A stretch of DNA of 64,000 nt from contig CAVYUK010000004.1 of the NCBI GenBank assembly GCA_963771665.1, positions 63,971-127,970 of the forward strand. Reading direction: 5' to 3'. The DNA is from an uncultured Gammaproteobacteria bacterium (lineage in GTDB: Bacteria > Pseudomonadota > Gammaproteobacteria > Steroidobacterales > Steroidobacteraceae). A program made the position numbers and the translations under genes. Each line of letters starts with the position of its first letter. Positions within the stretch are counted from its first letter, which is position 1. A model generated the notes under the pieces. The model had not been told where the DNA came from. It ran no database searches and was given only the letters and a program-made list of their open reading frames with translations. Shown piece after piece: positions 1 to 64,000 of this stretch.

Positions 1-258
1 CGCTAACAGGTAGAGCCCTTGAAGCCTTTGGCTCAGTGGGGCCAGTTGATGCCAGAAGGGGCCCGCGCACAAAGTGTCTCCTCCGGCGCCGGGGTCGCCA
101 TTCGGCGACAACTCTCGCCAGGCCGGCATGCCAGGCATCGTTTTCAACGGCTTACACCGGGTGAGGCTCAAGGTTCGCTCGAATCCCGTCGAAATAGCGA
201 GGCGTCGTTCGTATAGGGGCAGACAACCAGCATGTCGCTGGCCAGCCAGGAGTTGATC

Positions 259-606
259 ATGAAGCAGTATTTACTGAGCGTCTGTTATCCCGCCGGTAGC
301 AGCCAACCGGCGCCGGAGGCACTGAACAAAATCATGAGCGACGTAATTTCGCTGCGAAAGGAAATGCAGGCCGCCGGTGTATGGGTGTTCAGTGGCGGAC
401 TCTGCGCTCCCGATTCAGCCACCGTTCTGCGCCACAGCAATGGTGACATCGTACTGACCGATGGGCCGTTTGTGGAGAGCAAGGAGCAAATCGGCGGTAT
501 CACGATAGTGCAGGTACCCGACCTGGATGCGGCGCTCTTTTGGGCTCGAAAGACGGCGCGCGCCACCACCACACCGATTGAAGTTCGACCGTTTATGGAA
601 AGATAG
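259..606 (+). CDS. YCII-related / DGPF-motif protein (typical partner of ECF42 sigma factors)
   Basis: ORF 232..606. AGGAG at 248-252 favours the ATG at 259. Motif LTDGPFVESKEQIGG. The stop lies 2 nt before the sigma-factor ORF. Confidence 0.8.
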   Translation: MKQYLLSVCYPAGSSQPAPEALNKIMSDVISLRKEMQAAGVWVFSGGLCAPDSATVLRHSNGDIVLTDGPFVESKEQIGGITIVQVPDLDAALFWARKTARATTTPIEVRPFMER

Positions 607-608
607 AT

Positions 609-1814
609 TTGAACGCAGAAATGACAGCGATTTTCAGGCGTGAATACGGACGCGCCGTCGCCGTGCTCACGCGCTTCCTCGGCGACATTTCACTGGCCGA
701 GGAAGCTGTACAAGAAGCATTCGCTGTGGCGCTCTCCAGATGGCCGGAAACCGGCGTTCCAGGCTCGCCGGTAGGTTGGCTAATCACGACCGCGCGCAAC
801 AAAGCTCTGGATCGACTGCGCAGGGAAGCCACTCGAACTGAGCGCGAGCATGCCGCCCATTTGCTGATCGCGCCGGAAGAGGCCGAGGAGCATGACGTGC
901 ACGATGACCACTTGCGATTGATCTTCACCTGTTGCCACCCGGCCCTGGCCCCTGACGCACAGGTCGCGTTGACGCTGCGATTGATAGGAGGACTCAGCAC
1001 CGAAGAGATCGCTCACGCATTCCTGCTACAACCAACCACGCTGGCACAGCGCATATACCGCGCCAAGGCGAAAATACGCGACGCCAAAATACCCTATCGC
1101 GTCCCGGAGGCGAACGAGCTGCCGGCCCGCGTGAGTGCGGTTCTGGCCGTGGTCTACCTGATATTCAACGAAGGCTACAGCGCGTACTCCGGCGATGACG
1201 TGCTTCGTACCGAGCTGTGCGATGAGGCCATTCGGCTCGGTCGAACACTGGCGGCACTGATGCCTCAGGTATCCGAAGTACTCGGCCTGCTTGCGTTGAT
1301 GTTGCTGATCGATGCTCGTCGCGACTCCCGGGTCGGGGACGGAAGCATGGTCCTGCTTTCAGACCAGGATCGCGCCCTGTGGGATGACTCCACGATCGAG
1401 GAAGGCCGCGCGTTATTGAGAATTTGCCTTGCACGAAATTGCCCGGGCTTCTATCAGCTGCAGGCCGCCATTAACGCGGTGCATGCTGATGCCTCATCTG
1501 CTGCGCTGACTGATTGGCGGCAAATCCTGGAACTGTACGATCAGCTCATGGTCATTGCTCCGAGCGCGGTTGTTGCACTCAACCGAGCTGTGGCTGTCGG
1601 GGAAGTAGAGGGCCCTGAACGTGCGCTGCAACTGGTCGATGCGATTGATCTGCCGCAGTATCACTTGCAACATGCGGTTAGAGCTGATCTGTTGCGGCGA
1701 ATCGGTCGCACAGCCGATGCCGCGTCTGCCTATCGTCGCGCGCTGGACCATTGTGAGAACAAGAAGGAGCGCGAGTTCCTCATACGTCAATGGCAGTCAC
1801 TGACGAGACACTGA
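609..1814 (+). CDS. ECF sigma factor with long C-terminal helical (TPR-like) extension, ECF42-type
   Basis: N-terminal sigma2 and sigma4 regions (FRREYGRAVAVLTRFLGDISLAEEAVQEAF; GLSTEEIAHAFLLQPTTLAQRIYRAKAKI) are followed by an extension of about 200 aa. Start is TTG 609 or ATG 621. Directly follows the DGPF gene. Confidence 0.85.
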   Translation: MNAEMTAIFRREYGRAVAVLTRFLGDISLAEEAVQEAFAVALSRWPETGVPGSPVGWLITTARNKALDRLRREATRTEREHAAHLLIAPEEAEEHDVHDDHLRLIFTCCHPALAPDAQVALTLRLIGGLSTEEIAHAFLLQPTTLAQRIYRAKAKIRDAKIPYRVPEANELPARVSAVLAVVYLIFNEGYSAYSGDDVLRTELCDEAIRLGRTLAALMPQVSEVLGLLALMLLIDARRDSRVGDGSMVLLSDQDRALWDDSTIEEGRALLRICLARNCPGFYQLQAAINAVHADASSAALTDWRQILELYDQLMVIAPSAVVALNRAVAVGEVEGPERALQLVDAIDLPQYHLQHAVRADLLRRIGRTADAASAYRRALDHCENKKEREFLIRQWQSLTRH

Positions 1815-1846
1815 CGAGACACCGAGACCAGGCAATTGAATCTTCG

Positions 1847-2674
1847 CTATTGTTTGCGCTCGCGGTGAGCGTCCCCATCCAGCGAGACATCGCTTCCCTG
1901 GGAACCTGGAAGCACAGAGATCGCCTGTTGCTGGTCGTGAAGCGTGGGCGCGTTTGTTTCGGGGTGTGCCTTTGCGAAGTCATGCTGCTCGGCCATGTGG
2001 AAGTACGGGATCATTTGCCACCAACCGAGGGGCGGTCCGTATCCCGTGAGGTTGCCGATGACGGAAAGCTGATCGCCGAAGACGGATTCGCGGCTCTGCA
2101 TAATGATGAAGCAGCTGAGCGTCTGCTGCTGCTCCTGAACCGCAGTGGACGTGATGTCGGCGGTGTGGGTTAGATATCCGGCGCAGTCCGTGAGGTAGGG
2201 CTTTAGAAGTTCGTGAAAGACCTGTGATTCACGGTCGAGCTCCTTGTACTCGGTGGCGAGACTACGCAGTTCGGCCGGCGGCAGGAGCGATGCGACCTCG
2301 GAGCGTTCGACGGTGGACCATGCCGCTTCTACGGGCTCCGCGAGCGTGATCTCTCCGAAGGTCATGACGCCGGGAAGCTTGTCTTCGGGCGAACCAGGGT
2401 GGGCGAGCAGATAGCGCAGCACGCGCTGGTCATTGCTCTGATTGGCAAGACGCAGCAGGTGGCCACGGACGTTGTCGTGGTAGCGGCGAATGTTCTCTAC
2501 ATGCTCGGCCGCGAGCGCTTCGCGGGCTTCCCGGACCTCGTGTCGATGGTGGAAGTACTCAACTGTCTGTTCCAACCCCACGGCAATCAACAGTCCAATG
2601 ACGATGGTTGAAATATGAAGGAAGAAACCCTTCCAGGTGTTAATCGGTTCGTGAGATGGGTGCACGTCGAGCAT
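1847..2674 (-). CDS. hypothetical membrane-anchored protein
   Basis: 275-aa ORF with one N-terminal TM helix (FFLHISTIVIGLLIAVGL). No family recognised. Called on length and the absence of a better competing frame. Confidence 0.55.
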   Translation of the reverse strand: MLDVHPSHEPINTWKGFFLHISTIVIGLLIAVGLEQTVEYFHHRHEVREAREALAAEHVENIRRYHDNVRGHLLRLANQSNDQRVLRYLLAHPGSPEDKLPGVMTFGEITLAEPVEAAWSTVERSEVASLLPPAELRSLATEYKELDRESQVFHELLKPYLTDCAGYLTHTADITSTAVQEQQQTLSCFIIMQSRESVFGDQLSVIGNLTGYGPPLGWWQMIPYFHMAEQHDFAKAHPETNAPTLHDQQQAISVLPGSQGSDVSLDGDAHRERKQ

Positions 2675-2832
2675 AGGCGCTGAGATCTCCGTAGGGGAAA
2701 CCGTATTCTGCGAGGCAACCGCAGGTCGCCGCGGTAATTTCGGGTTTGGTGCTAACTGCCACGCACTGATTTCTTCGCTTGAAGCGGTTAGATTACCGCA
2801 TGCAGCGAGTGTCAGCTAAGTTGCGTTAGGCT

Positions 2833-4569
2833 ATGCACTCGACAGAAGAATTTCGCACCTATTTCGCGGCCTATCGGTATTGGCTGCGTTCACTTGTATT
2901 GGGGCTGAGTCGGGGTGATTTGGCCCGGAGGCGTCTAATGCAAGGAACAAAAGACCTCGTGGCTGTCCTGTTTATGTTCGCTGCGGCTGCTGGAGTGACG
3001 CAAGAGCATGAGCATGGAAGTGGTGAAACGTTGGGAGAGGTTCACTTCGCCACATCGTGTAACGAACCGGCGCAGAACGATTTTAATCGCGCGGTGGCTC
3101 TGCTTCATTCCTTCCAATTCAGCCGTGCGATCGAAGGATTTAACGCTGTTCTGCAGGAAGACCCCACCTGCTCGATCGCGTACTGGGGAATTGCACTCAG
3201 CGATTGGAGCAATCCTTTCGCACCGGGACAAAAAGCCAGGGGCCAGCTGCAACTCGGGCAGCAGAGCGCGGAACGAGGCAAGGAGCTAGGCGCGAAAACA
3301 GATCGTGAAAGCGCCTATCTCGAGGCAGTCGGCAAGCTATACGGCGACTTTGAAAGCACGCCGCAGCAAGCTCGCTTGCTCGCCTATCGCGATGCCATGG
3401 GAAACCTTGCCGCGAAGTATCCGGAAGACCACGAAGCACAGATCTTCTACGCGTTGGCGCTCGCCGTAGCGGCTGATCGGGACGACAAGACCTACACAGA
3501 CCAGCTCAAGGCGGGCGCAATTCTGGAGAAATTGTTCGCGGAGGAGCCGACACATCCGGGTTTGGCGCACTACATTATCCACGCCTACGACGTGCCAGCG
3601 CTGGCGGACAGGGCCCTGGTGGCGGCACAACAGTACGCGGAAATTGCCCCCGATGCGCCTCACGCGTTGCACATGCCGTCGCATACATTTACCCGCCTTG
3701 GGTACTGGCAGCAGTCGATTGACAGCAACGTTGCTGCCGCGGACGCCGCGCGGCGACAGGGTCAGACGGCCGAAGAGTTGCATGCCAGCGACTACGAGAC
3801 TTACGCCTACTTGCAAACCGGGCAGGACGAGGCGGCAGCTGGGATTGTGACTGCGCTGCCGGAAATGGCCTCACGCTTCGATCCGAAGGCATTGCTGATC
3901 GGCGCCGGCCCACCTGCGGCTGGCTATTTTGCGCTCGCTGCAATCCCAGCACGATATGCCTTGGAGCGTCGGGACTGGCAGCTAGCTGAGAGTCTGGTGC
4001 TGTCGGAGACGCCGTTTCCCTACACAGAGGCGATAACGTGGTTCGCCCGAGGATTGGGCGCGGCGCGATTGCGACGCGCGGCGGCGGCAAACGAGGCGGC
4101 GGCAGCACTGAGGCAGATCAAGGAGGGCCTCTCGAAGGTCAACGAGCGCTACTGGGCGCGCCAGGTTGAAATTCAGGCCACTGCAGTTTCGGCATGGTCT
4201 GCGCTAGCGGCGGGCAACAAAGAGGCTGCTCTGCGGCAGATGGAATTGGCAGCGAATATGGAAGATGGGACAGAGAAAAGTGCGGTGACACCGGGGCCAC
4301 TGTCCCCGGCGCGCGAATTACTCGCCGATATGTTATTGAAGCTGAATGAGCCTGCTAAGGCATTGGTGCAATTTGAAGCGACGCTTCAGAAGGAACCGCG
4401 GCGCTTCCGGTCATTGTATGGAGCGGCTCACGCTGCGCAGCTCAGCGGCAACAGAAATTTGAGTCAAAAGTATTTTGGCGAACTGCTGACGGTTTGTGCG
4501 CGCTCCGACAAGCCCGGAAGATCCGAGATCAGGGAAGCACGTGAGTCGCTGGCGAAACAGAGGCGCTGA
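2833..4569 (+). CDS. TPR-like repeat protein, probably secreted
   Basis: 578-aa ORF. A signal-peptide-like stretch starts at Met36 (nt 2938, MQGTKDLVAVLFMFAAAAG), so the true start may be 2938. Helical repeat-rich sequence. Confidence 0.65.
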   Translation: MHSTEEFRTYFAAYRYWLRSLVLGLSRGDLARRRLMQGTKDLVAVLFMFAAAAGVTQEHEHGSGETLGEVHFATSCNEPAQNDFNRAVALLHSFQFSRAIEGFNAVLQEDPTCSIAYWGIALSDWSNPFAPGQKARGQLQLGQQSAERGKELGAKTDRESAYLEAVGKLYGDFESTPQQARLLAYRDAMGNLAAKYPEDHEAQIFYALALAVAADRDDKTYTDQLKAGAILEKLFAEEPTHPGLAHYIIHAYDVPALADRALVAAQQYAEIAPDAPHALHMPSHTFTRLGYWQQSIDSNVAAADAARRQGQTAEELHASDYETYAYLQTGQDEAAAGIVTALPEMASRFDPKALLIGAGPPAAGYFALAAIPARYALERRDWQLAESLVLSETPFPYTEAITWFARGLGAARLRRAAAANEAAAALRQIKEGLSKVNERYWARQVEIQATAVSAWSALAAGNKEAALRQMELAANMEDGTEKSAVTPGPLSPARELLADMLLKLNEPAKALVQFEATLQKEPRRFRSLYGAAHAAQLSGNRNLSQKYFGELLTVCARSDKPGRSEIREARESLAKQRR

Positions 4570-4611
4570 CTCGCACCAATGATCTTTGCAGCGAGAGCAG
4601 AGTGGTCGCGG

Positions 4612-5253
4612 TTACAGGCGCAGCTTCTTGACGCCGCTCACATGGGCATTGCCGGGTTCGTAAAAGCGCAACACCCTATCGGCATCACGTGTGATGCCGA
4701 TACGAATGCTTTTGCCAATGGTGCCGGTGCTGCGCGCGCCGATCTGTTGCGCGATCGCGGCCAGCCAAAGTGGGCCGGCGGCGCACAGGTCCAATCCATC
4801 CTGCGCGAGATTGACCTGCAACGCCCTGGTCAGTCGGCCGGGGCCCCTGCCGATGGCGGCCGGGCGCGTCGCGCCGCTCGAGCGGGCCATCATTTCGATG
4901 CCCTCCAGCGGCTCGATGGCGCGCAACAGCACACCGGCGCCGACTCCGGCTAACTCGCTGGTTACATTCAGCAGGAACGATATTCCATAATTGAGATACA
5001 CATAGGCGTGTCCCCGCTCCAGGAAGAGCGACCGATTGCGCTGCGTCTTCCCGCGGAATGCATGTCCGGCTGCATCGCCGACCGGATAAGCCTCGGTCTC
5101 GACAATGCGCCCGCTTAGCCTGCCGGAGTCGGTGTCGTGGATCACGACTTTGCCAATCAAATAGCGCGCCAGCTCCACGGTATCCACTGGGAGCTCCGCC
5201 CGACGGAGGCGTCGCAGCCGGCGTTTGGTTCGCGTTCGATGTGAGGGCTTCAC
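4612..5253 (-). CDS. DNA-3-methyladenine glycosylase (MPG/AAG family)
   Basis: Family blocks VELARYLIGKVV, GRIVETEAYPVGDAAGHAFRG and RGHAYVYLNYG. Confidence 0.9.
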   Translation of the reverse strand: MKPSHRTRTKRRLRRLRRAELPVDTVELARYLIGKVVIHDTDSGRLSGRIVETEAYPVGDAAGHAFRGKTQRNRSLFLERGHAYVYLNYGISFLLNVTSELAGVGAGVLLRAIEPLEGIEMMARSSGATRPAAIGRGPGRLTRALQVNLAQDGLDLCAAGPLWLAAIAQQIGARSTGTIGKSIRIGITRDADRVLRFYEPGNAHVSGVKKLRL

Positions 5254-5395
5254 GGAATCGCCGCATCTGAGAGCATGGGCGCTGAGACCTCCAGGAGGGA
5301 GCGCGCAAGCCTAACCTACAGGACGCAGGGATGCCTTATCAGGCTGAAGCCCAATGCCGGGGATTGGACGTCTCTATGGCCGCCTTGGTTTGTGT

Positions 5396-5977
5396 CTACC
5401 GCCGCCTGCCGTTGGCGTGCGCCAGCGGCGAGTGTGCCTTGCCGAAAAGCCTGGTGATCTCGCGATTGAACGCCGGCAGGTCATCCGGCTTGCGGCTGGT
5501 GACGAGCTGGCCGTCGACCACGACCTCCTCGTCTACCCATTTGGCGCCTGCATTCTCTAGATCGGTCTTGAGAGAGGGCCAGGACGTGAGCTTGTGCCCG
5601 CGCGTGCCGCCGGCTTCGATCAGTGCCCAGGCGCCGTGGCAGATCACGCCCATGGGCTTGCCCGCGTCGACGAAGGCTTTGACGAAGGCGACGGCCTTGG
5701 GCTGCATGCGCAGCGCGTCCGCATTGATGACACCGCCCGGCAGTACCAGCGCGTCGTAGTCCTTGGGGTCGGCGTCATCGAGCGTCTGGTCGACCCCGAC
5801 TTCATCGCCCCATTGCTTCTTATTCCAGCCGCGTACCTTGCCCGGCTTGGGGGAAATCACCTCGGTGTCGGCGCCGGCCGCTTCGAGCGCGCGGCGCGGC
5901 TCCATCAGCTCGCTCTGTTCGAAGCCATCGGTGGCCAGCACCGCCACCCTGAGACCGCTGAGTTGCTCGCCTGCCAT
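5396..5977 (-). CDS. DJ-1/PfpI family protein (type 1 glutamine amidotransferase-like)
   Basis: ORF 5396..6130. Homology begins at Met52 (MAGEQLSGLRVAVLATDGFE). Nucleophile elbow GVICHGAW, plus LVLPGG. Confidence 0.9.
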   Translation of the reverse strand: MAGEQLSGLRVAVLATDGFEQSELMEPRRALEAAGADTEVISPKPGKVRGWNKKQWGDEVGVDQTLDDADPKDYDALVLPGGVINADALRMQPKAVAFVKAFVDAGKPMGVICHGAWALIEAGGTRGHKLTSWPSLKTDLENAGAKWVDEEVVVDGQLVTSRKPDDLPAFNREITRLFGKAHSPLAHANGRRR

Positions 5978-6163
5978 AACCTTAAGCTCCTGGCTGATGC
6001 AGCCTGATATTGGGAAGTCAGGGCAATAGTGGACCCTGCCGGGCAGCGACACTGCCGATGCCGCTCCGATGTTCGAATCAGACAGGGCTGACGCGCTGCC
6101 CCGGAACGCCGCTGTTAGACTCCGGCGCAATTGGCCTAGGGAACATCATCCAGGGGGATATCT

Positions 6164-6388
6164 ATGAGCGGAATGAAAGTGCTGGCGGCGGTGTTGATCG
6201 TCGGCGGGATACTCGGGCTGGTCTATCACCACTTCAGCTACACGCAGAATACCCACGAGGCGAAGATCGGCTCGGTGGAGCTGTCAGTTGCCAAAAAGGA
6301 GTCCGTGGACGTGCCGGAATGGGCCGCCGTGGGCGCCATTGTCGTGGGTGCGGCCCTGCTGCTGTTCGGCAGCAGCGCCAGGCGTTAG
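6164..6388 (+). CDS. small two-TM membrane protein
   Basis: 74 aa with hydrophobic helices at both ends (VLAAVLIVGGILGLVY; AAVGAIVVGAALLLFG). GGGGGA lies upstream of the ATG. Confidence 0.5.
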   Translation: MSGMKVLAAVLIVGGILGLVYHHFSYTQNTHEAKIGSVELSVAKKESVDVPEWAAVGAIVVGAALLLFGSSARR

Positions 6389-6459
6389 ACTTCGCGCGCA
6401 TTTGAGCGGGGCCCGGGTTCAACGGGGCACTGCGGATAACCGTATTCAAGGAGCGTGAA

Positions 6460-6582
6460 GTGGGCAAAGGCGATCGAAAAACGCGGCGTGGCAAGATCTA
6501 TCGGGGTTCATTCGGCAAGACCCGGCCGAAGGATCCGGCCGCCAAGAAGAAAGCGGCTGCCAAGACTGCCACGCGGAAATAG
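6460..6582 (+). CDS. 30S ribosomal protein THX (bTHX)
   Basis: Not in the ORF track because it is 40 aa. GTG start sits 7 nt after AAGGAG (6447-6452). Translation is (M)GKGDRKTRRGKIYRGSFGKTRPKDPAAKKKAAAKTATRK, which shows the GKGD+K/R-T-R-R-GK signature of THX. Confidence 0.8.
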   Translation: MGKGDRKTRRGKIYRGSFGKTRPKDPAAKKKAAAKTATRK

Positions 6583-6643
6583 CCCCCGGCGACTATCGCC
6601 GCACGTGCCCTGAAGCGACATCATCGCCAAGAGGGGTATGACC

Positions 6644-6949
6644 ATGAATAGAGTCATTACACGACGTGCCCTGGTGAAGGGCGGCCTGCTTGCAGGCGCG
6701 CTGGCCCCGGTTGCGGGCCTCTTTGTGAGTGGTACCGCTCGTGCCGACCTGCCGCCGCTGGATCCGAATGATCCGGCCGCCAGGGGGCGCGACTACGTTA
6801 CAAAATCGGCCAAGCCCGAGGCGCGCTGCGCCAATTGCGGACTCTATAAGGACACGGGCGGCGGGATGGGTTCCTGCACGCTCTTCACGGGAAAGAGCGT
6901 CGCTGCTGCCGGTTGGTGCAGCGGCTGGGTGAAGACGGGAACGCCCTGA
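6644..6949 (+). CDS. high-potential iron-sulfur protein (HiPIP), Tat-exported
   Basis: Twin-arginine leader (ITRRALVKGG). Cys pattern CANC...C...WCSGW. ATG 6638 or 6644, with the GAGGGG spacing favouring 6644. Confidence 0.9.
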   Translation: MNRVITRRALVKGGLLAGALAPVAGLFVSGTARADLPPLDPNDPAARGRDYVTKSAKPEARCANCGLYKDTGGGMGSCTLFTGKSVAAAGWCSGWVKTGTP

Positions 6950-6968
6950 GCCCTAGAGCACTAGAGCC

Positions 6969-8297
6969 CTAGAGAATGTAACGGCTGAGGTCCTCGTCCT
7001 TCGCCAGCGCGCCCAGATGGTCATCGACGTAAGCCGCATCCACGCGCAGCGCGGAATCGGCACGCTCGCTGGCATCGAACGAGATCGTCTCGAGTAACCG
7101 CTCCATCACCGTATGCAGGCGGCGCGCGCCGATGTTCTCGGTGCGCGAGTTGACCTGGTGCGCGATCTCGGCGATGCGCCGCACCCCATCGGTGGTGAAT
7201 TCGAGCGTTACGCGCTCGGTCGCGAGCAGGGCACGGTACTGCGCCGTCAGCGAGGCATCCGGCTCGGTCAGGATGCGCACGAAGTCCTCGACGGTCAGCG
7301 ATTCCAGTTCGACGCGGATCGGAAAACGGCCCTGCAGCTCCGGGATCAGGTCCGAGGGCTTGGACATGTGGAACGCGCCCGAAGCAATGAACAGTATGTG
7401 ATCGGTCTTGATCGAGCCGTACTTGGTGTTGACGCTGCTGCCTTCCACCAGCGGCAGCAGGTCGCGCTGCACGCCTTCGCGTGAGACATCGGCGCCGACG
7501 GTTTCCTGGCGGCGCGCGATCTTGTCGATCTCATCGATGAAGACGATGCCGTTCTGCTCGGCGTTGTTGAGCGCGCGCGCCTTGAGTTCTTCCTCGTTGA
7601 TGAGCTTGCCGGCCTCTTCCTCGATCATGAGCTTGAGCGCCTCGCTCACCTTGACGCGCCGCGTGCGGGTGCGATTGCCGCCGAGATTGGACAGCACGGA
7701 CTGCAGCTGCTGCTGCATCTCCTCCATGCCCGGGGGCGCCATGATGTCGACGCCGGCGCCCTGGGAACGCACTTCGATCTCGACCTCCCGCTCATCGATC
7801 TGACCGGCGACGAGCATCTCGCGCAGTTTGTTGCGGGTGTCGGCATCGCGCGGCTGAACGGGCTCATCGGTGGAGAAGCCCATGCGGTGCGGCCGCGGCA
7901 GCAGTGCATCCAGCACCCGCTCGACCGCCGCTGCGCGTGCGCCGTCGCGCACGCGCGCGAGTTCGACTTCACGCATCATCTTGACCGCCACGTCGGCCAG
8001 GTCCTTGATGATTGAATCGACCTCGCGCCCCACATAGCCGACTTCCGTGAATTTGGTGGCCTCCACTTTCACGAACGGTGCCTGTGCGAGGCGGGCGAGG
8101 CGGCGCGCAATCTCGGTCTTGCCGACACCGGTCGGGCCGATCATGAGGATGTTCTTGGGCGTGATCTCATGGCGCAGGGAATCGCCCACCTGCATGCGGC
8201 GCCAACGGTTGCGCAGCGCGATGGCTACCGCGCGCTTGGCGGCGCCCTGCCCGACGATGTGCTTGTCGAGCTCGGCAACGATGTCCTGCGGGGTCAC
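6969..8297 (-). CDS. hslU: ATP-dependent protease ATPase subunit HslU
   Basis: [17 protein letters not shown], Walker [17 protein letters not shown]-terminus LSRYIL. Overlaps the hslV stop by 4 nt. Confidence 0.98.
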
Positions 8298-8839
8298 GGA
8301 CGCAGTTCCTCGATCACGAGGTTGCGGTTGGTATAGATGCAGATATCGGCAGCGATGCCGAGCGAGCGCTCGACAATCGTGCGCGCATCCAGCTCGGTGT
8401 TCTCGGTGAGCGCGCGCGCGGCGGCCTGGGCGAACGGGCCGCCCGAACCGATGGCCACGGCCTCGAATTCCGGCTCGATGACATCGCCGTTGCCCGAGAT
8501 GACGAACAGGTTCTGCGGGTCGCCCACCAGCAGCAGGGCCTCGAGCCGGCGCAGGTAGCGGTCGGAGCGCCAGTCCTTGGCCAGTTCGATGGCCGCGCGC
8601 GTGAGGTTGCCGTATTTCTCGAGCTTGCCTTCGAAGCGCTCGAACAGCGTGAACGCATCGGCGGTGCCGCCGGCGAAGCCTGCCAGCACCTTGCCATTGG
8701 AAAGGCGCCGCACCTTGCGGGCATTGCCCTTCATGACCGTGTTGCCGAGAGTGACCTGGCCGTCACCGCCGAGCGCGATGGCGCCGCCGCGTCGCACGGC
8801 CAGGATAGTAGTGGAATGGGGATCGAATTTTTCGCTCAT
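8294..8839 (-). CDS. hslV: ATP-dependent protease subunit HslV
   Basis: [10 protein letters not shown]...[22 protein letters not shown] and GSGGPFA. Nine residues precede the Thr-Thr nucleophile. Confidence 0.97.
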
Positions 8840-8848
8840 GTAATGGAC

Positions 8849-9751
8849 TCAACCGCGGCGTTTGGCGCGCGGATGAGCTTTCTCGTATGTGCGGGCCAGA
8901 TGCTGGAAATCAAGATGAGTGTAGATCTGCGTGGTACTGATGTTGGCGTGGCCCAGAAGTTCCTGGACACCGCGCAAATCGCGACTGGATTCAAGCAGAT
9001 GGGTCGCGAATGAGTGGCGGAAAAGGTGTGGGTGGACGCGCTGGGGCAACCCCTGCGCGCGGGCTCGCGCGGCCACGCGCAGCTGTACCGCGCGAGCGCT
9101 CAAGGGACCGCCATTGCGGCCCACGAACAGCGCCTGGCAGTCCGGGCGCGCGATGGACGGGCGCTCGCTGATCCAGCGCTCGAGCGCCTTGACCGCCTTC
9201 GACCCAACCGGGGCGATGCGCTCCTTGTTGCCCTTGCCGAGTACGCGCGCGCCGCCCTGGCCCAGGTCGAGATCGCGAAGCTTGAGGCTGGTGAGTTCGG
9301 TCAGCCGCAGGCCGCCTGAATAGAACAGTTCCATGAGCGCGAGATCCCGCACCTCGAGCGCGTTGGCCGGTTCGAACGCCAGCAGCCGCGCCATCTGATC
9401 GACATCGAGCGTGTTGGGCAGGCGCTTGCGGGCTTTGGGCGCCGGCACATCGACGCCCGGATTGCGGCGGATCGCCTCTTCGCGCTGCAGGAAGGAAAAA
9501 AACGTCCGCAGCGCCGCCAGGCGTCGCTGGATGCTGCGGCCCTTGAGCCCGCGCGCGTGGCTTCGCGCCGCGAAGGTGCGCACATGCTGATGATCGAGCT
9601 GAGTCCAATCCGCGATGCTGTTCCCATCGCACCAATCCCTTAAGGAGAGAAGGTCGTGGCGGTATGCTAAGAGGGTGTGGGGCGATAGCCGTCGTTCAGT
9701 AGCCAGGTAGCGCTCGAAGCGCTCGAGCCACTGCAGAGCCTTGGGGCTCAC
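8849..9751 (-). CDS. xerC: tyrosine recombinase XerC
   Basis: Catalytic box HLFRHSFATHLL...LLGHANISTTQIYTH. Conserved dapF-DUF484-xerC synteny. Confidence 0.9.
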   Translation of the reverse strand: MSPKALQWLERFERYLATERRLSPHTLLAYRHDLLSLRDWCDGNSIADWTQLDHQHVRTFAARSHARGLKGRSIQRRLAALRTFFSFLQREEAIRRNPGVDVPAPKARKRLPNTLDVDQMARLLAFEPANALEVRDLALMELFYSGGLRLTELTSLKLRDLDLGQGGARVLGKGNKERIAPVGSKAVKALERWISERPSIARPDCQALFVGRNGGPLSARAVQLRVAARARAQGLPQRVHPHLFRHSFATHLLESSRDLRGVQELLGHANISTTQIYTHLDFQHLARTYEKAHPRAKRRG

Positions 9752-9754
9752 GCC

Positions 9755-10483
9755 CTAACTGACGGTTTTGGCGGCCGGCAAAGGTCTCGCGAGCGCATCG
9801 CTGATCAGCTCGCCCATGCGCGAGAGAAACTCGATGCTCATGCCCGGATGGAAGCGGTCGCGGTCGACGCTGGCCAGGGCCAGCAGGCCGGGCGCGGGAA
9901 TGCCGGACAGCGGAATGAGCGCCACCGAACCGATCTCGACGCCGGCACCGCCGAACAGGAATTCGCGCTGGCTGTCGCGGATCTGGCCGCAGCGTGGTTT
10001 GGCGGCGGTGAACAGGCTCTCGAAGCTGCGGTAGTTGACGTCATCGGCGGCGACCGTGCGGACGAAGCGATCCGCGTCCGGGACCAGCGGTTCGTGGCTG
10101 GCGGCGAGCACCAGCACGGCGTGAAAGGTGTCGAAGTCTTCGCGCAGGCTGGCTTCGATCTCGGTGATGGCATCGCCGCGATTGGCGGTCGAGAGCAGGC
10201 GGCGCGTGAAGCGGTGAATCTTTTCGGCCAGCACATTATTGGCGCGCGCGACGCGCACGAAGTCGGCCAGCTTCTCTTCCTGTGACTCGAATTTTTCCCT
10301 CAGGACTTCGACCTGGCGTTCGATCAGCGAGATGGTGGAGGCATTGCGCGGATGCTGCAGGCGCATGCGGACCAGCAGTTGCGGATGACGTTCGAAGAAG
10401 TCGGGGTTCTGCTGCAGGAATTGCGCAACCGTCTGCTCCTCGGTCGAATCGACTGCCAGACCACGCACCTGATTGCTCGTCAT
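9755..10483 (-). CDS. DUF484 (YigA-like) protein
   Basis: N-terminal FLQQNPDFFERHPQLL block and a GAF-like C-terminus. Located between dapF and xerC. Confidence 0.85.
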   Translation of the reverse strand: MTSNQVRGLAVDSTEEQTVAQFLQQNPDFFERHPQLLVRMRLQHPRNASTISLIERQVEVLREKFESQEEKLADFVRVARANNVLAEKIHRFTRRLLSTANRGDAITEIEASLREDFDTFHAVLVLAASHEPLVPDADRFVRTVAADDVNYRSFESLFTAAKPRCGQIRDSQREFLFGGAGVEIGSVALIPLSGIPAPGLLALASVDRDRFHPGMSIEFLSRMGELISDALARPLPAAKTVS

Positions 10484-10514
10484 CCTGTCATCCCCTATGT
10501 CAGACCTCGACTGA

Positions 10515-11354
10515 TCAGATCTCGACGTGCCCCTCGAAGGATCGTTGCGCCGGACCGGTGAGCCAGACCGACTGTCCGGGCCCGCCCCAGTGTACGCTCA
10601 ACGTGCCGCCCGTCGCATGCACATTGACGTCGGTGCCGAGCAATCCGAGGTGGTGCCCCACCACGGCCGCGGCGCACGCGCCGGTGCCGCAGGCCAGAGT
10701 TTCGCCGACTCCGCGCTCATAGACCCGCAGTCGAATGTGCGAAGTGTCGATCACTTCCATGAAACCCACGTTCACCTGCCGCGGGAAATGTACATTGGAT
10801 TGCAGCGCGCGGCCGATGCGCTCGACCGGGGCCGTCTCGACGGAGTCGACATTCAGCACCGCGTGCGGATTGCCGATCGAGACCGCGCCGATCTCGATGA
10901 TCTCGCCGCCGGCGGTCAGCCGATAGCTGGCGTTCTGCGCCGGCACATCGAACGGCAGGCTTCGGGGATCGAAATTCGGCACGCCGAGATCGACCGATAC
11001 CAGATCGCCGGCCAGCACGCGGGCGCGCATGGGGCCCGCCGTGCAGTCGATCGAGACCGTGTCGCCGCCGTGGCCGTTGCGTCCGTTCCGTCGATGCACC
11101 AGCGCTGCTACGCAGCGGGCGCCGTTGCCGCATTGCTCGACTTCGACACCGTCGGCGTTGAAGACGCGATAGAACGCGTCAGTGCCTTGCCTCTTCGGCG
11201 GCTGCAGTACCAGCGCCTGGTCGAAGCCGATGCCGGTGTGACGGTTGGAAAGCGCGCGCCATTGGTCGCCGCTTGGCATGGGCGCATCGGCGGGCAGATC
11301 GAAGATGATGAAGTCGTTGCCAAGGCCGTGCATCTTGGTGAACTCGATCCGCAT
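10515..11354 (-). CDS. dapF: diaminopimelate epimerase
   Basis: MHGLGNDFIIFD. Both catalytic Cys motifs are present (EQCGNGARC; ACGTGACAA). Confidence 0.95.
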   Translation of the reverse strand: MRIEFTKMHGLGNDFIIFDLPADAPMPSGDQWRALSNRHTGIGFDQALVLQPPKRQGTDAFYRVFNADGVEVEQCGNGARCVAALVHRRNGRNGHGGDTVSIDCTAGPMRARVLAGDLVSVDLGVPNFDPRSLPFDVPAQNASYRLTAGGEIIEIGAVSIGNPHAVLNVDSVETAPVERIGRALQSNVHFPRQVNVGFMEVIDTSHIRLRVYERGVGETLACGTGACAAAVVGHHLGLLGTDVNVHATGGTLSVHWGGPGQSVWLTGPAQRSFEGHVEI

Positions 11355-11375
11355 GCGCAGAGCATACCCGATCGC

Positions 11376-11843
11376 TTAGCTGCCGCAGGCTGTGTCCATC
11401 GCCTGATGCAGATTCACCCGCTGTTGCTCGGCTTCCTCGTCGGTGAGGTATTGGCGTTCGCCGTCGGTGCCGGATTTATAGATCCGGCGCGCCGCGATGG
11501 CCGCCTCGTAATCGGATTTGGCCTTGGTGCACTGGTCGGCACGAGTCTGTTCGACATCCTGCTGCACGGCCTTTTCCGCGGCCTCTTTCGCCAGCGGGTC
11601 CTGTGGCGGGGCCTTGGCGGCCGTCGGGGAAGCGGTTGCCGCGCTGCTGGATTTGGCGGCAGCAGCGGTGCTGTTGAAGGCGATGCCGCCGCCGCCGCGC
11701 TGTACGTGCACGAGTTCTGCGCCGGGCGTCGGTGTGTCGCTGTAATGCACCTGGCCTTGCGCGTCGACCGAACGGTAGACGTCGGCCTGCGCCGCAGTGA
11801 TGGCCAGCGACATAAGCAGGGTAGCAGCGGCGACTCGGCGCAT
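11376..11843 (-). CDS. DUF4124-like periplasmic protein
   Basis: Signal peptide followed by DVYRSVDAQGQVHYSDTP, then a low-complexity Ala-rich linker. Confidence 0.7.
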   Translation of the reverse strand: MRRVAAATLLMSLAITAAQADVYRSVDAQGQVHYSDTPTPGAELVHVQRGGGGIAFNSTAAAAKSSSAATASPTAAKAPPQDPLAKEAAEKAVQQDVEQTRADQCTKAKSDYEAAIAARRIYKSGTDGERQYLTDEEAEQQRVNLHQAMDTACGS

Positions 11844-11918
11844 CGAAGGGGCCTCCAGGGAGTCCTAGTATCCGGCCATACTTTAGCTCCGTGGGGTGAC
11901 CCGCGTCACATTCGGGGG

Positions 11919-13330
<1,412 letters not shown>

Positions 13331-13334
<4 letters not shown>

Positions 13335-13627
13335 GTGGCCGAGGGGCCGGTTTCCCCGGTGCGGATACGGATGGCCTGTTCCAGCTCGCCGACCAGGATG
13401 CGGCCGTCGCCGCTGCGGCCGGTTCGGGACACATTGGCGATCGCCTCGAGCACCGGCTCGACGATCGAGTCATCCACGGCGATTTCGACCTTGGCCCGCG
13501 GGCCAAACTGTGCCTCGTAGACTTCGGTGACCGTGACACCCTGGACGCCCAGTTGTGCAATCGCCTGCCGCAGTTCGTCCAGCTTGAAAGGCCGCACGAC
13601 CGCGGTGATCATTTTCATGATTTGCAT
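13331..13627 (-). CDS. PII (GlnK/GlnB) family protein lacking the T-loop
   Basis: The first 33 aa from MKMITAVVRPFKLDELR..GVTVTEV align with GlnB. The B-loop TGRSGDGRI and C-terminal IRIRTGE are kept. About 17 residues corresponding to the T-loop are absent. Start is ambiguous (ATG at 13627, 13618 or 13612). Confidence 0.8.
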
Positions 13628-13718
13628 TTCGCGATGATCGGACCCTGAACATGGAAGCCCGTGGACTTGCTGGCGCGCGTAATCTTAGGTCTAGCCGCAA
13701 ATCGCGTTGAGGCAACGG

Positions 13719-13734
13719 TGCAGAAAGCATGCCA
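13719..13734 (-). promoter_or_regulatory. sigma54 (-24/-12) promoter for glnK-like/amtB
   Basis: The minus strand reads TGGCATGCTTTCTGCA, with GG and GC in canonical spacing to TGGCAC-N5-TTGCA. It lies about 90 nt upstream of the PII start. Confidence 0.6.
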
Positions 13735-13853
13735 CGCAACAAATCGCATAATACTGCCCGCTTGCCCGATGAACGCCGGAGTGAATGATTCCATTTGGAT
13801 GCGCGGGACTTTATCGCTGCCCGATTTCGGTGCATTCCCCCAGGAGAACAGAC

Positions 13854-14114
13854 ATGGAAAACCCACGTTTCGACCCACGGCTCGATGATATCGCACGCCG
13901 ACTTTTTGAGGGGCTGCCCGAGTCGGCCCGGACGCTACGGCGCGATATAGAGAGCAACTTCCGCGCGGTGCTGCAGGCATCGCTGGGGAAGCTCGACCTG
14001 ACCACGCGGCAGGAGTTCGAAGTGCAGACTCGCGTGCTCGAGCGTACGCGAGCGGCGCTGGCGCAACTCGAGGAGCGCATCGCCGTGCTCGAGAAGCGCC
14101 TGGCGGAGAAGTGA
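13854..14114 (+). CDS. ubiK: ubiquinone biosynthesis accessory factor UbiK (YqiC/BMFP family)
   Basis: ORF 13785..14114. Start taken at MENPRFDPRLDDIARRLFEG. Coiled-coil C-terminus TRQEFEVQTRVLERTRAALAQLEERIAVLE. Confidence 0.75.
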   Translation: MENPRFDPRLDDIARRLFEGLPESARTLRRDIESNFRAVLQASLGKLDLTTRQEFEVQTRVLERTRAALAQLEERIAVLEKRLAEK

Positions 14115-15667
14115 GCTTTGCCCGGGCCCTGAGCCGCGCGCAACTGGGGCTCGAGGCACCGCTGGTCCAGGCTGAGGCCCACATCGGCCCCGGGCTGCCC
14201 AATTTTACGATCGTCGGCCTGCCTGCCCCCGTGGTGCGCGAAAGCCGGGAGCGCGTGCGGGCGGCGCTGCTGAGCTCCGGCTACACGTTTCCGCCGGGCC
14301 GCATCACCGTCAACCTGGCGCCGGCGGAGCTGTCCAAGCAGGGCGGGCGCTTCGATTTGCCCGTGGCGCTGGCGCTGCTGATTGCCAGCGGGCAAGTGCC
14401 GGTGCCGGCACTTCCGTTCGAGTGCTACGGCGAGCTGGGACTGGCCGGTGAGCTCAAACCCGTCGCCGGTCTGTTCCTGGCGGCGCTGCATGCGCGGGCA
14501 GCGCAACACGCGCTGATCGTGCCCGCCGGCAATGGCGAGGAGGTGGCACTGAGCGCCCACCCGATTGCCTACGTCGCTGCCAACTTACGCGCGGCGGCGC
14601 AGCTGCTGGTGGGGCCGACAGCGGCGGGTATGCTGCCTGCGCCGGCCGCCAGAGACCGCGCTAATGTCACAGGCCTGCTGGCGCCGCCTTCACTCGACGA
14701 GGTGGTCGGGCACTGGCACGCCAAGCGCGCGCTGATCATCGCTGCCGCGGGTGGACACAGCGTATTGCTGATCGGGCCGCCCGGCAGCGGCAAGAGCATG
14801 CTGGCTGCGCGACTGCCCGAATTGCTGCCGCCGCTGTCTTCGAGCGAGGCGCTGGAAGTCGCGAGCATCGCGTCGACGGCGGGGCTGCGACTCGAGGCCG
14901 GCCAGTGGGACCGGCGTCCATTTCGCTCTCCGCATCATTCGGCGTCGGCGCAGGCCATCGTTGGCGGTGGTCCCCAGATTCGCCCCGGCGAAGTGACGCT
15001 GGCACACCACGGGGTGCTCTTTCTCGATGAGCTGCCGGAGTTCGACCGGCGCGTACTCGAGTCATTGCGCGAGCCGCTCGAGACGGGCGCCATCACGATC
15101 GCGCGCGCGGCGGCGCGACTGGAGCTGCCGGCGCGATTTCAGCTCATCGCCGCGATGAACCCCTGTCCCTGCGGCTATTTTGACGACAGCGCGCGCGAAT
15201 GCCGCTGCGGCGCCACGCGCGTCGCGCGCTATCGCCAGCGCATTTCCGGGCCGCTGCTCGATCGCATCGATCTGCGCATCGAGGTGCCGAGGATCGAGGC
15301 CGGGGAATTTGTCGATGGGGCGCTACAGGCATACGCGGAGGCGCCTGCGATCGCGGATGCAAAGGTGCCGATCGGGGAAACCGTGGCGCAGGTTGCGCGT
15401 GCGCGCGAGTGGCGATTGTATCGCTCGGGTTGCCTGAGCGCGCGGCTGGATTCAGCGGCGCTGCAAAGCTGCTGCGCCCTGCCGCGATCGGCCCAGGCGA
15501 TGCTCAAGAAATGCGCGCAGCAACTGGCTCTATCGGGGCGAGGGATTCACCGCTTGCTGACGATCAGCCGCACGATTGCGGATCTTGCGGGCAGCGAGAG
15601 CATCGAGGTGCCGCATCTGGAGGAGGCCGTGCAATTGCGACGGCCGCTCGGAGAAGCGCCGTCCTGA
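14111..15667 (+). CDS. yifB: YifB/ComM family Mg-chelatase-like AAA+ ATPase
   Basis: GTG start overlaps the ubiK stop (GTGA). Walker A GPPGSGKSMLA, plus GVLFLDELPEF and AAMNPCPCG. Confidence 0.9.
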   Translation: MSFARALSRAQLGLEAPLVQAEAHIGPGLPNFTIVGLPAPVVRESRERVRAALLSSGYTFPPGRITVNLAPAELSKQGGRFDLPVALALLIASGQVPVPALPFECYGELGLAGELKPVAGLFLAALHARAAQHALIVPAGNGEEVALSAHPIAYVAANLRAAAQLLVGPTAAGMLPAPAARDRANVTGLLAPPSLDEVVGHWHAKRALIIAAAGGHSVLLIGPPGSGKSMLAARLPELLPPLSSSEALEVASIASTAGLRLEAGQWDRRPFRSPHHSASAQAIVGGGPQIRPGEVTLAHHGVLFLDELPEFDRRVLESLREPLETGAITIARAAARLELPARFQLIAAMNPCPCGYFDDSARECRCGATRVARYRQRISGPLLDRIDLRIEVPRIEAGEFVDGALQAYAEAPAIADAKVPIGETVAQVARAREWRLYRSGCLSARLDSAALQSCCALPRSAQAMLKKCAQQLALSGRGIHRLLTISRTIADLAGSESIEVPHLEEAVQLRRPLGEAPS

Positions 15668-15769
15668 TGCTTGATTGGGCATTGGCGGCGGCGTATACAG
15701 GGGGCAAATAGGGGCAGCCAAAGCGCGTTGCCCAAAGATGTGGGAGGCCGGGACGCCGTCCCCGTATCC

Positions 15770-18058
15770 ATGAGGGAGTCATCGACAGAGGGCCGTGAAG
15801 CTGTGCCCAGCGCACGCTCGCTGGTTCCGTGCCTCTGGGCTTTGCTTGCCACAACGGCGCTCGCGTCCGGGGCCGCTCCAGAGAAGTGGCGACAAAGCCT
15901 CACCGAGGGATCGCAGGACCGGCAACTCGGTGCTCTGGACGATTCCATCGCCGCACTCGAGCTTGCGGTGCGGGATGCACCCGATACGCCCAGCCGGGTG
16001 CTATCCCAGACGCAACTCGGTGTCAGCCTATTGCAGACAGGCCGACTCGCGCAGGCCGATGCTGCGCTCCAGTCCGCCTATCGGGACGCGGACGAGGACA
16101 GTCGCTACACGGTCGCGCTGGCGATCGGCAATCTGGCGGTTCGATCCCACGACTATCCGCGCGCAAGCCGTTATTACCAGCAGGCGGCCGAATCGGCGCC
16201 GGCGGATGCCACCGGCAACGACACCCGCGCGATCGCAGAGCTTGCGCTTACCGGCCTGCTGCAGCCCATTGAGCGGCTTGCGAAGCTGGATGCGCTGCTG
16301 CCGCGGATCGAGGCCATGGACAGGCCGTCCTATCGCGCCAGAGCTTTGTTTGGTTTGGGCCGGCAGGCCAGCGAGGCGCTGGTGCTGGCGCGGCTCACGC
16401 ATTCGCCGGAGTCCGATCTGGCGCTGCGCCTGAGCTATCGCGGACTGGCCGCTTCGAAGCAATGGGCCGATGAAAATGAGGATCTGCCGCTGGCGGTCGA
16501 TGCGGCCGATGCACTCGCGCAGCTGTACGAGTCGCAAGGGCGTTATGCGGAGGCTGCGCAGATCAACCTCAATGCCATCCGCGCGGCCACGGGCCTGAAG
16601 CACGGCCAAGCGGAGCTGCCGCTGGCGCGATTGGATTGGCGTGCGGCGCGCCTGGCACGGCAGCGCGGTGACGCAGCAGCGGCACTCGCAGGCTATCTGC
16701 ACGCGGCCGATTATCTGCGGGCCATCGCGCCCGACCTGCCCATCGAGGATGCGCAGGGCAAGTCGACTTACCAGTCATTGCAGCGACCGATTTTCCTGGG
16801 TCTCGCCGATGAGTTGCTGCAGGACGTGGATACGCTGCGCCCCGAGCTCAAGCAACAACGGTTGCTGGCAGCGTTGAATCTGATCGAGCAGGCGCACCAG
16901 GCCGAGCTGCAGGATTATCTGGGCGATCGCTGCTCGGTGGATTCGGTCGGGAAACCCACTGGGGCCGCAGCGGGCGAAACTGTGGCACCCGGCATCGCGA
17001 TCATTTATCCGCTGGTGCTGAAGGAGCGGCTGGAAGTGGTGGTGCGGACCAGCCAGGGTCTGCGGCATCACACAGCGCCGGTGTCGGCGGCGACGCTGGC
17101 AAAAGAGATTCAGAATTTTCGCTCGGCTCTTCTCGACCCAGGTTCGTCCGATTACGTGTCGGCGTCCAGCCGCCTGGACGAATGGCTGATAGCGCCGTTT
17201 GCCTCCATGCTGGAACAGGCCCATGTGCAGCAACTCATCATCGTGCCGGACGGATATCTGCGACTGATTCCGTTCGCGGCCCTGCACGACGGCAATGAGT
17301 TTCTCGCGCAGCGCTACTGGGTTTCCAGCGTGACCGGGCTGACGATGACGGAACAGCGGACCGAGCGGCGTGCACGGCCGGTCTCGCTGTTCGCGGGTCT
17401 TTCGACGCCCGGGCCGGTCGTGGACCGACTCGCAGCCATGGGATTTGCCGGCCGCGCGGCCCCTGAGGCCGGCGCGGTATCCGCGACACGCGCATTGAAT
17501 CTGCGCAGCCAGCTGGCGCTGCCTGGAGTTCAGAGCGAGATCCAGGATCTGGTGCCGCTGTCGCGCAGCGTCTGGATGCTGAACGATCAGTTCACCGTCA
17601 GCCACTTTGCGCAGGAGGTGCAGAGCGGCCGGTATAGCGTCGTGCACATCGCCTCGCACAGCTTCTTCGGCAGCAATGCCGGCGACTCCTTTCTGCTGGC
17701 TTACGACAATGTGATCCGTATCGATCAATTGCAGCAGCTGCTCGCCAGCAATGAGGTGCGGCAGGCCGGCATCGATCTGCTGACTCTTTCGGCCTGCGAC
17801 ACTGCGACCGGCGATGATCGGGCACCGCTCGGATTTGCCGGCGCCGCCATCAAGGCGCATGCGCGCAGCGTGCTGGGTTCCCTCTGGGCCGTCAGCGACA
17901 CCGCCACACAACAATTCATGGAGGTCTTCTATAAAGGCCTTCCCCAGCACGGCAAGGCCGAGGCTTTCACCGAGGCACAGCGGGTGTTGATGGGTTCGAC
18001 AACGTTTTCGCACCCTTACTACTGGGCGCCGTTCGTTCTGACCGGTGACTGGAATTGA
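15770..18058 (+). CDS. secreted TPR + CHAT (caspase-like) domain protein
   Basis: ORF 15671..18058. A signal-like peptide starts at ATG 15770 (SLVPCLWALLATTALASG). Helical repeats in the N-terminal half. C-terminal CHAT blocks VVHIASHSFFG (His codon 17657-17659) and LLTLSACDTATG (Cys codon 17795-17797). Confidence 0.85.
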   Translation: MRESSTEGREAVPSARSLVPCLWALLATTALASGAAPEKWRQSLTEGSQDRQLGALDDSIAALELAVRDAPDTPSRVLSQTQLGVSLLQTGRLAQADAALQSAYRDADEDSRYTVALAIGNLAVRSHDYPRASRYYQQAAESAPADATGNDTRAIAELALTGLLQPIERLAKLDALLPRIEAMDRPSYRARALFGLGRQASEALVLARLTHSPESDLALRLSYRGLAASKQWADENEDLPLAVDAADALAQLYESQGRYAEAAQINLNAIRAATGLKHGQAELPLARLDWRAARLARQRGDAAAALAGYLHAADYLRAIAPDLPIEDAQGKSTYQSLQRPIFLGLADELLQDVDTLRPELKQQRLLAALNLIEQAHQAELQDYLGDRCSVDSVGKPTGAAAGETVAPGIAIIYPLVLKERLEVVVRTSQGLRHHTAPVSAATLAKEIQNFRSALLDPGSSDYVSASSRLDEWLIAPFASMLEQAHVQQLIIVPDGYLRLIPFAALHDGNEFLAQRYWVSSVTGLTMTEQRTERRARPVSLFAGLSTPGPVVDRLAAMGFAGRAAPEAGAVSATRALNLRSQLALPGVQSEIQDLVPLSRSVWMLNDQFTVSHFAQEVQSGRYSVVHIASHSFFGSNAGDSFLLAYDNVIRIDQLQQLLASNEVRQAGIDLLTLSACDTATGDDRAPLGFAGAAIKAHARSVLGSLWAVSDTATQQFMEVFYKGLPQHGKAEAFTEAQRVLMGSTTFSHPYYWAPFVLTGDWN

Positions 18059-18061
18059 TGC

Positions 18062-21000
18062 GTGACGGTGGCTGAGAATAACAAGAGGGCCTGGGCGGCC
18101 GGCGGCGCGGGGCTCTGCCTCACGTTGGTATCGGCCGCTGCAAATTCCGCGGGCCCCGCGGGTATCAAGCTCGATGGAACACTTGGCGGTACGGCCGCCG
18201 CATTGACTGGACCGAACTACAACATCACGCAGAGTCTCGGCCGGCTCTCGGGCGGGAATCTCTTCTTCAGTTTCCAGTACTTCAATGTCGCAACCGGCGA
18301 GACCGCTCTGTTTACGACTTCGAGCGCCGGTATCGCCAATGTCATCAGTCGGGTCACGGGCGGCTACGCCTCGAGCATCGATGGCACCATCAGGCTGCAG
18401 GCGGCATCGGGGAGGCCGGACTTCTTTCTGATCAATCCCAGCGGAGTGACCTTCACCAGCAACGCGGTGGTCGACGTACCGGCGGCCTTCTATGTCAGCA
18501 CGGCCGATTACCTGAAGTTTCCCGACGGCAATTTCTATGTCGATCCCGGCAAGGTGAGCACCCTGTCGGCGGCGGCGCCGGAAGCCTTCGGCTTCCTCGG
18601 CGGCGCGCGTGCGCCGGTCGCTGTGCTGGGCGGCCGCCTCACCGGCGGCAGTAACGGAGTCGGGGATTTCGACATCACAGCCGGCGATGTGACCATCGAT
18701 GGCGGCGGTGCACAGAATGGGATCTACGAATCGAGCGGCGAGATACGTATCGCGGCGGTGGGTAATGCAGCCGCCGAGGTACCGCTGTCGGGGCCATATT
18801 CCGCGAGCGATGGCAGCGTCACCATCCGCAATGGCGGGCTGCTGTGGTCCGAAGGGGTCGGTGCCACGCCCGGCGCAGGCGTATCGATCAGCGCCGGCAG
18901 CCTGCTTATCGATGGCGCGGGAGCACCCAACTTCACCGGGGTAGTTGCCGGGGATCTTGGCGCGCCGGGACCGATCGACGTGACGATTGCCAACGACGCG
19001 CAGATCGTGAACGGCGGGCTGATTTACTCGGCCAATTCCTTTGCCGGGGCGGCGGCCAAGGTCTCGCTGAGCGCTGGCACACTGACCATCGATGGCGCCA
19101 ATGCTGCGGGTACCACAGGCATCGAATCAGACGCATTGGGAAATGGCGCCGGCGCCGATGTGCAGGTCAGCGTGAAGGGTCAAGCCACGATCATGGGCAC
19201 TGGCGGCATCTTTACGACCACCGCAGGCCAGGGCAATGCGGGCGATATGGTGCTGTCAGCCGGGGCGTTATCGATCAATGCCACGGAGCCTACTCAGAAC
19301 CCGGGACTCCAGTCCTTTACCACCGGTACCGGCAATGCCGGCGCCATAACGGTCGATGTTTCGGGCAACGTCTCGTTGACCGGGAGCGCGGGAATCCTTT
19401 CCTATACGGAGGCATCGGGCAATGCGGGAGCGGTCAGTGTACAGGCGCTCGGCACGCTGTCGATGGGCGGAGGTTCCCAGATTTTTTCCAATAATTACTC
19501 CGGCTCCGGCAATGGCGGCGATGTCCTCGTGACTGGCTCGGCATTGACCATCGACGCGCAGGCCAGCAGTGGCACGACCTGCATCTGCACCACCACCGAG
19601 ACAGCCGGCAGCGGCGGGTCCGTCACTGTGCGCGTCGGTTCGCTGTCGATTGAGGGGGCGAACAGCAATCTTGGATTCACGGGCATCGAGACCGTGGCCG
19701 ACGGTGCGGGCAGCGGCGGAGCGCTCCGGCTCGAGGTAGTCGGCCAGGCCACGATCTCCAATGGCGGGTTTATCTACAGCGGGACCAGTGGTCAGGGCAA
19801 CGCGGGCAACATCGCGGTGTCCGCCGGTAATCTGCTGTTGCAGGATGTCGGCAACGGCAATATCAACACTGGCATCGCCAGCAATACCTTCGGCGCAGGC
19901 GCGTCCGGGTCGGTGCAGATCAACAGCGGTGCGCTGATGCTGAGTGCACCGGCGGGCACCAATCCGCTCGCCACTCCGGTGGGTATTTCCAGCAGCCCCG
20001 AGTCAGGCTCGAGCGGCAATGGCGGCAATGTCACAGTCGATATCGCCGGCCCGGTATCGCTCAACGGTCCCACGGTGATCTCCACGTCCACCTATTCCAC
20101 GGGGGCTGCCGGGCAGGTCTCAATCGATGCACAGGGGGCAGTGTCCCTGCTCGGTGGTGGCCTGATCAGCTCCGAGTCCTTCGCCGCCGGCGCAGGCAAT
20201 GCCGGCAGCGTCACGCTGAATGCCGCGGCGCTGGATATAGAAGGGCGCGGCTCTGCCTTCGAAACCGGCGTGGCTGCCGATACCAGCGGCACGGGCAGCG
20301 CCGGTGACGTCACTGTTCACGTCGGCACGCTGTCGATCGATGGTGGTAGCGGTACAGGCGAGGCCGACATCGAGGCGTTTACCAATGGCAGCGGGGCGGG
20401 CGGCCAGATTCAGATCATGGTGGCGCGCAACGCCACCATCGCCGACGGCGGCCTGATCTATACCAACGCCTACGCGCAGGGGAATGCGGGCAGCATCACT
20501 CTGAGTGCCGGTAACCTCACGATAGACGCGCATCCCAATGGCAGCAACTACGCCACTGGCATTTCAGCCGATACCTATGGCCCCGGCAATGCCGGATCGA
20601 TTCAGATCAGCTCCGGATCGCTGACTGTCAGCAGCTATTCGGGCAGCCTTCTGCCGATTGTCATTTCCAGCGACGCCCTCGCGGGATCCACCGGCAATGC
20701 CGGCGCCGTCAATATCTTTGTCGATGGCGATATGCTTTTCACCGGCAACTCCTCGGTGAGCTCCAATTCGTATTCATCCGGCAATGCGGGCAGGGTAAAC
20801 GTCAACGCGGCCGGCAGCATTTCGTTGCTCGACGGCGCGTACATCTCATCGATCGCCAATGCGGCCACCGGCAATGCCGGCGACATCAGTGTCGCGGCAT
20901 CGGCACTCAATATTGAAGGAACCAGCACGGGCCTCACGGGCATCAGCACCGAATCCTACGGCACCGGCAACTCCGGATCGATTCAGGTGCACGTGGGCTC

Positions 21001-22123
21001 GCTGTTGATTGAGGGCGGTACCGCAGCGGCCATCGACAGCGAGGTGTTTCCGGAAGGGACTGGCGGTGTGGGCGGCGCGGCCGGTTCCATCATCGTCGAC
21101 GTTGCCGGCAGCGCCATTCTGCAGAACGGTTCGAAGATATCGACGACTTCCTACGGTTCCGGACCTGCCGGTGACGTGAGCATCAGCGCCGGGACGCTGC
21201 TGCTGGGCGGCGGCAGCGTTCGATCCATCATCTCCAGCGGTGCGCGTGCGGGCTCCGGTGGTCAACCCGGAAACGTTTCGATCGATGCCGGCACGCTCGA
21301 GGTGCTGTCCAATGGATCCATCAACATTGCCGACAACGCGACGATCGCCAACCCGGGCAGCGTCAAACCGACGCAGATCAGCATTACGGCCGGACAGATT
21401 GATCTGAACGATGGTCTGATCACGGCCGCCTCCACCGGCAATGTGGCGGCCAGCGCCATCGACATCAGTTACTCCTCGGCACTGCGCATGGATCCGAGCA
21501 CCATCTCGACTTCATCGCAGGATGGCAACGGCGGTCCCATTACCATCACCGGCCAGGGTCCGCTGCTGATGGGACATTCGAGCATCACGACCTCCGTACT
21601 CGGCGCCACCAACGGCAACGGTGGCGACATCAGCATCGATGTCCCCGTGATCGCGCTGGACACCGGCTTCATACAGGCCAATACGTTTGCGCCGGTCGCC
21701 TCGGGTGGCACCATCCGGATCGACGCGCAGGCCCTGGTGCCCAGCGAGCAATCCTTCATCCTGGGCGGCAACGCGCTGTCCTTCGACTCGGCCGCGCAGG
21801 GGCTCAACGTCGTGCAGGCGGCCGCTCCGGATGGCTTGAGCGGGACACTCAGCGTGACGGTGCCCACATTGGATCTGGGCAATGCACTGCTGGGGCTGAC
21901 GGGCCGGCCCTCGACGCCCGCCGCGCTGGGGCGAAGCGCCTGCGGGTTCGACCGCGGCAGTGCTCTGGTGGTGACAGGTCGTGGCGGCGTCGCTGCTACG
22001 GCATACGATCCAATGTGGATTGACCCGATCAGCCCAGTCCGCCCGGCCCGCAGCTCTGACCGCAAGGTGTCGGCCATGCCCGGCAGCGGCATCGAGGCGG
22101 CAAGGTCTGCCCCCTGCCGATGA
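18062..22123 (+). CDS. two-partner-secretion exoprotein (TpsA) with filamentous-haemagglutinin N-terminal TPS domain and beta-helix repeats
   Basis: TPS blocks GNLFFSFQYFNV, ANVISRVTGG and DFFLINPSGVTF, then about 20 degenerate G-x-G-N-A-G-x-[IV]-x-[IV] repeats. GTG start 3 nt after the CHAT gene. Confidence 0.9.
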   Translation: MTVAENNKRAWAAGGAGLCLTLVSAAANSAGPAGIKLDGTLGGTAAALTGPNYNITQSLGRLSGGNLFFSFQYFNVATGETALFTTSSAGIANVISRVTGGYASSIDGTIRLQAASGRPDFFLINPSGVTFTSNAVVDVPAAFYVSTADYLKFPDGNFYVDPGKVSTLSAAAPEAFGFLGGARAPVAVLGGRLTGGSNGVGDFDITAGDVTIDGGGAQNGIYESSGEIRIAAVGNAAAEVPLSGPYSASDGSVTIRNGGLLWSEGVGATPGAGVSISAGSLLIDGAGAPNFTGVVAGDLGAPGPIDVTIANDAQIVNGGLIYSANSFAGAAAKVSLSAGTLTIDGANAAGTTGIESDALGNGAGADVQVSVKGQATIMGTGGIFTTTAGQGNAGDMVLSAGALSINATEPTQNPGLQSFTTGTGNAGAITVDVSGNVSLTGSAGILSYTEASGNAGAVSVQALGTLSMGGGSQIFSNNYSGSGNGGDVLVTGSALTIDAQASSGTTCICTTTETAGSGGSVTVRVGSLSIEGANSNLGFTGIETVADGAGSGGALRLEVVGQATISNGGFIYSGTSGQGNAGNIAVSAGNLLLQDVGNGNINTGIASNTFGAGASGSVQINSGALMLSAPAGTNPLATPVGISSSPESGSSGNGGNVTVDIAGPVSLNGPTVISTSTYSTGAAGQVSIDAQGAVSLLGGGLISSESFAAGAGNAGSVTLNAAALDIEGRGSAFETGVAADTSGTGSAGDVTVHVGTLSIDGGSGTGEADIEAFTNGSGAGGQIQIMVARNATIADGGLIYTNAYAQGNAGSITLSAGNLTIDAHPNGSNYATGISADTYGPGNAGSIQISSGSLTVSSYSGSLLPIVISSDALAGSTGNAGAVNIFVDGDMLFTGNSSVSSNSYSSGNAGRVNVNAAGSISLLDGAYISSIANAATGNAGDISVAASALNIEGTSTGLTGISTESYGTGNSGSIQVHVGSLLIEGGTAAAIDSEVFPEGTGGVGGAAGSIIVDVAGSAILQNGSKISTTSYGSGPAGDVSISAGTLLLGGGSVRSIISSGARAGSGGQPGNVSIDAGTLEVLSNGSINIADNATIANPGSVKPTQISITAGQIDLNDGLITAASTGNVAASAIDISYSSALRMDPSTISTSSQDGNGGPITITGQGPLLMGHSSITTSVLGATNGNGGDISIDVPVIALDTGFIQANTFAPVASGGTIRIDAQALVPSEQSFILGGNALSFDSAAQGLNVVQAAAPDGLSGTLSVTVPTLDLGNALLGLTGRPSTPAALGRSACGFDRGSALVVTGRGGVAATAYDPMWIDPISPVRPARSSDRKVSAMPGSGIEAARSAPCR

Positions 22124-22131
22124 TCGCCTGA

Positions 22132-23793
22132 ATGATCGGTGCGCGCACGACCGGGCGCCGTGGCTGGCTGTCAGCGCTATTCATCTGCAATCTCGCCTGT
22201 GCGGCCGCTTTTAGCGCACAGGCTGAGCGCCCTGCGGGCAGCGCGCCATTTGAGCTGCCACCGGTGCCAGAGACCAGGCAAGGTACGGATTCGATCAGTG
22301 GGCAGGTACAAGTTGATCGCATTGCGTTTCGCGGTAATCGTGTGATCCACACCGATGCACTGGCGGCAGTGGCCGCGCCCTTTCTGGGTCGAGAGCTCAG
22401 CGTCGCCGATGTGGAGACGCTGCGGACGGCGCTGACGCACCGTTATACCGATCATGGCTATATCAACTCGGGCGTGGTGCTCGACCCGGAGTCTCCCTAT
22501 CACGACGGCCTGCTGAGTTTTCTGGTTATCGAAGGTCGAATCCACCAGGTGCGCGTTCACGGCCAGAAGCGCCTGCGCGCGGCCTACATAGCGAATCGGA
22601 TGCGACAGAGCGAGGAGGAGACGCTGGATGTCAACCTGCTGCGCGAACGCTTCCAGCGTCTGCTGGATGATCCGCTGTTCGTGCGCGTGAATTCGCGTAT
22701 CGAACCCGGCCCGGACCTCGGCGAGGCCATTCTCGATGTCGATGTCGTCCGCGCGCGTCCCTATACATTGGCGTTTGCGCTCAACAACTATCGTCCGCCT
22801 TCCATCGGCGAGAAAGCATATGACCTGAGCGGGGAAGTACGGAATCTGACCGGCTTCGGCGATGTGGTGAATGCGGATTTCACCGGGCCGCTGAACTTCA
22901 CAGGCGGGGTTGGCTACAGCTTCGGCTGGCAGCTTTCGCTCAATCGCTATGGCACGGCTGTGGCGATTTCGGCGCAGCGAGCGGAGACTGTTGTGACCGA
23001 GGAGCCGCTGTCAGTGCTGGACATTCGCAGCACCATCGAGCGCCAGGAACTGAAACTGACCCAACCGCTGTGGACCTCACTGAGCCAGCAGTTCACCCTT
23101 GGCGCCAGCATTGCGCACGAAGAGAATTCGACCGTGCTGGATGGCACACCGTTCTCATTCCTTCCCGGCTCCAACAACGGCGTTACCCGGGCGATCACCG
23201 AGCGGGTGATTCCGGACTACAGCTTCCGCTCGCCGCAACAGTACTGGGGCGTCCGCGTAACGCTGTTACACGCGTACCTGCTCGATTATCCATCGGGCCC
23301 GGTGTCGTATGCTCTTCCCAATCAGCAGTATTTCCTCTGGACCGGCCAGGTACACAATCTCTGGGAGATTCCAGGCGTGCCGTTCGAATTGGAATCGCGC
23401 GCGACTTTGCAGCGCACCAGTGCGCGCATTTCCGATCTGCACACGCTGGCACTCGGCGGCATCGGCTCGGTACGCGGATTCCGGGAAAATGAGTTGCTGG
23501 CTTCCAATGTCGACAATCTGAATTTCGACTTCCGGTGGCTGGCCTCGCCGGCCGCCCGCGGCGCGGTTCCGGGTCTGACGCTGGGGACCTTTTTTGACTG
23601 GGCGGAGGGCCACGATGTCGGACAGCCTACCGATACGCTTTCGTCGGTCGGCCTGACGACGAGACTGCGCTGGCCGCATCTCCAGGTGGATTTTGCCTAC
23701 GGGTTGCGGCTGATTCATCCGGGCTTTACCGAGCAGGAGCATGGCAGCTGGCAGGACCATGGGATTCATGCGCAGATTCAGACGGTGCTCTGA
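22132..23793 (+). CDS. ShlB/FhaC/HecB-type TpsB outer-membrane transporter
   Basis: Signal peptide, a POTRA-like region (IAFRGNRVIHTDAL..., YTDHGYINSGV), a beta-barrel body and C-terminal GSVRGF. Starts 8 nt after tpsA. Confidence 0.9.
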   Translation: MIGARTTGRRGWLSALFICNLACAAAFSAQAERPAGSAPFELPPVPETRQGTDSISGQVQVDRIAFRGNRVIHTDALAAVAAPFLGRELSVADVETLRTALTHRYTDHGYINSGVVLDPESPYHDGLLSFLVIEGRIHQVRVHGQKRLRAAYIANRMRQSEEETLDVNLLRERFQRLLDDPLFVRVNSRIEPGPDLGEAILDVDVVRARPYTLAFALNNYRPPSIGEKAYDLSGEVRNLTGFGDVVNADFTGPLNFTGGVGYSFGWQLSLNRYGTAVAISAQRAETVVTEEPLSVLDIRSTIERQELKLTQPLWTSLSQQFTLGASIAHEENSTVLDGTPFSFLPGSNNGVTRAITERVIPDYSFRSPQQYWGVRVTLLHAYLLDYPSGPVSYALPNQQYFLWTGQVHNLWEIPGVPFELESRATLQRTSARISDLHTLALGGIGSVRGFRENELLASNVDNLNFDFRWLASPAARGAVPGLTLGTFFDWAEGHDVGQPTDTLSSVGLTTRLRWPHLQVDFAYGLRLIHPGFTEQEHGSWQDHGIHAQIQTVL

Positions 23794-23813
23794 TTTAACG
23801 GGGGAGAACGGTA

Positions 23814-24728
23814 ATGAAGATTTTTGTCGCAGTGGCGCTTCTGGGCCCGGTACTCAATGCGCTGGCGGCTACGCAGCCGGATTGTGCATCCGGTGAGCGC
23901 TATCTTGCCGCGGCACACGAGAAGGCCTCGGCCTCGGAGTTCAGCGACGCAGCTGACCTGGCGCAGCGCGCGGTGGAGGCCTGTCCGAGTTATGAGGGCT
24001 ATGAATCACTGGGTGAAGCTCAGGCGCAGTCCCTGAACCGTGCCGATCATGCGCACGCCGTCGACGCGTTCGTGTCGGCCCACGAACTTGCCTCGACCGA
24101 CCCGGAACGTGCCCGCACACTGTATGAATATGCGCGACTGCTGAACCTGGATGGTGATCCACAGAATGCGTACCCGCTCATCAAGGATGCCAGGGCGCTC
24201 GAGCCCGACAACGCCGACATCACCGCCTTATCGGGCAAGATCGAGCAGCGCATCAATAATCCCACCAAGGAACAGATCGTGCGGGGCCTGTGGGATTCCA
24301 TGTACAAGCCATTACGGGTGGCTTCGGCAAAGCCGCAGCACCCTGCAAGCGGAGCATCCCAGGTCGAGGCGGTCCACAATGACGCGCCGTCGGTCAATAT
24401 CCCGATCAACTTCGAAGTCGGTACCACCACCGTGGACGAGCGAACCCGCGCCAATATCGCGATACTCGCCGGCGCGCTCTCGGATCCCGCCAATGCCCAG
24501 CAACATTTCATCTTTGTGGGGCACGCGGATGTCCGCGGGGTCGAACCGAACAATGTCACGCTGTCGAAGCGTCGCGCCGAAGCTCTCAGTCAAGCCGTGG
24601 TGCTGCTGCAACCTTCGCTACAGGGACGCATCGAGGCCATTGGACGTGGCTCCTCCGAGCCGATTGATCAGGGCCACGACGAGAATGCTTATCGCGCCAA
24701 TCGTAGGCTGCAGGTGCTGCTCAAATAA
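23814..24728 (+). CDS. TPR + OmpA-C-like (peptidoglycan-binding) protein
   Basis: Signal peptide and an N-terminal helical repeat. C-terminal OmpA block FVGHADVRGVEPNNVTLSKRRAEAL...NRRLQVLL. Confidence 0.85.
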   Translation: MKIFVAVALLGPVLNALAATQPDCASGERYLAAAHEKASASEFSDAADLAQRAVEACPSYEGYESLGEAQAQSLNRADHAHAVDAFVSAHELASTDPERARTLYEYARLLNLDGDPQNAYPLIKDARALEPDNADITALSGKIEQRINNPTKEQIVRGLWDSMYKPLRVASAKPQHPASGASQVEAVHNDAPSVNIPINFEVGTTTVDERTRANIAILAGALSDPANAQQHFIFVGHADVRGVEPNNVTLSKRRAEALSQAVVLLQPSLQGRIEAIGRGSSEPIDQGHDENAYRANRRLQVLLK

Positions 24729-24745
24729 TCCGATGGCGCAGTCGT

Positions 24746-26380
24746 TCAATGGGGGCATCCGTCCCGGCGCGCGTATTCGCCGGCGACCTCGGCCCAGCCC
24801 TGCCTGGCGGCGAGTGCCAGGCTGCGACAGTAGTCCTGGTAAAGCGGATCCGCGGTTGATACAGCCCGACCGGCAGCATTGATCGATTCGCGAAACGATG
24901 CAGCCAGGACGAAGCTTGCCATCGCGTCGCCCGACTTGGATGCGGTGAGCAGTGATTGCGTCACCTGCGAGCGGCTGATGTGTCCCGACTGGACGCTGCC
25001 GATCAGCAGCGACGCCACTGCCGCCCTCGCATCGCCGAAGCGGCGGAGCATTTCGGTGTTCTTCGAAAGCGCCTCGAATGCCGCGGCCTGACCGGTCTGC
25101 TGCAGCCGCTTTGCCTGCAATACCGTGGCAAGCGTCGGCTCGGTGACGCTGGACAGATCCTGCGGAGTGAGCGCCGCCGCATCGGCCAGTTTCAGAAATC
25201 GCTGTTCCTCATCAAAGCTGGGCAGACGCGTGGCCTCGAGCACGAAACTGACCGGCTCCGGATCGGTGCCGGACCCCACGGTCAGGTGCCGGACTTCGCC
25301 GTAATAGCCGCCTGCCACGGCCACGACATCGTGACCGCCGGCGCCCAGCTCAACCGCCTGCCCGGAGAACGGTCTGGCATCGACGAAAATTGTTGCGCCG
25401 GATGGCAGGCGCGCAATGGGGACGGCGACTGTTGCGGTCGCGGGAGCGGATGCTGCCGGGGAATGCCGCAGCAGCCCGTTACGCCACGCCACCGCCCCCA
25501 GCACGACCGCAATCGCGGCGGCGGAGGCAATCACGGCGACCACTCCCGGGCGCATGTGCCCGCCAGCCGTTGCGCGACGTTCGTGGGCCTGTAGTAGGTC
25601 GCGACACTCCGCCGCGGAAGGACGAGCTGCAGGCTCGGAAGCCAGGCAGCGAGCCACCAATTCCCCCAGGTCCCTGCCGAGAACGCGCACGATGGGGCGT
25701 GCATCGCTGTGGTTCCGAATGGGGTGAATCCTCGGAAGTTCTCCAGTCAGCATCTCGTGCAAAACCAGACCGAAGCTATAGATGTCGATTCGATCGGTGA
25801 TGGCTTCGCCCAGGGCCTGTTCAGGGGCCATATAGCGCACGTTGCCTACCACCAGTCCGACGGCGGTCTGCGATCCCTGTGTCGCCTGTGATTTGGCGAC
25901 GCCGAAGTCGGAAAGTACCGGGGCGCCGTTTTCGCGCAACAGAACGTTGCGGGGTTTGAAGTCGCGATGAATCACGTCACGTGCATGCGCGTACGCCAGG
26001 GCGTCAGCCAGCTTTGAGGCAAGCGCGACCGAGGTCGCTGGGGCCAACCTGGTCGAGGTCATCAGATCGAACAGTGCACCGCCGGCCACGTATTCCATGA
26101 CGATGTACTGCTTGCCATCGACCCAGCCGCTGGTGTGCACCGTTACGATGTTCGGATGCTGGAAAGCGGCGACGGTCAGCGCCTCCCGCGTGAAACGCTT
26201 CTGGTAGTCGGGATCGTCGGTGAATTCGGGATGAATGACCTTGATGGCAACCTGTCGCTGCAGCGTCAGGTCTTCCGCAAGGTAGACGGCGCCCATGCCG
26301 CCACGCTCGATCAGTTGCAGCACACGATATCCGGGAATGGCCTCAATCGAGGCAGCGCCAACTATATTCGTGGCAGTCAC
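24746..26380 (-). CDS. transmembrane Ser/Thr protein kinase with PEGA-like and Sel1-like extracytoplasmic region
   Basis: Hanks motifs GGMGAVYLA, VAIK, HRDFKPRNVL, SDFG and MAPE. One TM helix (VVAVIASAAAIAVVLGAVAW). PEGA-like stretch GATIFVDARPF..GGHDVVAV. Confidence 0.9.
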   Translation of the reverse strand: MTATNIVGAASIEAIPGYRVLQLIERGGMGAVYLAEDLTLQRQVAIKVIHPEFTDDPDYQKRFTREALTVAAFQHPNIVTVHTSGWVDGKQYIVMEYVAGGALFDLMTSTRLAPATSVALASKLADALAYAHARDVIHRDFKPRNVLLRENGAPVLSDFGVAKSQATQGSQTAVGLVVGNVRYMAPEQALGEAITDRIDIYSFGLVLHEMLTGELPRIHPIRNHSDARPIVRVLGRDLGELVARCLASEPAARPSAAECRDLLQAHERRATAGGHMRPGVVAVIASAAAIAVVLGAVAWRNGLLRHSPAASAPATATVAVPIARLPSGATIFVDARPFSGQAVELGAGGHDVVAVAGGYYGEVRHLTVGSGTDPEPVSFVLEATRLPSFDEEQRFLKLADAAALTPQDLSSVTEPTLATVLQAKRLQQTGQAAAFEALSKNTEMLRRFGDARAAVASLLIGSVQSGHISRSQVTQSLLTASKSGDAMASFVLAASFRESINAAGRAVSTADPLYQDYCRSLALAARQGWAEVAGEYARRDGCPH

Positions 26381-26461
26381 AGAAGCAGCATCGGCAGCAT
26401 CCTAACCGGGCCTGGAACCCTTCAGTGCGCTGCGTCGGCCATCAGGCCGCTTGCCGGAGAC

Positions 26462-26986
26462 TTACTGGGCCAGCGATACCATGTAGTCGACGCCCTGCTT
26501 GACCAGATCGTCCGGCAGATCGGTGCGGCCGCCCTTGGCGGGCATGGCGCCGGTCTTGCCGTTGTATCCCTGCAGCGCATGTTGGTAGAGCGTCGGCTTG
26601 CCCTGCGCGATGCGCGGTCCCCACGCAGCCTTGTCACCGGCCTTGGGAGCACCCGCGATACCGGCGCCGTGGCAGACGCTGCAAACCGCCTCGAACAGCG
26701 ACTTGCCGTCCTTGGGCACAGCCATCGCGGTCGTGGCCGCCGCCCCGGCAGGGGCCTTGATGGCGAGCGCCGAGTTGTCCTGGCCGGCAACGGCTTCCTG
26801 GCCCGCGGGCGCGACCCGCTCGAGCACGCTGTTGACGTAGGCCGGGTCGGCGTAGACGTCTCGGGATTCTGTGCGCGCGGCTACCGTCCGGGCAAGGAAC
26901 AGCAGTCCGAGGGCCACTGCCACCAGGATGCCGATGACGAGACTGAAGACGTTGACAAACTGCGAGTCGTTTTTGTTCACGGGCAC
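26462..26986 (-). CDS. membrane-anchored class I c-type cytochrome (c5-like)
   Basis: N-terminal TM anchor and a single CSVCHGAGIAGAPK haem motif, then MPAKGG. Confidence 0.75.
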   Translation of the reverse strand: MPVNKNDSQFVNVFSLVIGILVAVALGLLFLARTVAARTESRDVYADPAYVNSVLERVAPAGQEAVAGQDNSALAIKAPAGAAATTAMAVPKDGKSLFEAVCSVCHGAGIAGAPKAGDKAAWGPRIAQGKPTLYQHALQGYNGKTGAMPAKGGRTDLPDDLVKQGVDYMVSLAQ

Positions 26987-27044
26987 CGAGACCGGTTATT
27001 GGGGGCGGCAGGTGCGCATGATAAACGGGCCGGCGATAAAGGTG

Positions 27045-27731
27045 CTAGAGCGCGTGGCGAAAGGTCAGGTTGATTCGGCAGCGTCCCAGCGCGGGATGCT
27101 GGCCCTCGGCCAGTGGCTGCACACCATGGAACGCCAGGCGCTGCGCACCGCCCCAGACCACGACATCGGCGTGGAACAGCGGCACGCGCTGCACGGGGTC
27201 GTCGCGCAGCATGCCGCCGAACAGGAACACGGCCGGTAATCCGAGCGAGACGGATACCACGGGGCAGGACATATCGCGCTCGTTGCGATCCTGGTGCAGC
27301 GATAAGCGTGCGCCGGGCTCGTAGCGATTCACCAGGCAGGCATCGGGAGCGAAATGCGCAAAGCCCGCTCGAGCCGCGGCCCTTGCGGCCAGCTCACTCC
27401 AGCGCGCCGGCATCGAGGGCCACGGCCGGCCGCTGCAGGGATCGAGGCTCTGGTAGCGATAGCCGCCGCGATCGGACACCCAGCCTGCACGCCCGCAGTT
27501 GGTCATGGCGACGGACATGCGCTGGCCGCCCGGGGTCTGCATGTGGCGCCAGGGATTGGTGGCGATCAGTGCCTGGACGTCCGCGCACAGCATGGCCGCG
27601 TCGGCAGTTGCAAACCCCGGCAGCACGACAGCCTCCGGCCCGATGCGCTCGAAGGCTTCGCGCGGCAGCAGGTCGCGCGTTGCCAGATCGTGGGCCGGCG
27701 CCCGGGTGGCACTAGAACCGCTCATAAGCAT
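27045..27731 (-). CDS. alkB: alpha-ketoglutarate-dependent DNA dioxygenase AlkB
   Basis: LSLHQDRNE (HxD), RLAFHGV and RINLTFR. The ATG overlaps the upstream stop (TAATG). Confidence 0.9.
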   Translation of the reverse strand: MLMSGSSATRAPAHDLATRDLLPREAFERIGPEAVVLPGFATADAAMLCADVQALIATNPWRHMQTPGGQRMSVAMTNCGRAGWVSDRGGYRYQSLDPCSGRPWPSMPARWSELAARAAARAGFAHFAPDACLVNRYEPGARLSLHQDRNERDMSCPVVSVSLGLPAVFLFGGMLRDDPVQRVPLFHADVVVWGGAQRLAFHGVQPLAEGQHPALGRCRINLTFRHAL

Positions 27732-28456
27732 TACGTTGCATCGTGAAAAATCACTCCCAGCGTATATCGCATGCCCAGCCGGAGACGACTCACCCCATGG
27801 CGCATAGCGACTCGATAAATTCCGCGCGTGCCCTGCATCGGCCGGTGATTCACGGCGAAGATCACCGCGTCCCCCCGGCGCAGCGGCACGACCTCGGCGC
27901 GCGACTGCGCGCGCGGCCGCTGCTCGGTCAGCACGAACTCGCCGCCCTCGAAATCCTTTCCAGGATCAGACAGAAGCACGGTCGCCTGCAGTGGAAACAC
28001 ATGCTCGCCGTAGAGGTCCTGATGCAGGCAGTTGTAGTCGCCGGCTGCGTAACGCAGCAGCAGCGGAGTCGGCTTGCTCTGGCCTGCCGCGTGGCACTCG
28101 TCGAGATACTCCGCCAGCGTCGCGGGGTAACGCGCCGTGGATTTGAGCAAGCCGCTCCAGCGATTGGCGATCGGCGCCAGCGACTCATAGAGCCGCGTGC
28201 GCAGCGCCTGAACCGGTGCCGGCAGAGGGTAGCGGAAGTACTGGTACTCCCCGCGACCGAAGCCGTGACGCTGCATGATCACGCGACTGCGAAACGCCTC
28301 TGCGCTGGCGTAGCCATCGATGAGTTGCGCGCATTGTTCATCGTTCAGTAGTGCCGGGATCACGGCGGCGCCGCGCGCGTCGAGCTCCGCAGCGAACTCC
28401 GCCTCTGGCGCAGATGCCAACGGCGCGGTGACCGATTCGGCGAGCACGGCATTCAC
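27731..28456 (-). CDS. uncharacterised 2OG-Fe(II) oxygenase encoded inside the ada operon
   Basis: HxD in NCLHQDLYG, distal His in VAMRHGVS. GTG start overlaps the ada stop (GTGA). Confidence 0.75.
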   Translation of the reverse strand: MNAVLAESVTAPLASAPEAEFAAELDARGAAVIPALLNDEQCAQLIDGYASAEAFRSRVIMQRHGFGRGEYQYFRYPLPAPVQALRTRLYESLAPIANRWSGLLKSTARYPATLAEYLDECHAAGQSKPTPLLLRYAAGDYNCLHQDLYGEHVFPLQATVLLSDPGKDFEGGEFVLTEQRPRAQSRAEVVPLRRGDAVIFAVNHRPMQGTRGIYRVAMRHGVSRLRLGMRYTLGVIFHDAT

Positions 28457-29508
28457 GAGGCGCGGCCCTCGCGCTCGAGCAGCGCGCGCTTGCGTGCGAC
28501 TCCCCAGTGATAGCCGGAGATCGCGCCGTCGCTGCGAATCACACGATGGCAGGGCACTGCCACGGCAACCGGGTTGGCGGCGATCGCGGCACCCACCGCG
28601 CGGCTGGCCTTGGGAATCCCCAGCCGGCGTGCGATCTCGGCATAGCTGACAGTGGTGCCCGCAGGAACGGTTCGCAGTGCCTGCCAGACCCGCAGCTGAA
28701 AGCTCGTGCCGCGCAGATCCAGCGGCAGATCAAGACCGGCGGCCGGCGCTTCGACGAAGCCAATGACGGTGGCCACCGTGCGCTCGAAGTCGCCGTCGCC
28801 GCCGCGCAGTTGCGCGCGCGGAAAGCGATCCTGCAGGTCGCGCAGCAGCGCCTCGGGTTCATCACCCAGCGTGATTGCGCAGACGCCTCGATCGGTGGCG
28901 GCCACCAGGATGGAGCCGAGCGAGCATTGCGCGACCGCAAACCGGATCTGCTCGCCATTGCCGCCGCTGCGATAGGCACTGGGCACCATGCCGAGCGCGG
29001 CATCGCTCTGCGCATAGAAACGCGCGTTGGAGTTGAAGCCCGCGTCGTACATGGCGGCCGTCACGCTGCCACTCTCAGGCAGCTTGTCGCGCACGCGCTG
29101 TGCGCGCAGTCCCGCGGCGTATCCTTTGGGAGTAAGTCCGGTGACGCGCTTGAACAGCCGGTGGAAATAAAACCGGCTTAAGCGCGCGCCCTGCGCGAGT
29201 TCGGCAAGATTGGGCATCTGCTCGGCCTGCGCGATGCGGCGGCACGCTGCGGCAATCAGCTCGGCCTGGCGCTGTGACGGCGCGGTCGAATCGGGGTGGC
29301 AGCGTTTGCAGGCGCGAAAGCCGGCCCGCTCCGCGGCCGAAGGCTCGGAGAAGAAGCGTACGTTCTCACGCCGAGGCATGCGTGCCGCGCACGAGGGACG
29401 GCAATACACGCCGGTGGTGCGGACGGCGTAAAAGAATTCCCCATCGGCGCTGGGGCTGCGCTGCTGGATGGCGTTCCAGCGATCATCATCGGTGGTCGGG
29501 TGGTTCAT
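28453..29508 (-). CDS. ada: bifunctional Ada: methylphosphotriester/O6-methylguanine methyltransferase and AraC-type regulator
   Basis: ORF 28453..29598. AGGAG lies 6 nt before ATG 29508. Zn-Cys N-domain FFYAVRTTGVYCRPSCAAR, AraC HTH, C-terminal VPCHRVI active site. Confidence 0.9.
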   Translation of the reverse strand: MNHPTTDDDRWNAIQQRSPSADGEFFYAVRTTGVYCRPSCAARMPRRENVRFFSEPSAAERAGFRACKRCHPDSTAPSQRQAELIAAACRRIAQAEQMPNLAELAQGARLSRFYFHRLFKRVTGLTPKGYAAGLRAQRVRDKLPESGSVTAAMYDAGFNSNARFYAQSDAALGMVPSAYRSGGNGEQIRFAVAQCSLGSILVAATDRGVCAITLGDEPEALLRDLQDRFPRAQLRGGDGDFERTVATVIGFVEAPAAGLDLPLDLRGTSFQLRVWQALRTVPAGTTVSYAEIARRLGIPKASRAVGAAIAANPVAVAVPCHRVIRSDGAISGYHWGVARKRALLEREGRAS

Positions 29509-29818
29509 GGTGGACTCCTGGGCAGCCGCGCTGCGTCTGGGGCGCAGATTCGGCGAGCGGCGCCTGGCGCGCACTCCAGCTGTTGCGGTTGAATTCAAGC
29601 TGCTCAGGGTGTCTTACAGATGCGTTTCCGATGTCTGGGAGGCGCGCATTTTATAGGTTTTGATCGCTGCCGGAACGCTGCAATACTGCGGCGCTGCCGC
29701 AGACGGAATCGCAAGTGATTCCAATCAGTTGGATGATGGTCGGCAGATGAGGCCGGAGAAAGTCATGAACTCCGATGCATATGGCCGGGCCCGAATAATT
29801 GCGCCTGGCGTTGGCTTT

Positions 29819-29919
29819 TTTGTTGCCTAGGCAACAAATCGGTCCGGGAAGCCAGAAGTAGTTGCCTAGGCATCAATTCGGCGGCAAAGCCATAAGTAGT
29901 TGCCTAGGCAACAAATCGG
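29819..29919. repeat. three 38-39-bp-spaced copies of a palindromic motif (core TGCCTAGGCA)
   Basis: Copy 1 at 29819-29838 is a perfect 20-bp palindrome, TTTGTTGCCTAGGCAACAAA. Copy 2 core is 29861-29881 (GTTGCCTAGGCATCAATTCGG). Copy 3 is 29899-29919 (GTTGCCTAGGCAACAAATCGG). Copies 2 and 3 also share the upstream AAGTA. Confidence 0.85.
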
Positions 29920-30004
29920 AGTCGGAGCAGCATTTATTCGCGGGTATAGCGGTCGTCCGTCGCGAACCGGACGCCTAAACTGCAACGCAGCAGGAGTGAT
30001 GAGA

Positions 30005-30871
30005 ATGACGAATTCAACTGAGTACGTTCCGCCCAAGGTCTGGACGTGGAATAAGCCGAGCGGCGGGACCTTCGCGAGCATCAATCGCCCGATCGCGGGG
30101 TCGACACACGATAAGGATCTGCCGGTGGGCCGGCACCCTTTGCAGCTCTATTCGATGGGAACGCCCAACGGCGTGAAAGTCACGGTGATGCTCGAGGAGT
30201 TGCTGGCGCTGGGATTCAAGGGCGCCGAATACGATGCCTGGCTGATCCGGATCAGCGAGGGAGATCAATTCGGCTCCGGCTTCGTCGCGGTGAATCCGAA
30301 TTCCAAGATTCCAGCACTGCTGGACCGCAGTGGCGCTACGCCAATCCGCGTATTCGAATCCGGCTCGATCCTGGTGTACCTCGCGGAGAAGTTCGGGGCC
30401 TTGCTGCCGACGGACGCGGCCACGCGGGCCGAGTGCCTGTCGTGGTTGTTTTGGCAGATGGGCAGCGCGCCATATCTAGGCGGCGGTTTCGGCCACTTCT
30501 ACACCTATGCTCCCATCAAGATCGAATACGCGATCGACCGCTTCGCCATGGAGGTGAAACGTCAGCTCGATGTGCTCGATCGCCGCCTGGCCGATCACGA
30601 GTACCTGGCAGGCGACGCTTACACCATCGCTGACATTGCCGTGTTTCCCTGGTATGGCGGGCTGGTCAAGGGATGGGCCTACGGCGCGGCAGAGTTCCTG
30701 AGCGTGCAGGAGTACAAAAACGTGCAGCGTTGGGCGGACGCCCTGCTGGAGAGGCCAGCTGTGCGTCGTGGACGCATGGTCAATCGCACCTCGGGCGAGC
30801 TTTCGAGCCAATTACATGAGCGGCACGATGCCAGCGATTTCGAAACGAAGACCGCTGACAAAGGCAACTGA
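30005..30871 (+). CDS. YghU-like (Nu-class) glutathione S-transferase
   Basis: ORF 29900..30871. AGGAG at 29992-29996 favours ATG 30005. Sequence reads MTNSTEYVPPKVWTWNKPSGGTFASINRPIAGSTH...LQLYSMGTPNG. Confidence 0.85.
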   Translation: MTNSTEYVPPKVWTWNKPSGGTFASINRPIAGSTHDKDLPVGRHPLQLYSMGTPNGVKVTVMLEELLALGFKGAEYDAWLIRISEGDQFGSGFVAVNPNSKIPALLDRSGATPIRVFESGSILVYLAEKFGALLPTDAATRAECLSWLFWQMGSAPYLGGGFGHFYTYAPIKIEYAIDRFAMEVKRQLDVLDRRLADHEYLAGDAYTIADIAVFPWYGGLVKGWAYGAAEFLSVQEYKNVQRWADALLERPAVRRGRMVNRTSGELSSQLHERHDASDFETKTADKGN

Positions 30872-31789
30872 TTACGTCTGGCGTCCGAATCGATAGGAGT
30901 TGGCCGGGCGATATAACAGCGGGTTCCCGGCGTCGAGATGCCACATCTCATCACGCATTCGTTGGCGCTCTGCGTTCGGGATGGCGCCGAAGCCTCTGTG
31001 CGGAGTGCATGTGAGTTCGCCGAAGTAAACCTCGCCCTCGACCGTATAAAGGTCGACCCGGACGAAATCAAAATCCGCGGAGAGGTCTCTGGCCACCTGC
31101 ACCATGACTTCAAAATTCGCCGGCTTCAGATGTGGCGCCAGCTCCTGCTCAGGAATATCGCATTCGAGAACTGTCCAGTCCTTCCGGAAGGCGGCGCTCT
31201 TCCCAGCCGGCGTCATAATCGAGAAATTGTAGTCAAACCCGCCGCGCGCGTTATAGCAAAAGAAGCTGTAATCCCAAGGCACATCACCGTGCGGCCCGCT
31301 CAACAGCTTTTCGATCACGATTTTCGGAGGGATGAAACTGTAGTGCCTTTCTCCGGAGATCCAACCGAAACGCCGTTTGCAGAGCTTGTTGAATCGCCGA
31401 ATTGTCTTATCGATATCGAGCGTGCGCTTGTCGTAGACGATCTGGTGCCACTTGCAGCCATGATTGGCTTTGATAATAAATTGATCAGGCAGGTTATCGA
31501 ATGTTGATCTGTCCAATCGGTCGTAAACGCCAAGCAGCGGAATGAGGTGTTTGTCGCCGACCTTGGCGGCGACGTAGTTCCTGACTCGATACTTGTCTGC
31601 GACCAGGGCGTAGAAGGCGTGATTGCCGTACAGCTTCCTGAATTGCACCTTCTCCTGGTACGTCTTTGGATTCTCGAAATCACCTGCGTAGCCGAGGCCC
31701 CTCATGAACTGCAAGCTGATCAGCTGCCGCTGCGCATTGAAGATTAGCCATTCGCTCAGTCGCCTTAGCATTTGAGTCGCCTCTTGCAA
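30872..31789 (-). CDS. TupA-like ATP-grasp amidoligase
   Basis: Blocks FIIKANHGCKWH and FVRVDLYTVEGEVYFGELTCTPHRG. Lower GC than the flanks. Its stop abuts the GST stop with zero spacer. Confidence 0.7.
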   Translation of the reverse strand: MQEATQMLRRLSEWLIFNAQRQLISLQFMRGLGYAGDFENPKTYQEKVQFRKLYGNHAFYALVADKYRVRNYVAAKVGDKHLIPLLGVYDRLDRSTFDNLPDQFIIKANHGCKWHQIVYDKRTLDIDKTIRRFNKLCKRRFGWISGERHYSFIPPKIVIEKLLSGPHGDVPWDYSFFCYNARGGFDYNFSIMTPAGKSAAFRKDWTVLECDIPEQELAPHLKPANFEVMVQVARDLSADFDFVRVDLYTVEGEVYFGELTCTPHRGFGAIPNAERQRMRDEMWHLDAGNPLLYRPANSYRFGRQT

Positions 31790-32156
31790 GTCATTGTAGT
31801 TTGCCGAAGGCGGGCATCAAGATGCGCTGCCGACCGTGCCTTGCCTCGTTATGTTCAACGGCTGACCTCACAAGACAAAAACGATGTCAGCCAGGTCGGG
31901 AGTATGACGACGAGACTCATTATGTAAACCGCGGCGGAGCACCGAGTGATTGGAACCAGAGCGAGCTTGTCCACGCCGCAGTCGGTTACGCAGATGCCGC
32001 GGCATTCGCATCATGAGTCCGACAGTCCAGGGATCTCCACACCGGTCCGGCAATGATTCTTGTGAGACAATTACGAACTCAAAGAACCGGAACTTCGCTT
32101 CGGGTGGTTCCCTCGCCCCGGGAAGTTTCGCGGGCAAATATAAATTAGCGATCACC

Positions 32157-32912
32157 ATGGAAGCGTTTTTCTTCGGGCCAAGTAAAGAGCAGCTTTTCGG
32201 TACCTATCATCCGCCGCTTAGCGGCGATGGTGAAGTACTGACCGTCATCTGCCCGCCTCTCTTTTCAGAGTCCGCGCGTACGCAGAGTGCGCTTCGCAAA
32301 TTGGCGATTTCCATTGCGGAAACCGGTAGGCACGTACTCAGATTCGATTATCGAGGCACCGGAGATTCATTTGGCGACCTCGAGGACTACAACGTCTCTG
32401 ATTGGATCGAGGACGTTGCACTGGCCGTCGAGGAAGGCCGCGAGGTCTCCGATTGCAGCGAAGTGCAAATCCTTGGTGTTCGGGCTGGCGCGTTACTGGC
32501 GTGCAATTCGGTGGGAGCCGCCAGCGATATTCAGAGGCTGGTGTTGTGGGACCCCATCGCTGATGGCGCCGCGTACATCGAGGCAATCCGGCGCGCCCAA
32601 GTGGAAAATCTCAAGAGTGAGTTCAGGTCGATGAGTCGGGTTGAGCGTGGAGAGGGGATACGGGATATCGGAGGTTGGCGTGTATCCGAGGGGATGCTGG
32701 AAGAGTTTCGAGCGCTCGACTCCAGCGCGTATTTGCGTATTCCAGAAAATAAGCTGCAAGTCGTGAGCACCGCTGCAGAAGACGGCTTTTCGCCGCGAGG
32801 AGTGGCCTCCGAGGTGCTGCCGTATCCATGTAACTGGGAGCACGTTAGAGAGAATGTGATTAATCCCCAGCCGGTTTTGGAGCGTCTGTTCGCGTGTCTG
32901 ACGAAATCCTGA
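32157..32912 (+). CDS. alpha/beta-hydrolase-fold protein 1 (resembles exosortase-A-associated hydrolase pair member)
   Basis: ORF 31950..32912, start taken at MEAFFFGPSKEQLFG. VLRFDYRGTGDS block. The nucleophile-elbow position reads GVRAG (32475-32489). Confidence 0.65.
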   Translation: MEAFFFGPSKEQLFGTYHPPLSGDGEVLTVICPPLFSESARTQSALRKLAISIAETGRHVLRFDYRGTGDSFGDLEDYNVSDWIEDVALAVEEGREVSDCSEVQILGVRAGALLACNSVGAASDIQRLVLWDPIADGAAYIEAIRRAQVENLKSEFRSMSRVERGEGIRDIGGWRVSEGMLEEFRALDSSAYLRIPENKLQVVSTAAEDGFSPRGVASEVLPYPCNWEHVRENVINPQPVLERLFACLTKS

Positions 32913-33748
32913 CAGAAGAAATACTCCAGTTTGGAGACAATGCACGGCTGTTCGGGATTTTGACCTTGCCGAGCCTGCCGTTGCGCCAAACCGCAAAGCT
33001 GCCTGTGTTTGTATTTTTGAGTTGCGGAGCGCTGCATCGAGTCGGTCCGCAACGATTGTATGTCCGACTGGCCAGGACCTTGGCGCCAATGGGATTCAGC
33101 TCATTGCGCGTCGACTTGAGCGGTAGAGGCGATAGTTCGGGAAAACCCGAATTGAGAAACGAGCAATCGCTGCTGGAGGATTACAAAGAGATAGTGAGCA
33201 TTCTGCAAGCACGCCTTGGACAGTCGCAATTCGTGTTATGTGGGCTTTGCTCCGGTGCCGATAATGCCCTGATGCTTGCGCACGCCGATCAGCGAATCAT
33301 CGGGTTACTCCTGATGGACCCGACATTCCATCCAGCGGATGGTTTCAGAGTACGCAGGTTCTTCCAAAGATTGAGGAACCCCGCGCGATATCTGGATCCC
33401 CTGAGCTACATTTCCTGGCGAAGACTAAAGGCGGAGCTGCTGATAGAACCGCCGCTGATGATCGGAGATCCTCCTACGCGGGAGCGAATTCGGGCAGCGT
33501 TTCAGGCTATCTGCGGACGCCAAGGGCGAGCGCTGACAGTATTCACAAGTGCGGCGTTGAAGCAGGGCTACACCCATTTGGGACAACTGGCCCAGACGAT
33601 CTCTGTGCCCGGGTACGAGCAATTCTGTATGGAGAGATTCTTTTCGGCCGCAGGGCACACATTCGACCTGGAGCACCATCGGCGCCGGCTCCTGGACGAA
33701 GTGAAGCTGTGGTCAGCTGGATTCCTACAGCCGACAGAAATCGCGTAG
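32894..33748 (+). CDS. alpha/beta-hydrolase-fold protein 2 (Cys at nucleophile elbow)
   Basis: GTG start overlaps the upstream gene by 19 nt. FLSCGALHRVGPQRLYVRLAR..LRVDLSGRGDS. Elbow reads GLCSG (33242-33256). Confidence 0.65.
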   Translation: MSDEILTEEILQFGDNARLFGILTLPSLPLRQTAKLPVFVFLSCGALHRVGPQRLYVRLARTLAPMGFSSLRVDLSGRGDSSGKPELRNEQSLLEDYKEIVSILQARLGQSQFVLCGLCSGADNALMLAHADQRIIGLLLMDPTFHPADGFRVRRFFQRLRNPARYLDPLSYISWRRLKAELLIEPPLMIGDPPTRERIRAAFQAICGRQGRALTVFTSAALKQGYTHLGQLAQTISVPGYEQFCMERFFSAAGHTFDLEHHRRRLLDEVKLWSAGFLQPTEIA

Positions 33749-33837
33749 TGGCATTGACGGCGCTACTCGACTTTTGCCGACCCTTCGGCCTGAGCCGGTA
33801 CCGAGTCGAACAGATCAAAAAGAAGGCATAACATTCC

Positions 33838-42279
<8,442 letters not shown>

Positions 42280-42319
42280 GGCGCGAGTAAAGCTCGAGTA
42301 ACGCTATAGTCCCGATTCC

Positions 42320-43330
42320 ATGAAAGCAGTCATCCGGGCCATCGAATACCACCTTCCGGAAGCCGTGCTTCAAAGCCAGGATCTGGCTCGCGAATTCCCA
42401 GACTGGCCGGTCGCCAAAATCGAAAGCAAGACCGGGATTTCGCAGCGTCATATCGCAGCGGCCGGTGAATGCTCGTCGGACCTGGGGATCGCCGCAGCGA
42501 AGAAGCTCTTCGCGTCAGGAGCGGCTGCGGCGGCAGAGATCGATTTCCTGCTCTTCTGTACACAAAGTCCCGACTATTTCCTGCCCACCACGGCGTGCCT
42601 GGTGCAGACGGCGCTTGATATCCCCACTCATGCCGGAGCGCTCGACTTCAATCTCGGCTGCTCAGGGTTTGTGTACGGACTGAGCCTGGCGAAGGGGTTG
42701 ATCGAAACCGCGCAGGCGGCGAATGTGCTGCTCATCACGGCCGAGACCTACAGCAAGTTCATCCATCCTCGCGACGGCAGCGTGCGGACGATTTTCGGCG
42801 ATGGAGCGGCCGCGGTCCTGCTGCGTGCCGAAGCCCGCGACGATGAACCTTTGGGACCCTTCGTATTCGGCACCGACGGACGCGGAGCGAAGGATCTAAT
42901 CGTGCCCGGCGGCGGCATGCGCGCGCGAGCCTCAGGCTGCGACGCGGTGGAAGATGACCAGGGCTACTGGCGGGGAGCCGATAATCTGTACATGAACGGT
43001 CCCGAGGTGTTCAATTTCACCCTGAACGAAGTGCCGGCTTCGACGGAGGCGCTGCTGCGTCGCACGAACACCACGCTGGCTGACTACGACCTGTTCATTT
43101 TTCACCAGGCGAATCGCCACATGCTGAACCATCTGCGCAAAATCGTCGGAATTCCGGAAGAGCGCTTTTATATCGGCATGGAACGTTGTGGCAACACCGT
43201 CTCCTCGACGATTCCGATCGCACTTCACAATGCGGCAAGCGAGGGCCGCTTGAGTGCGGGGGACCGCGTCATGGTGGTGGGGTTCGGTGTTGGCTATTCC
43301 TGGTGCGCGGCGGCGCTCACATGGCAGTAG
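42320..43330 (+). CDS. KASIII / FabH-like 3-oxoacyl-ACP synthase III family enzyme
   Basis: Catalytic triad contexts NLGCSGFVYGL (Cys), IFHQANRHML (His) and CGNTVSSTIP (Asn). Confidence 0.9.
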   Translation: MKAVIRAIEYHLPEAVLQSQDLAREFPDWPVAKIESKTGISQRHIAAAGECSSDLGIAAAKKLFASGAAAAAEIDFLLFCTQSPDYFLPTTACLVQTALDIPTHAGALDFNLGCSGFVYGLSLAKGLIETAQAANVLLITAETYSKFIHPRDGSVRTIFGDGAAAVLLRAEARDDEPLGPFVFGTDGRGAKDLIVPGGGMRARASGCDAVEDDQGYWRGADNLYMNGPEVFNFTLNEVPASTEALLRRTNTTLADYDLFIFHQANRHMLNHLRKIVGIPEERFYIGMERCGNTVSSTIPIALHNAASEGRLSAGDRVMVVGFGVGYSWCAAALTWQ

Positions 43331-43584
43331 CTCTGAATCCGATCCTGCTGGCCCAGATGCAGGAGATCTTCCGCGACGTCCTGGATCGGCCAGATCTGGT
43401 CATTACGGCTGAGTCGAATGACGAAACCGTAGAGGGCTGGGATTCCTTGATACACGTAGTGCTGGCCGTCGCGATCACCCGCCGCTACAAAGTGAAATTT
43501 GCGCCGGGCGAGATGAAGAGGCTGAGGAACGTCGGCGATTTGGTGCGGGAGCTCGAGTCGAAGCTGAAGTTGAACGCAAGCTAG
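43321..43584 (+). CDS. free-standing acyl/peptidyl carrier protein
   Basis: Inside ORF 43186..43584. ATG 43321 overlaps the KASIII stop by 10 nt. 87 aa with EGWDSLIHV (Ser codon 43444-43446). Confidence 0.8.
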   Translation: MAVALNPILLAQMQEIFRDVLDRPDLVITAESNDETVEGWDSLIHVVLAVAITRRYKVKFAPGEMKRLRNVGDLVRELESKLKLNAS

Positions 43585-43587
43585 GGC

Positions 43588-45150
43588 CTAAAACTGGAAA
43601 TAGAGAAAGCGGCTTCCCGCATCCAGCATCAGGATCGCAAGGCAGAAAACCGCCGTCAAGCCCAGGCTCCATGCCATCACCGGACGCCAGGTCAGGTTCG
43701 GCAGGACCAGGCTGGGCCAGCGGGCACGATCCGCCGAAGCACGCGAGAAGATTTCCTGGGTGTTGGGGAACGACCAGACGGCGAAGAAGAGCAATGCCAG
43801 GCTGAGCACGCAGCCAGCTCCGCTTCTTAGGAAGAACGAATAGTGCGGAATCGCATCCACATATTCGCTCATTGAGAACCAGGAAGCCGTGCCATGCAGG
43901 CCCACCATGCTGCCCAGAATGTACATGGCGTCGTGGACATCCGCGGACCGGAAGAATACCAGGCCGACCAGAAATCCGAGGAAGGTGACCACCACCGACA
44001 GCGGCGCCGGTATGACATCGTGGAAACGCGAGCCCTGGGGCGTGAGGTAGCGCCACGCGTGATTGAGTGTCAGAAAGATCCCCTGCAATACGCCGAAAAT
44101 CAGGAACTGGAAGCCGGCGCCGTGCCACACGCCGGCGATAGTCATGGTCCACATTAGCGGAAAGAAGACCATGCTGAGAAATCCCCCTGGAGTCGCGGCC
44201 GCCTTGCGGCTGATTTTTTTCCCGCGGGCGAGCCGTGACGCGCATACCCAGTTGACGGCGGGCGTGTACAGGTACTCGTTCAGGTAGCGCGAGAGGGTCA
44301 TGTGCCATCGCTGCCACAACTCTATATACGACCGGGCCTTGTAGGGGGAGTTGAAATTGACGGGGAGGTCGATAGAGAACATGCGAGCCAGCGCCACTGC
44401 CATGTCCGAATATCCGGAGAAGTCGAAGTAGAGCTGCATCGCGTAGGCGAGAGCTCCGAGCCAAGCGGTGAATAAACCGGCGCTATACGGATGCTGGTAG
44501 AGAAAGTCCGCGAGCGGTGCGATGCGGTCTGCAATCAGCACTTTCTTGGCGAGGCCCAGGATGAACCACGACAGTCCGATGGCCACGTCGTGGGCGCGCG
44601 GACCGTGAATCCGGCCGGCTTCGAGTTGCGGCAGGAGATCGCGCGGGTGGATTAATGGACCGGCGATGAGATGAGGGAAGAACGTGACGAAAACCGAATA
44701 GGGCAGCAGGCCCTCCCGTTTGGCGACCTGCTGGCGCAGATCAACCAGGTAGGCAATCTGGGTAAAGGTGAAGAAAGAAATCCCCAGCGGAAGGATCACC
44801 TCCGCGAAGCCGTGCTGAAGCAGGCCGCGGCCGTACAGAAAGTTGAGGAACGGAAACAGGTATTTGTAGTACACCAGCAGCGCAAGATTGGCTGTAATCG
44901 CGGCAAACAAACATCGGTTTTGCCAAACTTCCGGCTTACCTTCCCCGAGTCCGTAGGCAAAGCAGAAGTTCATCAGTATGGATGCCGCCAGCAGGCCCAA
45001 ATAGACTGGGTTCCAGTACGCATAGAACACCAGCGAAACGGCAGCGAGCCATCCCAGCATCGCGGTGCGGCCGAAACGGCTTAGCAGATGGTAGCCGCCC
45101 AATGCGCACGGCAGGAATAAGAAAATGAAGATGGTCGAGGAGAAGAGCAA
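43588..45150 (-). CDS. MBOAT family O-acyltransferase (AlgI/DltB-like)
   Basis: Multi-TM 520 aa. Conserved His blocks QRWHMTLSRYLNEYLY and AGVWHGAGF. Its stop is 3 nt from the ACP stop (convergent). Confidence 0.9.
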   Translation of the reverse strand: MLFSSTIFIFLFLPCALGGYHLLSRFGRTAMLGWLAAVSLVFYAYWNPVYLGLLAASILMNFCFAYGLGEGKPEVWQNRCLFAAITANLALLVYYKYLFPFLNFLYGRGLLQHGFAEVILPLGISFFTFTQIAYLVDLRQQVAKREGLLPYSVFVTFFPHLIAGPLIHPRDLLPQLEAGRIHGPRAHDVAIGLSWFILGLAKKVLIADRIAPLADFLYQHPYSAGLFTAWLGALAYAMQLYFDFSGYSDMAVALARMFSIDLPVNFNSPYKARSYIELWQRWHMTLSRYLNEYLYTPAVNWVCASRLARGKKISRKAAATPGGFLSMVFFPLMWTMTIAGVWHGAGFQFLIFGVLQGIFLTLNHAWRYLTPQGSRFHDVIPAPLSVVVTFLGFLVGLVFFRSADVHDAMYILGSMVGLHGTASWFSMSEYVDAIPHYSFFLRSGAGCVLSLALLFFAVWSFPNTQEIFSRASADRARWPSLVLPNLTWRPVMAWSLGLTAVFCLAILMLDAGSRFLYFQF

Positions 45151-45164
45151 TGCTGAGGCTCGTC

Positions 45165-46166
45165 TTAATCTGGACTGTTCTCTAGCGTACGAATCTGGCT
45201 GGCGATCCGCTCGGACAACAGCACGGAGCCCGCCGTCGTGGTGTGCCGCCCACCCTCAAGAAAGTCGTTCACCGGCAACGTGTCGACGCGGTTGTCGATG
45301 ACGCCTGACAGTTTCCCGAGGAAAAAGGCAAGGTTCGGATCGCAGGCGGGGATCGGCGTGGCGTCTACAAGAACCGTGGTTCCATCCCGGCCATACTTCG
45401 AGCGCAGCAATTCAATCCAGTTCTTATCGGGAGCGCTGGCGTTACTCACGTAGGAACAGCTGGACAGAGCACGCGTGTCGTCGGGCACCATCCGGCTCTC
45501 GGTCCTGTTTCGCAGGTATTGCATCTCGGGCGACAACGGCTTGGCCACCGCGCTCTCCGACGGCTTCGTTACCGCCTTCTCAGCTGCAATGCGTAGACCG
45601 CGACAGCTCCAGTCGAGGAACTCGCCCGGATGCCGCAGCAACAGCTTGGCCGCGCGGCCGGGCTGACGCAGAGTGTAAGTAATGGCTTCGAATAAATGGA
45701 TGTTGGTGTTGCCGTATTGCTGGTCCGGATTCAAATCCTCCGGGGCGTAGTTGAAAATCAGGTACCGGGGTCGCCGATTGCGTTCCAGGTACTGATCTAC
45801 AAGCATGGTGCCTTCCAGCATCGTGATGCCCATGTATTCGGCGATATTGCAGGTGCTCAGGCCAGTGAGTTGCCGGACCCGGTCCGGATCGATTCCCAGC
45901 ATGGCGGTCGAGTCGCCGTAAATCACCACCTGGCAATTCGTGTCGCTAAGGGTGGCGCCGTAAGCCACCGTGACCAGGTAGCTGATGCCGGAATGCCGGG
46001 CGAACCACGCTGTTGGAACAATCAAAACCGCGGCGACGGGAAGCAGCAGAGGAAGCAGAATCAGCGGAAGCAAATACCGCGCGTAATGCTGCGTTGGCGA
46101 ACCGTCTGCTCCGCCGTCATCCCCGCCGGAAATCGTCTCTGCATCGGCGGGGGAAAGCTCTGACAC
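45165..46166 (-). CDS. membrane-anchored GDS-motif protein, putative DltD/SGNH-like partner of the MBOAT
   Basis: One N-terminal TM helix (LLPLILLPLLLPVAAVLIV), then VVIYGDSTAMLG. 14 nt upstream of the MBOAT on the same strand. The family call is tentative. Confidence 0.5.
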   Translation of the reverse strand: MSELSPADAETISGGDDGGADGSPTQHYARYLLPLILLPLLLPVAAVLIVPTAWFARHSGISYLVTVAYGATLSDTNCQVVIYGDSTAMLGIDPDRVRQLTGLSTCNIAEYMGITMLEGTMLVDQYLERNRRPRYLIFNYAPEDLNPDQQYGNTNIHLFEAITYTLRQPGRAAKLLLRHPGEFLDWSCRGLRIAAEKAVTKPSESAVAKPLSPEMQYLRNRTESRMVPDDTRALSSCSYVSNASAPDKNWIELLRSKYGRDGTTVLVDATPIPACDPNLAFFLGKLSGVIDNRVDTLPVNDFLEGGRHTTTAGSVLLSERIASQIRTLENSPD

Positions 46167-46193
46167 ACCGCGATTATAGCAAGCGCAGCCAAT

Positions 46194-47177
46194 TTGCTAT
46201 TCTCGATGTCTTCGGAACATGGAGACTTGGTGCAGATTATTGTCCGGCAGAGCGACGGTCTCGGAAATCAGCTTTTTCAATACGCGGCGGGGCGTTACCT
46301 GGCGAATCGATACAACGCGGATTTACGGATCGCCTTCCAGCCGCCGCGTTATACAACTGTGCGCGGAACTCGCAGGCCCAACCTGATCAATAAATTCGCG
46401 ATCGCTGCGAAAGCCGGTACTGCAACTGTGCTTGACCGACTGGTCACGTCCAACAAAGCGCCATTCGCTCTACCGGGGCGACTCATTCGAGCGCTCCGTA
46501 AAATTCAAGTGATAAGGCAACACATCGTGCAAGGCGTCGCGCCCGTGCAGTATCTGGACTACTACCCGACCGGTCACCTGAACGAGAGTTTCCCGCCGAA
46601 TTATGAATTCAAGATCGCGCCGGACGCCCGGGCGATCTACCTGGTGGGATATTGGCAGTCGTACTTGATGGTGCAGGAGGTCGAGGCCGAGCTTCGGGGT
46701 GAATTCAGCCTGGTGGAGCCACCGAGCAAGAGAACGCTGGAAATTGCTGCGGCTATCCGCGCAGCATCAAACCCGGTATCCGTGCACGTGCGACGCGGTG
46801 ATTATCGGGAGGAATTTGGCGAAAATGCCGTGCTACCGATTGCCTACTACGACCGGGCCGCACGCTTCATGATGAATCGCCTGGGCGATGCAGCCTGCTT
46901 TGTCTTTTCGGACGAGGTTGCCTTCGCCAAAGAATGGACGCGAGGCAAGGCGCGTATGGTGGTCGTCGATCACAACGACGCGGACTCCGCCCACGAGGAC
47001 CTTTGGCTCATGTCGCTGTGCCGGCATCACATCATTGCCAACAGCTCGTTTTCCTGGTGGGGCGCCTGGCTGAATCCAAGCAACAGCAAGCTCGTGGTTG
47101 CTCCTTCGAATTGGCTGGGATTTGAAACCAGGCGCACAGCCATAGCATCTGCCGACTGGACCTTGATAGACGCCTGA
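46194..47177 (+). CDS. glycosyltransferase family 11 (alpha-1,2-fucosyltransferase-like)
   Basis: GLGNQLFQYA, SVHVRRGDY and IIANSSFSWWGAWLN. Confidence 0.85.
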   Translation: MLFSMSSEHGDLVQIIVRQSDGLGNQLFQYAAGRYLANRYNADLRIAFQPPRYTTVRGTRRPNLINKFAIAAKAGTATVLDRLVTSNKAPFALPGRLIRALRKIQVIRQHIVQGVAPVQYLDYYPTGHLNESFPPNYEFKIAPDARAIYLVGYWQSYLMVQEVEAELRGEFSLVEPPSKRTLEIAAAIRAASNPVSVHVRRGDYREEFGENAVLPIAYYDRAARFMMNRLGDAACFVFSDEVAFAKEWTRGKARMVVVDHNDADSAHEDLWLMSLCRHHIIANSSFSWWGAWLNPSNSKLVVAPSNWLGFETRRTAIASADWTLIDA

Positions 47178-47263
47178 GATTTATTGGGACGAGGCCCTGG
47201 GCGGGAGCAGGTGATCCGTGAGTCGCGCGCTGGGCGCACGCTCGTTGCACACCTATAACAATT

Positions 47264-47701
47264 TCACTTTAAAATGAGTTCACGGATATATTCAGTGCCT
47301 AGAACTTTTCTGTATTCAGTCCGGGCCACCCTGGCCTTGTTCTGAACCTCGGTGCTCCCGATTACTTTCTTCGCCACTTCTTCTTCTTCGACCCCTTTAT
47401 CCAAAGCCGCCATGTTTTTATAAGTGATCCAGAGATATATATTGGGCTGATCCGGGGATTTTGGATTGAGCCTGAAGACCTTGTAATCGATGATTAGCCC
47501 AGCTTTCTTCGTGGCTTCCATGGTGGGCTTCCACGTCGAATTTAGCCAATCGATGTACTCTTCAAAATGTCCGTACTCAACGTGTATGTAGGCCACCTCA
47601 GTGACTGGACCCTCAGTGAACTGGCGCTGGTCCTGAGCACGTGCATTAAGCGAAAGTGAGGAAGCCGCGAGACACGCGGATAAGGTAATTGTCTTAAGCA
47701 T
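47264..47701 (-). CDS. hypothetical secreted protein
   Basis: 145 aa with a signal peptide (MLKTITLSACLAASSLSLNARA). AT-rich relative to the window. No family recognised. Confidence 0.5.
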   Translation of the reverse strand: MLKTITLSACLAASSLSLNARAQDQRQFTEGPVTEVAYIHVEYGHFEEYIDWLNSTWKPTMEATKKAGLIIDYKVFRLNPKSPDQPNIYLWITYKNMAALDKGVEEEEVAKKVIGSTEVQNKARVARTEYRKVLGTEYIRELILK

Positions 47702-47728
47702 TTTCGGTTCACCTGTTGTGATGTCTCT

Positions 47729-48450
47729 CTACTCGGCTAACACCCGGATTAAACTGACCTGAGTTACGCAATACTCTGATGCGCGATAGAGTGTCCTGGC
47801 CACGCGGAATCCGAAGGTGGTGGTCCGATAGGACGCGGGGATCCCGCGGCGGTTAGCCGAGCGGACGACGCTGAGATCAGCGTCCCAGGAGCCGCCACGC
47901 ACAACGCGCCGGCCACAGTCTCCAGACTGCCACGCCGTGCCATCAGTAGGCGCGCCGCTATAGTTGGTGTTCCAGCAATCTTGATTCCAATCCATGACGT
48001 TTCCGAGCATATCGTAGAGGCCGAATTGGTTCGGCGGAAAACTTCCAACTGGCGACGTGAATGCATACCCGTCGCGGCACGCTCGATTCACCCCGCTATC
48101 GCCACGATGCTGCTCGCTATAATCCAGATCACCAACATTGCTGTAGCGGCAGAACTCCGCCGGATTATCGCTGTGGTAACGCGCCGTCGTCGTCCCCGCG
48201 CGCGCCGCGTATTCCCACTCGGGCTCCGTTGGCAAGCGGTAGACGTGTCTGGCCGCTTTGTCTCCGCCACAAACTGAGCGTATTCATCACGCATCACGTC
48301 AAATTTGGCAATTGCGAGCTTGTGTTTGATCGTGATCAGATGCCGCCGTATCGAGCGTCCGCGAAGTTGATTGGGTAGATTCTCGCGCGCTTCTTCCCCC
48401 GCCGGTGCCCCCATAGTGAACCTGCCCCGCTGCACTACCATCCTTCCCTG
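47729..48450 (-). pseudogene. degraded formylglycine-generating-enzyme (SUMF1/FGE-sulfatase) family gene
   Basis: The C-terminal part is intact in ORF 47729..48235 (YRLPTEPEWEYAARAG...GNVMDW...RGGSW...FGFRVAR). The N-terminal part (GRFTMGAP...FDVMRDEYAQFVAETKRP) is in another frame (ORF 48088..48528). About 50 aa of expected sequence between the two parts is missing. Confidence 0.6.
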
Positions 48451-48513
48451 CGCTCTGCATATACTCTGATGCGAGACAGGTAATTCCACAACTTCATTAT
48501 TGTCACGATTATA

Positions 48514-49503
48514 ATGCCAGTGACGCACGATCCTGGGAGACCGCCCATGCTCGAAGATTTACGCGCCCTGGTAGAGTTCGCCCAGGCCGGGTCCATCGCC
48601 GGTGCAGCCGAGCGTCTATTCCGGACGCCCTCTGCGATTACCCGGCAAGTGCAAAGACTGGAGGCTGCGTTGGGTGCCCAGTTGCTCGACCGCTCGGTTA
48701 AGCCGCCGCGTCTGAACTCGCTTGGTTCCAGGGTGCTCGAACAAGCGCGAGATTTGCTACGGCGGACCCAGGTGCTGAAATCTCTTACGTCGAGCGACGC
48801 CGAGCCTCACGGCCTGTTGCGCATCGGGCTGTCGCATGCCCTGGCCGAGGGGACGCTTATCGAACCTATTCAGGCGCTGACTGACAAATATCCCAACGTC
48901 CGACTGCGGCTGTCGAGCGCTCTGACCGGTGAATTAATTAGCCGGCTGCTCGCGGGTGAACTCGACGTTGCTGCCGTGCTGTTGGCCGAAGGTAGAGCTG
49001 CCCCTGCACCTCTTCTGACGAATATCATCGCTCGCGACCGCATGGAGATTGTTCAAGGCGCCGCGGGCAACCTTGACCATGATTGGAAGAGTTTGGGCCG
49101 AGCACCCTGGGTGCTCAATCCGCCCGGGTGCGTTCTTCGGGCGAGCCTCATCGATCGGATGGAGCGTGCCGGCTTCACCCCCATGATTGCGGCCGAAATC
49201 CACAACATGCATATGCAGCTGGCGTTCGTTCAGGCCGGTTATGGTCTCGGGCTGCTACCCGCTCGCTTTATTGCCAGGAATCGTTCTGTCGAGCCCGTGA
49301 AGGTATTGCGTCCGCCATCGTTTGACCTGCACCGATCCGTCGCGTTGGTCCGGGTTGAGCAACTCGGCGCTTTGGGGAAGGCCGTCGAACTGTTGGCAAA
49401 CGGGTTTCGGCAATTGTTCGAGGCAGCCGACAGAAAGAACCCCGTGACTAGGCATCGGAGAGGTGCGCCGGCAAATCGGCGGGCGGCGCGACCGCCCAAG
49501 TAG
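48514..49503 (+). CDS. LysR family transcriptional regulator
   Basis: HTH SIAGAAERLFRTPSAITRQVQRLE. The likely true start is Met12 (nt 48547, MLEDLRALVEF). Confidence 0.9.
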   Translation: MPVTHDPGRPPMLEDLRALVEFAQAGSIAGAAERLFRTPSAITRQVQRLEAALGAQLLDRSVKPPRLNSLGSRVLEQARDLLRRTQVLKSLTSSDAEPHGLLRIGLSHALAEGTLIEPIQALTDKYPNVRLRLSSALTGELISRLLAGELDVAAVLLAEGRAAPAPLLTNIIARDRMEIVQGAAGNLDHDWKSLGRAPWVLNPPGCVLRASLIDRMERAGFTPMIAAEIHNMHMQLAFVQAGYGLGLLPARFIARNRSVEPVKVLRPPSFDLHRSVALVRVEQLGALGKAVELLANGFRQLFEAADRKNPVTRHRRGAPANRRAARPPK

Positions 49504-49569
49504 TCACCGGAGAAGAGGGCGCAGCTAGATATGACAAGCAGCTCAAAACACATATTCATAGCAGCGTGT

Positions 49570-50118
49570 TCAGTGGGCCCAAGCGTGCTCCTGAAAGGCT
49601 GTCTCAAGAGGCGTTTTGGTGACGCTTCCGGTGTAATTCGTGATTGTTGACGCGGCAACGATGGCGATGACCTCCAGAGCAAGCTCTTTACCGAAGCCGG
49701 CCGCAATGAAGATGTCAATGTCCGCATCAGGTACTCGCCCGCGCGTTTCGATCATCTTTCTCGCCAGCGCTGACAAGGCGGCGAGCTTCCCGTCTTTAGG
49801 CAGACGACCCTCTCGAATGGCATGCACATCCGCCGGATTGAGCCCTGCCTTGAGTGCCAAAGCCGTGTGGAATGCGACGGCCCAAGTGCACGCGTTGACT
49901 ACCGCATCGGTGAGCAGCACGGTCTGGATCTGTGGCTCCGTAAAGCTTCCGCCGTGCACATTCCCGAATAGAGCGACGAGGCTTCTGATGAGCACTGGAG
50001 AGGTCGCCATCGCACCGGCAATATTCGGGATCATTCCGAACGCCGCCTGCAAACTATGCAGTGCCTGCCGCGAGCCTTCTGGAGCCGAATCGATGGTGTG
50101 AACCGCGAAGTTTGTCAT
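49570..50118 (-). CDS. carboxymuconolactone decarboxylase (CMD/AhpD-like) family protein
   Basis: ORF 49570..50166, start taken at MTNFAVHTIDSAPEGSRQAL. All-helical CMD-like sequence. Confidence 0.7.
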   Translation of the reverse strand: MTNFAVHTIDSAPEGSRQALHSLQAAFGMIPNIAGAMATSPVLIRSLVALFGNVHGGSFTEPQIQTVLLTDAVVNACTWAVAFHTALALKAGLNPADVHAIREGRLPKDGKLAALSALARKMIETRGRVPDADIDIFIAAGFGKELALEVIAIVAASTITNYTGSVTKTPLETAFQEHAWAH

Positions 50119-50169
50119 GTGAATTCTCTCAGGTTGATGTTGATGTGAATAAGTTGCTACGGCCACGGC

Positions 50170-51183
50170 TCACTTCAGGTCACTGTAATTGACCGGCACC
50201 CAGGCATAGCCCTTACCTTCGGTACGTATATGACCGATGCCGGGAAACGCCAGGTGTGCCGTGCCCACGAGATATCCCGCCTTCGCCGCGTCTGCGTAGG
50301 CGTGCAGGCGTTGCGCCGCCGCGCCTTTACTGTCGACATCGAATTGAACGGTCACGAAGGGTTCACCGAACTGCACGGCGGCGACATGCACCAGGTCGCC
50401 CCATAGCACCATCTTTTGACCTTGGCTCTCGATCGAATAAATGCTGTGTCCTGGGGTGTGTCCGGGCGCAGCGATCGCCTCGATTCCCGGAACCAGTTGA
50501 GTGTCTCCCTCGAAAGGTTTGAACTTACCGGCGGCGATGTACGGGTTCACCGACGCCATCGCGTCCCTGAAAAAGTCCTTCATCCCCGCAGGCGCTTTGT
50601 CGAGATTCGCCTCGCTGAGCCAAAAATCGGCTTCATGCTTGTCGGCTCGGAGCACAGCATTCGGGAACGCGAGCTTACCGGCTGCCATCAGTCCGCCGGC
50701 ATGGTCGGGATGCATATGGGTAAGGTAGACTTCATCGATCTGTTCGGGCCGGTAACCTGACGCTTTCAGGTTCGTCAGCAGATTGCCCGCGGTGGGACCC
50801 ATCAGGCTGCCACTCCCCGTATCGATCAGCACCAGCTTGGCGCCGGTGTTGATGAGGAATGCGTTGTCCGAGGCCTCGAAGGGTGACTTCTGAAAATTCC
50901 GCGCAAGCGCCTTCTCGGTCTCGGCCTCGGTGGTGTTGGTCAGAATCGATGCCGGCAACGACAGCGAGCCGTCTCTTAGCACCGTGACCTCGAAGTCCCC
51001 GAGCATCAGGCGGTAGTACCCGGGGACTTGAGTCTTGACCTGCGGGGCCGCAGCATGCGCGGCATTCAGCGCGATCGCGGCGCCTGTCAATATCGCCAGC
51101 GCACGCCGCGCTCCTCGGAATAATTCAATGCTGCTCCGCATTGTGATTGCGAAAACAGTCGAACGGGGAAAGCTCGTGCTCAT
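50170..51183 (-). CDS. secreted MBL-fold metallo-hydrolase (lactonase-like)
   Basis: ORF 50170..51222. AAGGAA precedes the ATG at 51183. Signal or Tat-like leader (RGARRALAILTGAAIALNAAHA). HxHxDH motif THMHPDHAGG. Confidence 0.85.
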   Translation of the reverse strand: MSTSFPRSTVFAITMRSSIELFRGARRALAILTGAAIALNAAHAAAPQVKTQVPGYYRLMLGDFEVTVLRDGSLSLPASILTNTTEAETEKALARNFQKSPFEASDNAFLINTGAKLVLIDTGSGSLMGPTAGNLLTNLKASGYRPEQIDEVYLTHMHPDHAGGLMAAGKLAFPNAVLRADKHEADFWLSEANLDKAPAGMKDFFRDAMASVNPYIAAGKFKPFEGDTQLVPGIEAIAAPGHTPGHSIYSIESQGQKMVLWGDLVHVAAVQFGEPFVTVQFDVDSKGAAAQRLHAYADAAKAGYLVGTAHLAFPGIGHIRTEGKGYAWVPVNYSDLK

Positions 51184-51426
51184 GGCAGTTTTCCTTGATG
51201 ATGGTGTTCGTGTGTCTGGCATGGCAGCGGCTGGATCAGGTGGCGAAAATGTACGACCACGATTGATGGCCGTATTGCCAATAACCCCTCGATTCCCGCC
51301 ACACGGTAAGATGAGGCCGTAGAGTTTTAGTCGAGCTGCGATCCCGTGCCGTTGGAGTCGTTTGGAATCACGTAAATCTCTGATTGAACAATAGGGGTAG
51401 ACGGGATCAATCTACCCAGGCAGGCT

Positions 51427-52428
51427 TTGGCGATAATGCCAATGCACCCTCGGTCCGTGCCACATCCCGTTCGTGTAGTCGAATTGCTCGCTTTTCCCCT
51501 GGTGCAGTTGCTGGACGTCACAGGTCCGTTTCAGGTATTTGCCTCCGCCAACGATCTCGTTCTCGAAGCGGGAGGGCGCCCGCCCTACGACCTACAGGTT
51601 GTGGCGCGAAGCGGCGTGCAAGTGACGGCTTCAGCCGGACTCAAACTGTCGACCCGTCCGCTTCCGATCGCCTCTGCTGCAGTGGACACTCTGATGGTGG
51701 CCGGCGGCCAGGGCGTGGAGGCGGCCGCGGCGGATCCGGTGATAATCGAATGGGTGGAGGCACGAGCAAAGCGAGCACGCCGCGTCGCCTCCGTCTGCAC
51801 CGGGGCATTTCTACTGGCTGCCTCAGGTCTGCTCGACGGGCGCCGAGCCGTCACTCATTGGTCGTTCTGTGCCGAACTCGCCCGCCGCTTTCCCAAGGTA
51901 CGCGTTGAATCCGATCCAATCTTCGTGCACGACGGCCCGGTCTGGAGCTCGGCAGGGGTGACCGCCGGCATCGATCTTGCCCTGGCGCTCGTGGAAGAGG
52001 ACTTGGGGCGTGCGCTGGCGCTGGCCGTGGCGAGATACCTGGTTGTTTTCGTGAAGCGTCCAGGAGGGCAGGCGCAGTTCAGCACCGCACTGTCGCTCCA
52101 GGGCGCAGATGATGAGTTCGGGCCGCTGCACGAATGGATCAACAATCACCTGGCCGATGAGCTACCGCTTCCCGCATTGGCAGACCGGGCAGGAATGAGT
52201 GAGCGCAGTTTCAGCCGTCACTATGTTGCGGCAACAGGCTTTACCCCAGCCCGCGCCATTGAGCGATTGCGAGTCGAAGCGGCGCGGCGGTTGTTATCCG
52301 AATCCGGCCTGCCGGTGAAGAGGATATGTCAGCGTTGCGGGTTCGGATCGGAGGAAACCATGCGGCGCAGCTTCCTACGACTGCTGGCAGTAACCCCACA
52401 GGATTATCGCGCTCGGTTCAGGGCATGA
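51427..52428 (+). CDS. GlxA-type AraC family regulator (DJ-1/PfpI-like N-domain)
   Basis: N-terminal amidotransferase-like fold (VASVCTGAFLLAASGLL) and a C-terminal AraC HTH. Divergent from the MBL gene. Confidence 0.85.
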   Translation: MAIMPMHPRSVPHPVRVVELLAFPLVQLLDVTGPFQVFASANDLVLEAGGRPPYDLQVVARSGVQVTASAGLKLSTRPLPIASAAVDTLMVAGGQGVEAAAADPVIIEWVEARAKRARRVASVCTGAFLLAASGLLDGRRAVTHWSFCAELARRFPKVRVESDPIFVHDGPVWSSAGVTAGIDLALALVEEDLGRALALAVARYLVVFVKRPGGQAQFSTALSLQGADDEFGPLHEWINNHLADELPLPALADRAGMSERSFSRHYVAATGFTPARAIERLRVEAARRLLSESGLPVKRICQRCGFGSEETMRRSFLRLLAVTPQDYRARFRA

Positions 52429-52459
52429 AATGAGCCTTCTGTCAGAGCTGGTTTTGCTG

Positions 52460-52768
52460 TTATCGCTGATCAGGCGGAATGGTCCTAATGGAAGCGGCAA
52501 ACGTTTTGTGTGCGGCGTGGTCGACTGGTTTTGAGATTACTACAGCCGAGGCAGGAGCTGCGGTTAAACAATTCTCGCCCCTCCATCGGCGTGCCGGACG
52601 AATGGGTCGTGCCGTAAATCCGCCGCCACAATTAGGACATACGTTGTCGAGCAATTCTTTCACGCATGTTCGACAGAACGTGCACTCGAAGGAACAAATC
52701 ATCGCCTCGAGGGAATTGGGCAGCAATTGAGCGCCACAGCTTTCGCAGGTTGGGCGAATTTCCAGCAT
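52460..52768 (-). CDS. DUF1272-like Cys-rich zinc-ribbon protein
   Basis: ORF 52460..52807, start at MLEIRPTCESCGAQL. Then CSFECTFCRTC and CPNCGGG. Confidence 0.75.
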   Translation of the reverse strand: MLEIRPTCESCGAQLLPNSLEAMICSFECTFCRTCVKELLDNVCPNCGGGFTARPIRPARRWRGENCLTAAPASAVVISKPVDHAAHKTFAASIRTIPPDQR

Positions 52769-52957
52769 ATATTGCCTCTTTAGTTTCTCTGGGCGGGCTT
52801 TAGTCAAGTTGCACGGCGGCAGCTGCGAAGGATCGCTTCGTCACGAATAAGGAGCCAGCAAAAACCGAAGGCTGGAGAGGAGAAACTCGCCGCTCGATCG
52901 AGTGTTGGGCGAGATCCAGGCAACAGGTTTTTTCAGTGCCCGATTGACCTGGCCAAT

Positions 52958-54247
52958 GTCCTACCGGGCACATAGGTAACACTTCTTCCGAGCACATGGG
53001 TAACACTTTTCGGCATTTGCGGGAGACGCAACATGCCTTGGAAGGAGTTATCCAAGATGGACGAGAGGATGCGTTTCGTGGCTCGGTTGATGGAGGGAGA
53101 GAAGATGGCGGTGTTGTGCCGTGAGTTCGATATCTCCCGCAAAACCGGCTACAAGATCTTCAACCGCTACAAGCACGCGGGGATCGAAGGGCTCACCGAC
53201 CGCAGCCGCCGCCCGTACCGACACGCCAACCGGCTGCCCTTTCAGATTGAGCAGCTGATCTTGCAGATCAAGGAGAAGCGCTCGAGCTGGGGAGCGCAGA
53301 AGATCCGGGACAAGATCAAGCTGCTCCACACCAAGATCCACCTTCCCGCCATCAGCACCGTGCATGCGGTCCTGTACCGCAACGGCCTGGTGGGCGATGA
53401 GGGTCGTCCGCGCTACAAGGCTCAGGGCACGACCCTATCCCAGGCTAACCGACCCAACGATCTGTGGTGCGCCGATTACAAGGGCGAGTTCATGCTCGCC
53501 GATAAACGGTATTGCTACCCGCTGACCATCACCGACTTCGCCAGTCGCTACCTGCTCTGCTGTGACGCCCTGGGCAGCACCCAGGAGATGTTCGCTTTTA
53601 CCGTGTTTGAGCGGGCTTTTAAGGACTTCGGACTGCCTCTGGCTATCCGTACCGACAACGGCATCCCCTTCGCCAGCCGCAGTGCCTTCTTCGGCCTCTC
53701 CAAGCTCTCAGTGTGGTGGTTGCGCCTCGGGATCGGCATCGAGCGCATCAAGCCCGGCAATCCGCAACAGAACGGCCGCCACGAGCGCATGCATCTGACC
53801 CTCAAGAAGGAAGCTACCAAGCCGGCGGCCAACAATCTGTTGCAGCAGCAAGCCAAGTTCGATCACTTCATCGAGTACTACAACCGAGAACGCCCGCACC
53901 AGGCCCTGGAGGGTCGCTGCCCCGCTCAGCTGTATCGACCGTCCCGGCGACCCTACACCGGCTTGAGTGATCTGGAATATCCCTTCCACGATCGCACCAT
54001 CACGGTGACCACCTGTGGGCGCATCTGTTTCGGACGGCGTAAGATCAATCTAAGCCAGGTCTTCGCCGGACAGAATGTCGGCATCAAAGAAGTGGCTGAA
54101 AAGATCTGGCTGGTCAGCTTTATGCACTACGACCTGGGGTTCTTTGATCACGAGGTAGGTCGCGTCGAGTGTGCCCCTAACCCGTTCGGCGCCAAACTGT
54201 TACCCATGTCTCCGGAATGAAATGGGTACCATGTGCCCGGTTAGGAC
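52958..54247 (+). mobile_element. IS481-family insertion sequence, complete with terminal inverted repeats
   Basis: IRL is GTCCTACCGGGCACATAGGTAAC (52958->). The reverse complement of the right end is GTCCTAACCGGGCACATGGTACC (54247<-). A subterminal second copy of CACATGGGTAACA lies at each end. No flanking direct repeat seen. Confidence 0.85.
53033..54220 (+). CDS. IS481-family DDE transposase
   Basis: N-terminal HTH ([18 protein letters not shown]). rve core WCADYKG (D), IRTDNGIPF (D) and [10 protein letters not shown] (E). Confidence 0.9.
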
Positions 54248-54258
54248 CTCAAAAGAAA

Positions 54259-54335
54259 TGGCGCGCCCGACTGGATTCGAACCAGTGACCCCTGCCTTCG
54301 GAGGGCAGTACTCTATCCAGCTGAGCTACGGGCGC
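54259..54335 (-). tRNA. tRNA-Arg (anticodon CCG)
   Basis: The minus strand reads GCGCCCGTAGCTCAGCTGGATAGAGTACTGCCCTCCGAAGGCAGGGGTCACTGGTTCGAATCCAGTCGGGCGCGCCA. It has a 7-bp acceptor stem, anticodon stem CTGCC/GGCAG, loop CTCCGAA, T-arm GGTTCGAATCC and an encoded CCA. Confidence 0.95.
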
Positions 54336-54339
54336 GCGG

Positions 54340-55215
54340 TTAGTGGTGCTTTTCGTTGGCAGCCAGGTCGTTGATCAATTGAAATAAATTCGCTTCGCCA
54401 CCGGCCATCTGCATGTCGGTTTCGTACTTGCCTGCAATCACGAAGGTGGGCACCGCATCGATACGATATCGCCGCACGAGGTCGTCGGCGCGGGCGAGTG
54501 CGGTCTGCACGCCGAAATCGGTGTAGGCCTTGGTGAAATCCGCTTCGCTGATGCCATTGTCCTTGGCGAACTGCAGCTGCTCGCGCTGAGTCTGCAACGG
54601 ATCGCCGGGCGCATACAACGGTTGATGGTTGACGTGGATTTCGGTGAACACCTTGTCGTGCAGTTCATCGCCTTTGCCGAGCCCTTTGAGGGTATAGAAC
54701 AGCCGCGCGTGCGCGCGATGCACCTCGGACCAGGTCACCGGGACGCGGCCGAATTCGATAGAGGCCGGTTTGTTCTTGAGCCAGGCGCCGATGCGGGGCT
54801 CGAGCGCAAAGCAGTGTGGGCAGCCGTACCAGAAGAATTCGATGACTTCGACTTTGCCGGGCGCCACGCTGGTGGGCTGCGAGGGCGAGACCACCTTGTA
54901 GTTGGTGCCCGCGGTCCATTTGCCACCCGGGAGCTGCCCTTCCGCGGGCAGCGCGGCGATGCGCTCGAGCTGCGTTTCGCCGCTATCGGCAGTAGCGGCA
55001 ACGTCCGCGCCTTCCTGCTGCGTGGCGGCCGCGGCAGCCAGATCGCCATCGCCTTTGGGCGTGGTCGAGGCCGCTGCCGAGGCTGGGGCTGGCGTCGCAG
55101 AGGCCGCGGCGCCCGGTTTGGCACTGGGCGCAGCCGCCGGTGCCACCGGCGTCTCACGAGCGCAGGCCGAGAGGCTTGCGATGAGGAATAACAGCGCTAG
55201 GGAGTGTTTGATCAC
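54340..55215 (-). CDS. dsbA: DsbA-family thiol:disulfide oxidoreductase, lipoprotein form with Ala/Pro-rich linker
   Basis: ORF 54340..55248. GTG 55215 gives a lipoprotein leader (M)[17 protein letters not shown]. Active site [10 protein letters not shown]. Confidence 0.88.
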
Positions 55216-55228
55216 GCCAGCGAAGCTT

Positions 55229-55927
55229 TCAACGCAGGCCCTGAACATAGGATCCCAGGTTGCGCATGTCTTCGGGCGTCAGGCGTTGCGCGATCGTCGT
55301 CATGATCGCGGAGTTGGCGCCACCGGCAGTTTCGCCCTTGTCGTTGAGCGAATAGCGCTTGCCGCCGGCGTAGTCGGTCAGTTCCTTGACCACGTACTGT
55401 GAGTGCTGCGCGCGCAGTGCGGGGTAGGCGGCGGCCGGGTTGCCATGACCCGAGGGGCCGTGACAGGCCATGCAGGCAGGAATGCCGCGCGCGGGGTCGC
55501 CGCCGCGGTAAAGCTTCTGGCCCGCCTGCCAGTACGAGGGATCGGCCTCGAGCCCGGTCAATGTCTGGGTCGAGAAGTACGCGGCGACATCCTGCATGCC
55601 CTGATCGTCCAGGGTCTGGGCCATGCCCATCATGACGCCGCCGCTGTTGATGCGCGTGTTGGCCTTGAACTGCTTGAGCTGGCCGACGATGTAGGCCGCG
55701 TTCTGGCTGGCAAGGTTCGGCCAGAGAGGGTTGGCGCTGTTGCCGGCCGGTCCGTGACAGGCGATACAGGTGGCGGCCTTGGCGGCGCCGGCGGCGGCGC
55801 CGGTATCGGCGGCGGATGCAGTGGCCGCCGGTTCGGCAGCCTGAGCTACTTGGGCTACCTGAGCTAATGGTGCGGTGCCAACTGCCAGCAGCAGCCAAAC
55901 CCAGCGCGTCATCGAGATCATGGGCAA
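55229..55927 (-). CDS. dihaem cytochrome c4
   Basis: Signal peptide and two CxxCH motifs (CIACHGP, CMACHGP), each followed by a distal Met region. Confidence 0.9.
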   Translation of the reverse strand: MPMISMTRWVWLLLAVGTAPLAQVAQVAQAAEPAATASAADTGAAAGAAKAATCIACHGPAGNSANPLWPNLASQNAAYIVGQLKQFKANTRINSGGVMMGMAQTLDDQGMQDVAAYFSTQTLTGLEADPSYWQAGQKLYRGGDPARGIPACMACHGPSGHGNPAAAYPALRAQHSQYVVKELTDYAGGKRYSLNDKGETAGGANSAIMTTIAQRLTPEDMRNLGSYVQGLR

Positions 55928-56013
55928 TCAACTCCGATTGATTGACGAAATTTCTTTGCAGAGCAAAGGGATCCGAGAATTGTACACTAGGACCCGTTTC
56001 GAGAATTTCCCGC

Positions 56014-56613
56014 GTGAGCCTCTACCCCAACGCCCATTTCATGATCAGTGCGGCGGCACCGGCCCAGTTCCCCGCCGATACCGGCGCTGAAGTGGCCATC
56101 GCCGGGCGTTCGAACGCCGGCAAGTCGAGCGCCATCAATGCGATGTTGCAGCGGAATAGCCTGGCACGCACCAGCAAGACCCCGGGCCGTACGCGGCTGC
56201 TGAATTTCTTCGAGCTGTTCCCGCAGGCGCGACTGATCGATCTGCCGGGTTACGGCTACGCCAGCGGCGCGCGGGAGGAGCGGGCCGGTTGGAAGCCCCT
56301 GATCGAAGCGCTCGCGCCGCGGCAGTCATTGCGGGGATTGCTGGTGGTGGTCGACGCGCGTCGCGGCATACTCGAAGGCGATGAGCAGCTTTTGAGCTGG
56401 GCCCAGGCGATCGATCGCCCCGTGCACGTGCTGTTCTCCAAATCCGATCAGCTGTCGCGATCCGCGAGCGCGAAACTGCTGAAAGAGTCGGCGCCGGTGC
56501 TATCGGGCCGGGGCACGGCGCAACTGTTCTCGGCGCACAAGAAGGTGGGACTGGATGAGGCCCGGGCGCGGCTGGATGGCTGGCTGGCGTCGGCGCCGGC
56601 GGCTGGAGCCTAG
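56014..56613 (+). CDS. engB: ribosome-biogenesis GTPase EngB/YihA
   Basis: ORF 55942..56613 (TTG). Alignment logic to EngB N-termini favours GTG 56014. G1 GRSNAGKSS, G3 DLPGYG, G4 SKSD. Confidence 0.88.
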   Translation: MSLYPNAHFMISAAAPAQFPADTGAEVAIAGRSNAGKSSAINAMLQRNSLARTSKTPGRTRLLNFFELFPQARLIDLPGYGYASGAREERAGWKPLIEALAPRQSLRGLLVVVDARRGILEGDEQLLSWAQAIDRPVHVLFSKSDQLSRSASAKLLKESAPVLSGRGTAQLFSAHKKVGLDEARARLDGWLASAPAAGA

Positions 56614-56625
56614 GCCAGAATTAGG

Positions 56626-58248
56626 CTAGGCGGGTACCGGGGTGCTGCGCGCGCCTTCCACGATCTTCCCGGCAACCCTGGCATTCCCGGCGATGCCGCG
56701 AATCAGATCGGCAGCCTTTTCGCCGATCATGATGGTCGGCGCGTTGGTGTTCGAGGAGACGAGGCTCGGCATCACCGACGCATCGCAGACCCGCAGGCGT
56801 TCAATGCCGCGCAATCGCAACTGCGGATCGACCACCGCGTCGTCGTCACTGCCCATGCGGCAGGTGCCCACCGGGTGAAAACCGGTTTGCACGGTGTTGC
56901 GGATGTACTCGCGATACTGCTCTTTGGTTTCAACTGCCTTGCCCGGCGCGAACTCACGTGACAGGTAAGGGGCAAGGGCCGCCTTGGACATGATCGATTG
57001 GCACAGTTGCAGGCCCTCGATGGTGCGGTCCATGTCGTAGGGCTCGGCAAAATAGTTGGCATCGATGATGGGTGCAACGCCCGGATCCGCGCTTTGCAGC
57101 TTGATGCTGCCGCGCGAACGCGGTCGCAGGTGATAGGTGTTCACAGAGCAGCCGCTGCGATACGGCACCGAAGCGCCCGCGGGGATGAAATGCAGCTGCA
57201 GGTCCGGCTGACCTTCAACCCGGTCCGACCACCAGAACGCGCCGCCGTCGGCGAAGTTGTGAATCAGGGGGCCCTTGCGAAACAGCACATATTCGGCGGC
57301 CGCCATCATCGCCCAGTGAGGGCGTTTGTACTTGTCGAGCGAGTGCACACCGTTGAGCTCGTAGAGCGCATCGACGCGGGCGTGATCCTGGAGATTCGCG
57401 CCGACTCCCGGCGAATCGAGTGTTACGGGAATGTTGAACTGCCGCAGGTGCTCGGCGTTGCCAATGCCTGAGAGCATCAGCAACTTTGGCGAACCGACGG
57501 CGCCCGCCGCGAGGATGACTTCGCGATCGGCATGGGCGCGAACCACGCGTCCTTTGTGCAGATAGTCGACGCCGATCGCGCGTCCATTCTCGATGACGAT
57601 CTTCTGTACATCGATGCCAGTGAGGATCTGCAGATTCTTGCGGCCCTTGGCCATGCGCAGATACGCCACCGCGGTGCTCGAGCGGCGATGGTTGCGAATC
57701 GTCGCCTGATAAATGCCGCAGCCCTGTTGCACAGCGCCGTTGAAATCCGGATTGAAAGGCAGTCCAGCCTGCTGCGCGGCACGCACAAATGCCATCGAGA
57801 GCGGATGCGGCGTGACGTCGGAGACCCCGATGGGCCCGTCATTGCCATGAAACTCGTTGGCAAAAGTCTTGTTGTCCTCGCACCGGCGAAAATACGGCAA
57901 CACTTCCTTATATGACCAGCCGGTGCAGCCGTGTTCGTTTGCCCAGCCGTCGTAATCGCCCGCGGTGCCGCGACAGAAGATCATGGCATTGATTGATGAT
58001 CCGCCACCGAGTACGCGTGCGACGGGCAGATCGATCGAGCGCTGGTTGGCTGACTTCATGCCTGCCGTGCGGTAGTGCCACGTCAGGGCGCCGTTGAGGC
58101 CGGTGAAGCCCGCGGGCATGTGGATCAGCGGATTGATATCGCGCGGCCCCGCTTCCAGCAGCAACACTGAACACTCGGGACTTGCAGACAACCGCGCCGC
58201 CAGCACACAGCCGGCTGAGCCGCCACCCACGACGATATAATCTGCCAA
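56626..58248 (-). CDS. GMC family FAD oxidoreductase (choline-dehydrogenase-like)
   Basis: TTG start 5 nt after AAGGGAG. ADYIVVGGGSAGCVLAARLS. C-terminal HPVGTCRMG. Confidence 0.9.
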   Translation of the reverse strand: MADYIVVGGGSAGCVLAARLSASPECSVLLLEAGPRDINPLIHMPAGFTGLNGALTWHYRTAGMKSANQRSIDLPVARVLGGGSSINAMIFCRGTAGDYDGWANEHGCTGWSYKEVLPYFRRCEDNKTFANEFHGNDGPIGVSDVTPHPLSMAFVRAAQQAGLPFNPDFNGAVQQGCGIYQATIRNHRRSSTAVAYLRMAKGRKNLQILTGIDVQKIVIENGRAIGVDYLHKGRVVRAHADREVILAAGAVGSPKLLMLSGIGNAEHLRQFNIPVTLDSPGVGANLQDHARVDALYELNGVHSLDKYKRPHWAMMAAAEYVLFRKGPLIHNFADGGAFWWSDRVEGQPDLQLHFIPAGASVPYRSGCSVNTYHLRPRSRGSIKLQSADPGVAPIIDANYFAEPYDMDRTIEGLQLCQSIMSKAALAPYLSREFAPGKAVETKEQYREYIRNTVQTGFHPVGTCRMGSDDDAVVDPQLRLRGIERLRVCDASVMPSLVSSNTNAPTIMIGEKAADLIRGIAGNARVAGKIVEGARSTPVPA

Positions 58249-58429
58249 CGAAACTCCCTTATGTATTCTTGCGACTGCGCGAACCCTTGGTCACTTGGAT
58301 GTGTTCGGAAGCAGGGATCCCCACCATTTAATCGGCTTTCCTGTCGCATCACAACCACCGCGAAAATGCCAGCCGAGGCCGGCGCTTCGTTATGTAACGT
58401 TGAGCCCGCGGGTAATTGATTGACAGAAC

Positions 58430-58476
58430 GAACAAAAAGAAAGCCCCGGCAGTACTGGGGAGTAGCTACCGGGGCC
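58430..58476 (-). terminator. candidate Rho-independent terminator
   Basis: The minus strand reads GGCCCCGG-(19 nt)-CCGGGGC followed by TTTCTTTTTGTTC. It lies about 200 nt downstream of the beta-barrel gene stop. The loop is rather long. Confidence 0.45.
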
Positions 58477-58675
58477 TAGTCCAAGCACGGCGCGGGTCTC
58501 TACGCACCGGGCTCAACCCGCCTAGGGAGGGAAGCGGGGAGTGCATCGCACTCGTTAAGTAAGAGCGCGCCTGGGCGGCTTTAGTTCACAGGCGTTTTGT
58601 GAATTATCGTTAATTTAGACTAGCTGATTCAAAGGCTTGGAAGCCGGACCGTGGCCTTGAGCTGTCGCCCCGGCG

Positions 58676-59224
58676 CTACAGAAACGTCCAGACCACGCCG
58701 ACCGAGGCCATCCCCATGTCGTTGGAGTGCGAAACCTCGTAGCGCTCGTATTCCACGCGGGCGCCGAGGTGGCCCCAGTTGGTTCCGACACCGGCGCCGT
58801 AGGCCACATTGGCGCCGGTGCGGTGGAAACCAAAGCCCGGCGATTGCGCGTCGGTGCGCCATTCGGCCAGTCCGACCTTGCCGTAGACGTCCAGCAGCGG
58901 GATCGGCAGAAATGCCAGCGCGAAGGCACCCACCGCATTGGTGTCGGCGTAGTTGATGCCATTGAATGCACGGCCAAAATCGATGTAGCTGACCTCGGCC
59001 GCCAGCAGATCGATGGGGCGGAAGCCGAGTGCGAATTTGTAGCCGGTCTGGTCGCCATGGGCATCGAAGGTCTGCGAATCGTAATTCTGCTGCGCGGCGC
59101 CCAACGCGCCGCTCAGATAGAAGCCGTCGTCGTCCGCCCAGAGGGGTGCAACCGCGGCGCTGCCGAGCAACCCGCCGGCGACTACCACGGCAAAACGTAC
59201 AACGGCAGGACGGGATGAATCCAT
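58676..59224 (-). CDS. small outer-membrane beta-barrel protein (OmpA-N/OmpX-like porin family)
   Basis: Signal peptide (FAVVVAGGLLGSAAVAPLWA), alternating beta-strand pattern, aromatic C-terminus VGVVWTFL. Confidence 0.7.
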   Translation of the reverse strand: MDSSRPAVVRFAVVVAGGLLGSAAVAPLWADDDGFYLSGALGAAQQNYDSQTFDAHGDQTGYKFALGFRPIDLLAAEVSYIDFGRAFNGINYADTNAVGAFALAFLPIPLLDVYGKVGLAEWRTDAQSPGFGFHRTGANVAYGAGVGTNWGHLGARVEYERYEVSHSNDMGMASVGVVWTFL

Positions 59225-59319
59225 GGGACCTTCCGCGAGTGAGTGCCAGCGCGCGGGGCTGGCGGTGCACTAATGACTCGCGTGGACGGGCAAGGGTTCC
59301 CGCCGGCTCAGTGCGTCGC

Positions 59320-62121
59320 TCAGTGCGCCTCGTCCCAGTTCAGGCCGCTGCCGACCTCGACCTTGAGCGGCACGGCAAGCTCGGCGGCTTCGCTCATGTG
59401 CGAGCGCAGCGCGGCGCTGGCCTGCTCGACGCCGTCTTCGCGTACCTCGAGAACGAGCTCATCGTGCACCTGCATGATCAGCCGCGCCGGCACTGCTGAG
59501 TTCTGGCACCAGGCATCGACACTGATCATGGCGCGTTTGATGATGTCGGCAGCGGTGCCTTGCATCGGCGCATTGATCGCGCTGCGCTCCGCATATTGCT
59601 GCATGTTGCGATTGCGCGAGTTGATCTCGGGCAGATAAAGACGGCGGCCGAACACGGTCTCGACGTAGCCTTCGCGGCGCGCCTGCTCGCGGGTGGCCTC
59701 CATGTAGCGGCGCACGCCGGGATAGCGCGCGAAATAAAGATCGACGTAGGTCTGCGCGGCGCCGCGCGCGATGCCGAGCTGGCGCGCCAGGCCGAAGGCC
59801 GACATGCCGTAGATGAGTCCGAAGTTGATGGCCTTGGCGGAGCGGCGCTGATCGCCTGAGACCGCATCGAGTGCCACGCCGAAAACCTCGGCTGCCGTGG
59901 CCTGGTGAATGTCGCGATCCTCGGCAAAGGCACGCAGCAGTCCTTCATCACCGGAGAGGTGCGCCATGATCCGCAGCTCGATCTGCGAGTAGTCGGCCGC
60001 CAGCAGCACGAAGCCCGGGTCAGCGATGAAGGCCTGGCGGATGCGCCGGCCCTCGGGACTGCGGATCGGGATGTTCTGCAGATTGGGGTCGTTCGAGGAC
60101 AGGCGGCCGGTGGCCGCGACGGCCTGGTGATAGCTCGTGTGCACACGGCCGGTGTTCTCATCGATGCTGCCGGGCAGCTTCTCGGTGTAGGTGGAGCGCA
60201 GTTTGGCGAGGCCGCGGTATTCGAGGATCATTCGCGGCAGCGGATGATTCTCGGCCAGCTCCTCGAGCACATCTTCCGCGGTCGAGGGCGTACCCGACGG
60301 GCTCTTGCGCAATACCGGCAGCTGCAGTTTCTCGAACAGGATCTGCTGCAGCTGCTTGGGCGATTCGAGATTGAATACGGTGCCGGCTTCCGCATGCACC
60401 AGCGCCTTGATCTCTTCCATGCGGGCAGCGAGTTCGCCGCTCTGGATGCGCAGCATCTCGCGATCGATGCGCACGCCGCGGCGTTCCATGTGCTGCAGGA
60501 TGGGAACCAGCGGCTGTTCGATGTCGGTGTAGAGCGCCGCGAGCTTAGGATGGCGCTCGAGCCGCGGCCACAGCGTACGGTGCAGCCGCAATGTTACATC
60601 GGCGTCCTCGGCGGAATATTCGGCGGCGCGCTCGATGCTGACCTGGTTGAAACCGATCTGCTTGGCGCCCTTGCCGGCCACATCCTCGAAATGAATGGTG
60701 TTGATGCCAAGGTAGTGCTTTGCCATCGAGTCCATGTCATGGCGCGTGGCGGTGCTGTTGAGAACGTACGACTCGAGCATGGTGTCGTAGCGCTGGCCGC
60801 GCAGCGTGATGCCGTAGTTCTCGAGCACGTGGATATCGAATTTCAGGTGCTGGCCGAGCTTGGCGCGATCAGGATCCTCGAGCAGCGGCTTGAGCTGTTC
60901 GAGCACGCGCGCACGATCGAGCTGCGGCGGCGCGCCGGCATAGTCGTGTCCCAGCGGCACGTAGGCGGCAACGCCAGGCTCGATGCAGAAGGACAGGCCG
61001 ACGATCTGCGTGTTCATGTAGTCGAGACTGCTGGTCTCGGTGTCGAACGCGAAAACTTCCGCATTGCTCAGTGCCTGGCACCAGCGGTCGAGGCTTTCCT
61101 GATCGAGGATGGTTTCGTATTGCCGTGGGATGGCCGCAAGGGCTGCGGCCTCCGGATCCTCCGGCACCGCCAGGGTCACTTCCACCGCCACCGCGACTGT
61201 GGCGGCATCGCCGCCCGCGGTGCCTTCCGACACCGTGGTCGTGATGCTGGTGGCGGAGCTCGCGGCTTCGAGCTGCGCCAGCAGTGTGCGCAGCTCGAGT
61301 GAGGCATAAAGGGCGCGCAATTGCGCGGTATCGGGTGCGCGGCGAATGAGGCCGGCAGTGTCCAGCGGCAGTTCCAGGTCGGTGCGGATGGTGGCGAGCT
61401 GGCGCGACAGCGCCAGCATGGTCAGGCCCGCGCGCAGGTTCTCCCCCACCTTGCCGGTGATCTCGGCGGCGTGTTCGAGCAGCCCGTCGATGGTGCCGTA
61501 GGCATTGAGCCACTTGGCGGCGGTCTTGGGACCCACCTTGTCGATGCCGGGGATGTTGTCGGAGCTGTCGCCGACGAGAGCGAGGTAATCGATGATCTGC
61601 TCGGGGAAGACCTCGAACTTTGTCTTGACGCCGGCGCGGTCGAGCACCGTGCCGCTCATGGTGTTGATCAGCGTGATGTGCTCGTTGACCAGCTGTGCCA
61701 TGTCCTTGTCGCCGGTCGAGATCAGAACCGTCTGGCCGGCGGCGGCGGCGCGGCAGGCCAGCGTGCCGATCACATCGTCGGCCTCGACACCATCGACGCG
61801 CAGCACTGGCATGCCCAGCGCCTCGACTGCCGCCAGCAGCGGCTCGGTCTGCGAGCGCAGATCGTCGGGCATGGGCGGCCGTTGCGCCTTGTATTCGGCA
61901 AACAGCTCATCGCGGAAGGTCTTGCCGGGCGCATCGAACACCACGCCGATGTGCGGTGGCGTGAATTCACGCAGGAACTTCGACAGCATGTTGAGCACGC
62001 CGTAGATGGCGCCCGTGGGCACGCCCCTGGAGTTGGTCAGCGGCGGCAGCGCGAAGAAGGCCCTGTATAGATAGGACGAGCCATCGATCAGCACCAGGTC
62101 TGGACGTTCGGGCAGGGGCAT
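59320..62121 (-). CDS. polA: DNA polymerase I
   Basis: 5'-nuclease N-domain, 3'-5' exonuclease FAFDTETSSL, and polymerase motifs DYSQIELRIMAHLS, RRSAKAINFGLIYG and QVHDELV. Confidence 0.98.
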   Translation of the reverse strand: MPLPERPDLVLIDGSSYLYRAFFALPPLTNSRGVPTGAIYGVLNMLSKFLREFTPPHIGVVFDAPGKTFRDELFAEYKAQRPPMPDDLRSQTEPLLAAVEALGMPVLRVDGVEADDVIGTLACRAAAAGQTVLISTGDKDMAQLVNEHITLINTMSGTVLDRAGVKTKFEVFPEQIIDYLALVGDSSDNIPGIDKVGPKTAAKWLNAYGTIDGLLEHAAEITGKVGENLRAGLTMLALSRQLATIRTDLELPLDTAGLIRRAPDTAQLRALYASLELRTLLAQLEAASSATSITTTVSEGTAGGDAATVAVAVEVTLAVPEDPEAAALAAIPRQYETILDQESLDRWCQALSNAEVFAFDTETSSLDYMNTQIVGLSFCIEPGVAAYVPLGHDYAGAPPQLDRARVLEQLKPLLEDPDRAKLGQHLKFDIHVLENYGITLRGQRYDTMLESYVLNSTATRHDMDSMAKHYLGINTIHFEDVAGKGAKQIGFNQVSIERAAEYSAEDADVTLRLHRTLWPRLERHPKLAALYTDIEQPLVPILQHMERRGVRIDREMLRIQSGELAARMEEIKALVHAEAGTVFNLESPKQLQQILFEKLQLPVLRKSPSGTPSTAEDVLEELAENHPLPRMILEYRGLAKLRSTYTEKLPGSIDENTGRVHTSYHQAVAATGRLSSNDPNLQNIPIRSPEGRRIRQAFIADPGFVLLAADYSQIELRIMAHLSGDEGLLRAFAEDRDIHQATAAEVFGVALDAVSGDQRRSAKAINFGLIYGMSAFGLARQLGIARGAAQTYVDLYFARYPGVRRYMEATREQARREGYVETVFGRRLYLPEINSRNRNMQQYAERSAINAPMQGTAADIIKRAMISVDAWCQNSAVPARLIMQVHDELVLEVREDGVEQASAALRSHMSEAAELAVPLKVEVGSGLNWDEAH

Positions 62122-62137
62122 GGTGCGGCCGCAACGC

Positions 62138-62323
62138 TTACGCGGGCGGTGTGGTGTCGCTGGTCGGTGGGGAAGTGTCGGGCGTCGGGTTCGAGGGCGT
62201 CGCAGGCACGCGGCTTTTCTTCTGCTGCGGCAGGTAGAGCGGTCCCTTCAGACCGCAGCCGCCCAGGGCGATGCAAAGCGCCAGCGCGCCGACTGCAATC
62301 ACGCCGCTCCTGCAGCGGCTCAT
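62138..62323 (-). CDS. lptM: LPS-assembly lipoprotein LptM (YifL-like)
   Basis: 61 aa. Lipobox plus signature LGGCGLKGPLYLP, as in E. coli YifL (TGCGLKGPLYFP). Pro/Thr-rich tail. Confidence 0.75.
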   Translation of the reverse strand: MSRCRSGVIAVGALALCIALGGCGLKGPLYLPQQKKSRVPATPSNPTPDTSPPTSDTTPPA

Positions 62324-62757
62324 ACCGGTGCCAGCGGCATCGGACGGCCCTCGCGCAGCGCCAGCCAGCCGCGCGCGACGCGATAGATGATCCAGGCGCC
62401 GATCAGGGCATAGCCGACGATCGCGATCACGAAGCCGACCAGCAGAATCAACAGCGCCGCCGCGACCACCGAGACCACGAGAATCCAGAGCCAGGAAAAC
62501 CAGAAGGTGCGGATCTGCCAGCGGAAGTGACTCTCCAGCCAGGTGCCGTGTGTCTCGGAACGCCGGGCGTAATTCATGATGACCGCGATGATCGAAGGCA
62601 GCCCAAACGCGAAGCGCGTGGCCACGCTGCGTGCGGACAGCAGCCCGATGAGCACGGACAGTGCATGCAGGCCGTAGATCCAGTGCGTGTACTCGAGGAG
62701 ACCTTTACTGATCGCTCCGCCGTTGCTGCCAGCTGCCGCGACCGGTTCCGAGTCCAT
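62320..62757 (-). CDS. conserved inner-membrane protein, family not recognised
   Basis: ORF 62320..62859. Starting at MDSEP (62757) avoids overlap with argH. 3-4 TM helices. Overlaps the lptM start by 4 nt. Confidence 0.55.
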   Translation of the reverse strand: MDSEPVAAAGSNGGAISKGLLEYTHWIYGLHALSVLIGLLSARSVATRFAFGLPSIIAVIMNYARRSETHGTWLESHFRWQIRTFWFSWLWILVVSVVAAALLILLVGFVIAIVGYALIGAWIIYRVARGWLALREGRPMPLAPV

Positions 62758-62761
62758 GTGC

Positions 62762-63952
62762 CTAATCCTTGCGCGTGTAGCGCGCCGCGACCCGCCCGTA
62801 GGCCTCGCGAAATGGTATGCCCTGTTCGACCACGAGTGCATAGGCCTCTTCGGCGGCATGAACTGCCGGGTCGAGGCGGATGCGCTCGGGCCGGAATTTT
62901 AGCGCATCGAGCGCCGCGGCCACGATATCCAGTGTCTGCTGGGCCGTATCGATGCCGCGGAACAGCGGGAATTTGAGCAATTGCAGGTCACGCTGGTAGC
63001 CGGAGGGCAGCTTGGCGCAGATCGCCAGCGCTTCGGTCAACGAAGCCAGTGCTGTGGCGCTGCGGCCGCGCACCAGCTCGAACACGTCGGGGTTGCGCTT
63101 CTGCGGCATGATCGAGGAGCCGGTGGTGAAGGCATCGGCCAGTTCGATGAAGGCGAACTCCTGTGTATAGAAGAGCAGCAGGTCCGCCGCCATGCGGCTC
63201 AAGTCGCCCATGAGGAGAGAGAGCTCGAAGAGCAGGTGGGATTCCGCCTTGCCGCGTGAGAGCTGCACGGCGGTCACGGGTTCCTGGACGCTCTCGAAAC
63301 CCAGCGCACTGGCAGTGGCGGCGCGATCCAGCGGCAGCCCCGGCGTACCGTAGCCAGCCGCCGAGCCCAGCGGGCTTTTCCCAATGCGCCGGCGCACGCC
63401 TTCGAGCCCCGCGATGTCATCGGCCAGTTCCGAGGCATAGCCGCTGGCCCACAACACCACCGAACTGGGCATGGCCTGCTGCATGTGGGTGTAGCCGGGC
63501 AACGGCGTCTGCGATTCGCGCTGAGCCAGTCTCTCGATGGCGCCGACAAGCAAGCGTGTGGATTCCTGCAGCGCGCCGACCGCGTCGCGCAGATAGAGTC
63601 GCAGCGCGGTCAGCACCTGGTCGTTGCGCGAGCGGCCGAGATGAATGCGGCCGCCGGCCGCACCGATGCGCTCGGTGAGGCGGTGCTCGAGCGCGCTCTG
63701 CCCGTCCTCTTCGGCGAGCGTGATGTGCCAGAGGCCGCGCTCGTGTTCATCGCCGAGCGCTGTGAGCCCGGCGCGAATCTGTTCCAGGTCGGCAGCCGAC
63801 AGCAGGCCCTGCTGCTTAAGCATCTGCGCATGCGCGATCGAGGCGCGCACGTCGTAGCGCACCAGGCGCTCATCGAGGGCGTAGTCCTCGCCGGCCGTGT
63901 AGCGCAGCACGCGCTCATCGAGCGGTGCGCCTTTGTCCCAGAGGCGTGTCAT
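62762..63952 (-). CDS. argH: argininosuccinate lyase (short form)
   Basis: HLGRSRNDQV and the fumarate-lyase signature GSSIMPQKRNPD. 396 aa. Confidence 0.9.
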   Translation of the reverse strand: MTRLWDKGAPLDERVLRYTAGEDYALDERLVRYDVRASIAHAQMLKQQGLLSAADLEQIRAGLTALGDEHERGLWHITLAEEDGQSALEHRLTERIGAAGGRIHLGRSRNDQVLTALRLYLRDAVGALQESTRLLVGAIERLAQRESQTPLPGYTHMQQAMPSSVVLWASGYASELADDIAGLEGVRRRIGKSPLGSAAGYGTPGLPLDRAATASALGFESVQEPVTAVQLSRGKAESHLLFELSLLMGDLSRMAADLLLFYTQEFAFIELADAFTTGSSIMPQKRNPDVFELVRGRSATALASLTEALAICAKLPSGYQRDLQLLKFPLFRGIDTAQQTLDIVAAALDALKFRPERIRLDPAVHAAEEAYALVVEQGIPFREAYGRVAARYTRKD

Positions 63953-64000
63953 GCGAGCGTCGCGCCGCCCTGCTGCTCGGCCGGAGTCAGGGCCTTGATG
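63949..64000 (-). CDS. 3' end of an unidentified upstream gene (partial)
   Basis: The frame ends ...IKALTPAEQQGGATLA-TGA, with the stop overlapping the argH ATG (ATGA). The product cannot be assigned from 16 residues. Confidence 0.35.
   Translation of the reverse strand, partial: IKALTPAEQQGGATLA

Follow-up and report, generated by a model that had tools for sequence, protein, structure and literature searches.

A naturally fixed GlnK variant without a T-loop in uncultured Steroidobacteraceae

The T-loop is regarded as the defining input and output element of PII proteins: it serves most of the known targets, carries the covalent modification and undergoes the change of shape that is driven by 2-oxoglutarate (2-OG). 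GlnK contacts the ammonium channel AmtB almost exclusively via its T-loops, with Arg47 blocking the pore (PMC4274968). The phosphates of the nucleotide are bound by the backbone of Gly87 and Gly89 and by Arg101 and Arg103 (PMC7919409), Gln39 is a Mg ligand in the Mg-ATP/2-OG complex, and residue 86 tunes the cooperativity of 2-OG (PMC3198391). Interactions that are independent of the T-loop (with DraG, NadE2 and UmpH, and in the NAGK encounter complex) have so far been known from engineered deletions only. GlnZ Δ42–54 still binds NadE2 and relieves its inhibition, in a complex that is insensitive to 2-OG (PMC7196632). It also binds UmpH, and this complex is 2-OG-insensitive too (PMC11617674); with DraG it has been crystallized (PDB 5OVO). 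S. elongatus PII Δ47–53 still binds Mg-ATP and docks to NAGK via its B-loop, independently of effectors (bioRxiv 10.64898/2026.08.10.743959). The PstA/DarA c-di-AMP receptors and CutA have the trimeric, ferredoxin-like PII-type fold and a short β2–β3 connection; PstA is PII-like with distinct signal-transduction properties (PMC4316997). Our search of the full-text literature for natural T-loop-less, truncated or shortened PII or GlnK proteins, and for Steroidobacter PII genes, gave only engineered variants.

The short GlnK described here, encoded in the window (the whole 64-kb stretch of DNA that was analysed; Table 1), has the same Pfam family, fold, B-loop and C-terminal nucleotide residues as canonical GlnK (E. 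coli GlnK, PDB 1GNK/2NUU, and the full-length relatives L017 and L020). It also has the same amtB partner, comM–ubiK neighbourhood and σ54-type promoter. It resembles the PstA/DarA and CutA proteins in its short β2–β3 connection, but these are separate ancient families with other ligands and no amtB linkage, whereas short GlnK is a recent derivative inside bona fide GlnK. With the engineered GlnZ Δ42–54 and S. elongatus PII Δ47–53 it shares a PII core minus the T-loop. It is a new, naturally fixed variant of GlnK and not a new family.

The ORF of about 95 aa from MKM that the initial annotation had reported was confirmed. Its product is 98 aa long when counted from MQIMKM (MQIMKMITAVVRPFKLDELRQAIAQLGVQGVTVTEVYEAQFGPRAKVEIAVDDSIVEPVLEAIANVSRTGRSGDGRILVGELEQAIRIRTGETGPSAT); the MKM start lies at 13618 and is residue 1 in canonical PII numbering. 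The product matches Pfam PF00543 (P-II) with 66.6 bits (cutoff 25) and E 2.8e-18 over profile positions 1–102, which is the whole profile. This is the sole Pfam family matched at E ≤ 0.01, and the same scan gave no match to the profiles of PstA/DarA or CutA themselves. Against the NCBIfam GlnK equivalog (NF007946/PRK10665) short GlnK scores 88.2 bits, below the cutoff of 181, and the match falls into two stretches. A phmmer search of the PDB is split in the same way, with query residues 4–37 corresponding to PII 1–34 and query residues 37–97 to PII 51–111; the engineered 99-aa A. brasilense GlnZ Δ42–54 (5OVO) aligns in a single stretch (E 6e-26).

MAFFT alignment of short GlnK with 47 relatives leaves a single clean gap of 17 columns at canonical positions 34–50. 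The residues lost are Lys34, Gly35, Phe36, Gly37, Arg38, Gln39, Lys40, Gly41, His42, x43, Glu44, x45, Tyr46, Arg47, Gly48, Ala49 and Glu50, with 13520 and 13519 flanking the deletion junction. The extended T-loop, which runs from β2 to β3 (about residues 37–55), is absent and is replaced by a three-residue turn in the predicted model. Arg47, the T-loop apex that plugs the AmtB pore, is present in 116/116 full-length relatives and deleted here. The profile alignment, the phmmer search and MAFFT thus uphold the initial claim of a T-loop deletion; an intact loop was seen in none of them. The deletion has the proposed size of 17 residues and includes Arg47 as proposed, but its best placement is 34–50 rather than about 37–53. 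Nor does it contain Tyr51, which had been counted among the lost residues: the window has a Tyr aligned opposite Tyr51, at a position that is variable across the clade.

Table 1. Features of the short glnK locus and their positions in the window.
Feature	Position	Strand	Evidence
DUF4124 protein 3' of amtB, synteny anchor	11376..11843	-	synteny; PF13511 on orthologues
amtB ammonium channel	11919..13313	-	PF00909 E 2e-119; TIGR00836 446.7 bits
short glnK	13331..13627	-	PF00543, split PDB match, MAFFT gap, AF2 model, dN/dS 0.06
replacement hairpin YEAQFGPRAK codons, β2 joined directly to β3	13490..13519	-	clade alignment and model
putative σ54-type promoter TGGCATGCTTTCTGCA (-24 GG / -12 GC)	13719..13734	-	consensus match, 101–116 nt upstream of MKM start
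ubiK/BMFP-family gene, divergent, in conserved glnK neighbourhood	13854..14114	+	PF04380 E 6.4e-24
comM/yifB-type Mg-chelatase-like ATPase, synteny anchor	14111..15667	+	tblastn synteny; ChlI, Mg_chelatase and Mg_chelatase_C on orthologues

An AlphaFold2 monomer model computed from a 48-sequence alignment (pLDDT 79) has the normal PII topology with a β-α-β-β-α-β core (strands 2–8, 28–35, 39–48 and 73–78; helices 10–22 and 50–64). Strands 28–35 and 39–48 form a tight β2–β3 hairpin around a turn at 36–38. The C-terminus, which in PII normally packs in the trimer, has pLDDT values below 50, as expected since the model is a monomer. The top 50 Foldseek matches are all PII proteins (TMq 0.77–0.84) and include 5OVO, the DraG–GlnZ Δ42–54 complex. 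Both the model and Foldseek thus find the double β-α-β, ferredoxin-like fold.

No full-length orthologue was found in close relatives. The 120 closest database clusters (90%-identity clusters, all at ≥ 85% identity) gave 118 usable sequences with a recognisable start and end, and all 118 carry the same deletion and are exactly 95 aa long counted from MKM. They stem from independent JGI, ENA, NCBI and Logan assemblies, the largest contig being 2.09 Mb. Database names for the short proteins are merely ‘P-II family nitrogen regulator’ or ‘nitrogen regulatory protein P-II 2’. In a scan of one genome per species the short form was found in 16 species (L001–L016), all represented by MAGs labelled Steroidobacteraceae, Steroidobacterales or Gammaproteobacteria; all remaining matches, at ≤ 63% identity, are full length. 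Not counting the gap, the closest full-length relative is 63% identical to short GlnK. The carriers are widespread uncultured Steroidobacteraceae of soil and peat.

Across the 16 genomes identity to the window is 86–100% for PII but only 50–81% for the flanking ComM, so the short clade spans several genera. Nei–Gojobori analysis of 105 pairs gave a median dN/dS of 0.058 at a median dS of 1.1, and between the glnK genes of the window and L001 dN is 0 at a dS of 0.37. In every copy that is not cut short the frame is uninterrupted (15 of the 16 species and the window; L016 is cut at a contig end). In neighbour-joining trees built without the T-loop columns, the short sequences form a clade of their own in 274 of 300 bootstraps, and this clade falls among the Steroidobacteraceae GlnKs. 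Low dN/dS together with a monophyletic, nested clade argues for one in-frame loss of 17 codons in a common ancestor and for long purifying selection thereafter.

We compared the residues of the 118 short sequences with those of 116 full-length relatives. Since the short set is the less diverse sample, a site is informative only if it varies more in this set. G27, T29, G84, G87, D88, G89, R101, R103, T104 and E106 are invariant in the short sequences, and T83 of the B-loop (T-G-x-x-G-D-G-[KR]) is found in 117/118. By sequence match, short GlnK thus has the nucleotide-binding signature of B-loop and C-terminal R101-x-R103; the initial annotation had reported both elements as kept (TGRSGDGR and IRIRTGE), and in the alignments their retention is invariant throughout the clade. 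The new hairpin is fixed at E52, G56, R58, K60 and E62 in the 118 sequences, with P57 in 116/118, giving the clade motif x-E-x-x-[FYHLV]-G-P-R-x-K. L56G and K58R are clade-specific changes, and position 52 is fixed as Glu.

Positions 51, 54, 55, 80, 86 and 92 are more variable in the short clade. Position 86 varies most (S, A, I and T are commonest), and Phe92 is replaced by L, F, I or M. Position 51 is Tyr in 115/116 full-length relatives; in the 118 short sequences it is most often Y (100), followed by H (11), F (2) and L (2), with V, Q or W in isolated members. In the predicted model this residue lies at the end of strand β2, beside the three-residue turn. A residue that varies and is so placed does not qualify as a conserved, exposed site of modification. 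Given the published roles of the residues (PMC7919409; PMC3198391), the overall pattern fits a protein that still binds adenine nucleotides but no longer senses 2-OG. Constraint is also relaxed at Phe92 and residue 86, both close to the effector cleft, so that nucleotide affinity may have changed too.

The locus reads comM, ubiK/BMFP, PII, amtB, DUF4124 and dapF, with comM and ubiK on the strand opposite to PII and amtB. This order is the same in short-clade loci and in full-length Steroidobacteraceae relatives (including L017, L020 and L021). A σ54-type element, TGGCAY-N5-CTGCA, is found at −93 to −117 in the window and in 15/15 short-clade loci that include upstream sequence; the full-length relatives L017, L018 and L021 have it as well. 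Still further upstream, L011 and L015 contain NtrC-like matches (TGCACC-N5-xGTGCA). Because gene order and the σ54-type promoter are common to full-length relatives, the short gene is, by position, the glnK orthologue. These consensus matches indicate that the regulatory layout of a nitrogen-controlled glnK–amtB operon has been preserved here.

Between the σ54 −12 element and the start codon lies a leader of ∼ 100 nt (window 13619–13723, minus strand, with equivalents in L001–L015 and L082), which contains the conserved blocks AAGAATACGCGCACCG and GGTTCGATCATTGCGAAATGCA. Two in-frame ATGs at the start of the gene (M-x-x-M-K-M) are invariant, and neither is preceded by a clear Shine–Dalgarno sequence. 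A search of the leader for a regulatory RNA gave no Rfam match at E ≤ 1; its alignment showed no covariation and a consensus energy of −0.46 kcal/mol.

Translational coupling of glnK to amtB through an ATGA overlap, which had been proposed for this locus, stands in part. The longest amtB ORF reaches 13334 and does overlap the PII stop codon as ATGA (13331–13334), and the two genes are a tight operon pair. However, the overlap is confined to the window and L001; the other loci have a spacer of 20–45 nt bearing a GGGAG Shine–Dalgarno sequence, and in close relatives gene callers put the amtB start 13–21 nt past the PII stop. A later start is likelier in the window too: the ATG at 13311–13313, with AGGAG (13322–13326) 8 nt ahead. 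AmtB itself is complete. Aligned to E. coli AmtB (4NH2/2NUU, E 5e-101), it conserves the motifs around F107, W148, D160, H168, F215, S219 and H318, and the same alignment revealed no extra domain, C-terminal or other.

The loop used for plugging, 2-OG sensing and modification is absent, and short GlnK must therefore work some other way; it may have a different output or, as the initial annotation put it, act as a decoy. Since the T-loop is deleted and GlnK–AmtB contacts run via the T-loops (PMC4274968), the canonical plug mechanism is unavailable, and we infer that short GlnK would be unable to block AmtB through Arg47 or to be uridylylated canonically. Retained 2-OG binding, which had been suggested, is unlikely because Gln39 and the loop-base backbone that holds Mg-ATP and 2-OG are deleted (PMC3198391); residue 86 is also hypervariable, and engineered proteins without the T-loop do not respond to 2-OG (PMC7196632; PMC11617674).

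We propose that short GlnK is a PII core that binds adenine nucleotides, is blind to 2-OG, cannot be modified, does not plug AmtB and acts via its body or B-loop. We give this reading a probability of about 0.5. The direct precedent comes from the engineered T-loop deletions, which fold and bind DraG, NadE2, UmpH or NAGK via the body or the B-loop. The PII core and the phosphate-binding residues of the B-loop and C-loop are kept, and short GlnK would for this reason most likely form a trimer that binds ATP or ADP. Compared with canonical GlnK, the short form lacks residues 34–50, and with them it would have lost Arg47 as the plug of the AmtB channel, the exposed loop on which Tyr51 is offered to GlnD, and Arg38 and Gln39, the loop-base ligands for Mg-ATP and 2-OG sensing. 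Short GlnK would still be co-transcribed with amtB from the predicted σ54 (NtrC-type) promoter. Nitrogen status might then be carried by the abundance of the protein, driven by NtrC and σ54, rather than by the conformation or modification of a T-loop. Partners would be bound through the lateral face or the B-loop, possibly in an ATP/ADP-dependent manner, and no T-loop would plug AmtB in these organisms.

The natural deletion goes further than its engineered counterparts. It spans 17 residues as against 13 or 7, and it removes the loop base as well, whereas the engineered constructs keep the base (G35–G41), including Arg38 and Gln39. It has also been fixed and refined by selection (L56G, K58R and Glu52), unlike the laboratory constructs.

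A role beyond AmtB is supported by two species in which the short PII gene has outlived amtB. In L010 (2300–3300) amtB is cleanly missing, and a spacer of 120 nt separates the PII gene from the DUF4124 gene; in L006 (5990–7200) amtB is down to its last 85 or so, C-terminal, codons. PII is intact at both loci and remains constrained (pairwise dN/dS 0.02–0.11). Loss of amtB is not in excess in the short clade (2/12 loci versus 5/58 full-length loci, p = 0.59). Five full-length loci (L051, L060, L069, L071 and L074) have a canonical, comM-linked PII of 112 aa (about 6001–6333) without amtB, and two tandem DUF4124-like genes follow PII where amtB is absent. These five loci suggest that, in this part of the Gammaproteobacteria, the comM-linked PII serves as a general-purpose regulator. 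A different arrangement is seen at L021 (6001–8303, from a Steroidobacteraceae MAG), where amtB (6511–7815) has a PII gene on both sides (6001–6336 and 7965–8303).

What such a protein would mean for the cell depends on which other PII proteins are present. Searches of the 64-kb window and the 16 short-clade loci with tblastn found no second PII, and among the clusters listed in our homology searches no canonical PII was found sharing a contig with a short-clade gene. Three canonical PIIs from Steroidobacteraceae that we examined turned out to be orthologues from other MAGs. The locus of Pseudomonas, in which we take GlnK to be the sole PII, is similar (comM, ubiK-like, glnK, amtB). With this precedent and no second PII in the window or at the loci, it is plausible, if still doubtful, that the T-loop-less protein is the sole PII in these genomes. 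If so, a free-living clade would have given up the AmtB plug, the control of NtrB and GlnE, uridylylation by GlnD and 2-OG sensing, and the PII core would nonetheless be under strong selection. This would imply an essential, T-loop-independent function of the PII body, for whose identification the clade would be a natural system. Conversely, a canonical PII or GlnD elsewhere in the genome would change the physiological reading.

The linkage to amtB is kept in 10 of the 12 informative short-clade loci, which argues for a continuing AmtB-related role and thus runs counter to the explanation we favour. Short GlnK could be a dedicated AmtB regulator with a new docking mode, in which the flat face of the trimer sits on the cytoplasmic face of AmtB without deep insertion, and three short conserved hairpins (E52, G56-P57-R58, K60) gate the channel or act as a stand-by cap. 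Besides the shared operon and its σ54-type promoter, the invariance of E52, G56, R58 and K60, with P57 nearly so, would fit such a docking surface, and SbtB without its T-loop still forms a weak complex with the transporter SbtA (bioRxiv 10.1101/2023.08.10.552651). Yet the known GlnK–AmtB contacts are almost exclusively those of the T-loops (PMC4274968), and AmtB has neither an added domain nor a changed C-terminus to supply a new interface. The conserved hairpin need not be one either, because F55, P57 and K58 are inherited from the base of the canonical T-loop. With PII intact and constrained in the two species that have lost amtB at this locus, we consider the docking model unlikely.

GlnB–GlnK heterotrimers occur in E. 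coli, and short GlnK could be imagined as a tuning or ‘poison’ subunit that is induced by nitrogen limitation and joins a canonical PII paralogue, a GlnB from another locus, in heterotrimers; with fewer T-loops per trimer, canonical PII signalling would be damped or reshaped. In favour of this idea, the core that forms the trimer is fully conserved and the σ54-type promoter implies expression specific to nitrogen limitation. Such a subunit would need a partner, and the window and the 16 short-clade loci have no second PII gene, while the canonical forms examined are orthologues in other MAGs rather than paralogues. This explanation is improbable. Virtually no weight can be given to a decaying, non-functional glnK remnant or a sequencing or assembly artefact: such things do happen, as the truncated singletons P0214 and P0221 show, but conservation and dN/dS rule them out here, with the same deletion in all 118 usable sequences across independent assemblies and platforms, an intact frame at dN/dS 0.06 and near-saturated dS, and a monophyletic clade whose genomes differ as widely as their ComM.

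A loop that was lost long ago, in a protein under purifying selection as strong as that on canonical PII, means that the PII body has a function worth keeping alone. Short GlnK offers a defined system for body-mediated PII targets. It permits tests of how AmtB is managed without a plug, and of signalling by PII abundance as opposed to PII conformation. The carriers may depart from the textbook in their ammonium physiology.

A gradual decay of the T-loop ahead of its deletion is only partly supported. Arg38 is changed to Ala and Gln39 to Glu in one sub-lineage, but these variants sit inside a sister group in which Arg47 and Tyr51 are (nearly) invariant, and the deletion therefore looks abrupt. 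The full-length sister-group GlnKs concerned (L017:1976–2311, P0269, P0272, P0277, P0300, P0311, P0313 and P0331) have the T-loop base G-Y-G-A-E-H-G-H, with Arg38 replaced by Ala or Thr and Gln39 by Glu, and keep Arg47 and Tyr51. Going by these replacements, they may be natural variants with impaired 2-OG or Mg-ATP sensing.

P0214 and P0221 were the only further short PIIs in the best 150 of 6,843 representatives (50% identity). P0214 (99 aa), which has a degenerate B-loop, was confirmed to be a singleton; its contig is 964 bp long. P0221 (93 aa), which looks like a singleton or chimera, cleanly lacks about residues 39–57. In P0136, likewise singleton- or chimera-like, the N-terminal 60 or so residues of the short PII are fused to unrelated sequence. 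P0198 (112 aa), which stands closest to the short clade in the tree, has a T-loop that is normal in length but scrambled; it is a single sequence, and the scrambled loop may be a double frameshift.

Two further observations concern the window outside the operon. Adjoining comM, an unusual pair of genes (15671–22123, plus strand) encodes a 795-aa protein with TPR and CHAT domains and, 4 nt on, a 1353-aa protein whose N-terminus carries a TPS (two-partner secretion) domain. The segment 30000–54400 has a GC content of 0.56–0.61, compared with 0.63–0.69 in its flanks, and ends at a tRNA-Arg(CCG) (54259–54335) that adjoins an IS481-type transposase gene (53033–54220, with rve and LZ_Tnp_IS481 domains). 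The segment probably represents a genomic island that integrated at this tRNA gene.

Follow-up and report, generated by a model that had tools for sequence, protein, structure and literature searches.

The window analyzed here is a 64,000-nucleotide stretch of DNA from an uncultured Gammaproteobacteria bacterium. Four consecutive plus-strand genes within it (Table 1) are best explained as a type Vb (two-partner) secretion system plus dedicated envelope accessory proteins. Translation of the window recovered all four same-strand genes of the initial annotation, with spacers of 3, 8, and 20 nt (the first frame runs from 15671 or 15770 to 18058), and Pfam bore out the order proposed there: a TPR-CHAT protein with a signal peptide, a 1353-aa TpsA, a ShlB/FhaC-type TpsB, and a TPR-OmpA protein. 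The module probably extends past 24728 to a convergent Ser/Thr kinase gene. Promoter and terminator scans at the locus gave background-level signal and were uninformative.

Table 1. Genes, domains, and motifs of the locus, in window coordinates
Feature	Position (nt)	Strand	Basis
Exported TPR-CHAT protein (predicted)	15803..18058	+	Pfam CHAT PF12770, E 3e-53, aa 466-760; AF2; Foldseek
Sec-type signal peptide of CHAT protein, VPSARSLVPCLWALLATTALAS	15803..15868	+	Read from translation
TPR-like helical repeat superhelix, aa ~39-384	15884..16921	+	AF2: 17 helices; Pfam TPR weak
Junction motif ELQDYLGDRC, ending at non-catalytic Cys388	16904..16933	+	Family alignment
CHAT caspase-fold domain	17165..18049	+	Pfam aa 466-760
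Catalytic His630	17657-17659	+	Family alignment
Catalytic Cys676	17795-17797	+	Family alignment
TpsA, 1353-aa Gly/Ala/Ser-rich beta-helical exoprotein (predicted)	18062..22123	+	TPS PF05860, E 1e-27, aa 34-244
Flexible TpsA tail, aa ~1278-1353, Cys1294 to Cys1352	21893..22120	+	AF2, Cys conservation
Tail motif C1294-GFDRGSALVVT-G-R1307-G-G	21941..21988	+	Cross-phylum alignment A2
TpsB outer-membrane transporter	22132..23793	+	Pfam POTRA_2, POTRA, ShlB
Periplasmic TPR + OmpA-like peptidoglycan-binding protein (predicted)	23814..24728	+	OmpA PF00691 E 1e-11; TPR_14
Transmembrane Ser/Thr kinase	24746..26380	-	Pfam Pkinase E 4e-43; topology read from sequence

The first gene had been read as TPR plus CHAT. 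The CHAT domain is a strong Pfam match; the TPR region matches Pfam weakly and appears instead in the AlphaFold2 (AF2) model (pLDDT 86, pTM 0.82) as an all-helical superhelix ahead of CHAT. Translation likely starts at GTG 15803, because a GAGGG Shine-Dalgarno sequence lies 10 nt upstream and the resulting 751-aa product equals that in a public collection; the alternative ATG at 15770 gives 762 aa, the numbering followed here for CHAT residues. Once started at the GTG, the protein has a signal peptide of typical form with a predicted cleavage point PSARSLVPCLWALLATTALA/SG, and a signal-like N-terminal hydrophobic segment is found in most family members. Both dyad strings reported earlier, HIASHSFFG and LSACDTATG, are present in the translation. 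H630 is kept in 119/119 family members, as is H626, and C676 in 118/119; H630 and C676 form the His-Cys dyad of CHAT domains and clan CD, from which peptidase activity is predicted. Equally invariant is the non-catalytic Cys388 (119/119, including 45 members found independently via TpsA), which is followed by a low-confidence loop in the model (aa 392-402). The family profile matches 21,000 clusters (50% identity) at E <= 1e-30, a count that takes in CHAT proteins possibly without TPS linkage; the best 150 matches align over nearly their full length.

Foldseek placed the model closest to the Craspase TPR-CHAT protein Csx29 (7y84_C, 3e-12), the periplasmic TPR-CHAT protein DdvA (8rw5, 5e-11), and separase (5u1s, 1.5e-9), pointing to a predicted separase/craspase-type TPR-CHAT fold. 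Csx29 and separase likewise join a TPR superhelix to a CHAT protease with a His/Cys dyad, but they are cytoplasmic, Csx29 being bound to gRAMP-crRNA and separase regulated by securin, and their sequence identity to the window protein is about 10-13%. A type III-E CRISPR Craspase is ruled out by the signal peptide, the TPS neighbors, and the absence of a CRISPR context. A defense-system reading was rejected as well: the PADLOC matches were limited to generic kinase and MotB hits and a weak BovA hit. DdvA, an anti-sigma factor of Myxococcus xanthus for which signal-induced proteolysis has been proposed, is the sole characterized extracytoplasmic TPR-CHAT protein. It differs in being membrane-anchored, in carrying a cytoplasmic zinc anti-sigma domain, and in lacking three active-site helices. 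The window protein has nothing ahead of its TPR region but a cleavable signal peptide, whose removal is predicted to leave a soluble protein; no ECF sigma gene is adjacent, and the linkage is to TPS genes instead.

TpsA carries its TPS secretion domain behind a signal peptide, as expected of type Vb exoproteins (TIGR01901 match in NCBIfam; NPSG motif at aa 125), and its export is predicted. Pfam found no domain besides TPS, the sequence holds no VENN motif and no recognizable toxin domain, and a sequence search against solved structures returned no relative. When the last 254 aa were modeled with AF2 from an alignment of short metagenomic fragments without domain architectures, a β-helix was confident to about aa 1270, followed by a tail with pLDDT below 50. 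This tail contains a conserved motif and a Cys pair, a new finding absent from the earlier reading of the sequence. Partner TpsAs across phyla share Cys-x(8-12)-SSFxVxGRGG(L)P, with a spacer of about 11 residues. Alignment A2 keeps the Cys in every sequence and the Gly corresponding to window G1306 in at least 90%. Most sequences continue with Arg or Lys, but the basic residue is not universal: GH, GY, and further variants exist. Across all fetched loci, the strict motif was confined to TpsA-like ORFs. Exactly two Cys are present in 80/117 TpsA relatives (650-2200 aa), one lying 50-110 aa from the end and the other within the last 2-10 aa; about 13/117 have a single Cys and a short tail. One protein (P0385; one contig instance, 1 of the top 150 representatives) combines TPS, β-helix, a C...FTITGRGGLPP tail, and TPR-CHAT in a single chain, and therefore places tail and protease side by side. 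A second apparent CHAT-TPS fusion, at L009, proved to be an assembly artifact in which a frameshifted CHAT C-terminus runs into the start of tpsA.

TpsB, which starts 8 nt past tpsA, has the features of a type Vb transporter: a signal peptide, two POTRA domains, and a ShlB/FhaC-type barrel with VRGF at aa 447. Its nearest solved relative is CdiB (6wim, E 9e-13). A CdiBAI system is ruled out by the absence of VENN, by a tail that is a short conserved motif and not a variable toxin, and by the downstream position of tpsB and ompA. The fourth protein has a signal peptide, a TPR_14 match of 25.6 bits (cutoff 23.5), and an OmpA domain at aa 200-297, and lacks a lipobox and a barrel; the motifs GHAD (aa 236) and LSKRRA (aa 250) predict peptidoglycan binding of the OmpA type. 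Orthologs stand behind TpsB in L081-85, L087-95, and L165-167 and divergent from CHAT in L049, L098, and L105, and in 3/4 sampled distant contigs the subfamily comes after TpsB. The earlier suggestion that it anchors the complex is plausible in light of these motifs and this recurrence, but the protein is a lineage-specific partner and not a universal component. A homolog of the OmpA protein with 59% identity occurs in a Steroidobacteraceae MAG; relatives also come from peat or bog metagenomes.

The kinase is predicted to consist of a cytoplasmic kinase domain (aa 1-270), a transmembrane segment (~278-297), and a periplasmic domain of ~245 aa. The latter adjoins the module in L084/85, L087, L088, L091, L093, L095, and L098, where the outer flanks differ. 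At L098 the kinase gene is co-directional behind TpsB, and at L094 a kinase gene lies between two TpsA genes. It is probably a fifth module member in the window's clade. There, TPR-OmpA and the Ser/Thr kinase accompany the module; in other phyla, DUF928 and CHASE2 do. Neither the kinase nor the DUF928 and CHASE2 partners figured in the initial annotation. CHASE2 at these loci is fused to Guanylate_cyc, HisKA, or AAA_35, and DUF928 contains a conserved GGGxRG segment that recalls the GRGG motif of TpsA.

Functional coupling between CHAT and TPS, as the initial annotation had proposed, is supported by gene neighborhoods surveyed from both sides, and in both directions it withstood the comparative refutation set out in that annotation. 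Of the genome loci reached through CHAT, 42 had flanks of 8 kb or more on each side; TPS was encoded at 36/42, TpsB at 24/42, DUF928 at 26/42, and CHASE2 at 21/42; several (L043, L064, L065, L074) had no TPS gene within 10 kb. The reverse census, of 24 metagenome loci that were reached via the TpsA C-terminus and measured 12 kb or more, used the proteobacterial tail subset A3 and thus covers that clade, cross-phylum A2 being too divergent for scanning. It recovered CHAT at 22/24 and TpsB at 23/24, and both CHAT-less loci are cut off upstream. Gene orders include CHAT-A-B, B-CHAT-A, and A-B-CHAT, one to three TpsA paralogs share a CHAT gene, and close orthologs retain CHAT-TpsA(-TpsA)-TpsB-OmpA despite different flanks. 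The loci are spread over at least eight phyla and include Beta-, Gamma-, and Alphaproteobacteria, Nitrospirota, Verrucomicrobiota, Desulfobacterota, Cyanobacteria, and Zixibacteria. Both groups for which the initial annotation had named CHAT, TPS, and ShlB-type gene sets, cyanobacteria and proteobacteria, are thereby represented. Because both census directions agree and gene order is shuffled across phyla, the linkage is not due to chance.

Known two-partner systems offer several points of comparison. LapG of Pseudomonas aeruginosa belongs to the transglutaminase-like proteases and bears no relation to CHAT. [quoted passage not shown] LapG is, however, encoded outside the cdrAB operon and controlled inside-out via c-di-GMP and LapD, whereas here TPR-CHAT lies in the operon, the sensors have kinase or cyclase outputs, and GRGG sits between two Cys; none of the operon genes and neighbors that were scanned encodes a LapG-family protease or a LapD receptor. 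The CHAT module may therefore work like the Lap system without being a member of it. We know of no dedicated protease for HMW1 or HxuA. In these proteins a disulfide in the C-terminal anchor, disordered in the HxuA crystal structure, locks TpsA in TpsB (PMC5422565). The Cys1294/Cys1352 pair, recurrent in 80/117 relatives, brackets a flexible tail and may form a disulfide; its loop spans 45-105 residues and holds a conserved linear motif. In Bordetella, the FhaB of the FhaB/FhaC pair is matured by a dedicated protease, SphB1, as is proposed here for CHAT, but SphB1 is a subtilisin-type autotransporter on the cell surface whose gene lies away from the fha locus.

We propose a mechanism to which we assign about an even chance: CHAT would work in the periplasm as a protease whose substrate is the TpsA tail, locked by a disulfide, in the role that LapG plays for CdrA, and possibly feeding a signaling protein. 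TpsB would export the ~1300-aa β-helical TpsA fiber, and the last ~75 residues, flexible and looped together by a disulfide between Cys1294 and Cys1352, would be held in the periplasm, tethering the fiber in the transporter as for HMW1 and HxuA. The Sec-exported TPR-CHAT protein would be an active caspase-fold protease that reads this tail, with its TPR superhelix as docking platform, and would cut within or beside SxLxVxG-R-GG, most likely after Arg1307. Such a cut may mature, release, or turn over the fiber, as LapG does for CdrA. TPR-OmpA would tie one partner to peptidoglycan, and the transmembrane Ser/Thr kinase would pass the system's state on to signaling in the cytoplasm, a place that CHASE2 cyclases or kinases plus DUF928 may fill in other phyla. 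The initial annotation offered two roles for CHAT. That of a maturation protease is consistent with the signal peptides, the invariant dyad, and the conserved motif in a flexible tail; that of a toxin-activating partner was dropped, there being no toxin domain, no VENN, and no immunity gene. Several points weigh against cleavage of the tail by a periplasmic CHAT. The motif lies between both Cys, and a single cut would leave the fiber held while the disulfide is intact; TpsB or a different partner could instead recognize the motif; the variable basic residue, the single-Cys TpsAs, the CHAT loci lacking TPS, and the single instance of P0385 count on the same side; and the oxidizing periplasm would have to accommodate reduced Cys676 and Cys388, or a latch between both.

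A reading that overlaps with tail maturation, and that we consider unlikely, puts extracytoplasmic proteolytic signaling ahead of adhesin release. The fiber would act as an antenna for cues such as contact, damage, or phage, CHAT would cut the tail or a different partner such as DUF928, and the periplasmic domain of the window's kinase (elsewhere, that of a CHASE2 cyclase or histidine kinase) would sense the product or complex. The CHASE2 sensors at 21 of the 42 full-flank loci have enzymatic cytoplasmic outputs, and transmembrane Ser/Thr kinases recur in the window's clade, within the operon in L094 and L098; yet sensors occur at half of the loci only and differ in type, and the window's kinase gene converges on the module without belonging to the operon. 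The resemblance of GGGxRG in DUF928 to GRGG fits this reading but is short and could be chance. Precedents include DdvA, a periplasmic TPR-CHAT protein proposed to signal through proteolysis, and a CHASE2-metacaspase fusion reported in Trichodesmium. Extended further, the CHAT-TpsA-TpsB core with DUF928/CHASE2 or TPR-OmpA/kinase would form a widespread envelope caspase-like signaling pathway, running from a fiber event through tail cleavage to sensor input, with the tail product as the long-sought input of CHASE2-type and related sensors that control cAMP/cGMP, phosphorelay, or Ser/Thr phosphorylation; this we think unlikely.

A periplasmic chaperone and quality-control factor is another candidate role. 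TPR domains bind peptides of many kinds, TpsAs are unfolded in the periplasm, FhaB is trimmed by periplasmic proteases (PMC5422565), and a single CHAT gene serves one to three TpsA paralogs, all of which would fit a chaperone whose TPR region holds unfolded TpsA while CHAT degrades stalled or mis-secreted chains at no specific site. Such quality control is usually left to housekeeping proteases such as DegP, and the conserved motif and Cys pair point to a specific site and not to bulk degradation, making this role quite unlikely. CHAT might instead be a sortase-like transpeptidase that cuts at GR/GG and transfers the fiber to a putative acceptor such as peptidoglycan, TPR-OmpA, or a lipid. The motif followed by a poorly conserved tail of variable length resembles a sorting signal with its leaving group, the window's clade has a peptidoglycan-binding partner, the enzyme keeps a further Cys without exception, as TpsA does the Cys beside its motif, and other clan CD enzymes (GPI transamidase, legumain ligases, PorU) transfer substrates. 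To our knowledge, however, CHAT domains offer no transpeptidase precedent, the proposal rests purely on analogy, and the OmpA partner is missing from most phyla; we hold it highly doubtful. The P0385 fusion could in principle be an exported passenger, with CHAT as cargo or effector displayed or delivered outside by the TPS system, but such fusions are rare, TpsB channels accept unfolded TPS-domain substrates, and the CHAT protein of the window carries a Sec signal of its own while lacking a TPS domain, so that this reading is very improbable. Inherited synteny without functional coupling is hardly credible given linkage across at least eight phyla, rearranged orders, different flanks, and agreement of both census directions.

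The CHAT-TPS module is thus real, widely conserved, and unstudied; our literature search returned no paper tying CHAT to TPS, DUF928, or CHASE2. According to the standard review of TPS systems, TPS operons do not include genes for maturation proteases (PMC5422565). Contrary to that account, the loci described here, which represent at least eight phyla, carry in or beside the TPS genes one for a putative maturation protease of caspase fold. Should the proposed relation of protease and tail hold, extracytoplasmic CHAT proteases would gain a defined substrate, and the strong conservation of the TpsA tail would be explained. It would also give a handle on orphan DUF928, on the CHASE2 sensor, and on the periplasmic input of the Ser/Thr kinase, and it would supply a concrete candidate peptide, ...SALVVTGR/GGVAATAYDP....

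The initial annotation described a four-gene, same-strand operon encoding a TPR-CHAT protein, a two-partner secretion (TPS) exoprotein (TpsA), an outer-membrane transporter (TpsB), and a TPR-OmpA protein. The ORF coordinates, spacers of 3, 8, and 20 nt, and Pfam/NCBIfam identities bear this out, and the dyad-context strings quoted there are found in the CHAT translation. All four translated products begin with a signal-peptide-like segment. The most likely start of the CHAT gene is GTG 15803, which has a GAGGG Shine-Dalgarno sequence ahead of it, agrees with a 751-aa product in public collections, and yields a typical Sec signal peptide; residue numbers used here follow the 762-aa form from ATG 15770. 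Ordinary chromosomal genes lie upstream (dapF, DUF484, xerC, hslU, amtB, and comM) and downstream (a cytochrome c gene, alkB, ada, an NRPS gene, and polA). The locus carries the features tested for type Vb secretion, a CHAT/clan CD peptidase, and an OmpA-like peptidoglycan binder, with export and enzyme activity predicted.

Features of the CHAT-TPS module and of the surrounding window
Coordinates	Strand	Feature	Basis
609-1814		ECF-type sigma factor (Sigma70_r2/r4_2) with C-terminal DUF6596 extension	
2833-4569		Long ORF (578 aa)	No Pfam match
10527-12713		Long ORF (728 aa)	No Pfam match
15671/15770-18058	+	Module ORF 1, CHAT with weak TPR matches	PF12770, E 3e-53 (Pfam)
18062-22123	+	Module ORF 2, TPS-domain exoprotein	PF05860, E 1e-27 (Pfam); TIGR01901 (NCBIfam)
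22132-23793	+	Module ORF 3, POTRA_2/POTRA/ShlB transporter	Pfam
23814-24728	+	Module ORF 4, TPR_14 + OmpA protein	Pfam
24746-26380	convergent with module	Transmembrane Ser/Thr kinase with ~245-aa periplasmic domain	Pfam and sequence
26462-26986		Cytochrome c gene, between kinase and ada/alkB cluster	
27045-29598	-	Adaptive-response cluster, same direction: ada (Ada_Zn_binding + AraC HTH + methyltransferase), "Oxygenase-NA" 2OG oxygenase, alkB	
30872-45150		Probable secondary-metabolite cluster: TupA-like ATP-grasp, two alpha/beta hydrolases, NRPS, KAS III-like enzyme, MBOAT acyltransferase	

We examined whether linkage of CHAT to TPS extends beyond this locus. The CHAT protein has ~46 orthologues (45-82% identity), nearly all metagenomic, and scanning a single genome for each GTDB species retrieved 80 loci with more distant relatives (28-38% identity) from Beta-, Gamma-, and Alphaproteobacteria, Nitrospirota, Verrucomicrobiota, Desulfobacterota, Cyanobacteria, Zixibacteria, and others. 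HMMs made from neighboring genes were run on all six-frame ORFs. In the 42 loci where the CHAT gene has 8 kb or more of sequence on both sides, a TPS-domain gene was nearby in 36, TpsB in 24, DUF928 in 26, and a CHASE2 protein in 21. Gene order varied (CHAT-A-B, B-CHAT-A, A-B-CHAT, and divergent), which argues that the linkage is under selection rather than inherited synteny. For the reverse census, 78 metagenome loci were fetched with the TpsA C-terminus of the proteobacterial clade; of those spanning at least 12 kb, 22/24 carried the CHAT gene and 23/24 TpsB, and both CHAT-less loci end prematurely upstream. The CHAT gene is thus conserved beside TPS genes in both directions, in keeping with the coupling that the initial annotation had proposed and at odds with the rival explanation that CHAT and TPS are uncoupled. 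In our judgment, the CHAT protein very likely serves the TPS system as a dedicated functional partner. In orthologous loci, the arrangement CHAT-TpsA(-TpsA)-TpsB-TPR-OmpA is retained despite unlike upstream flanks, the preceding gene being comM in the window, an amino-acid permease in locus L081, and PPK2 in L084. TPR-OmpA homologues, just 48-52% identical, lie immediately 3' of TpsB in three of the four contigs sampled, and a copy divergent from CHAT occurs in L049, L098, and L105. The window protein has intact peptidoglycan-binding motifs.

The AlphaFold2 model of the CHAT protein, computed with the family alignment (pLDDT 86, pTM 0.82), has a helical repeat superhelix (residues ~39-384) that is followed first by a disordered junction loop (392-402) and then by an alpha/beta CHAT domain. 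The top Foldseek matches in the PDB were Csx29, which is the TPR-CHAT protein of Craspase (E 3e-12), the periplasmic TPR-CHAT part of DdvA, an anti-sigma factor from Myxococcus (E 5e-11), and separase. Conservation was assessed across 119 family members, 45 of which were gathered via TpsA and are hence unbiased for CHAT features. H626, H630, S674, and A675 never vary, and all members but one (118/119) have C676. From the conserved H630/C676 dyad and the signal-like N-termini of most family members, the enzyme is very probably active and extracytoplasmic. Also invariant (119/119) are E373 and the non-catalytic C388 (nt 16931-16933), which ends the junction motif ELQDYLGDRC. C388 and C676 are the sole cysteines of the mature window protein; C388 could form a redox latch with C676, enter a mixed disulfide with a TpsA cysteine, or have another role. 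When 1.84 billion representatives were searched with a TPR-CHAT profile, 21,000 proteins reached E <= 1e-30, some perhaps without TPS linkage; for the best 150 of these 21,000, the alignment spans nearly the full length.

The TpsA proteins encoded next to CHAT have a C-terminal element in common across phyla. Alignment revealed a common ...NVIQAAAPxGxSG...PxLDL... segment, an invariant Cys, 8-12 residues, and S-S-F/L-x-V-x-G-R-G-G-L/V-P, represented in the window by C1294-GFDRGSALVVT-G1306-R1307-G-G. Most sequences have Arg or Lys at the basic position, with exceptions including GH and GY, and across all fetched loci the strict motif was confined to TpsA-like ORFs. When the last 254 residues were modeled with AlphaFold2 from 35 aligned sequences, the beta-helix was confident to about residue 1270, and the tail holding the Cys and motif had pLDDT <50. 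Such conservation within a low-confidence region points to a conserved linear motif in a predicted flexible segment, a kind of element usually recognized by a partner protein. Exactly two cysteines occur in 80 of 117 TpsA relatives (mature lengths 650-2200 aa), the first 50-110 residues before the end and the second in the last 2-10 residues; another 13 combine just one Cys with a short tail. Additional cysteines occur as close pairs, such as the CxC pair C507/C509 that accompanies C1294 and C1352 in the window. In HMW1 and HxuA, a disordered, disulfide-containing C-terminal anchor stays in the periplasm and locks TpsA in TpsB (PMC5422565). The tail described here, with its Cys pair around a predicted flexible segment and a putative disulfide, may follow this anchor concept. 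Many loci (L001, L012, L058, L077, L081, and L134) encode two or three tandem TpsA paralogues, compared with one in the window. These paralogues all have the conserved tail, but their beta-helices vary in length (about 800-2200 aa).

One protein, P0385 (1618 aa, L168:139-4995), joins a TPS domain, a beta-helix, a ...C-SQGQKSEFTITGRGGLPPNP... tail, and TPR-CHAT in a single chain, without a terminal Cys or a CHAT signal peptide. This Rosetta-stone fusion, a single case, places tail and protease side by side in one compartment. It comes from one 7.6-kb contig present in two samples, with an adjoining convergent Peptidase_C14 (caspase-like) gene, and as a lone case could be an error. An apparent second fusion, in L009, was rejected as a frameshift artifact.

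The model that these features support best is one in which TpsB would export the beta-helical TpsA fiber, and a disulfide-closed tail would remain periplasmic and tether it. TPR-CHAT would dock on the tail and cut at or near the conserved motif, with cleavage expected after Arg1307 within GSALVVTGRGGVAATAYDP; several clan CD enzymes prefer a basic P1 residue, which makes this site plausible. Cleavage would govern fiber maturation, release, or turnover, and TPR-OmpA would pin one partner to the cell wall. Taken whole, the proposal that TPR-CHAT putatively docks on and cleaves the periplasmic tail is, in our judgment, about evenly poised between right and wrong. The non-universal basic residue is one weak point. 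In addition, the motif sits between the two cysteines, so that a single cut would leave the fiber unfreed while the disulfide holds, which counts against the model. Rival explanations assign the CHAT protein to quality control or to sortase-like transpeptidation, treat it as cargo, or make signaling the primary function. Within the tail-cleavage model itself, the membrane sensors that recur near the module, namely the kinase in the window and CHASE2 proteins elsewhere, suggest to us that the proposed proteolysis is linked to signaling. Such a coupling has been proposed for DdvA.

The tail-cleavage model has a precedent in LapG, which cleaves the CdrA tail (PMC5422565). The job proposed for CHAT is similar, but CHAT is unrelated to LapG and is encoded in the operon, whereas known TpsA maturation proteases are not operon-encoded (PMC5422565). 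The novelty lies in pairing TPS genes with an operon-encoded caspase-like protease of predicted activity, in a tail motif specific to this family, and in the envelope sensors linked to the module. A full-text search of a literature collection with few subscription journals found nothing joining CHAT with two-partner secretion, hemagglutinin, DUF928, or CHASE2. Assignments as a CDI system, a Lap system, Craspase, or a DdvA-type anti-sigma factor were rejected after a search for the defining features of each, which were not found.

A kinase with the same periplasmic domain as that in the window adjoins the module in L084/85, L087, L088, L091, L093, and L095; in L098 it directly follows TpsB and is co-directional, and L165 also has a convergent kinase. 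Since the genes past the kinase vary among loci, it is probably part of the module unit. A Ser/Thr kinase with a different periplasmic domain sits between two TpsA genes in L094 (10460-12589), and a module-associated Ser/Thr kinase in L167 (12512-14458) bears a TonB_C domain; these other extracytoplasmic domains suggest that the sensor partner is interchangeable. An HMM search of ORFs detected no DUF928 or CHASE2 genes in the window or its close relatives. Pfam-confirmed DUF928 and CHASE2 fill the same neighborhood in other phyla, with CHASE2 fused to Guanylate_cyc, HisKA/HATPase, or AAA_35. DUF928 (PF06051) and CHASE2 proteins lie beside CHAT-TPS modules in L008, L011, L013, L027, L053, L056, L058, and other genome loci. 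After its signal peptide, DUF928 has a conserved Y.PP.RGAP..R.GGG.RG sequence that resembles the TpsA GRGG motif.

Elsewhere in the window, the 728-aa ORF lacking a Pfam match is probably not a real gene; it lies antisense to dapF and amtB, overlapping them. The NRPS of the probable secondary-metabolite cluster is 2813 aa long and contains three adenylation, two condensation, and three carrier domains. GC content falls to 0.56-0.57 at 30-34 kb.

Follow-up and report, generated by a model that had tools for sequence, protein, structure and literature searches.

The window, a 64,000-nucleotide stretch of a contig from an uncultured bacterium of the Steroidobacteraceae, holds between positions 30872 and 47177 nine open reading frames. 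All of them were found where the original prediction had placed them, and their family assignments hold against Pfam and NCBIfam:

30872..31789, minus strand: TupA-like ATP-grasp amidoligase (ATPgrasp_TupA PF14305, E 3e-32)
32157..32912, plus strand: abh1, alpha/beta-hydrolase-fold protein of the hydr2_PEP type (TIGR03101 best match)
32894..33748, plus strand: abh2, alpha/beta-hydrolase of the hydr1_PEP type (TIGR03100 best match)
33838..42279, plus strand: three-module NRPS, A-T-C-A-T-C-A-T, 2813 aa (Pfam, motifs, codes)
42320..43330, plus strand: KASIII/FabH-type ketosynthase (NF006829)
43321..43584, plus strand: free-standing 87-aa ACP (PF00550)
43588..45150, minus strand: AlgI/PatA-type MBOAT (PF03062)
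45165..46166, minus strand: membrane-anchored periplasmic partner, divergent SGNH-like (GDS motif, Foldseek)
46194..47177, plus strand: GT11, fucosyltransferase family (PF01531, E 1.7e-22), divergent from the partner gene

An intergenic region of 367 bp separates the ATP-grasp gene from the hydrolase/NRPS operon, and the two are read away from it in opposite directions. The abh1 and abh2 genes overlap by 19 nt (the abh1 start at 32157 agrees with the N-termini of its homologues), and those of KASIII and the ACP overlap by 10 nt. From the stop codon of the NRPS it is 40 bp to the start of KASIII on the same strand, and no terminator-like site was called in between; co-transcription across this junction is therefore likely here. 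The GC drop previously remarked on at about 45.1 kb does exist, but it amounts to no more than a shallow dip (0.55 at 44.65-44.95 kb), and GC over the entire 31-54 kb is somewhat below that of the flanks. The window contains no Wzx, Wzy or Wza gene, and no exosortase or PEP-CTERM gene.

The NRPS has three AMP-binding, two Condensation and three PP-binding domains (Pfam), with carrier serines S573, S1673 and S2770, and, as originally described, it ends without a release domain: neither a thioesterase (TE) nor a reductase was matched in Pfam or NCBIfam. The predicted Thr-Ser-Gly product is supported by the three Stachelhaus codes read from the core motifs (DFWNIGMVHK, DVWHISLVDK and DILQLGMVWK), set against the canonical codes for these amino acids. 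Both C domains carry HHxxxxxGD as well as HHxxxD; an extra N-terminal HHxxxxxGD reportedly marks dual condensation/epimerisation domains, and on these motifs both are of the dual E/C type. Among named proteins, those closest to the C-A-T unit are the Pseudomonas lipopeptide synthetases of the arthrofactin/syringopeptin type (44-48% identity). They share this N-terminal motif in their C domains, but the window enzyme has only three modules and no TE. Unlike them it also begins with an A domain and lacks a starter C domain (Pfam), so that no lipid tail is expected. The closest relatives (P0121, 79%; P0122/L168, 64-67%) have the same end point after the last T domain. Downstream of the NRPS in the P0121 contig lie DAO and OCD-type genes, then a gene cut by the contig end. 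Two further relatives, L086 and L087, have a TE and a PPTase, the former also an MFS transporter, and neither has a hydrolase pair or an MBOAT.

The two hydrolases resemble, on sequence, the exosortase-A-associated hydr2/hydr1 type, although with scores below the curated NCBIfam cut-offs (abh1, 93 bits against 203; abh2, 65 bits against 168). In PDB alignments the position of the Ser nucleophile is occupied in abh1 by Arg109 (GVRAG), and this elbow is never Ser in nine of nine homologues (Arg in seven, Gly in two); abh1 is thus likely to be a non-catalytic partner subunit. The same position in abh2 is Cys119 (GLCSG), which is invariant, together with His255, in 9/9 homologues, and we propose that abh2 unloads the product from the NRPS. 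Inspected by eye, neither sequence has a recognisable signal peptide. Many Proteobacteria have the two as one fused protein, in which the abh1 homologue is the N-terminal half; this order is kept in Azospirillum, Mycetohabitans, Burkholderia gladioli, Roseateles, Shinella and Caballeronia.

The TE-less NRPS and abh1/abh2 (32157-42279) travel as a unit, a linkage seen in only two loci besides the window. In the first, L168, the stop of a TE-less NRPS (67% identical) overlaps the abh1 homologue (48%), which is followed by that of abh2 (44%), so that the pair lies downstream of the NRPS there and upstream of it in the window. In the second, from Variovorax, an A-T-KS-AT-T-aminotransferase protein, a C-A-T-C-T protein without TE and a PPTase precede the pair (35-39%); Wza, Wzc, a sugar transferase and GDP-fucose synthase follow it 3', all on one strand, so that this TE-less NRPS/PKS stands at the front of an EPS operon. 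The pair also lies within EPS operons of B. gladioli, Shinella, Roseateles and Cupriavidus. Among the 12 pair contexts examined, an adenylating enzyme plus a carrier protein occur in 7 and polysaccharide genes in 6 to 8. The missing TE had been read as a sign that the product is handed to the MBOAT; the TE-less lines of L168 and Variovorax carry the hydrolase pair instead, and since the two co-occur the pair explains this absence better.

A comparable arrangement is the exosortase A set, which consists of an acyl-CoA ligase (TIGR03098), a PLP decarboxylase (TIGR03099), the hydrolases TIGR03100/TIGR03101 and an ACP, and is known as bioinformatic 'hypoth_equivalog' families alone. There, as in the window, a hydr2-like/hydr1-like pair adjoins an adenylating enzyme and a carrier domain, and an EPS cluster of Shinella combines the fused pair with an ACP, ligase_PEP_1, dCO2ase_PEP1 and an ATP-grasp protein. 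The window differs in having a three-module NRPS in place of ligase and ACP, no decarboxylase, and an ATP-grasp of the TupA type rather than the ATPgrasp_ST type.

The four genes 3' of the NRPS (42320-46166) have a different set of relatives. The KASIII (NF006829, 270 bits, above the cut-off of 249) does have the intact Cys-His-Asn triad ascribed to it, C114/H262/N292, and the WDSL motif of the ACP is present as GWDSL with Ser42. The MBOAT has a catalytic His343, and its best NCBIfam match is DltB, at 148 bits below the equivalog cut-off of 375. Its extreme C-terminus is FLYFQF (FxYxxF), with Tyr517, a motif and position common to all 120 of 120 homologues; FxYxxF at the MBOAT C-terminus is an acyl-shuttle motif (PMC12148441). 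The partner, which has an N-terminal helix (23-48) and a family of 372 representatives, gave no match in Pfam, NCBIfam or PDB sequences. Its GDS motif is invariant in 76 homologues, the invariant residues being G84-D85-S86, H308 and two Cys (full-protein numbering; alignment A1 is one lower). The AF2 model (pLDDT 92) has Foldseek top matches that are all SGNH proteins, with DltD at rank 14, all of them weak (E at best 1e-3, TM-score 0.3-0.4); the partner looks like a divergent SGNH-like protein.

Two metagenome contigs, L084 and L085, are 88-89% identical in nucleotide sequence to the window, over 42303-46219 only. L084 is the only close relative that shows the upstream side of KASIII (L085 is cut inside this gene). 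Its homology to the window ends 17 bp upstream of the KASIII start; where the window has the NRPS, L084 has 490 bp of intergenic DNA and then a permease gene in divergent orientation, and no NRPS was found on that side. Because its KASIII is nevertheless 93% identical to that of the window, the job of this enzyme appears to be independent of the NRPS. At the other end, homology in L085 runs as far as 46219, beyond which comes a gene for an aldo-keto reductase, so that GT11 is not kept there. Neither the ATP-grasp nor the GT11 gene was seen in the two relatives reaching that far, of which only L085 covers the GT11 side, and for this reason we place them in neither module.

Seven loci, the window included, have an MBOAT with an identity of 62% or more, and in all seven an orthologous ACP adjoins it; the loader is KASIII in three and FkbH-like in four (L081, L083, L169 and L171). 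The ACP is 85-86% identical in L084/L085, where the MBOAT is 89-90% identical, and 53-58% identical in the FkbH-type loci, where the MBOAT is at 62-66%; ACP identity thus tracks MBOAT identity even across the change of loader. Around the four FkbH-type cassettes, the surrounding 7-10 kb contain no NRPS. Two loci with more distant MBOATs, L170 (59%) and L172 (53%), have the partner and no ACP. A Rhodobacteraceae plasmid has an ACP-FkbH-MBOAT-hypothetical-VOC array, whose 358-aa hypothetical protein stands in the position of the partner without detectable similarity to it, and Ralstonia has an AlgF-AlgX-AlgX-MBOAT-carrier protein-A-domain array. The cassette looks like a self-sufficient, carrier-protein-dependent O-acylation system. 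The original reasoning, that a small carrier protein serves an MBOAT and its extracytoplasmic partner, was the right logic for these four genes, with the ACP kept in 7/7 loci.

This arrangement recalls the Dlt pathway of teichoic acid D-alanylation (DltA-DltC-DltB-DltX-DltD), where a small carrier protein likewise has an MBOAT and an extracytoplasmic protein with Ser and His as its neighbours. In place of the DltA-type loader, however, there is a KASIII or an FkbH-like enzyme, the DltX microprotein is replaced by the FxYxxF fused to the MBOAT, the MBOAT is below the DltB cut-off and the partner lacks a DltD sequence match. The present host is Gram-negative and has no teichoic acid. The Dlt chemistry, carrier thioester to acyl-Tyr to acyl-Ser to polymer (PMC12148441), would be expected for the cassette as well. 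PatA/PatB, AlgI/AlgJ/AlgF/AlgX and WssH/WssI share with it an MBOAT with a C-terminal FxYxxF and a separate membrane-anchored periplasmic transferase. These MBOAT-SGNH O-acetylation systems use acetyl-CoA as donor and are stated to work without a carrier protein (PMC12148441), whereas the cassette keeps an orthologous ACP and a loader enzyme beside its MBOAT, has no AlgF and has a partner without an ALGX domain. Finally, (LbH acyltransferase)-ACP-SDR-KASIII arrays, found here in Acidobacteriota and other phyla, also have a dedicated ACP and a KASIII that is 58-76% identical. All five such KASIII relatives that were checked follow an SDR, the two nearest (70-76%) among them, and two of the five have an ACP. 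In one locus, L010, an LbH acyltransferase was called as well, which completes the array. The window cassette has neither SDR nor LbH, its transferase is a membrane MBOAT, and its ACP shares no more than 25-33% identity with the ACPs of the LbH arrays, against 53-58% with those of the FkbH-type MBOAT cassettes.

On balance, we consider it somewhat more probable than its alternatives together that these 16 kb are a mosaic of two separately inherited glycan-tailoring modules, brought into one operon-like array, and not a single pathway. In the first (module A), the NRPS would assemble a (D-)Thr-(D-)Ser-Gly thioester that abh1 and abh2, a nucleophile-less subunit and a Cys-His hydrolase, would release in trans. 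The peptide would pass to abh2 as an acyl-S-Cys intermediate, to be either hydrolysed or transferred to an acceptor, most likely, judged by where the pair occurs elsewhere, a polysaccharide precursor. In the second (module B), KASIII is the proposed loader of the ACP, building or loading a short acyl group on this dedicated carrier. Our guess for this group is acetoacetyl, from malonyl-ACP plus acetyl-CoA; the SDR beside KASIII in the relatives checked, with none in the window cassette, counts against that assignment. Gene adjacency suggests that the ACP is the acyl donor of the MBOAT. By analogy with DltB/DltX and PatA, the MBOAT would draw this group off the phosphopantetheine arm and bring it through the membrane to its own Tyr517. 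From there the SGNH-like partner would pass it, via Ser86, to a polymer outside the cytoplasm. For the equivalent ACP-MBOAT-partner core of sister lineages, the FkbH-like enzyme would be the loader. Against this reading it counts that the modules are probably co-transcribed in the window and could interact, and that the truncated gene 3' in the P0121 contig runs 336 codons to the contig end, the length of KASIII. The small number of informative loci, the sub-threshold scores of the hydrolases, the weak SGNH match of the partner and the lack of Wzx, Wzy and Wza genes in the window weigh on the same side.

That module A instead yields a free soluble peptide, with abh2 a plain trans-acting thioesterase and the EPS neighbourhoods incidental, is a serious but clearly less probable reading. 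In its favour, the surroundings of the relatives with a normal TE, PPTase included, are those of ordinary small NRPS clusters, EPS assembly genes are missing from the window, and neither hydrolase has a recognisable signal peptide. An invariant Cys nucleophile with an obligatory nucleophile-less subunit would, however, be unusual for a plain hydrolase, the pair recurs inside EPS operons of five genera, and its NCBIfam families belong to the exosortase A system, which is linked to EPS.

Far less probable is the original prediction itself, in which the NRPS replaces DltA and its tripeptide passes from T3, directly or via KASIII and the ACP, to the MBOAT and partner and so by an ester onto an envelope polymer. 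The absence of a TE and the close spacing of NRPS, KASIII and ACP on one strand fit it, and since MBOAT cassettes with other loaders exist, including the A domain and carrier protein of Ralstonia, loaders do seem interchangeable. The complete cassette stands without an NRPS in L084, though, the FkbH-type cassettes have none within 7-10 kb, and the proposed neighbourhood check was negative: no MBOAT or ACP was found near the NRPS of L086, L087 or L168. The TE-less state is common to relatives carrying the hydrolase pair, and none of the enzyme classes present is known to transfer a T-domain-bound peptide onto a free ACP. Marginally less probable still is a role of KASIII and the ACP in the NRPS pathway, such as ketide extension or capping, with MBOAT and partner as a separate O-acetylation pair that depends on acetyl-CoA: some hybrid pathways do employ FabH-like enzymes and L170 and L172 lack an ACP, but KASIII-ACP stays with MBOAT-partner in NRPS-less L084, ACP and MBOAT identities run in parallel despite the loader change, and the NRPS starts with an A domain.

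Of the predicted attachment of a peptide to a glycan, the glycan part finds some support in the recurrence of the hydrolase pair in EPS clusters together with adenylating enzymes and carrier proteins, while the MBOAT does not appear to be the route; attachment via the hydrolase pair is plausible from these gene contexts. In the two-module reading, then, the NRPS would replace not DltA but the 'AMP-ligase + ACP' of the exosortase-A-type ligase/ACP/hydr1/hydr2 set.

The open reading frame list and the Pfam and NCBIfam scans reproduced every gene and domain on which the original prediction was built, and they place the locus as follows:

30872-31789, minus strand: TupA-like ATP-grasp protein (ATPgrasp_TupA)
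32157-33748, plus strand: two alpha/beta-hydrolases, abh1 and abh2, with a 19-nt overlap (ORF list, Pfam, NCBIfam)
33838-42279, plus strand: NRPS of 2813 aa (three AMP-binding, two Condensation and three PP-binding domains)
42320-43330, plus strand: KASIII, triad C114/H262/N292
43321-43584, plus strand: ACP of 87 aa (PF00550, GWDSL), with a 10-nt overlap with the KASIII stop
43588-45150, minus strand: MBOAT (PF03062), convergent to the NRPS, KASIII and ACP genes
45165-46166, minus strand: partner protein of 333 aa without a family match, likewise convergent to NRPS, KASIII and ACP
46194-47177, plus strand: GT11 (Pfam)

Neither scan gave a thioesterase or reductase match (PF00975 included) in the NRPS, which also has no terminal condensation domain and stops 44 residues past the serine of its last carrier domain (T3); the Cys-His-Asn triad of KASIII is intact. 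The GC drop reported at 45.1 kb is present, but only as a shallow dip. The observation behind the original prediction is confirmed, and its interpretation is supported in part. As we read the sequence, the locus is most fittingly described as an ACP-fed PatA/AlgI-type MBOAT-SGNH system (module B, 42320-46166, from KASIII to the partner) together with an NRPS-fed hydr1/hydr2 set (module A, 32157-42279, the hydrolase pair and the NRPS), hydr1 and hydr2 being the exosortase A-associated hydrolase families TIGR03100 and TIGR03101.

The MBOAT of module B matches PF03062, carries His343 within VWHGAG and ends in FLYFQF, as do 120 of the 120 homologues listed. FxYxxF is the "acyl-shuttle" motif, and in PatA and DltX its tyrosine first takes up the acyl group that the SGNH partner then receives (PMC12148441); according to the same 2025 article, MBOAT/SGNH pathways other than Dlt have no carrier protein, as acyl-CoA is used. 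Because an orthologous ACP stands beside an MBOAT that ends in FxYxxF, module B appears to be a hybrid, combining a Dlt-like carrier protein with a PatA/AlgI-like fused shuttle motif. With Dlt it shares the small carrier protein and its phosphopantetheine serine (Ser42, in GWDSL), but KASIII takes the place of the DltA-type loader, the enzyme proposed to charge the carrier; FxYxxF is not on a separate DltX microprotein, the arrangement being that of PatA and AlgI, and the MBOAT reaches only 148 bits against the DltB equivalog TIGR04091, below its cut-off of 375. With PatAB and AlgIJFX it shares an MBOAT with the conserved His and the C-terminal FxYxxF. It differs from them in the ACP adjoining the MBOAT, where those systems have an acyl-CoA donor and no dedicated carrier protein, and in the partner, which is of neither the AlgJ/AlgX (PF16822) nor the PatB type.

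This partner gave no Pfam, NCBIfam or PDB sequence match, and a profile of 76 of its homologues matched nothing among PDB sequences and Pfam; PF16822 was absent from it and from the 76 family members. The family is small (372 representatives among 1.84 billion), and G-D-S86, H308 and two cysteines are invariant in it. The AlphaFold model (pLDDT 92) has an N-terminal membrane helix, and its best Foldseek matches are all SGNH-fold proteins, including PAF acetylhydrolase at a probability of 0.99, with E values of only about 1e-3 and low TM-scores. DltD (6o93), to which the partner has no sequence match, ranks 14th (E 0.03, TMq 0.33). From the model, we read the partner as a divergent SGNH-like transferase.

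KASIII has both the FabH/KASIII triad and a score of 270 bits against NF006829, above the cut-off of 249. The textbook KASIII reaction yields acetoacetyl-ACP, and by analogy acetoacetyl would be the group that this enzyme places on the ACP. Lying between the NRPS part and the MBOAT part, KASIII was used as a neutral anchor for searching GTDB genomes and JGI metagenomes for the cassette; it proved uninformative, since none of the 160 nearest loci returned (56-76% identity) held an MBOAT or an NRPS related to that of the window. An SDR gene, absent from the window cassette, lies directly upstream of KASIII in all five of the loci checked, two of which also have an ACP, and the sole KASIII locus that was Pfam-scanned (L010) has an LbH acyltransferase as well. 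This company of SDR and ACP genes places KASIII in a widespread family of short-chain condensing enzymes that are linked to ACPs.

The relatives of the MBOAT were more revealing of the cassette. Homologues occur in the Acidobacteriaceae (Granulicella, Tunturiibacter, Acidicapsa), a distribution that suggests a host of this kind for the window. The two closest (90%) are from L084 and L085, both short metagenome contigs whose match to the window (88-89% nucleotide identity) is confined to 42303-46219, which is to say to KASIII, ACP, MBOAT and partner. On L084 the homology ends 17 bp upstream of the KASIII start codon, beyond which come about 490 bp of non-coding sequence and a divergent cytosine/purine permease gene, whereas in the window the NRPS lies 40 bp upstream; on L085 an aldo-keto reductase gene occupies the GT11 position. 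Neither of these flanking genes was found in the window, so that a simple insertion scenario cannot be reconstructed. At 62-66% MBOAT identity (Granulicella tundricola L081, and L083, L169 and L171) the partner and an ACP (53-58% identical) are still adjacent, and the loader is a 600-aa FkbH-like HAD protein. The partner is kept and the ACP is missing in L172 (59%) and L170 (53% MBOAT identity); an orthologous ACP adjoins the MBOAT in seven of the seven loci with at least 62% MBOAT identity. Cassettes with other loaders, the first five consisting of an ACP, an FkbH-like HAD protein, an MBOAT with an FxYxxF end and a 330-360-aa protein, are:

L081, 10001-14777: FkbH-type
L083, 8981-15068: FkbH-type
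L169, 7347-12174: FkbH-type
L171, 6001-12163: FkbH-type
L183, 3742-9529: FkbH-type, on a Rhodobacteraceae plasmid
L182, Ralstonia sp. RRA.1, NZ_CP146092.1, 469-9312: NfrA-like outer-membrane protein, AlgF-like protein, two ALGX-domain proteins, MBOAT, 78-aa PP-binding protein, stand-alone AMP-binding enzyme

In the Acidobacteriaceae loci the 330-360-aa protein resembles the window's partner; on the plasmid, where the order is ACP-FkbH-MBOAT-hypothetical-VOC, the 358-aa hypothetical protein in the partner's position has no detectable similarity to it. In L083 the MBOAT lies between two partner paralogues. Across their hosts, Acidobacteriaceae and the Rhodobacteraceae plasmid, FkbH-type cassettes carry either MaoC and SDR genes or a glyoxalase/VOC protein; an AT3 acyltransferase may also be found near them. 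Such cassettes suggest the export of a glycerate- or lactate-derived acyl group. The Ralstonia array, which has the ALGX domains that the window's partner lacks, looks like an alginate-acetylation-type set with a DltA/DltC-like loader in a Gram-negative bacterium, and this and the Rhodobacteraceae array indicate that carrier-protein-fed AlgI-type MBOATs are not confined to the window's lineage. The conserved unit thus appears to be ACP, MBOAT and partner, with an exchangeable loader; no DltA-type stand-alone adenylating enzyme was found in the conserved cassette, its place being taken by KASIII or an FkbH-like enzyme. In the open-access literature we found no description of ACP-, FkbH- or KASIII-fed MBOAT cassettes, which does not prove their novelty.

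In the NRPS the core motifs are intact in every module (three 10-residue codes, three GGHSL serines, two HHxxxD). The specificity codes read from them, DFWNIGMVHK, DVWHISLVDK and DILQLGMVWK, presumably stand for Thr (an exact Stachelhaus match), Ser and Gly (both with conservative changes), in agreement with the Thr-Ser-Gly product proposed earlier. Both condensation domains have an N-terminal HHxxxxxGD besides HHxxxD, a combination that is the signature of dual epimerisation/condensation domains; the predicted T3-bound product is therefore D-Thr-D-Ser-Gly. The protein shares its intact A, T and C motifs with canonical linear NRPSs that release their product in cis, but not their terminal release domain, and its best named relatives are synthetases of the arthrofactin/syringopeptin type. 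When the last 1074 aa were used as the query, the nearest relatives of the last module were P0121 (79%), on whose contig (JGI 3300067032) a gene at 8309-9316 lies downstream, and P0122 (64%); both have the same end point after the T domain, which argues that the missing TE was inherited and is not a truncation by the neighbouring cassette. Two related loci of the same or a similar module order retain a TE and have a PPTase upstream and no MBOAT: L086 (A-T-C-A-T-C-A-T-TE, 63-76% identical) and L087. A PPTase is present in both and in Variovorax, whereas none was found in the window.

It is the hydrolase pair that travels with TE-less NRPSs. On the P0122 contig, L168, the end of the TE-less NRPS gene overlaps the beginning of a gene for an abh1 homologue (48%), and an abh2 homologue (44%) comes next; the internal order is that of the window, but the pair lies downstream of the NRPS instead of upstream, and a linkage that survives rearrangement argues for a functional unit. 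The best NCBIfam matches are TIGR03101 ("hydrolase 2") for abh1 and TIGR03100 ("hydrolase 1, exosortase A system-associated") for abh2, below the cut-offs (93 against 203 bits and 65 against 168 bits, respectively), as in every homologue scanned. The two matches are correctly paired, hydr2_PEP beside hydr1_PEP, but at such scores the window pair is a candidate for the exosortase A set at most; the TIGR03098 ligase and the TIGR03099 decarboxylase were not among the larger window ORFs scanned, nor was an exosortase/PEP-CTERM component among the ORFs scanned. In alignments with hydrolases of known structure, the nucleophile position is occupied by Arg109 in abh1 and by Cys119 in abh2. Nine sequences were compared, from Acidobacteria, Alpha- and Betaproteobacteria; in these the first elbow reads G-x-R-x-G (7/9) or G-x-G-x-G (2/9) and never has Ser, and the second reads G-x-C-[SA]-[GA] in all nine, with an invariant His further on. 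The two halves are fused in six genera, the abh1-like half first. We infer that the pair detaches products from carrier-protein thioesters; the Cys nucleophile suggests that abh2 would transfer them via an acyl-thioenzyme, usually to a polysaccharide-related acceptor.

A tblastn search of plasmids and chromids gave 48 records. Twelve contexts were examined, those of Caballeronia and Rhizobium being uninformative, and two of the twelve, L168 and Variovorax, combine the pair with an NRPS. The Variovorax cluster and the arrays with a fused hydrolase are:

L175, Variovorax paradoxus VAI-C, CP063167.1, 10526-43113, one strand: TE-less hybrid NRPS/PKS heading an EPS cluster
L173, 2341-9927; L176, 1983-9981; L187, 1657-8513: ACP, acyl-CoA-dehydrogenase-like protein, amino acid-[ACP] ligase, DUF1839, fused hydr2/hydr1

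The Variovorax line (A-T-KS-AT-T-aminotransferase, then C-A-T-C-T, without a TE) is followed by a PPTase, abh1-like and abh2-like proteins, Wza, Wzc, a sugar transferase, GDP-fucose synthase, glycosyltransferases and a flippase, in a long same-strand run with GDP-fucose and GDP-mannose genes. In Azospirillum, Mycetohabitans and Methylobacterium the pair accompanies the acyl-CoA-dehydrogenase-like protein, amino acid-[ACP] ligase, DUF1839 and an ACP (not detected in Methylobacterium). The fused-hydrolase array links orphan aaRS-like carrier-protein ligases to the hydr2/hydr1 fusion, and in its two annotated records a GH2 gene precedes the fusion. The pair lies in EPS clusters with an ACP in Roseateles, alongside an adenylate-forming enzyme, and in Shinella, next to ligase_PEP_1, dCO2ase_PEP1 and an ATPgrasp_ST protein; in Burkholderia gladioli, Cupriavidus CH34 and Microbulbifer it lies in EPS clusters with no carrier system visible. 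PMC3584217 also names a TIGR03100 protein among the members of the Bcam1330-1341 EPS cluster in B. cenocepacia. A function of hydr1/hydr2, or a link between NRPS and EPS, was not described in the open-access literature found, novelty again not being proven by this.

The 16-kb locus is flanked by unrelated housekeeping or accessory genes: upstream an Ada-type operon and a GST-like gene, and downstream a small secreted protein, a truncated FGE-sulfatase ORF and a LysR gene, with an IS481 transposase further on beside a tRNA gene.

15671-23793: CHAT-domain protease with TPR repeats, 1353-aa two-partner-secretion exoprotein (TPS domain), ShlB/FhaC-type transporter and OmpA-family protein, in one row
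27045-29598, minus strand: Ada-type methyltransferase/AraC regulator and two 2OG-Fe(II) oxygenases (PF09859 Oxygenase-NA; AlkB-like 2OG-FeII_Oxy_2)
29819-29924: three copies, spaced 38-39 bp, of a 21-nt unit containing the perfect palindrome TTTGTTGCCTAGGCAACAAA
47264-47701: 145-aa protein with a signal-peptide-like start and no family match, adjoining the next ORF
47729-48235, minus strand: FGE-sulfatase ORF, 168 aa, C-terminal half of the domain only (profile positions 112-255)
53033-54220, plus strand: IS481-family transposase
54259-54335, minus strand: tRNA-Arg(CCG), directly beside the transposase

The genes at 27045-29598 form an adaptive-response operon directly upstream of the locus. 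The palindromic repeats, between the Ada-type regulator gene (28453-29598, minus strand) and the GST-like ORF, look like repeated operator sites, and the FGE-sulfatase ORF is probably a gene remnant. The IS481/tRNA-Arg pair (53033-54335) closes a region of about 23 kb (about 31-54 kb) in which the GC content is lower than in the flanks. A copy of the tRNA-Arg 3' end was sought as an island boundary and none was found, and the repeat search returned only internal repeats of the NRPS modules, none bracketing either module.

How, then, are the two modules related? Among the loci compared, on short contigs and in small samples, an NRPS adjoins the ACP-MBOAT-partner unit only in the window; the NRPS relatives L086 and L087 are without an MBOAT and the L084 cassette is without an NRPS upstream of KASIII, and comparison thus lends no support to the proposed physical hand-off from NRPS to MBOAT. 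The MBOAT route appears to have its own loader and would not need the NRPS. The idea that the NRPS stands in for a single adenylating enzyme and its carrier holds, but the system in which it does so is the ligase/ACP/hydr1/hydr2 set and not Dlt. In the window genome the modules are probably co-transcribed, since NRPS and KASIII are on one strand, 40 bp apart, with no terminator-like site called between them; in a promoter/terminator scan of 30.5-48.6 kb the counts were not above those of shuffled sequence, and none fell at this junction. Modules A and B, the ATP-grasp protein and GT11 may decorate one polymer; no EPS assembly genes were found among the window ORFs scanned. A wider reading, which we offer tentatively and consider rather doubtful, is that TE-less lines and a two-part hydrolase with nucleophile-less and invariant-Cys subunits form a general machinery linking non-ribosomal peptides covalently to exopolysaccharides or lipid-linked precursors, with the window (predicted D-Thr-D-Ser-Gly) and the Variovorax NRPS/PKS-EPS operon as examples. 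In the window genome the same polymer would also be given a KASIII-made acyl ester via the ACP-dependent MBOAT, because both modules are joined in one transcription unit.

Should the modules do no more than lie side by side, and the peptide be released as such, the locus would amount to an ordinary accessory island. An AlgI/PatA-type MBOAT with a fused shuttle motif is consistently tied to a dedicated ACP, in contrast to the statement in PMC12148441, and the variety of loaders (KASIII, FkbH-like, the Ralstonia A domain) points to envelope O-acylations that are wider and chemically more varied than acetyl and D-alanyl. For the hydr1/hydr2 pair, "exosortase-associated" has until now been an annotation without an explanation; an invariant Cys, a nucleophile-less partner subunit and the association with TE-less NRPS/PKS lines and EPS operons suggest a concrete role, the removal of carrier-thioester products in polysaccharide decoration. 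The pair would then mark peptide-glycan conjugates, which genome-mining tools may miss.
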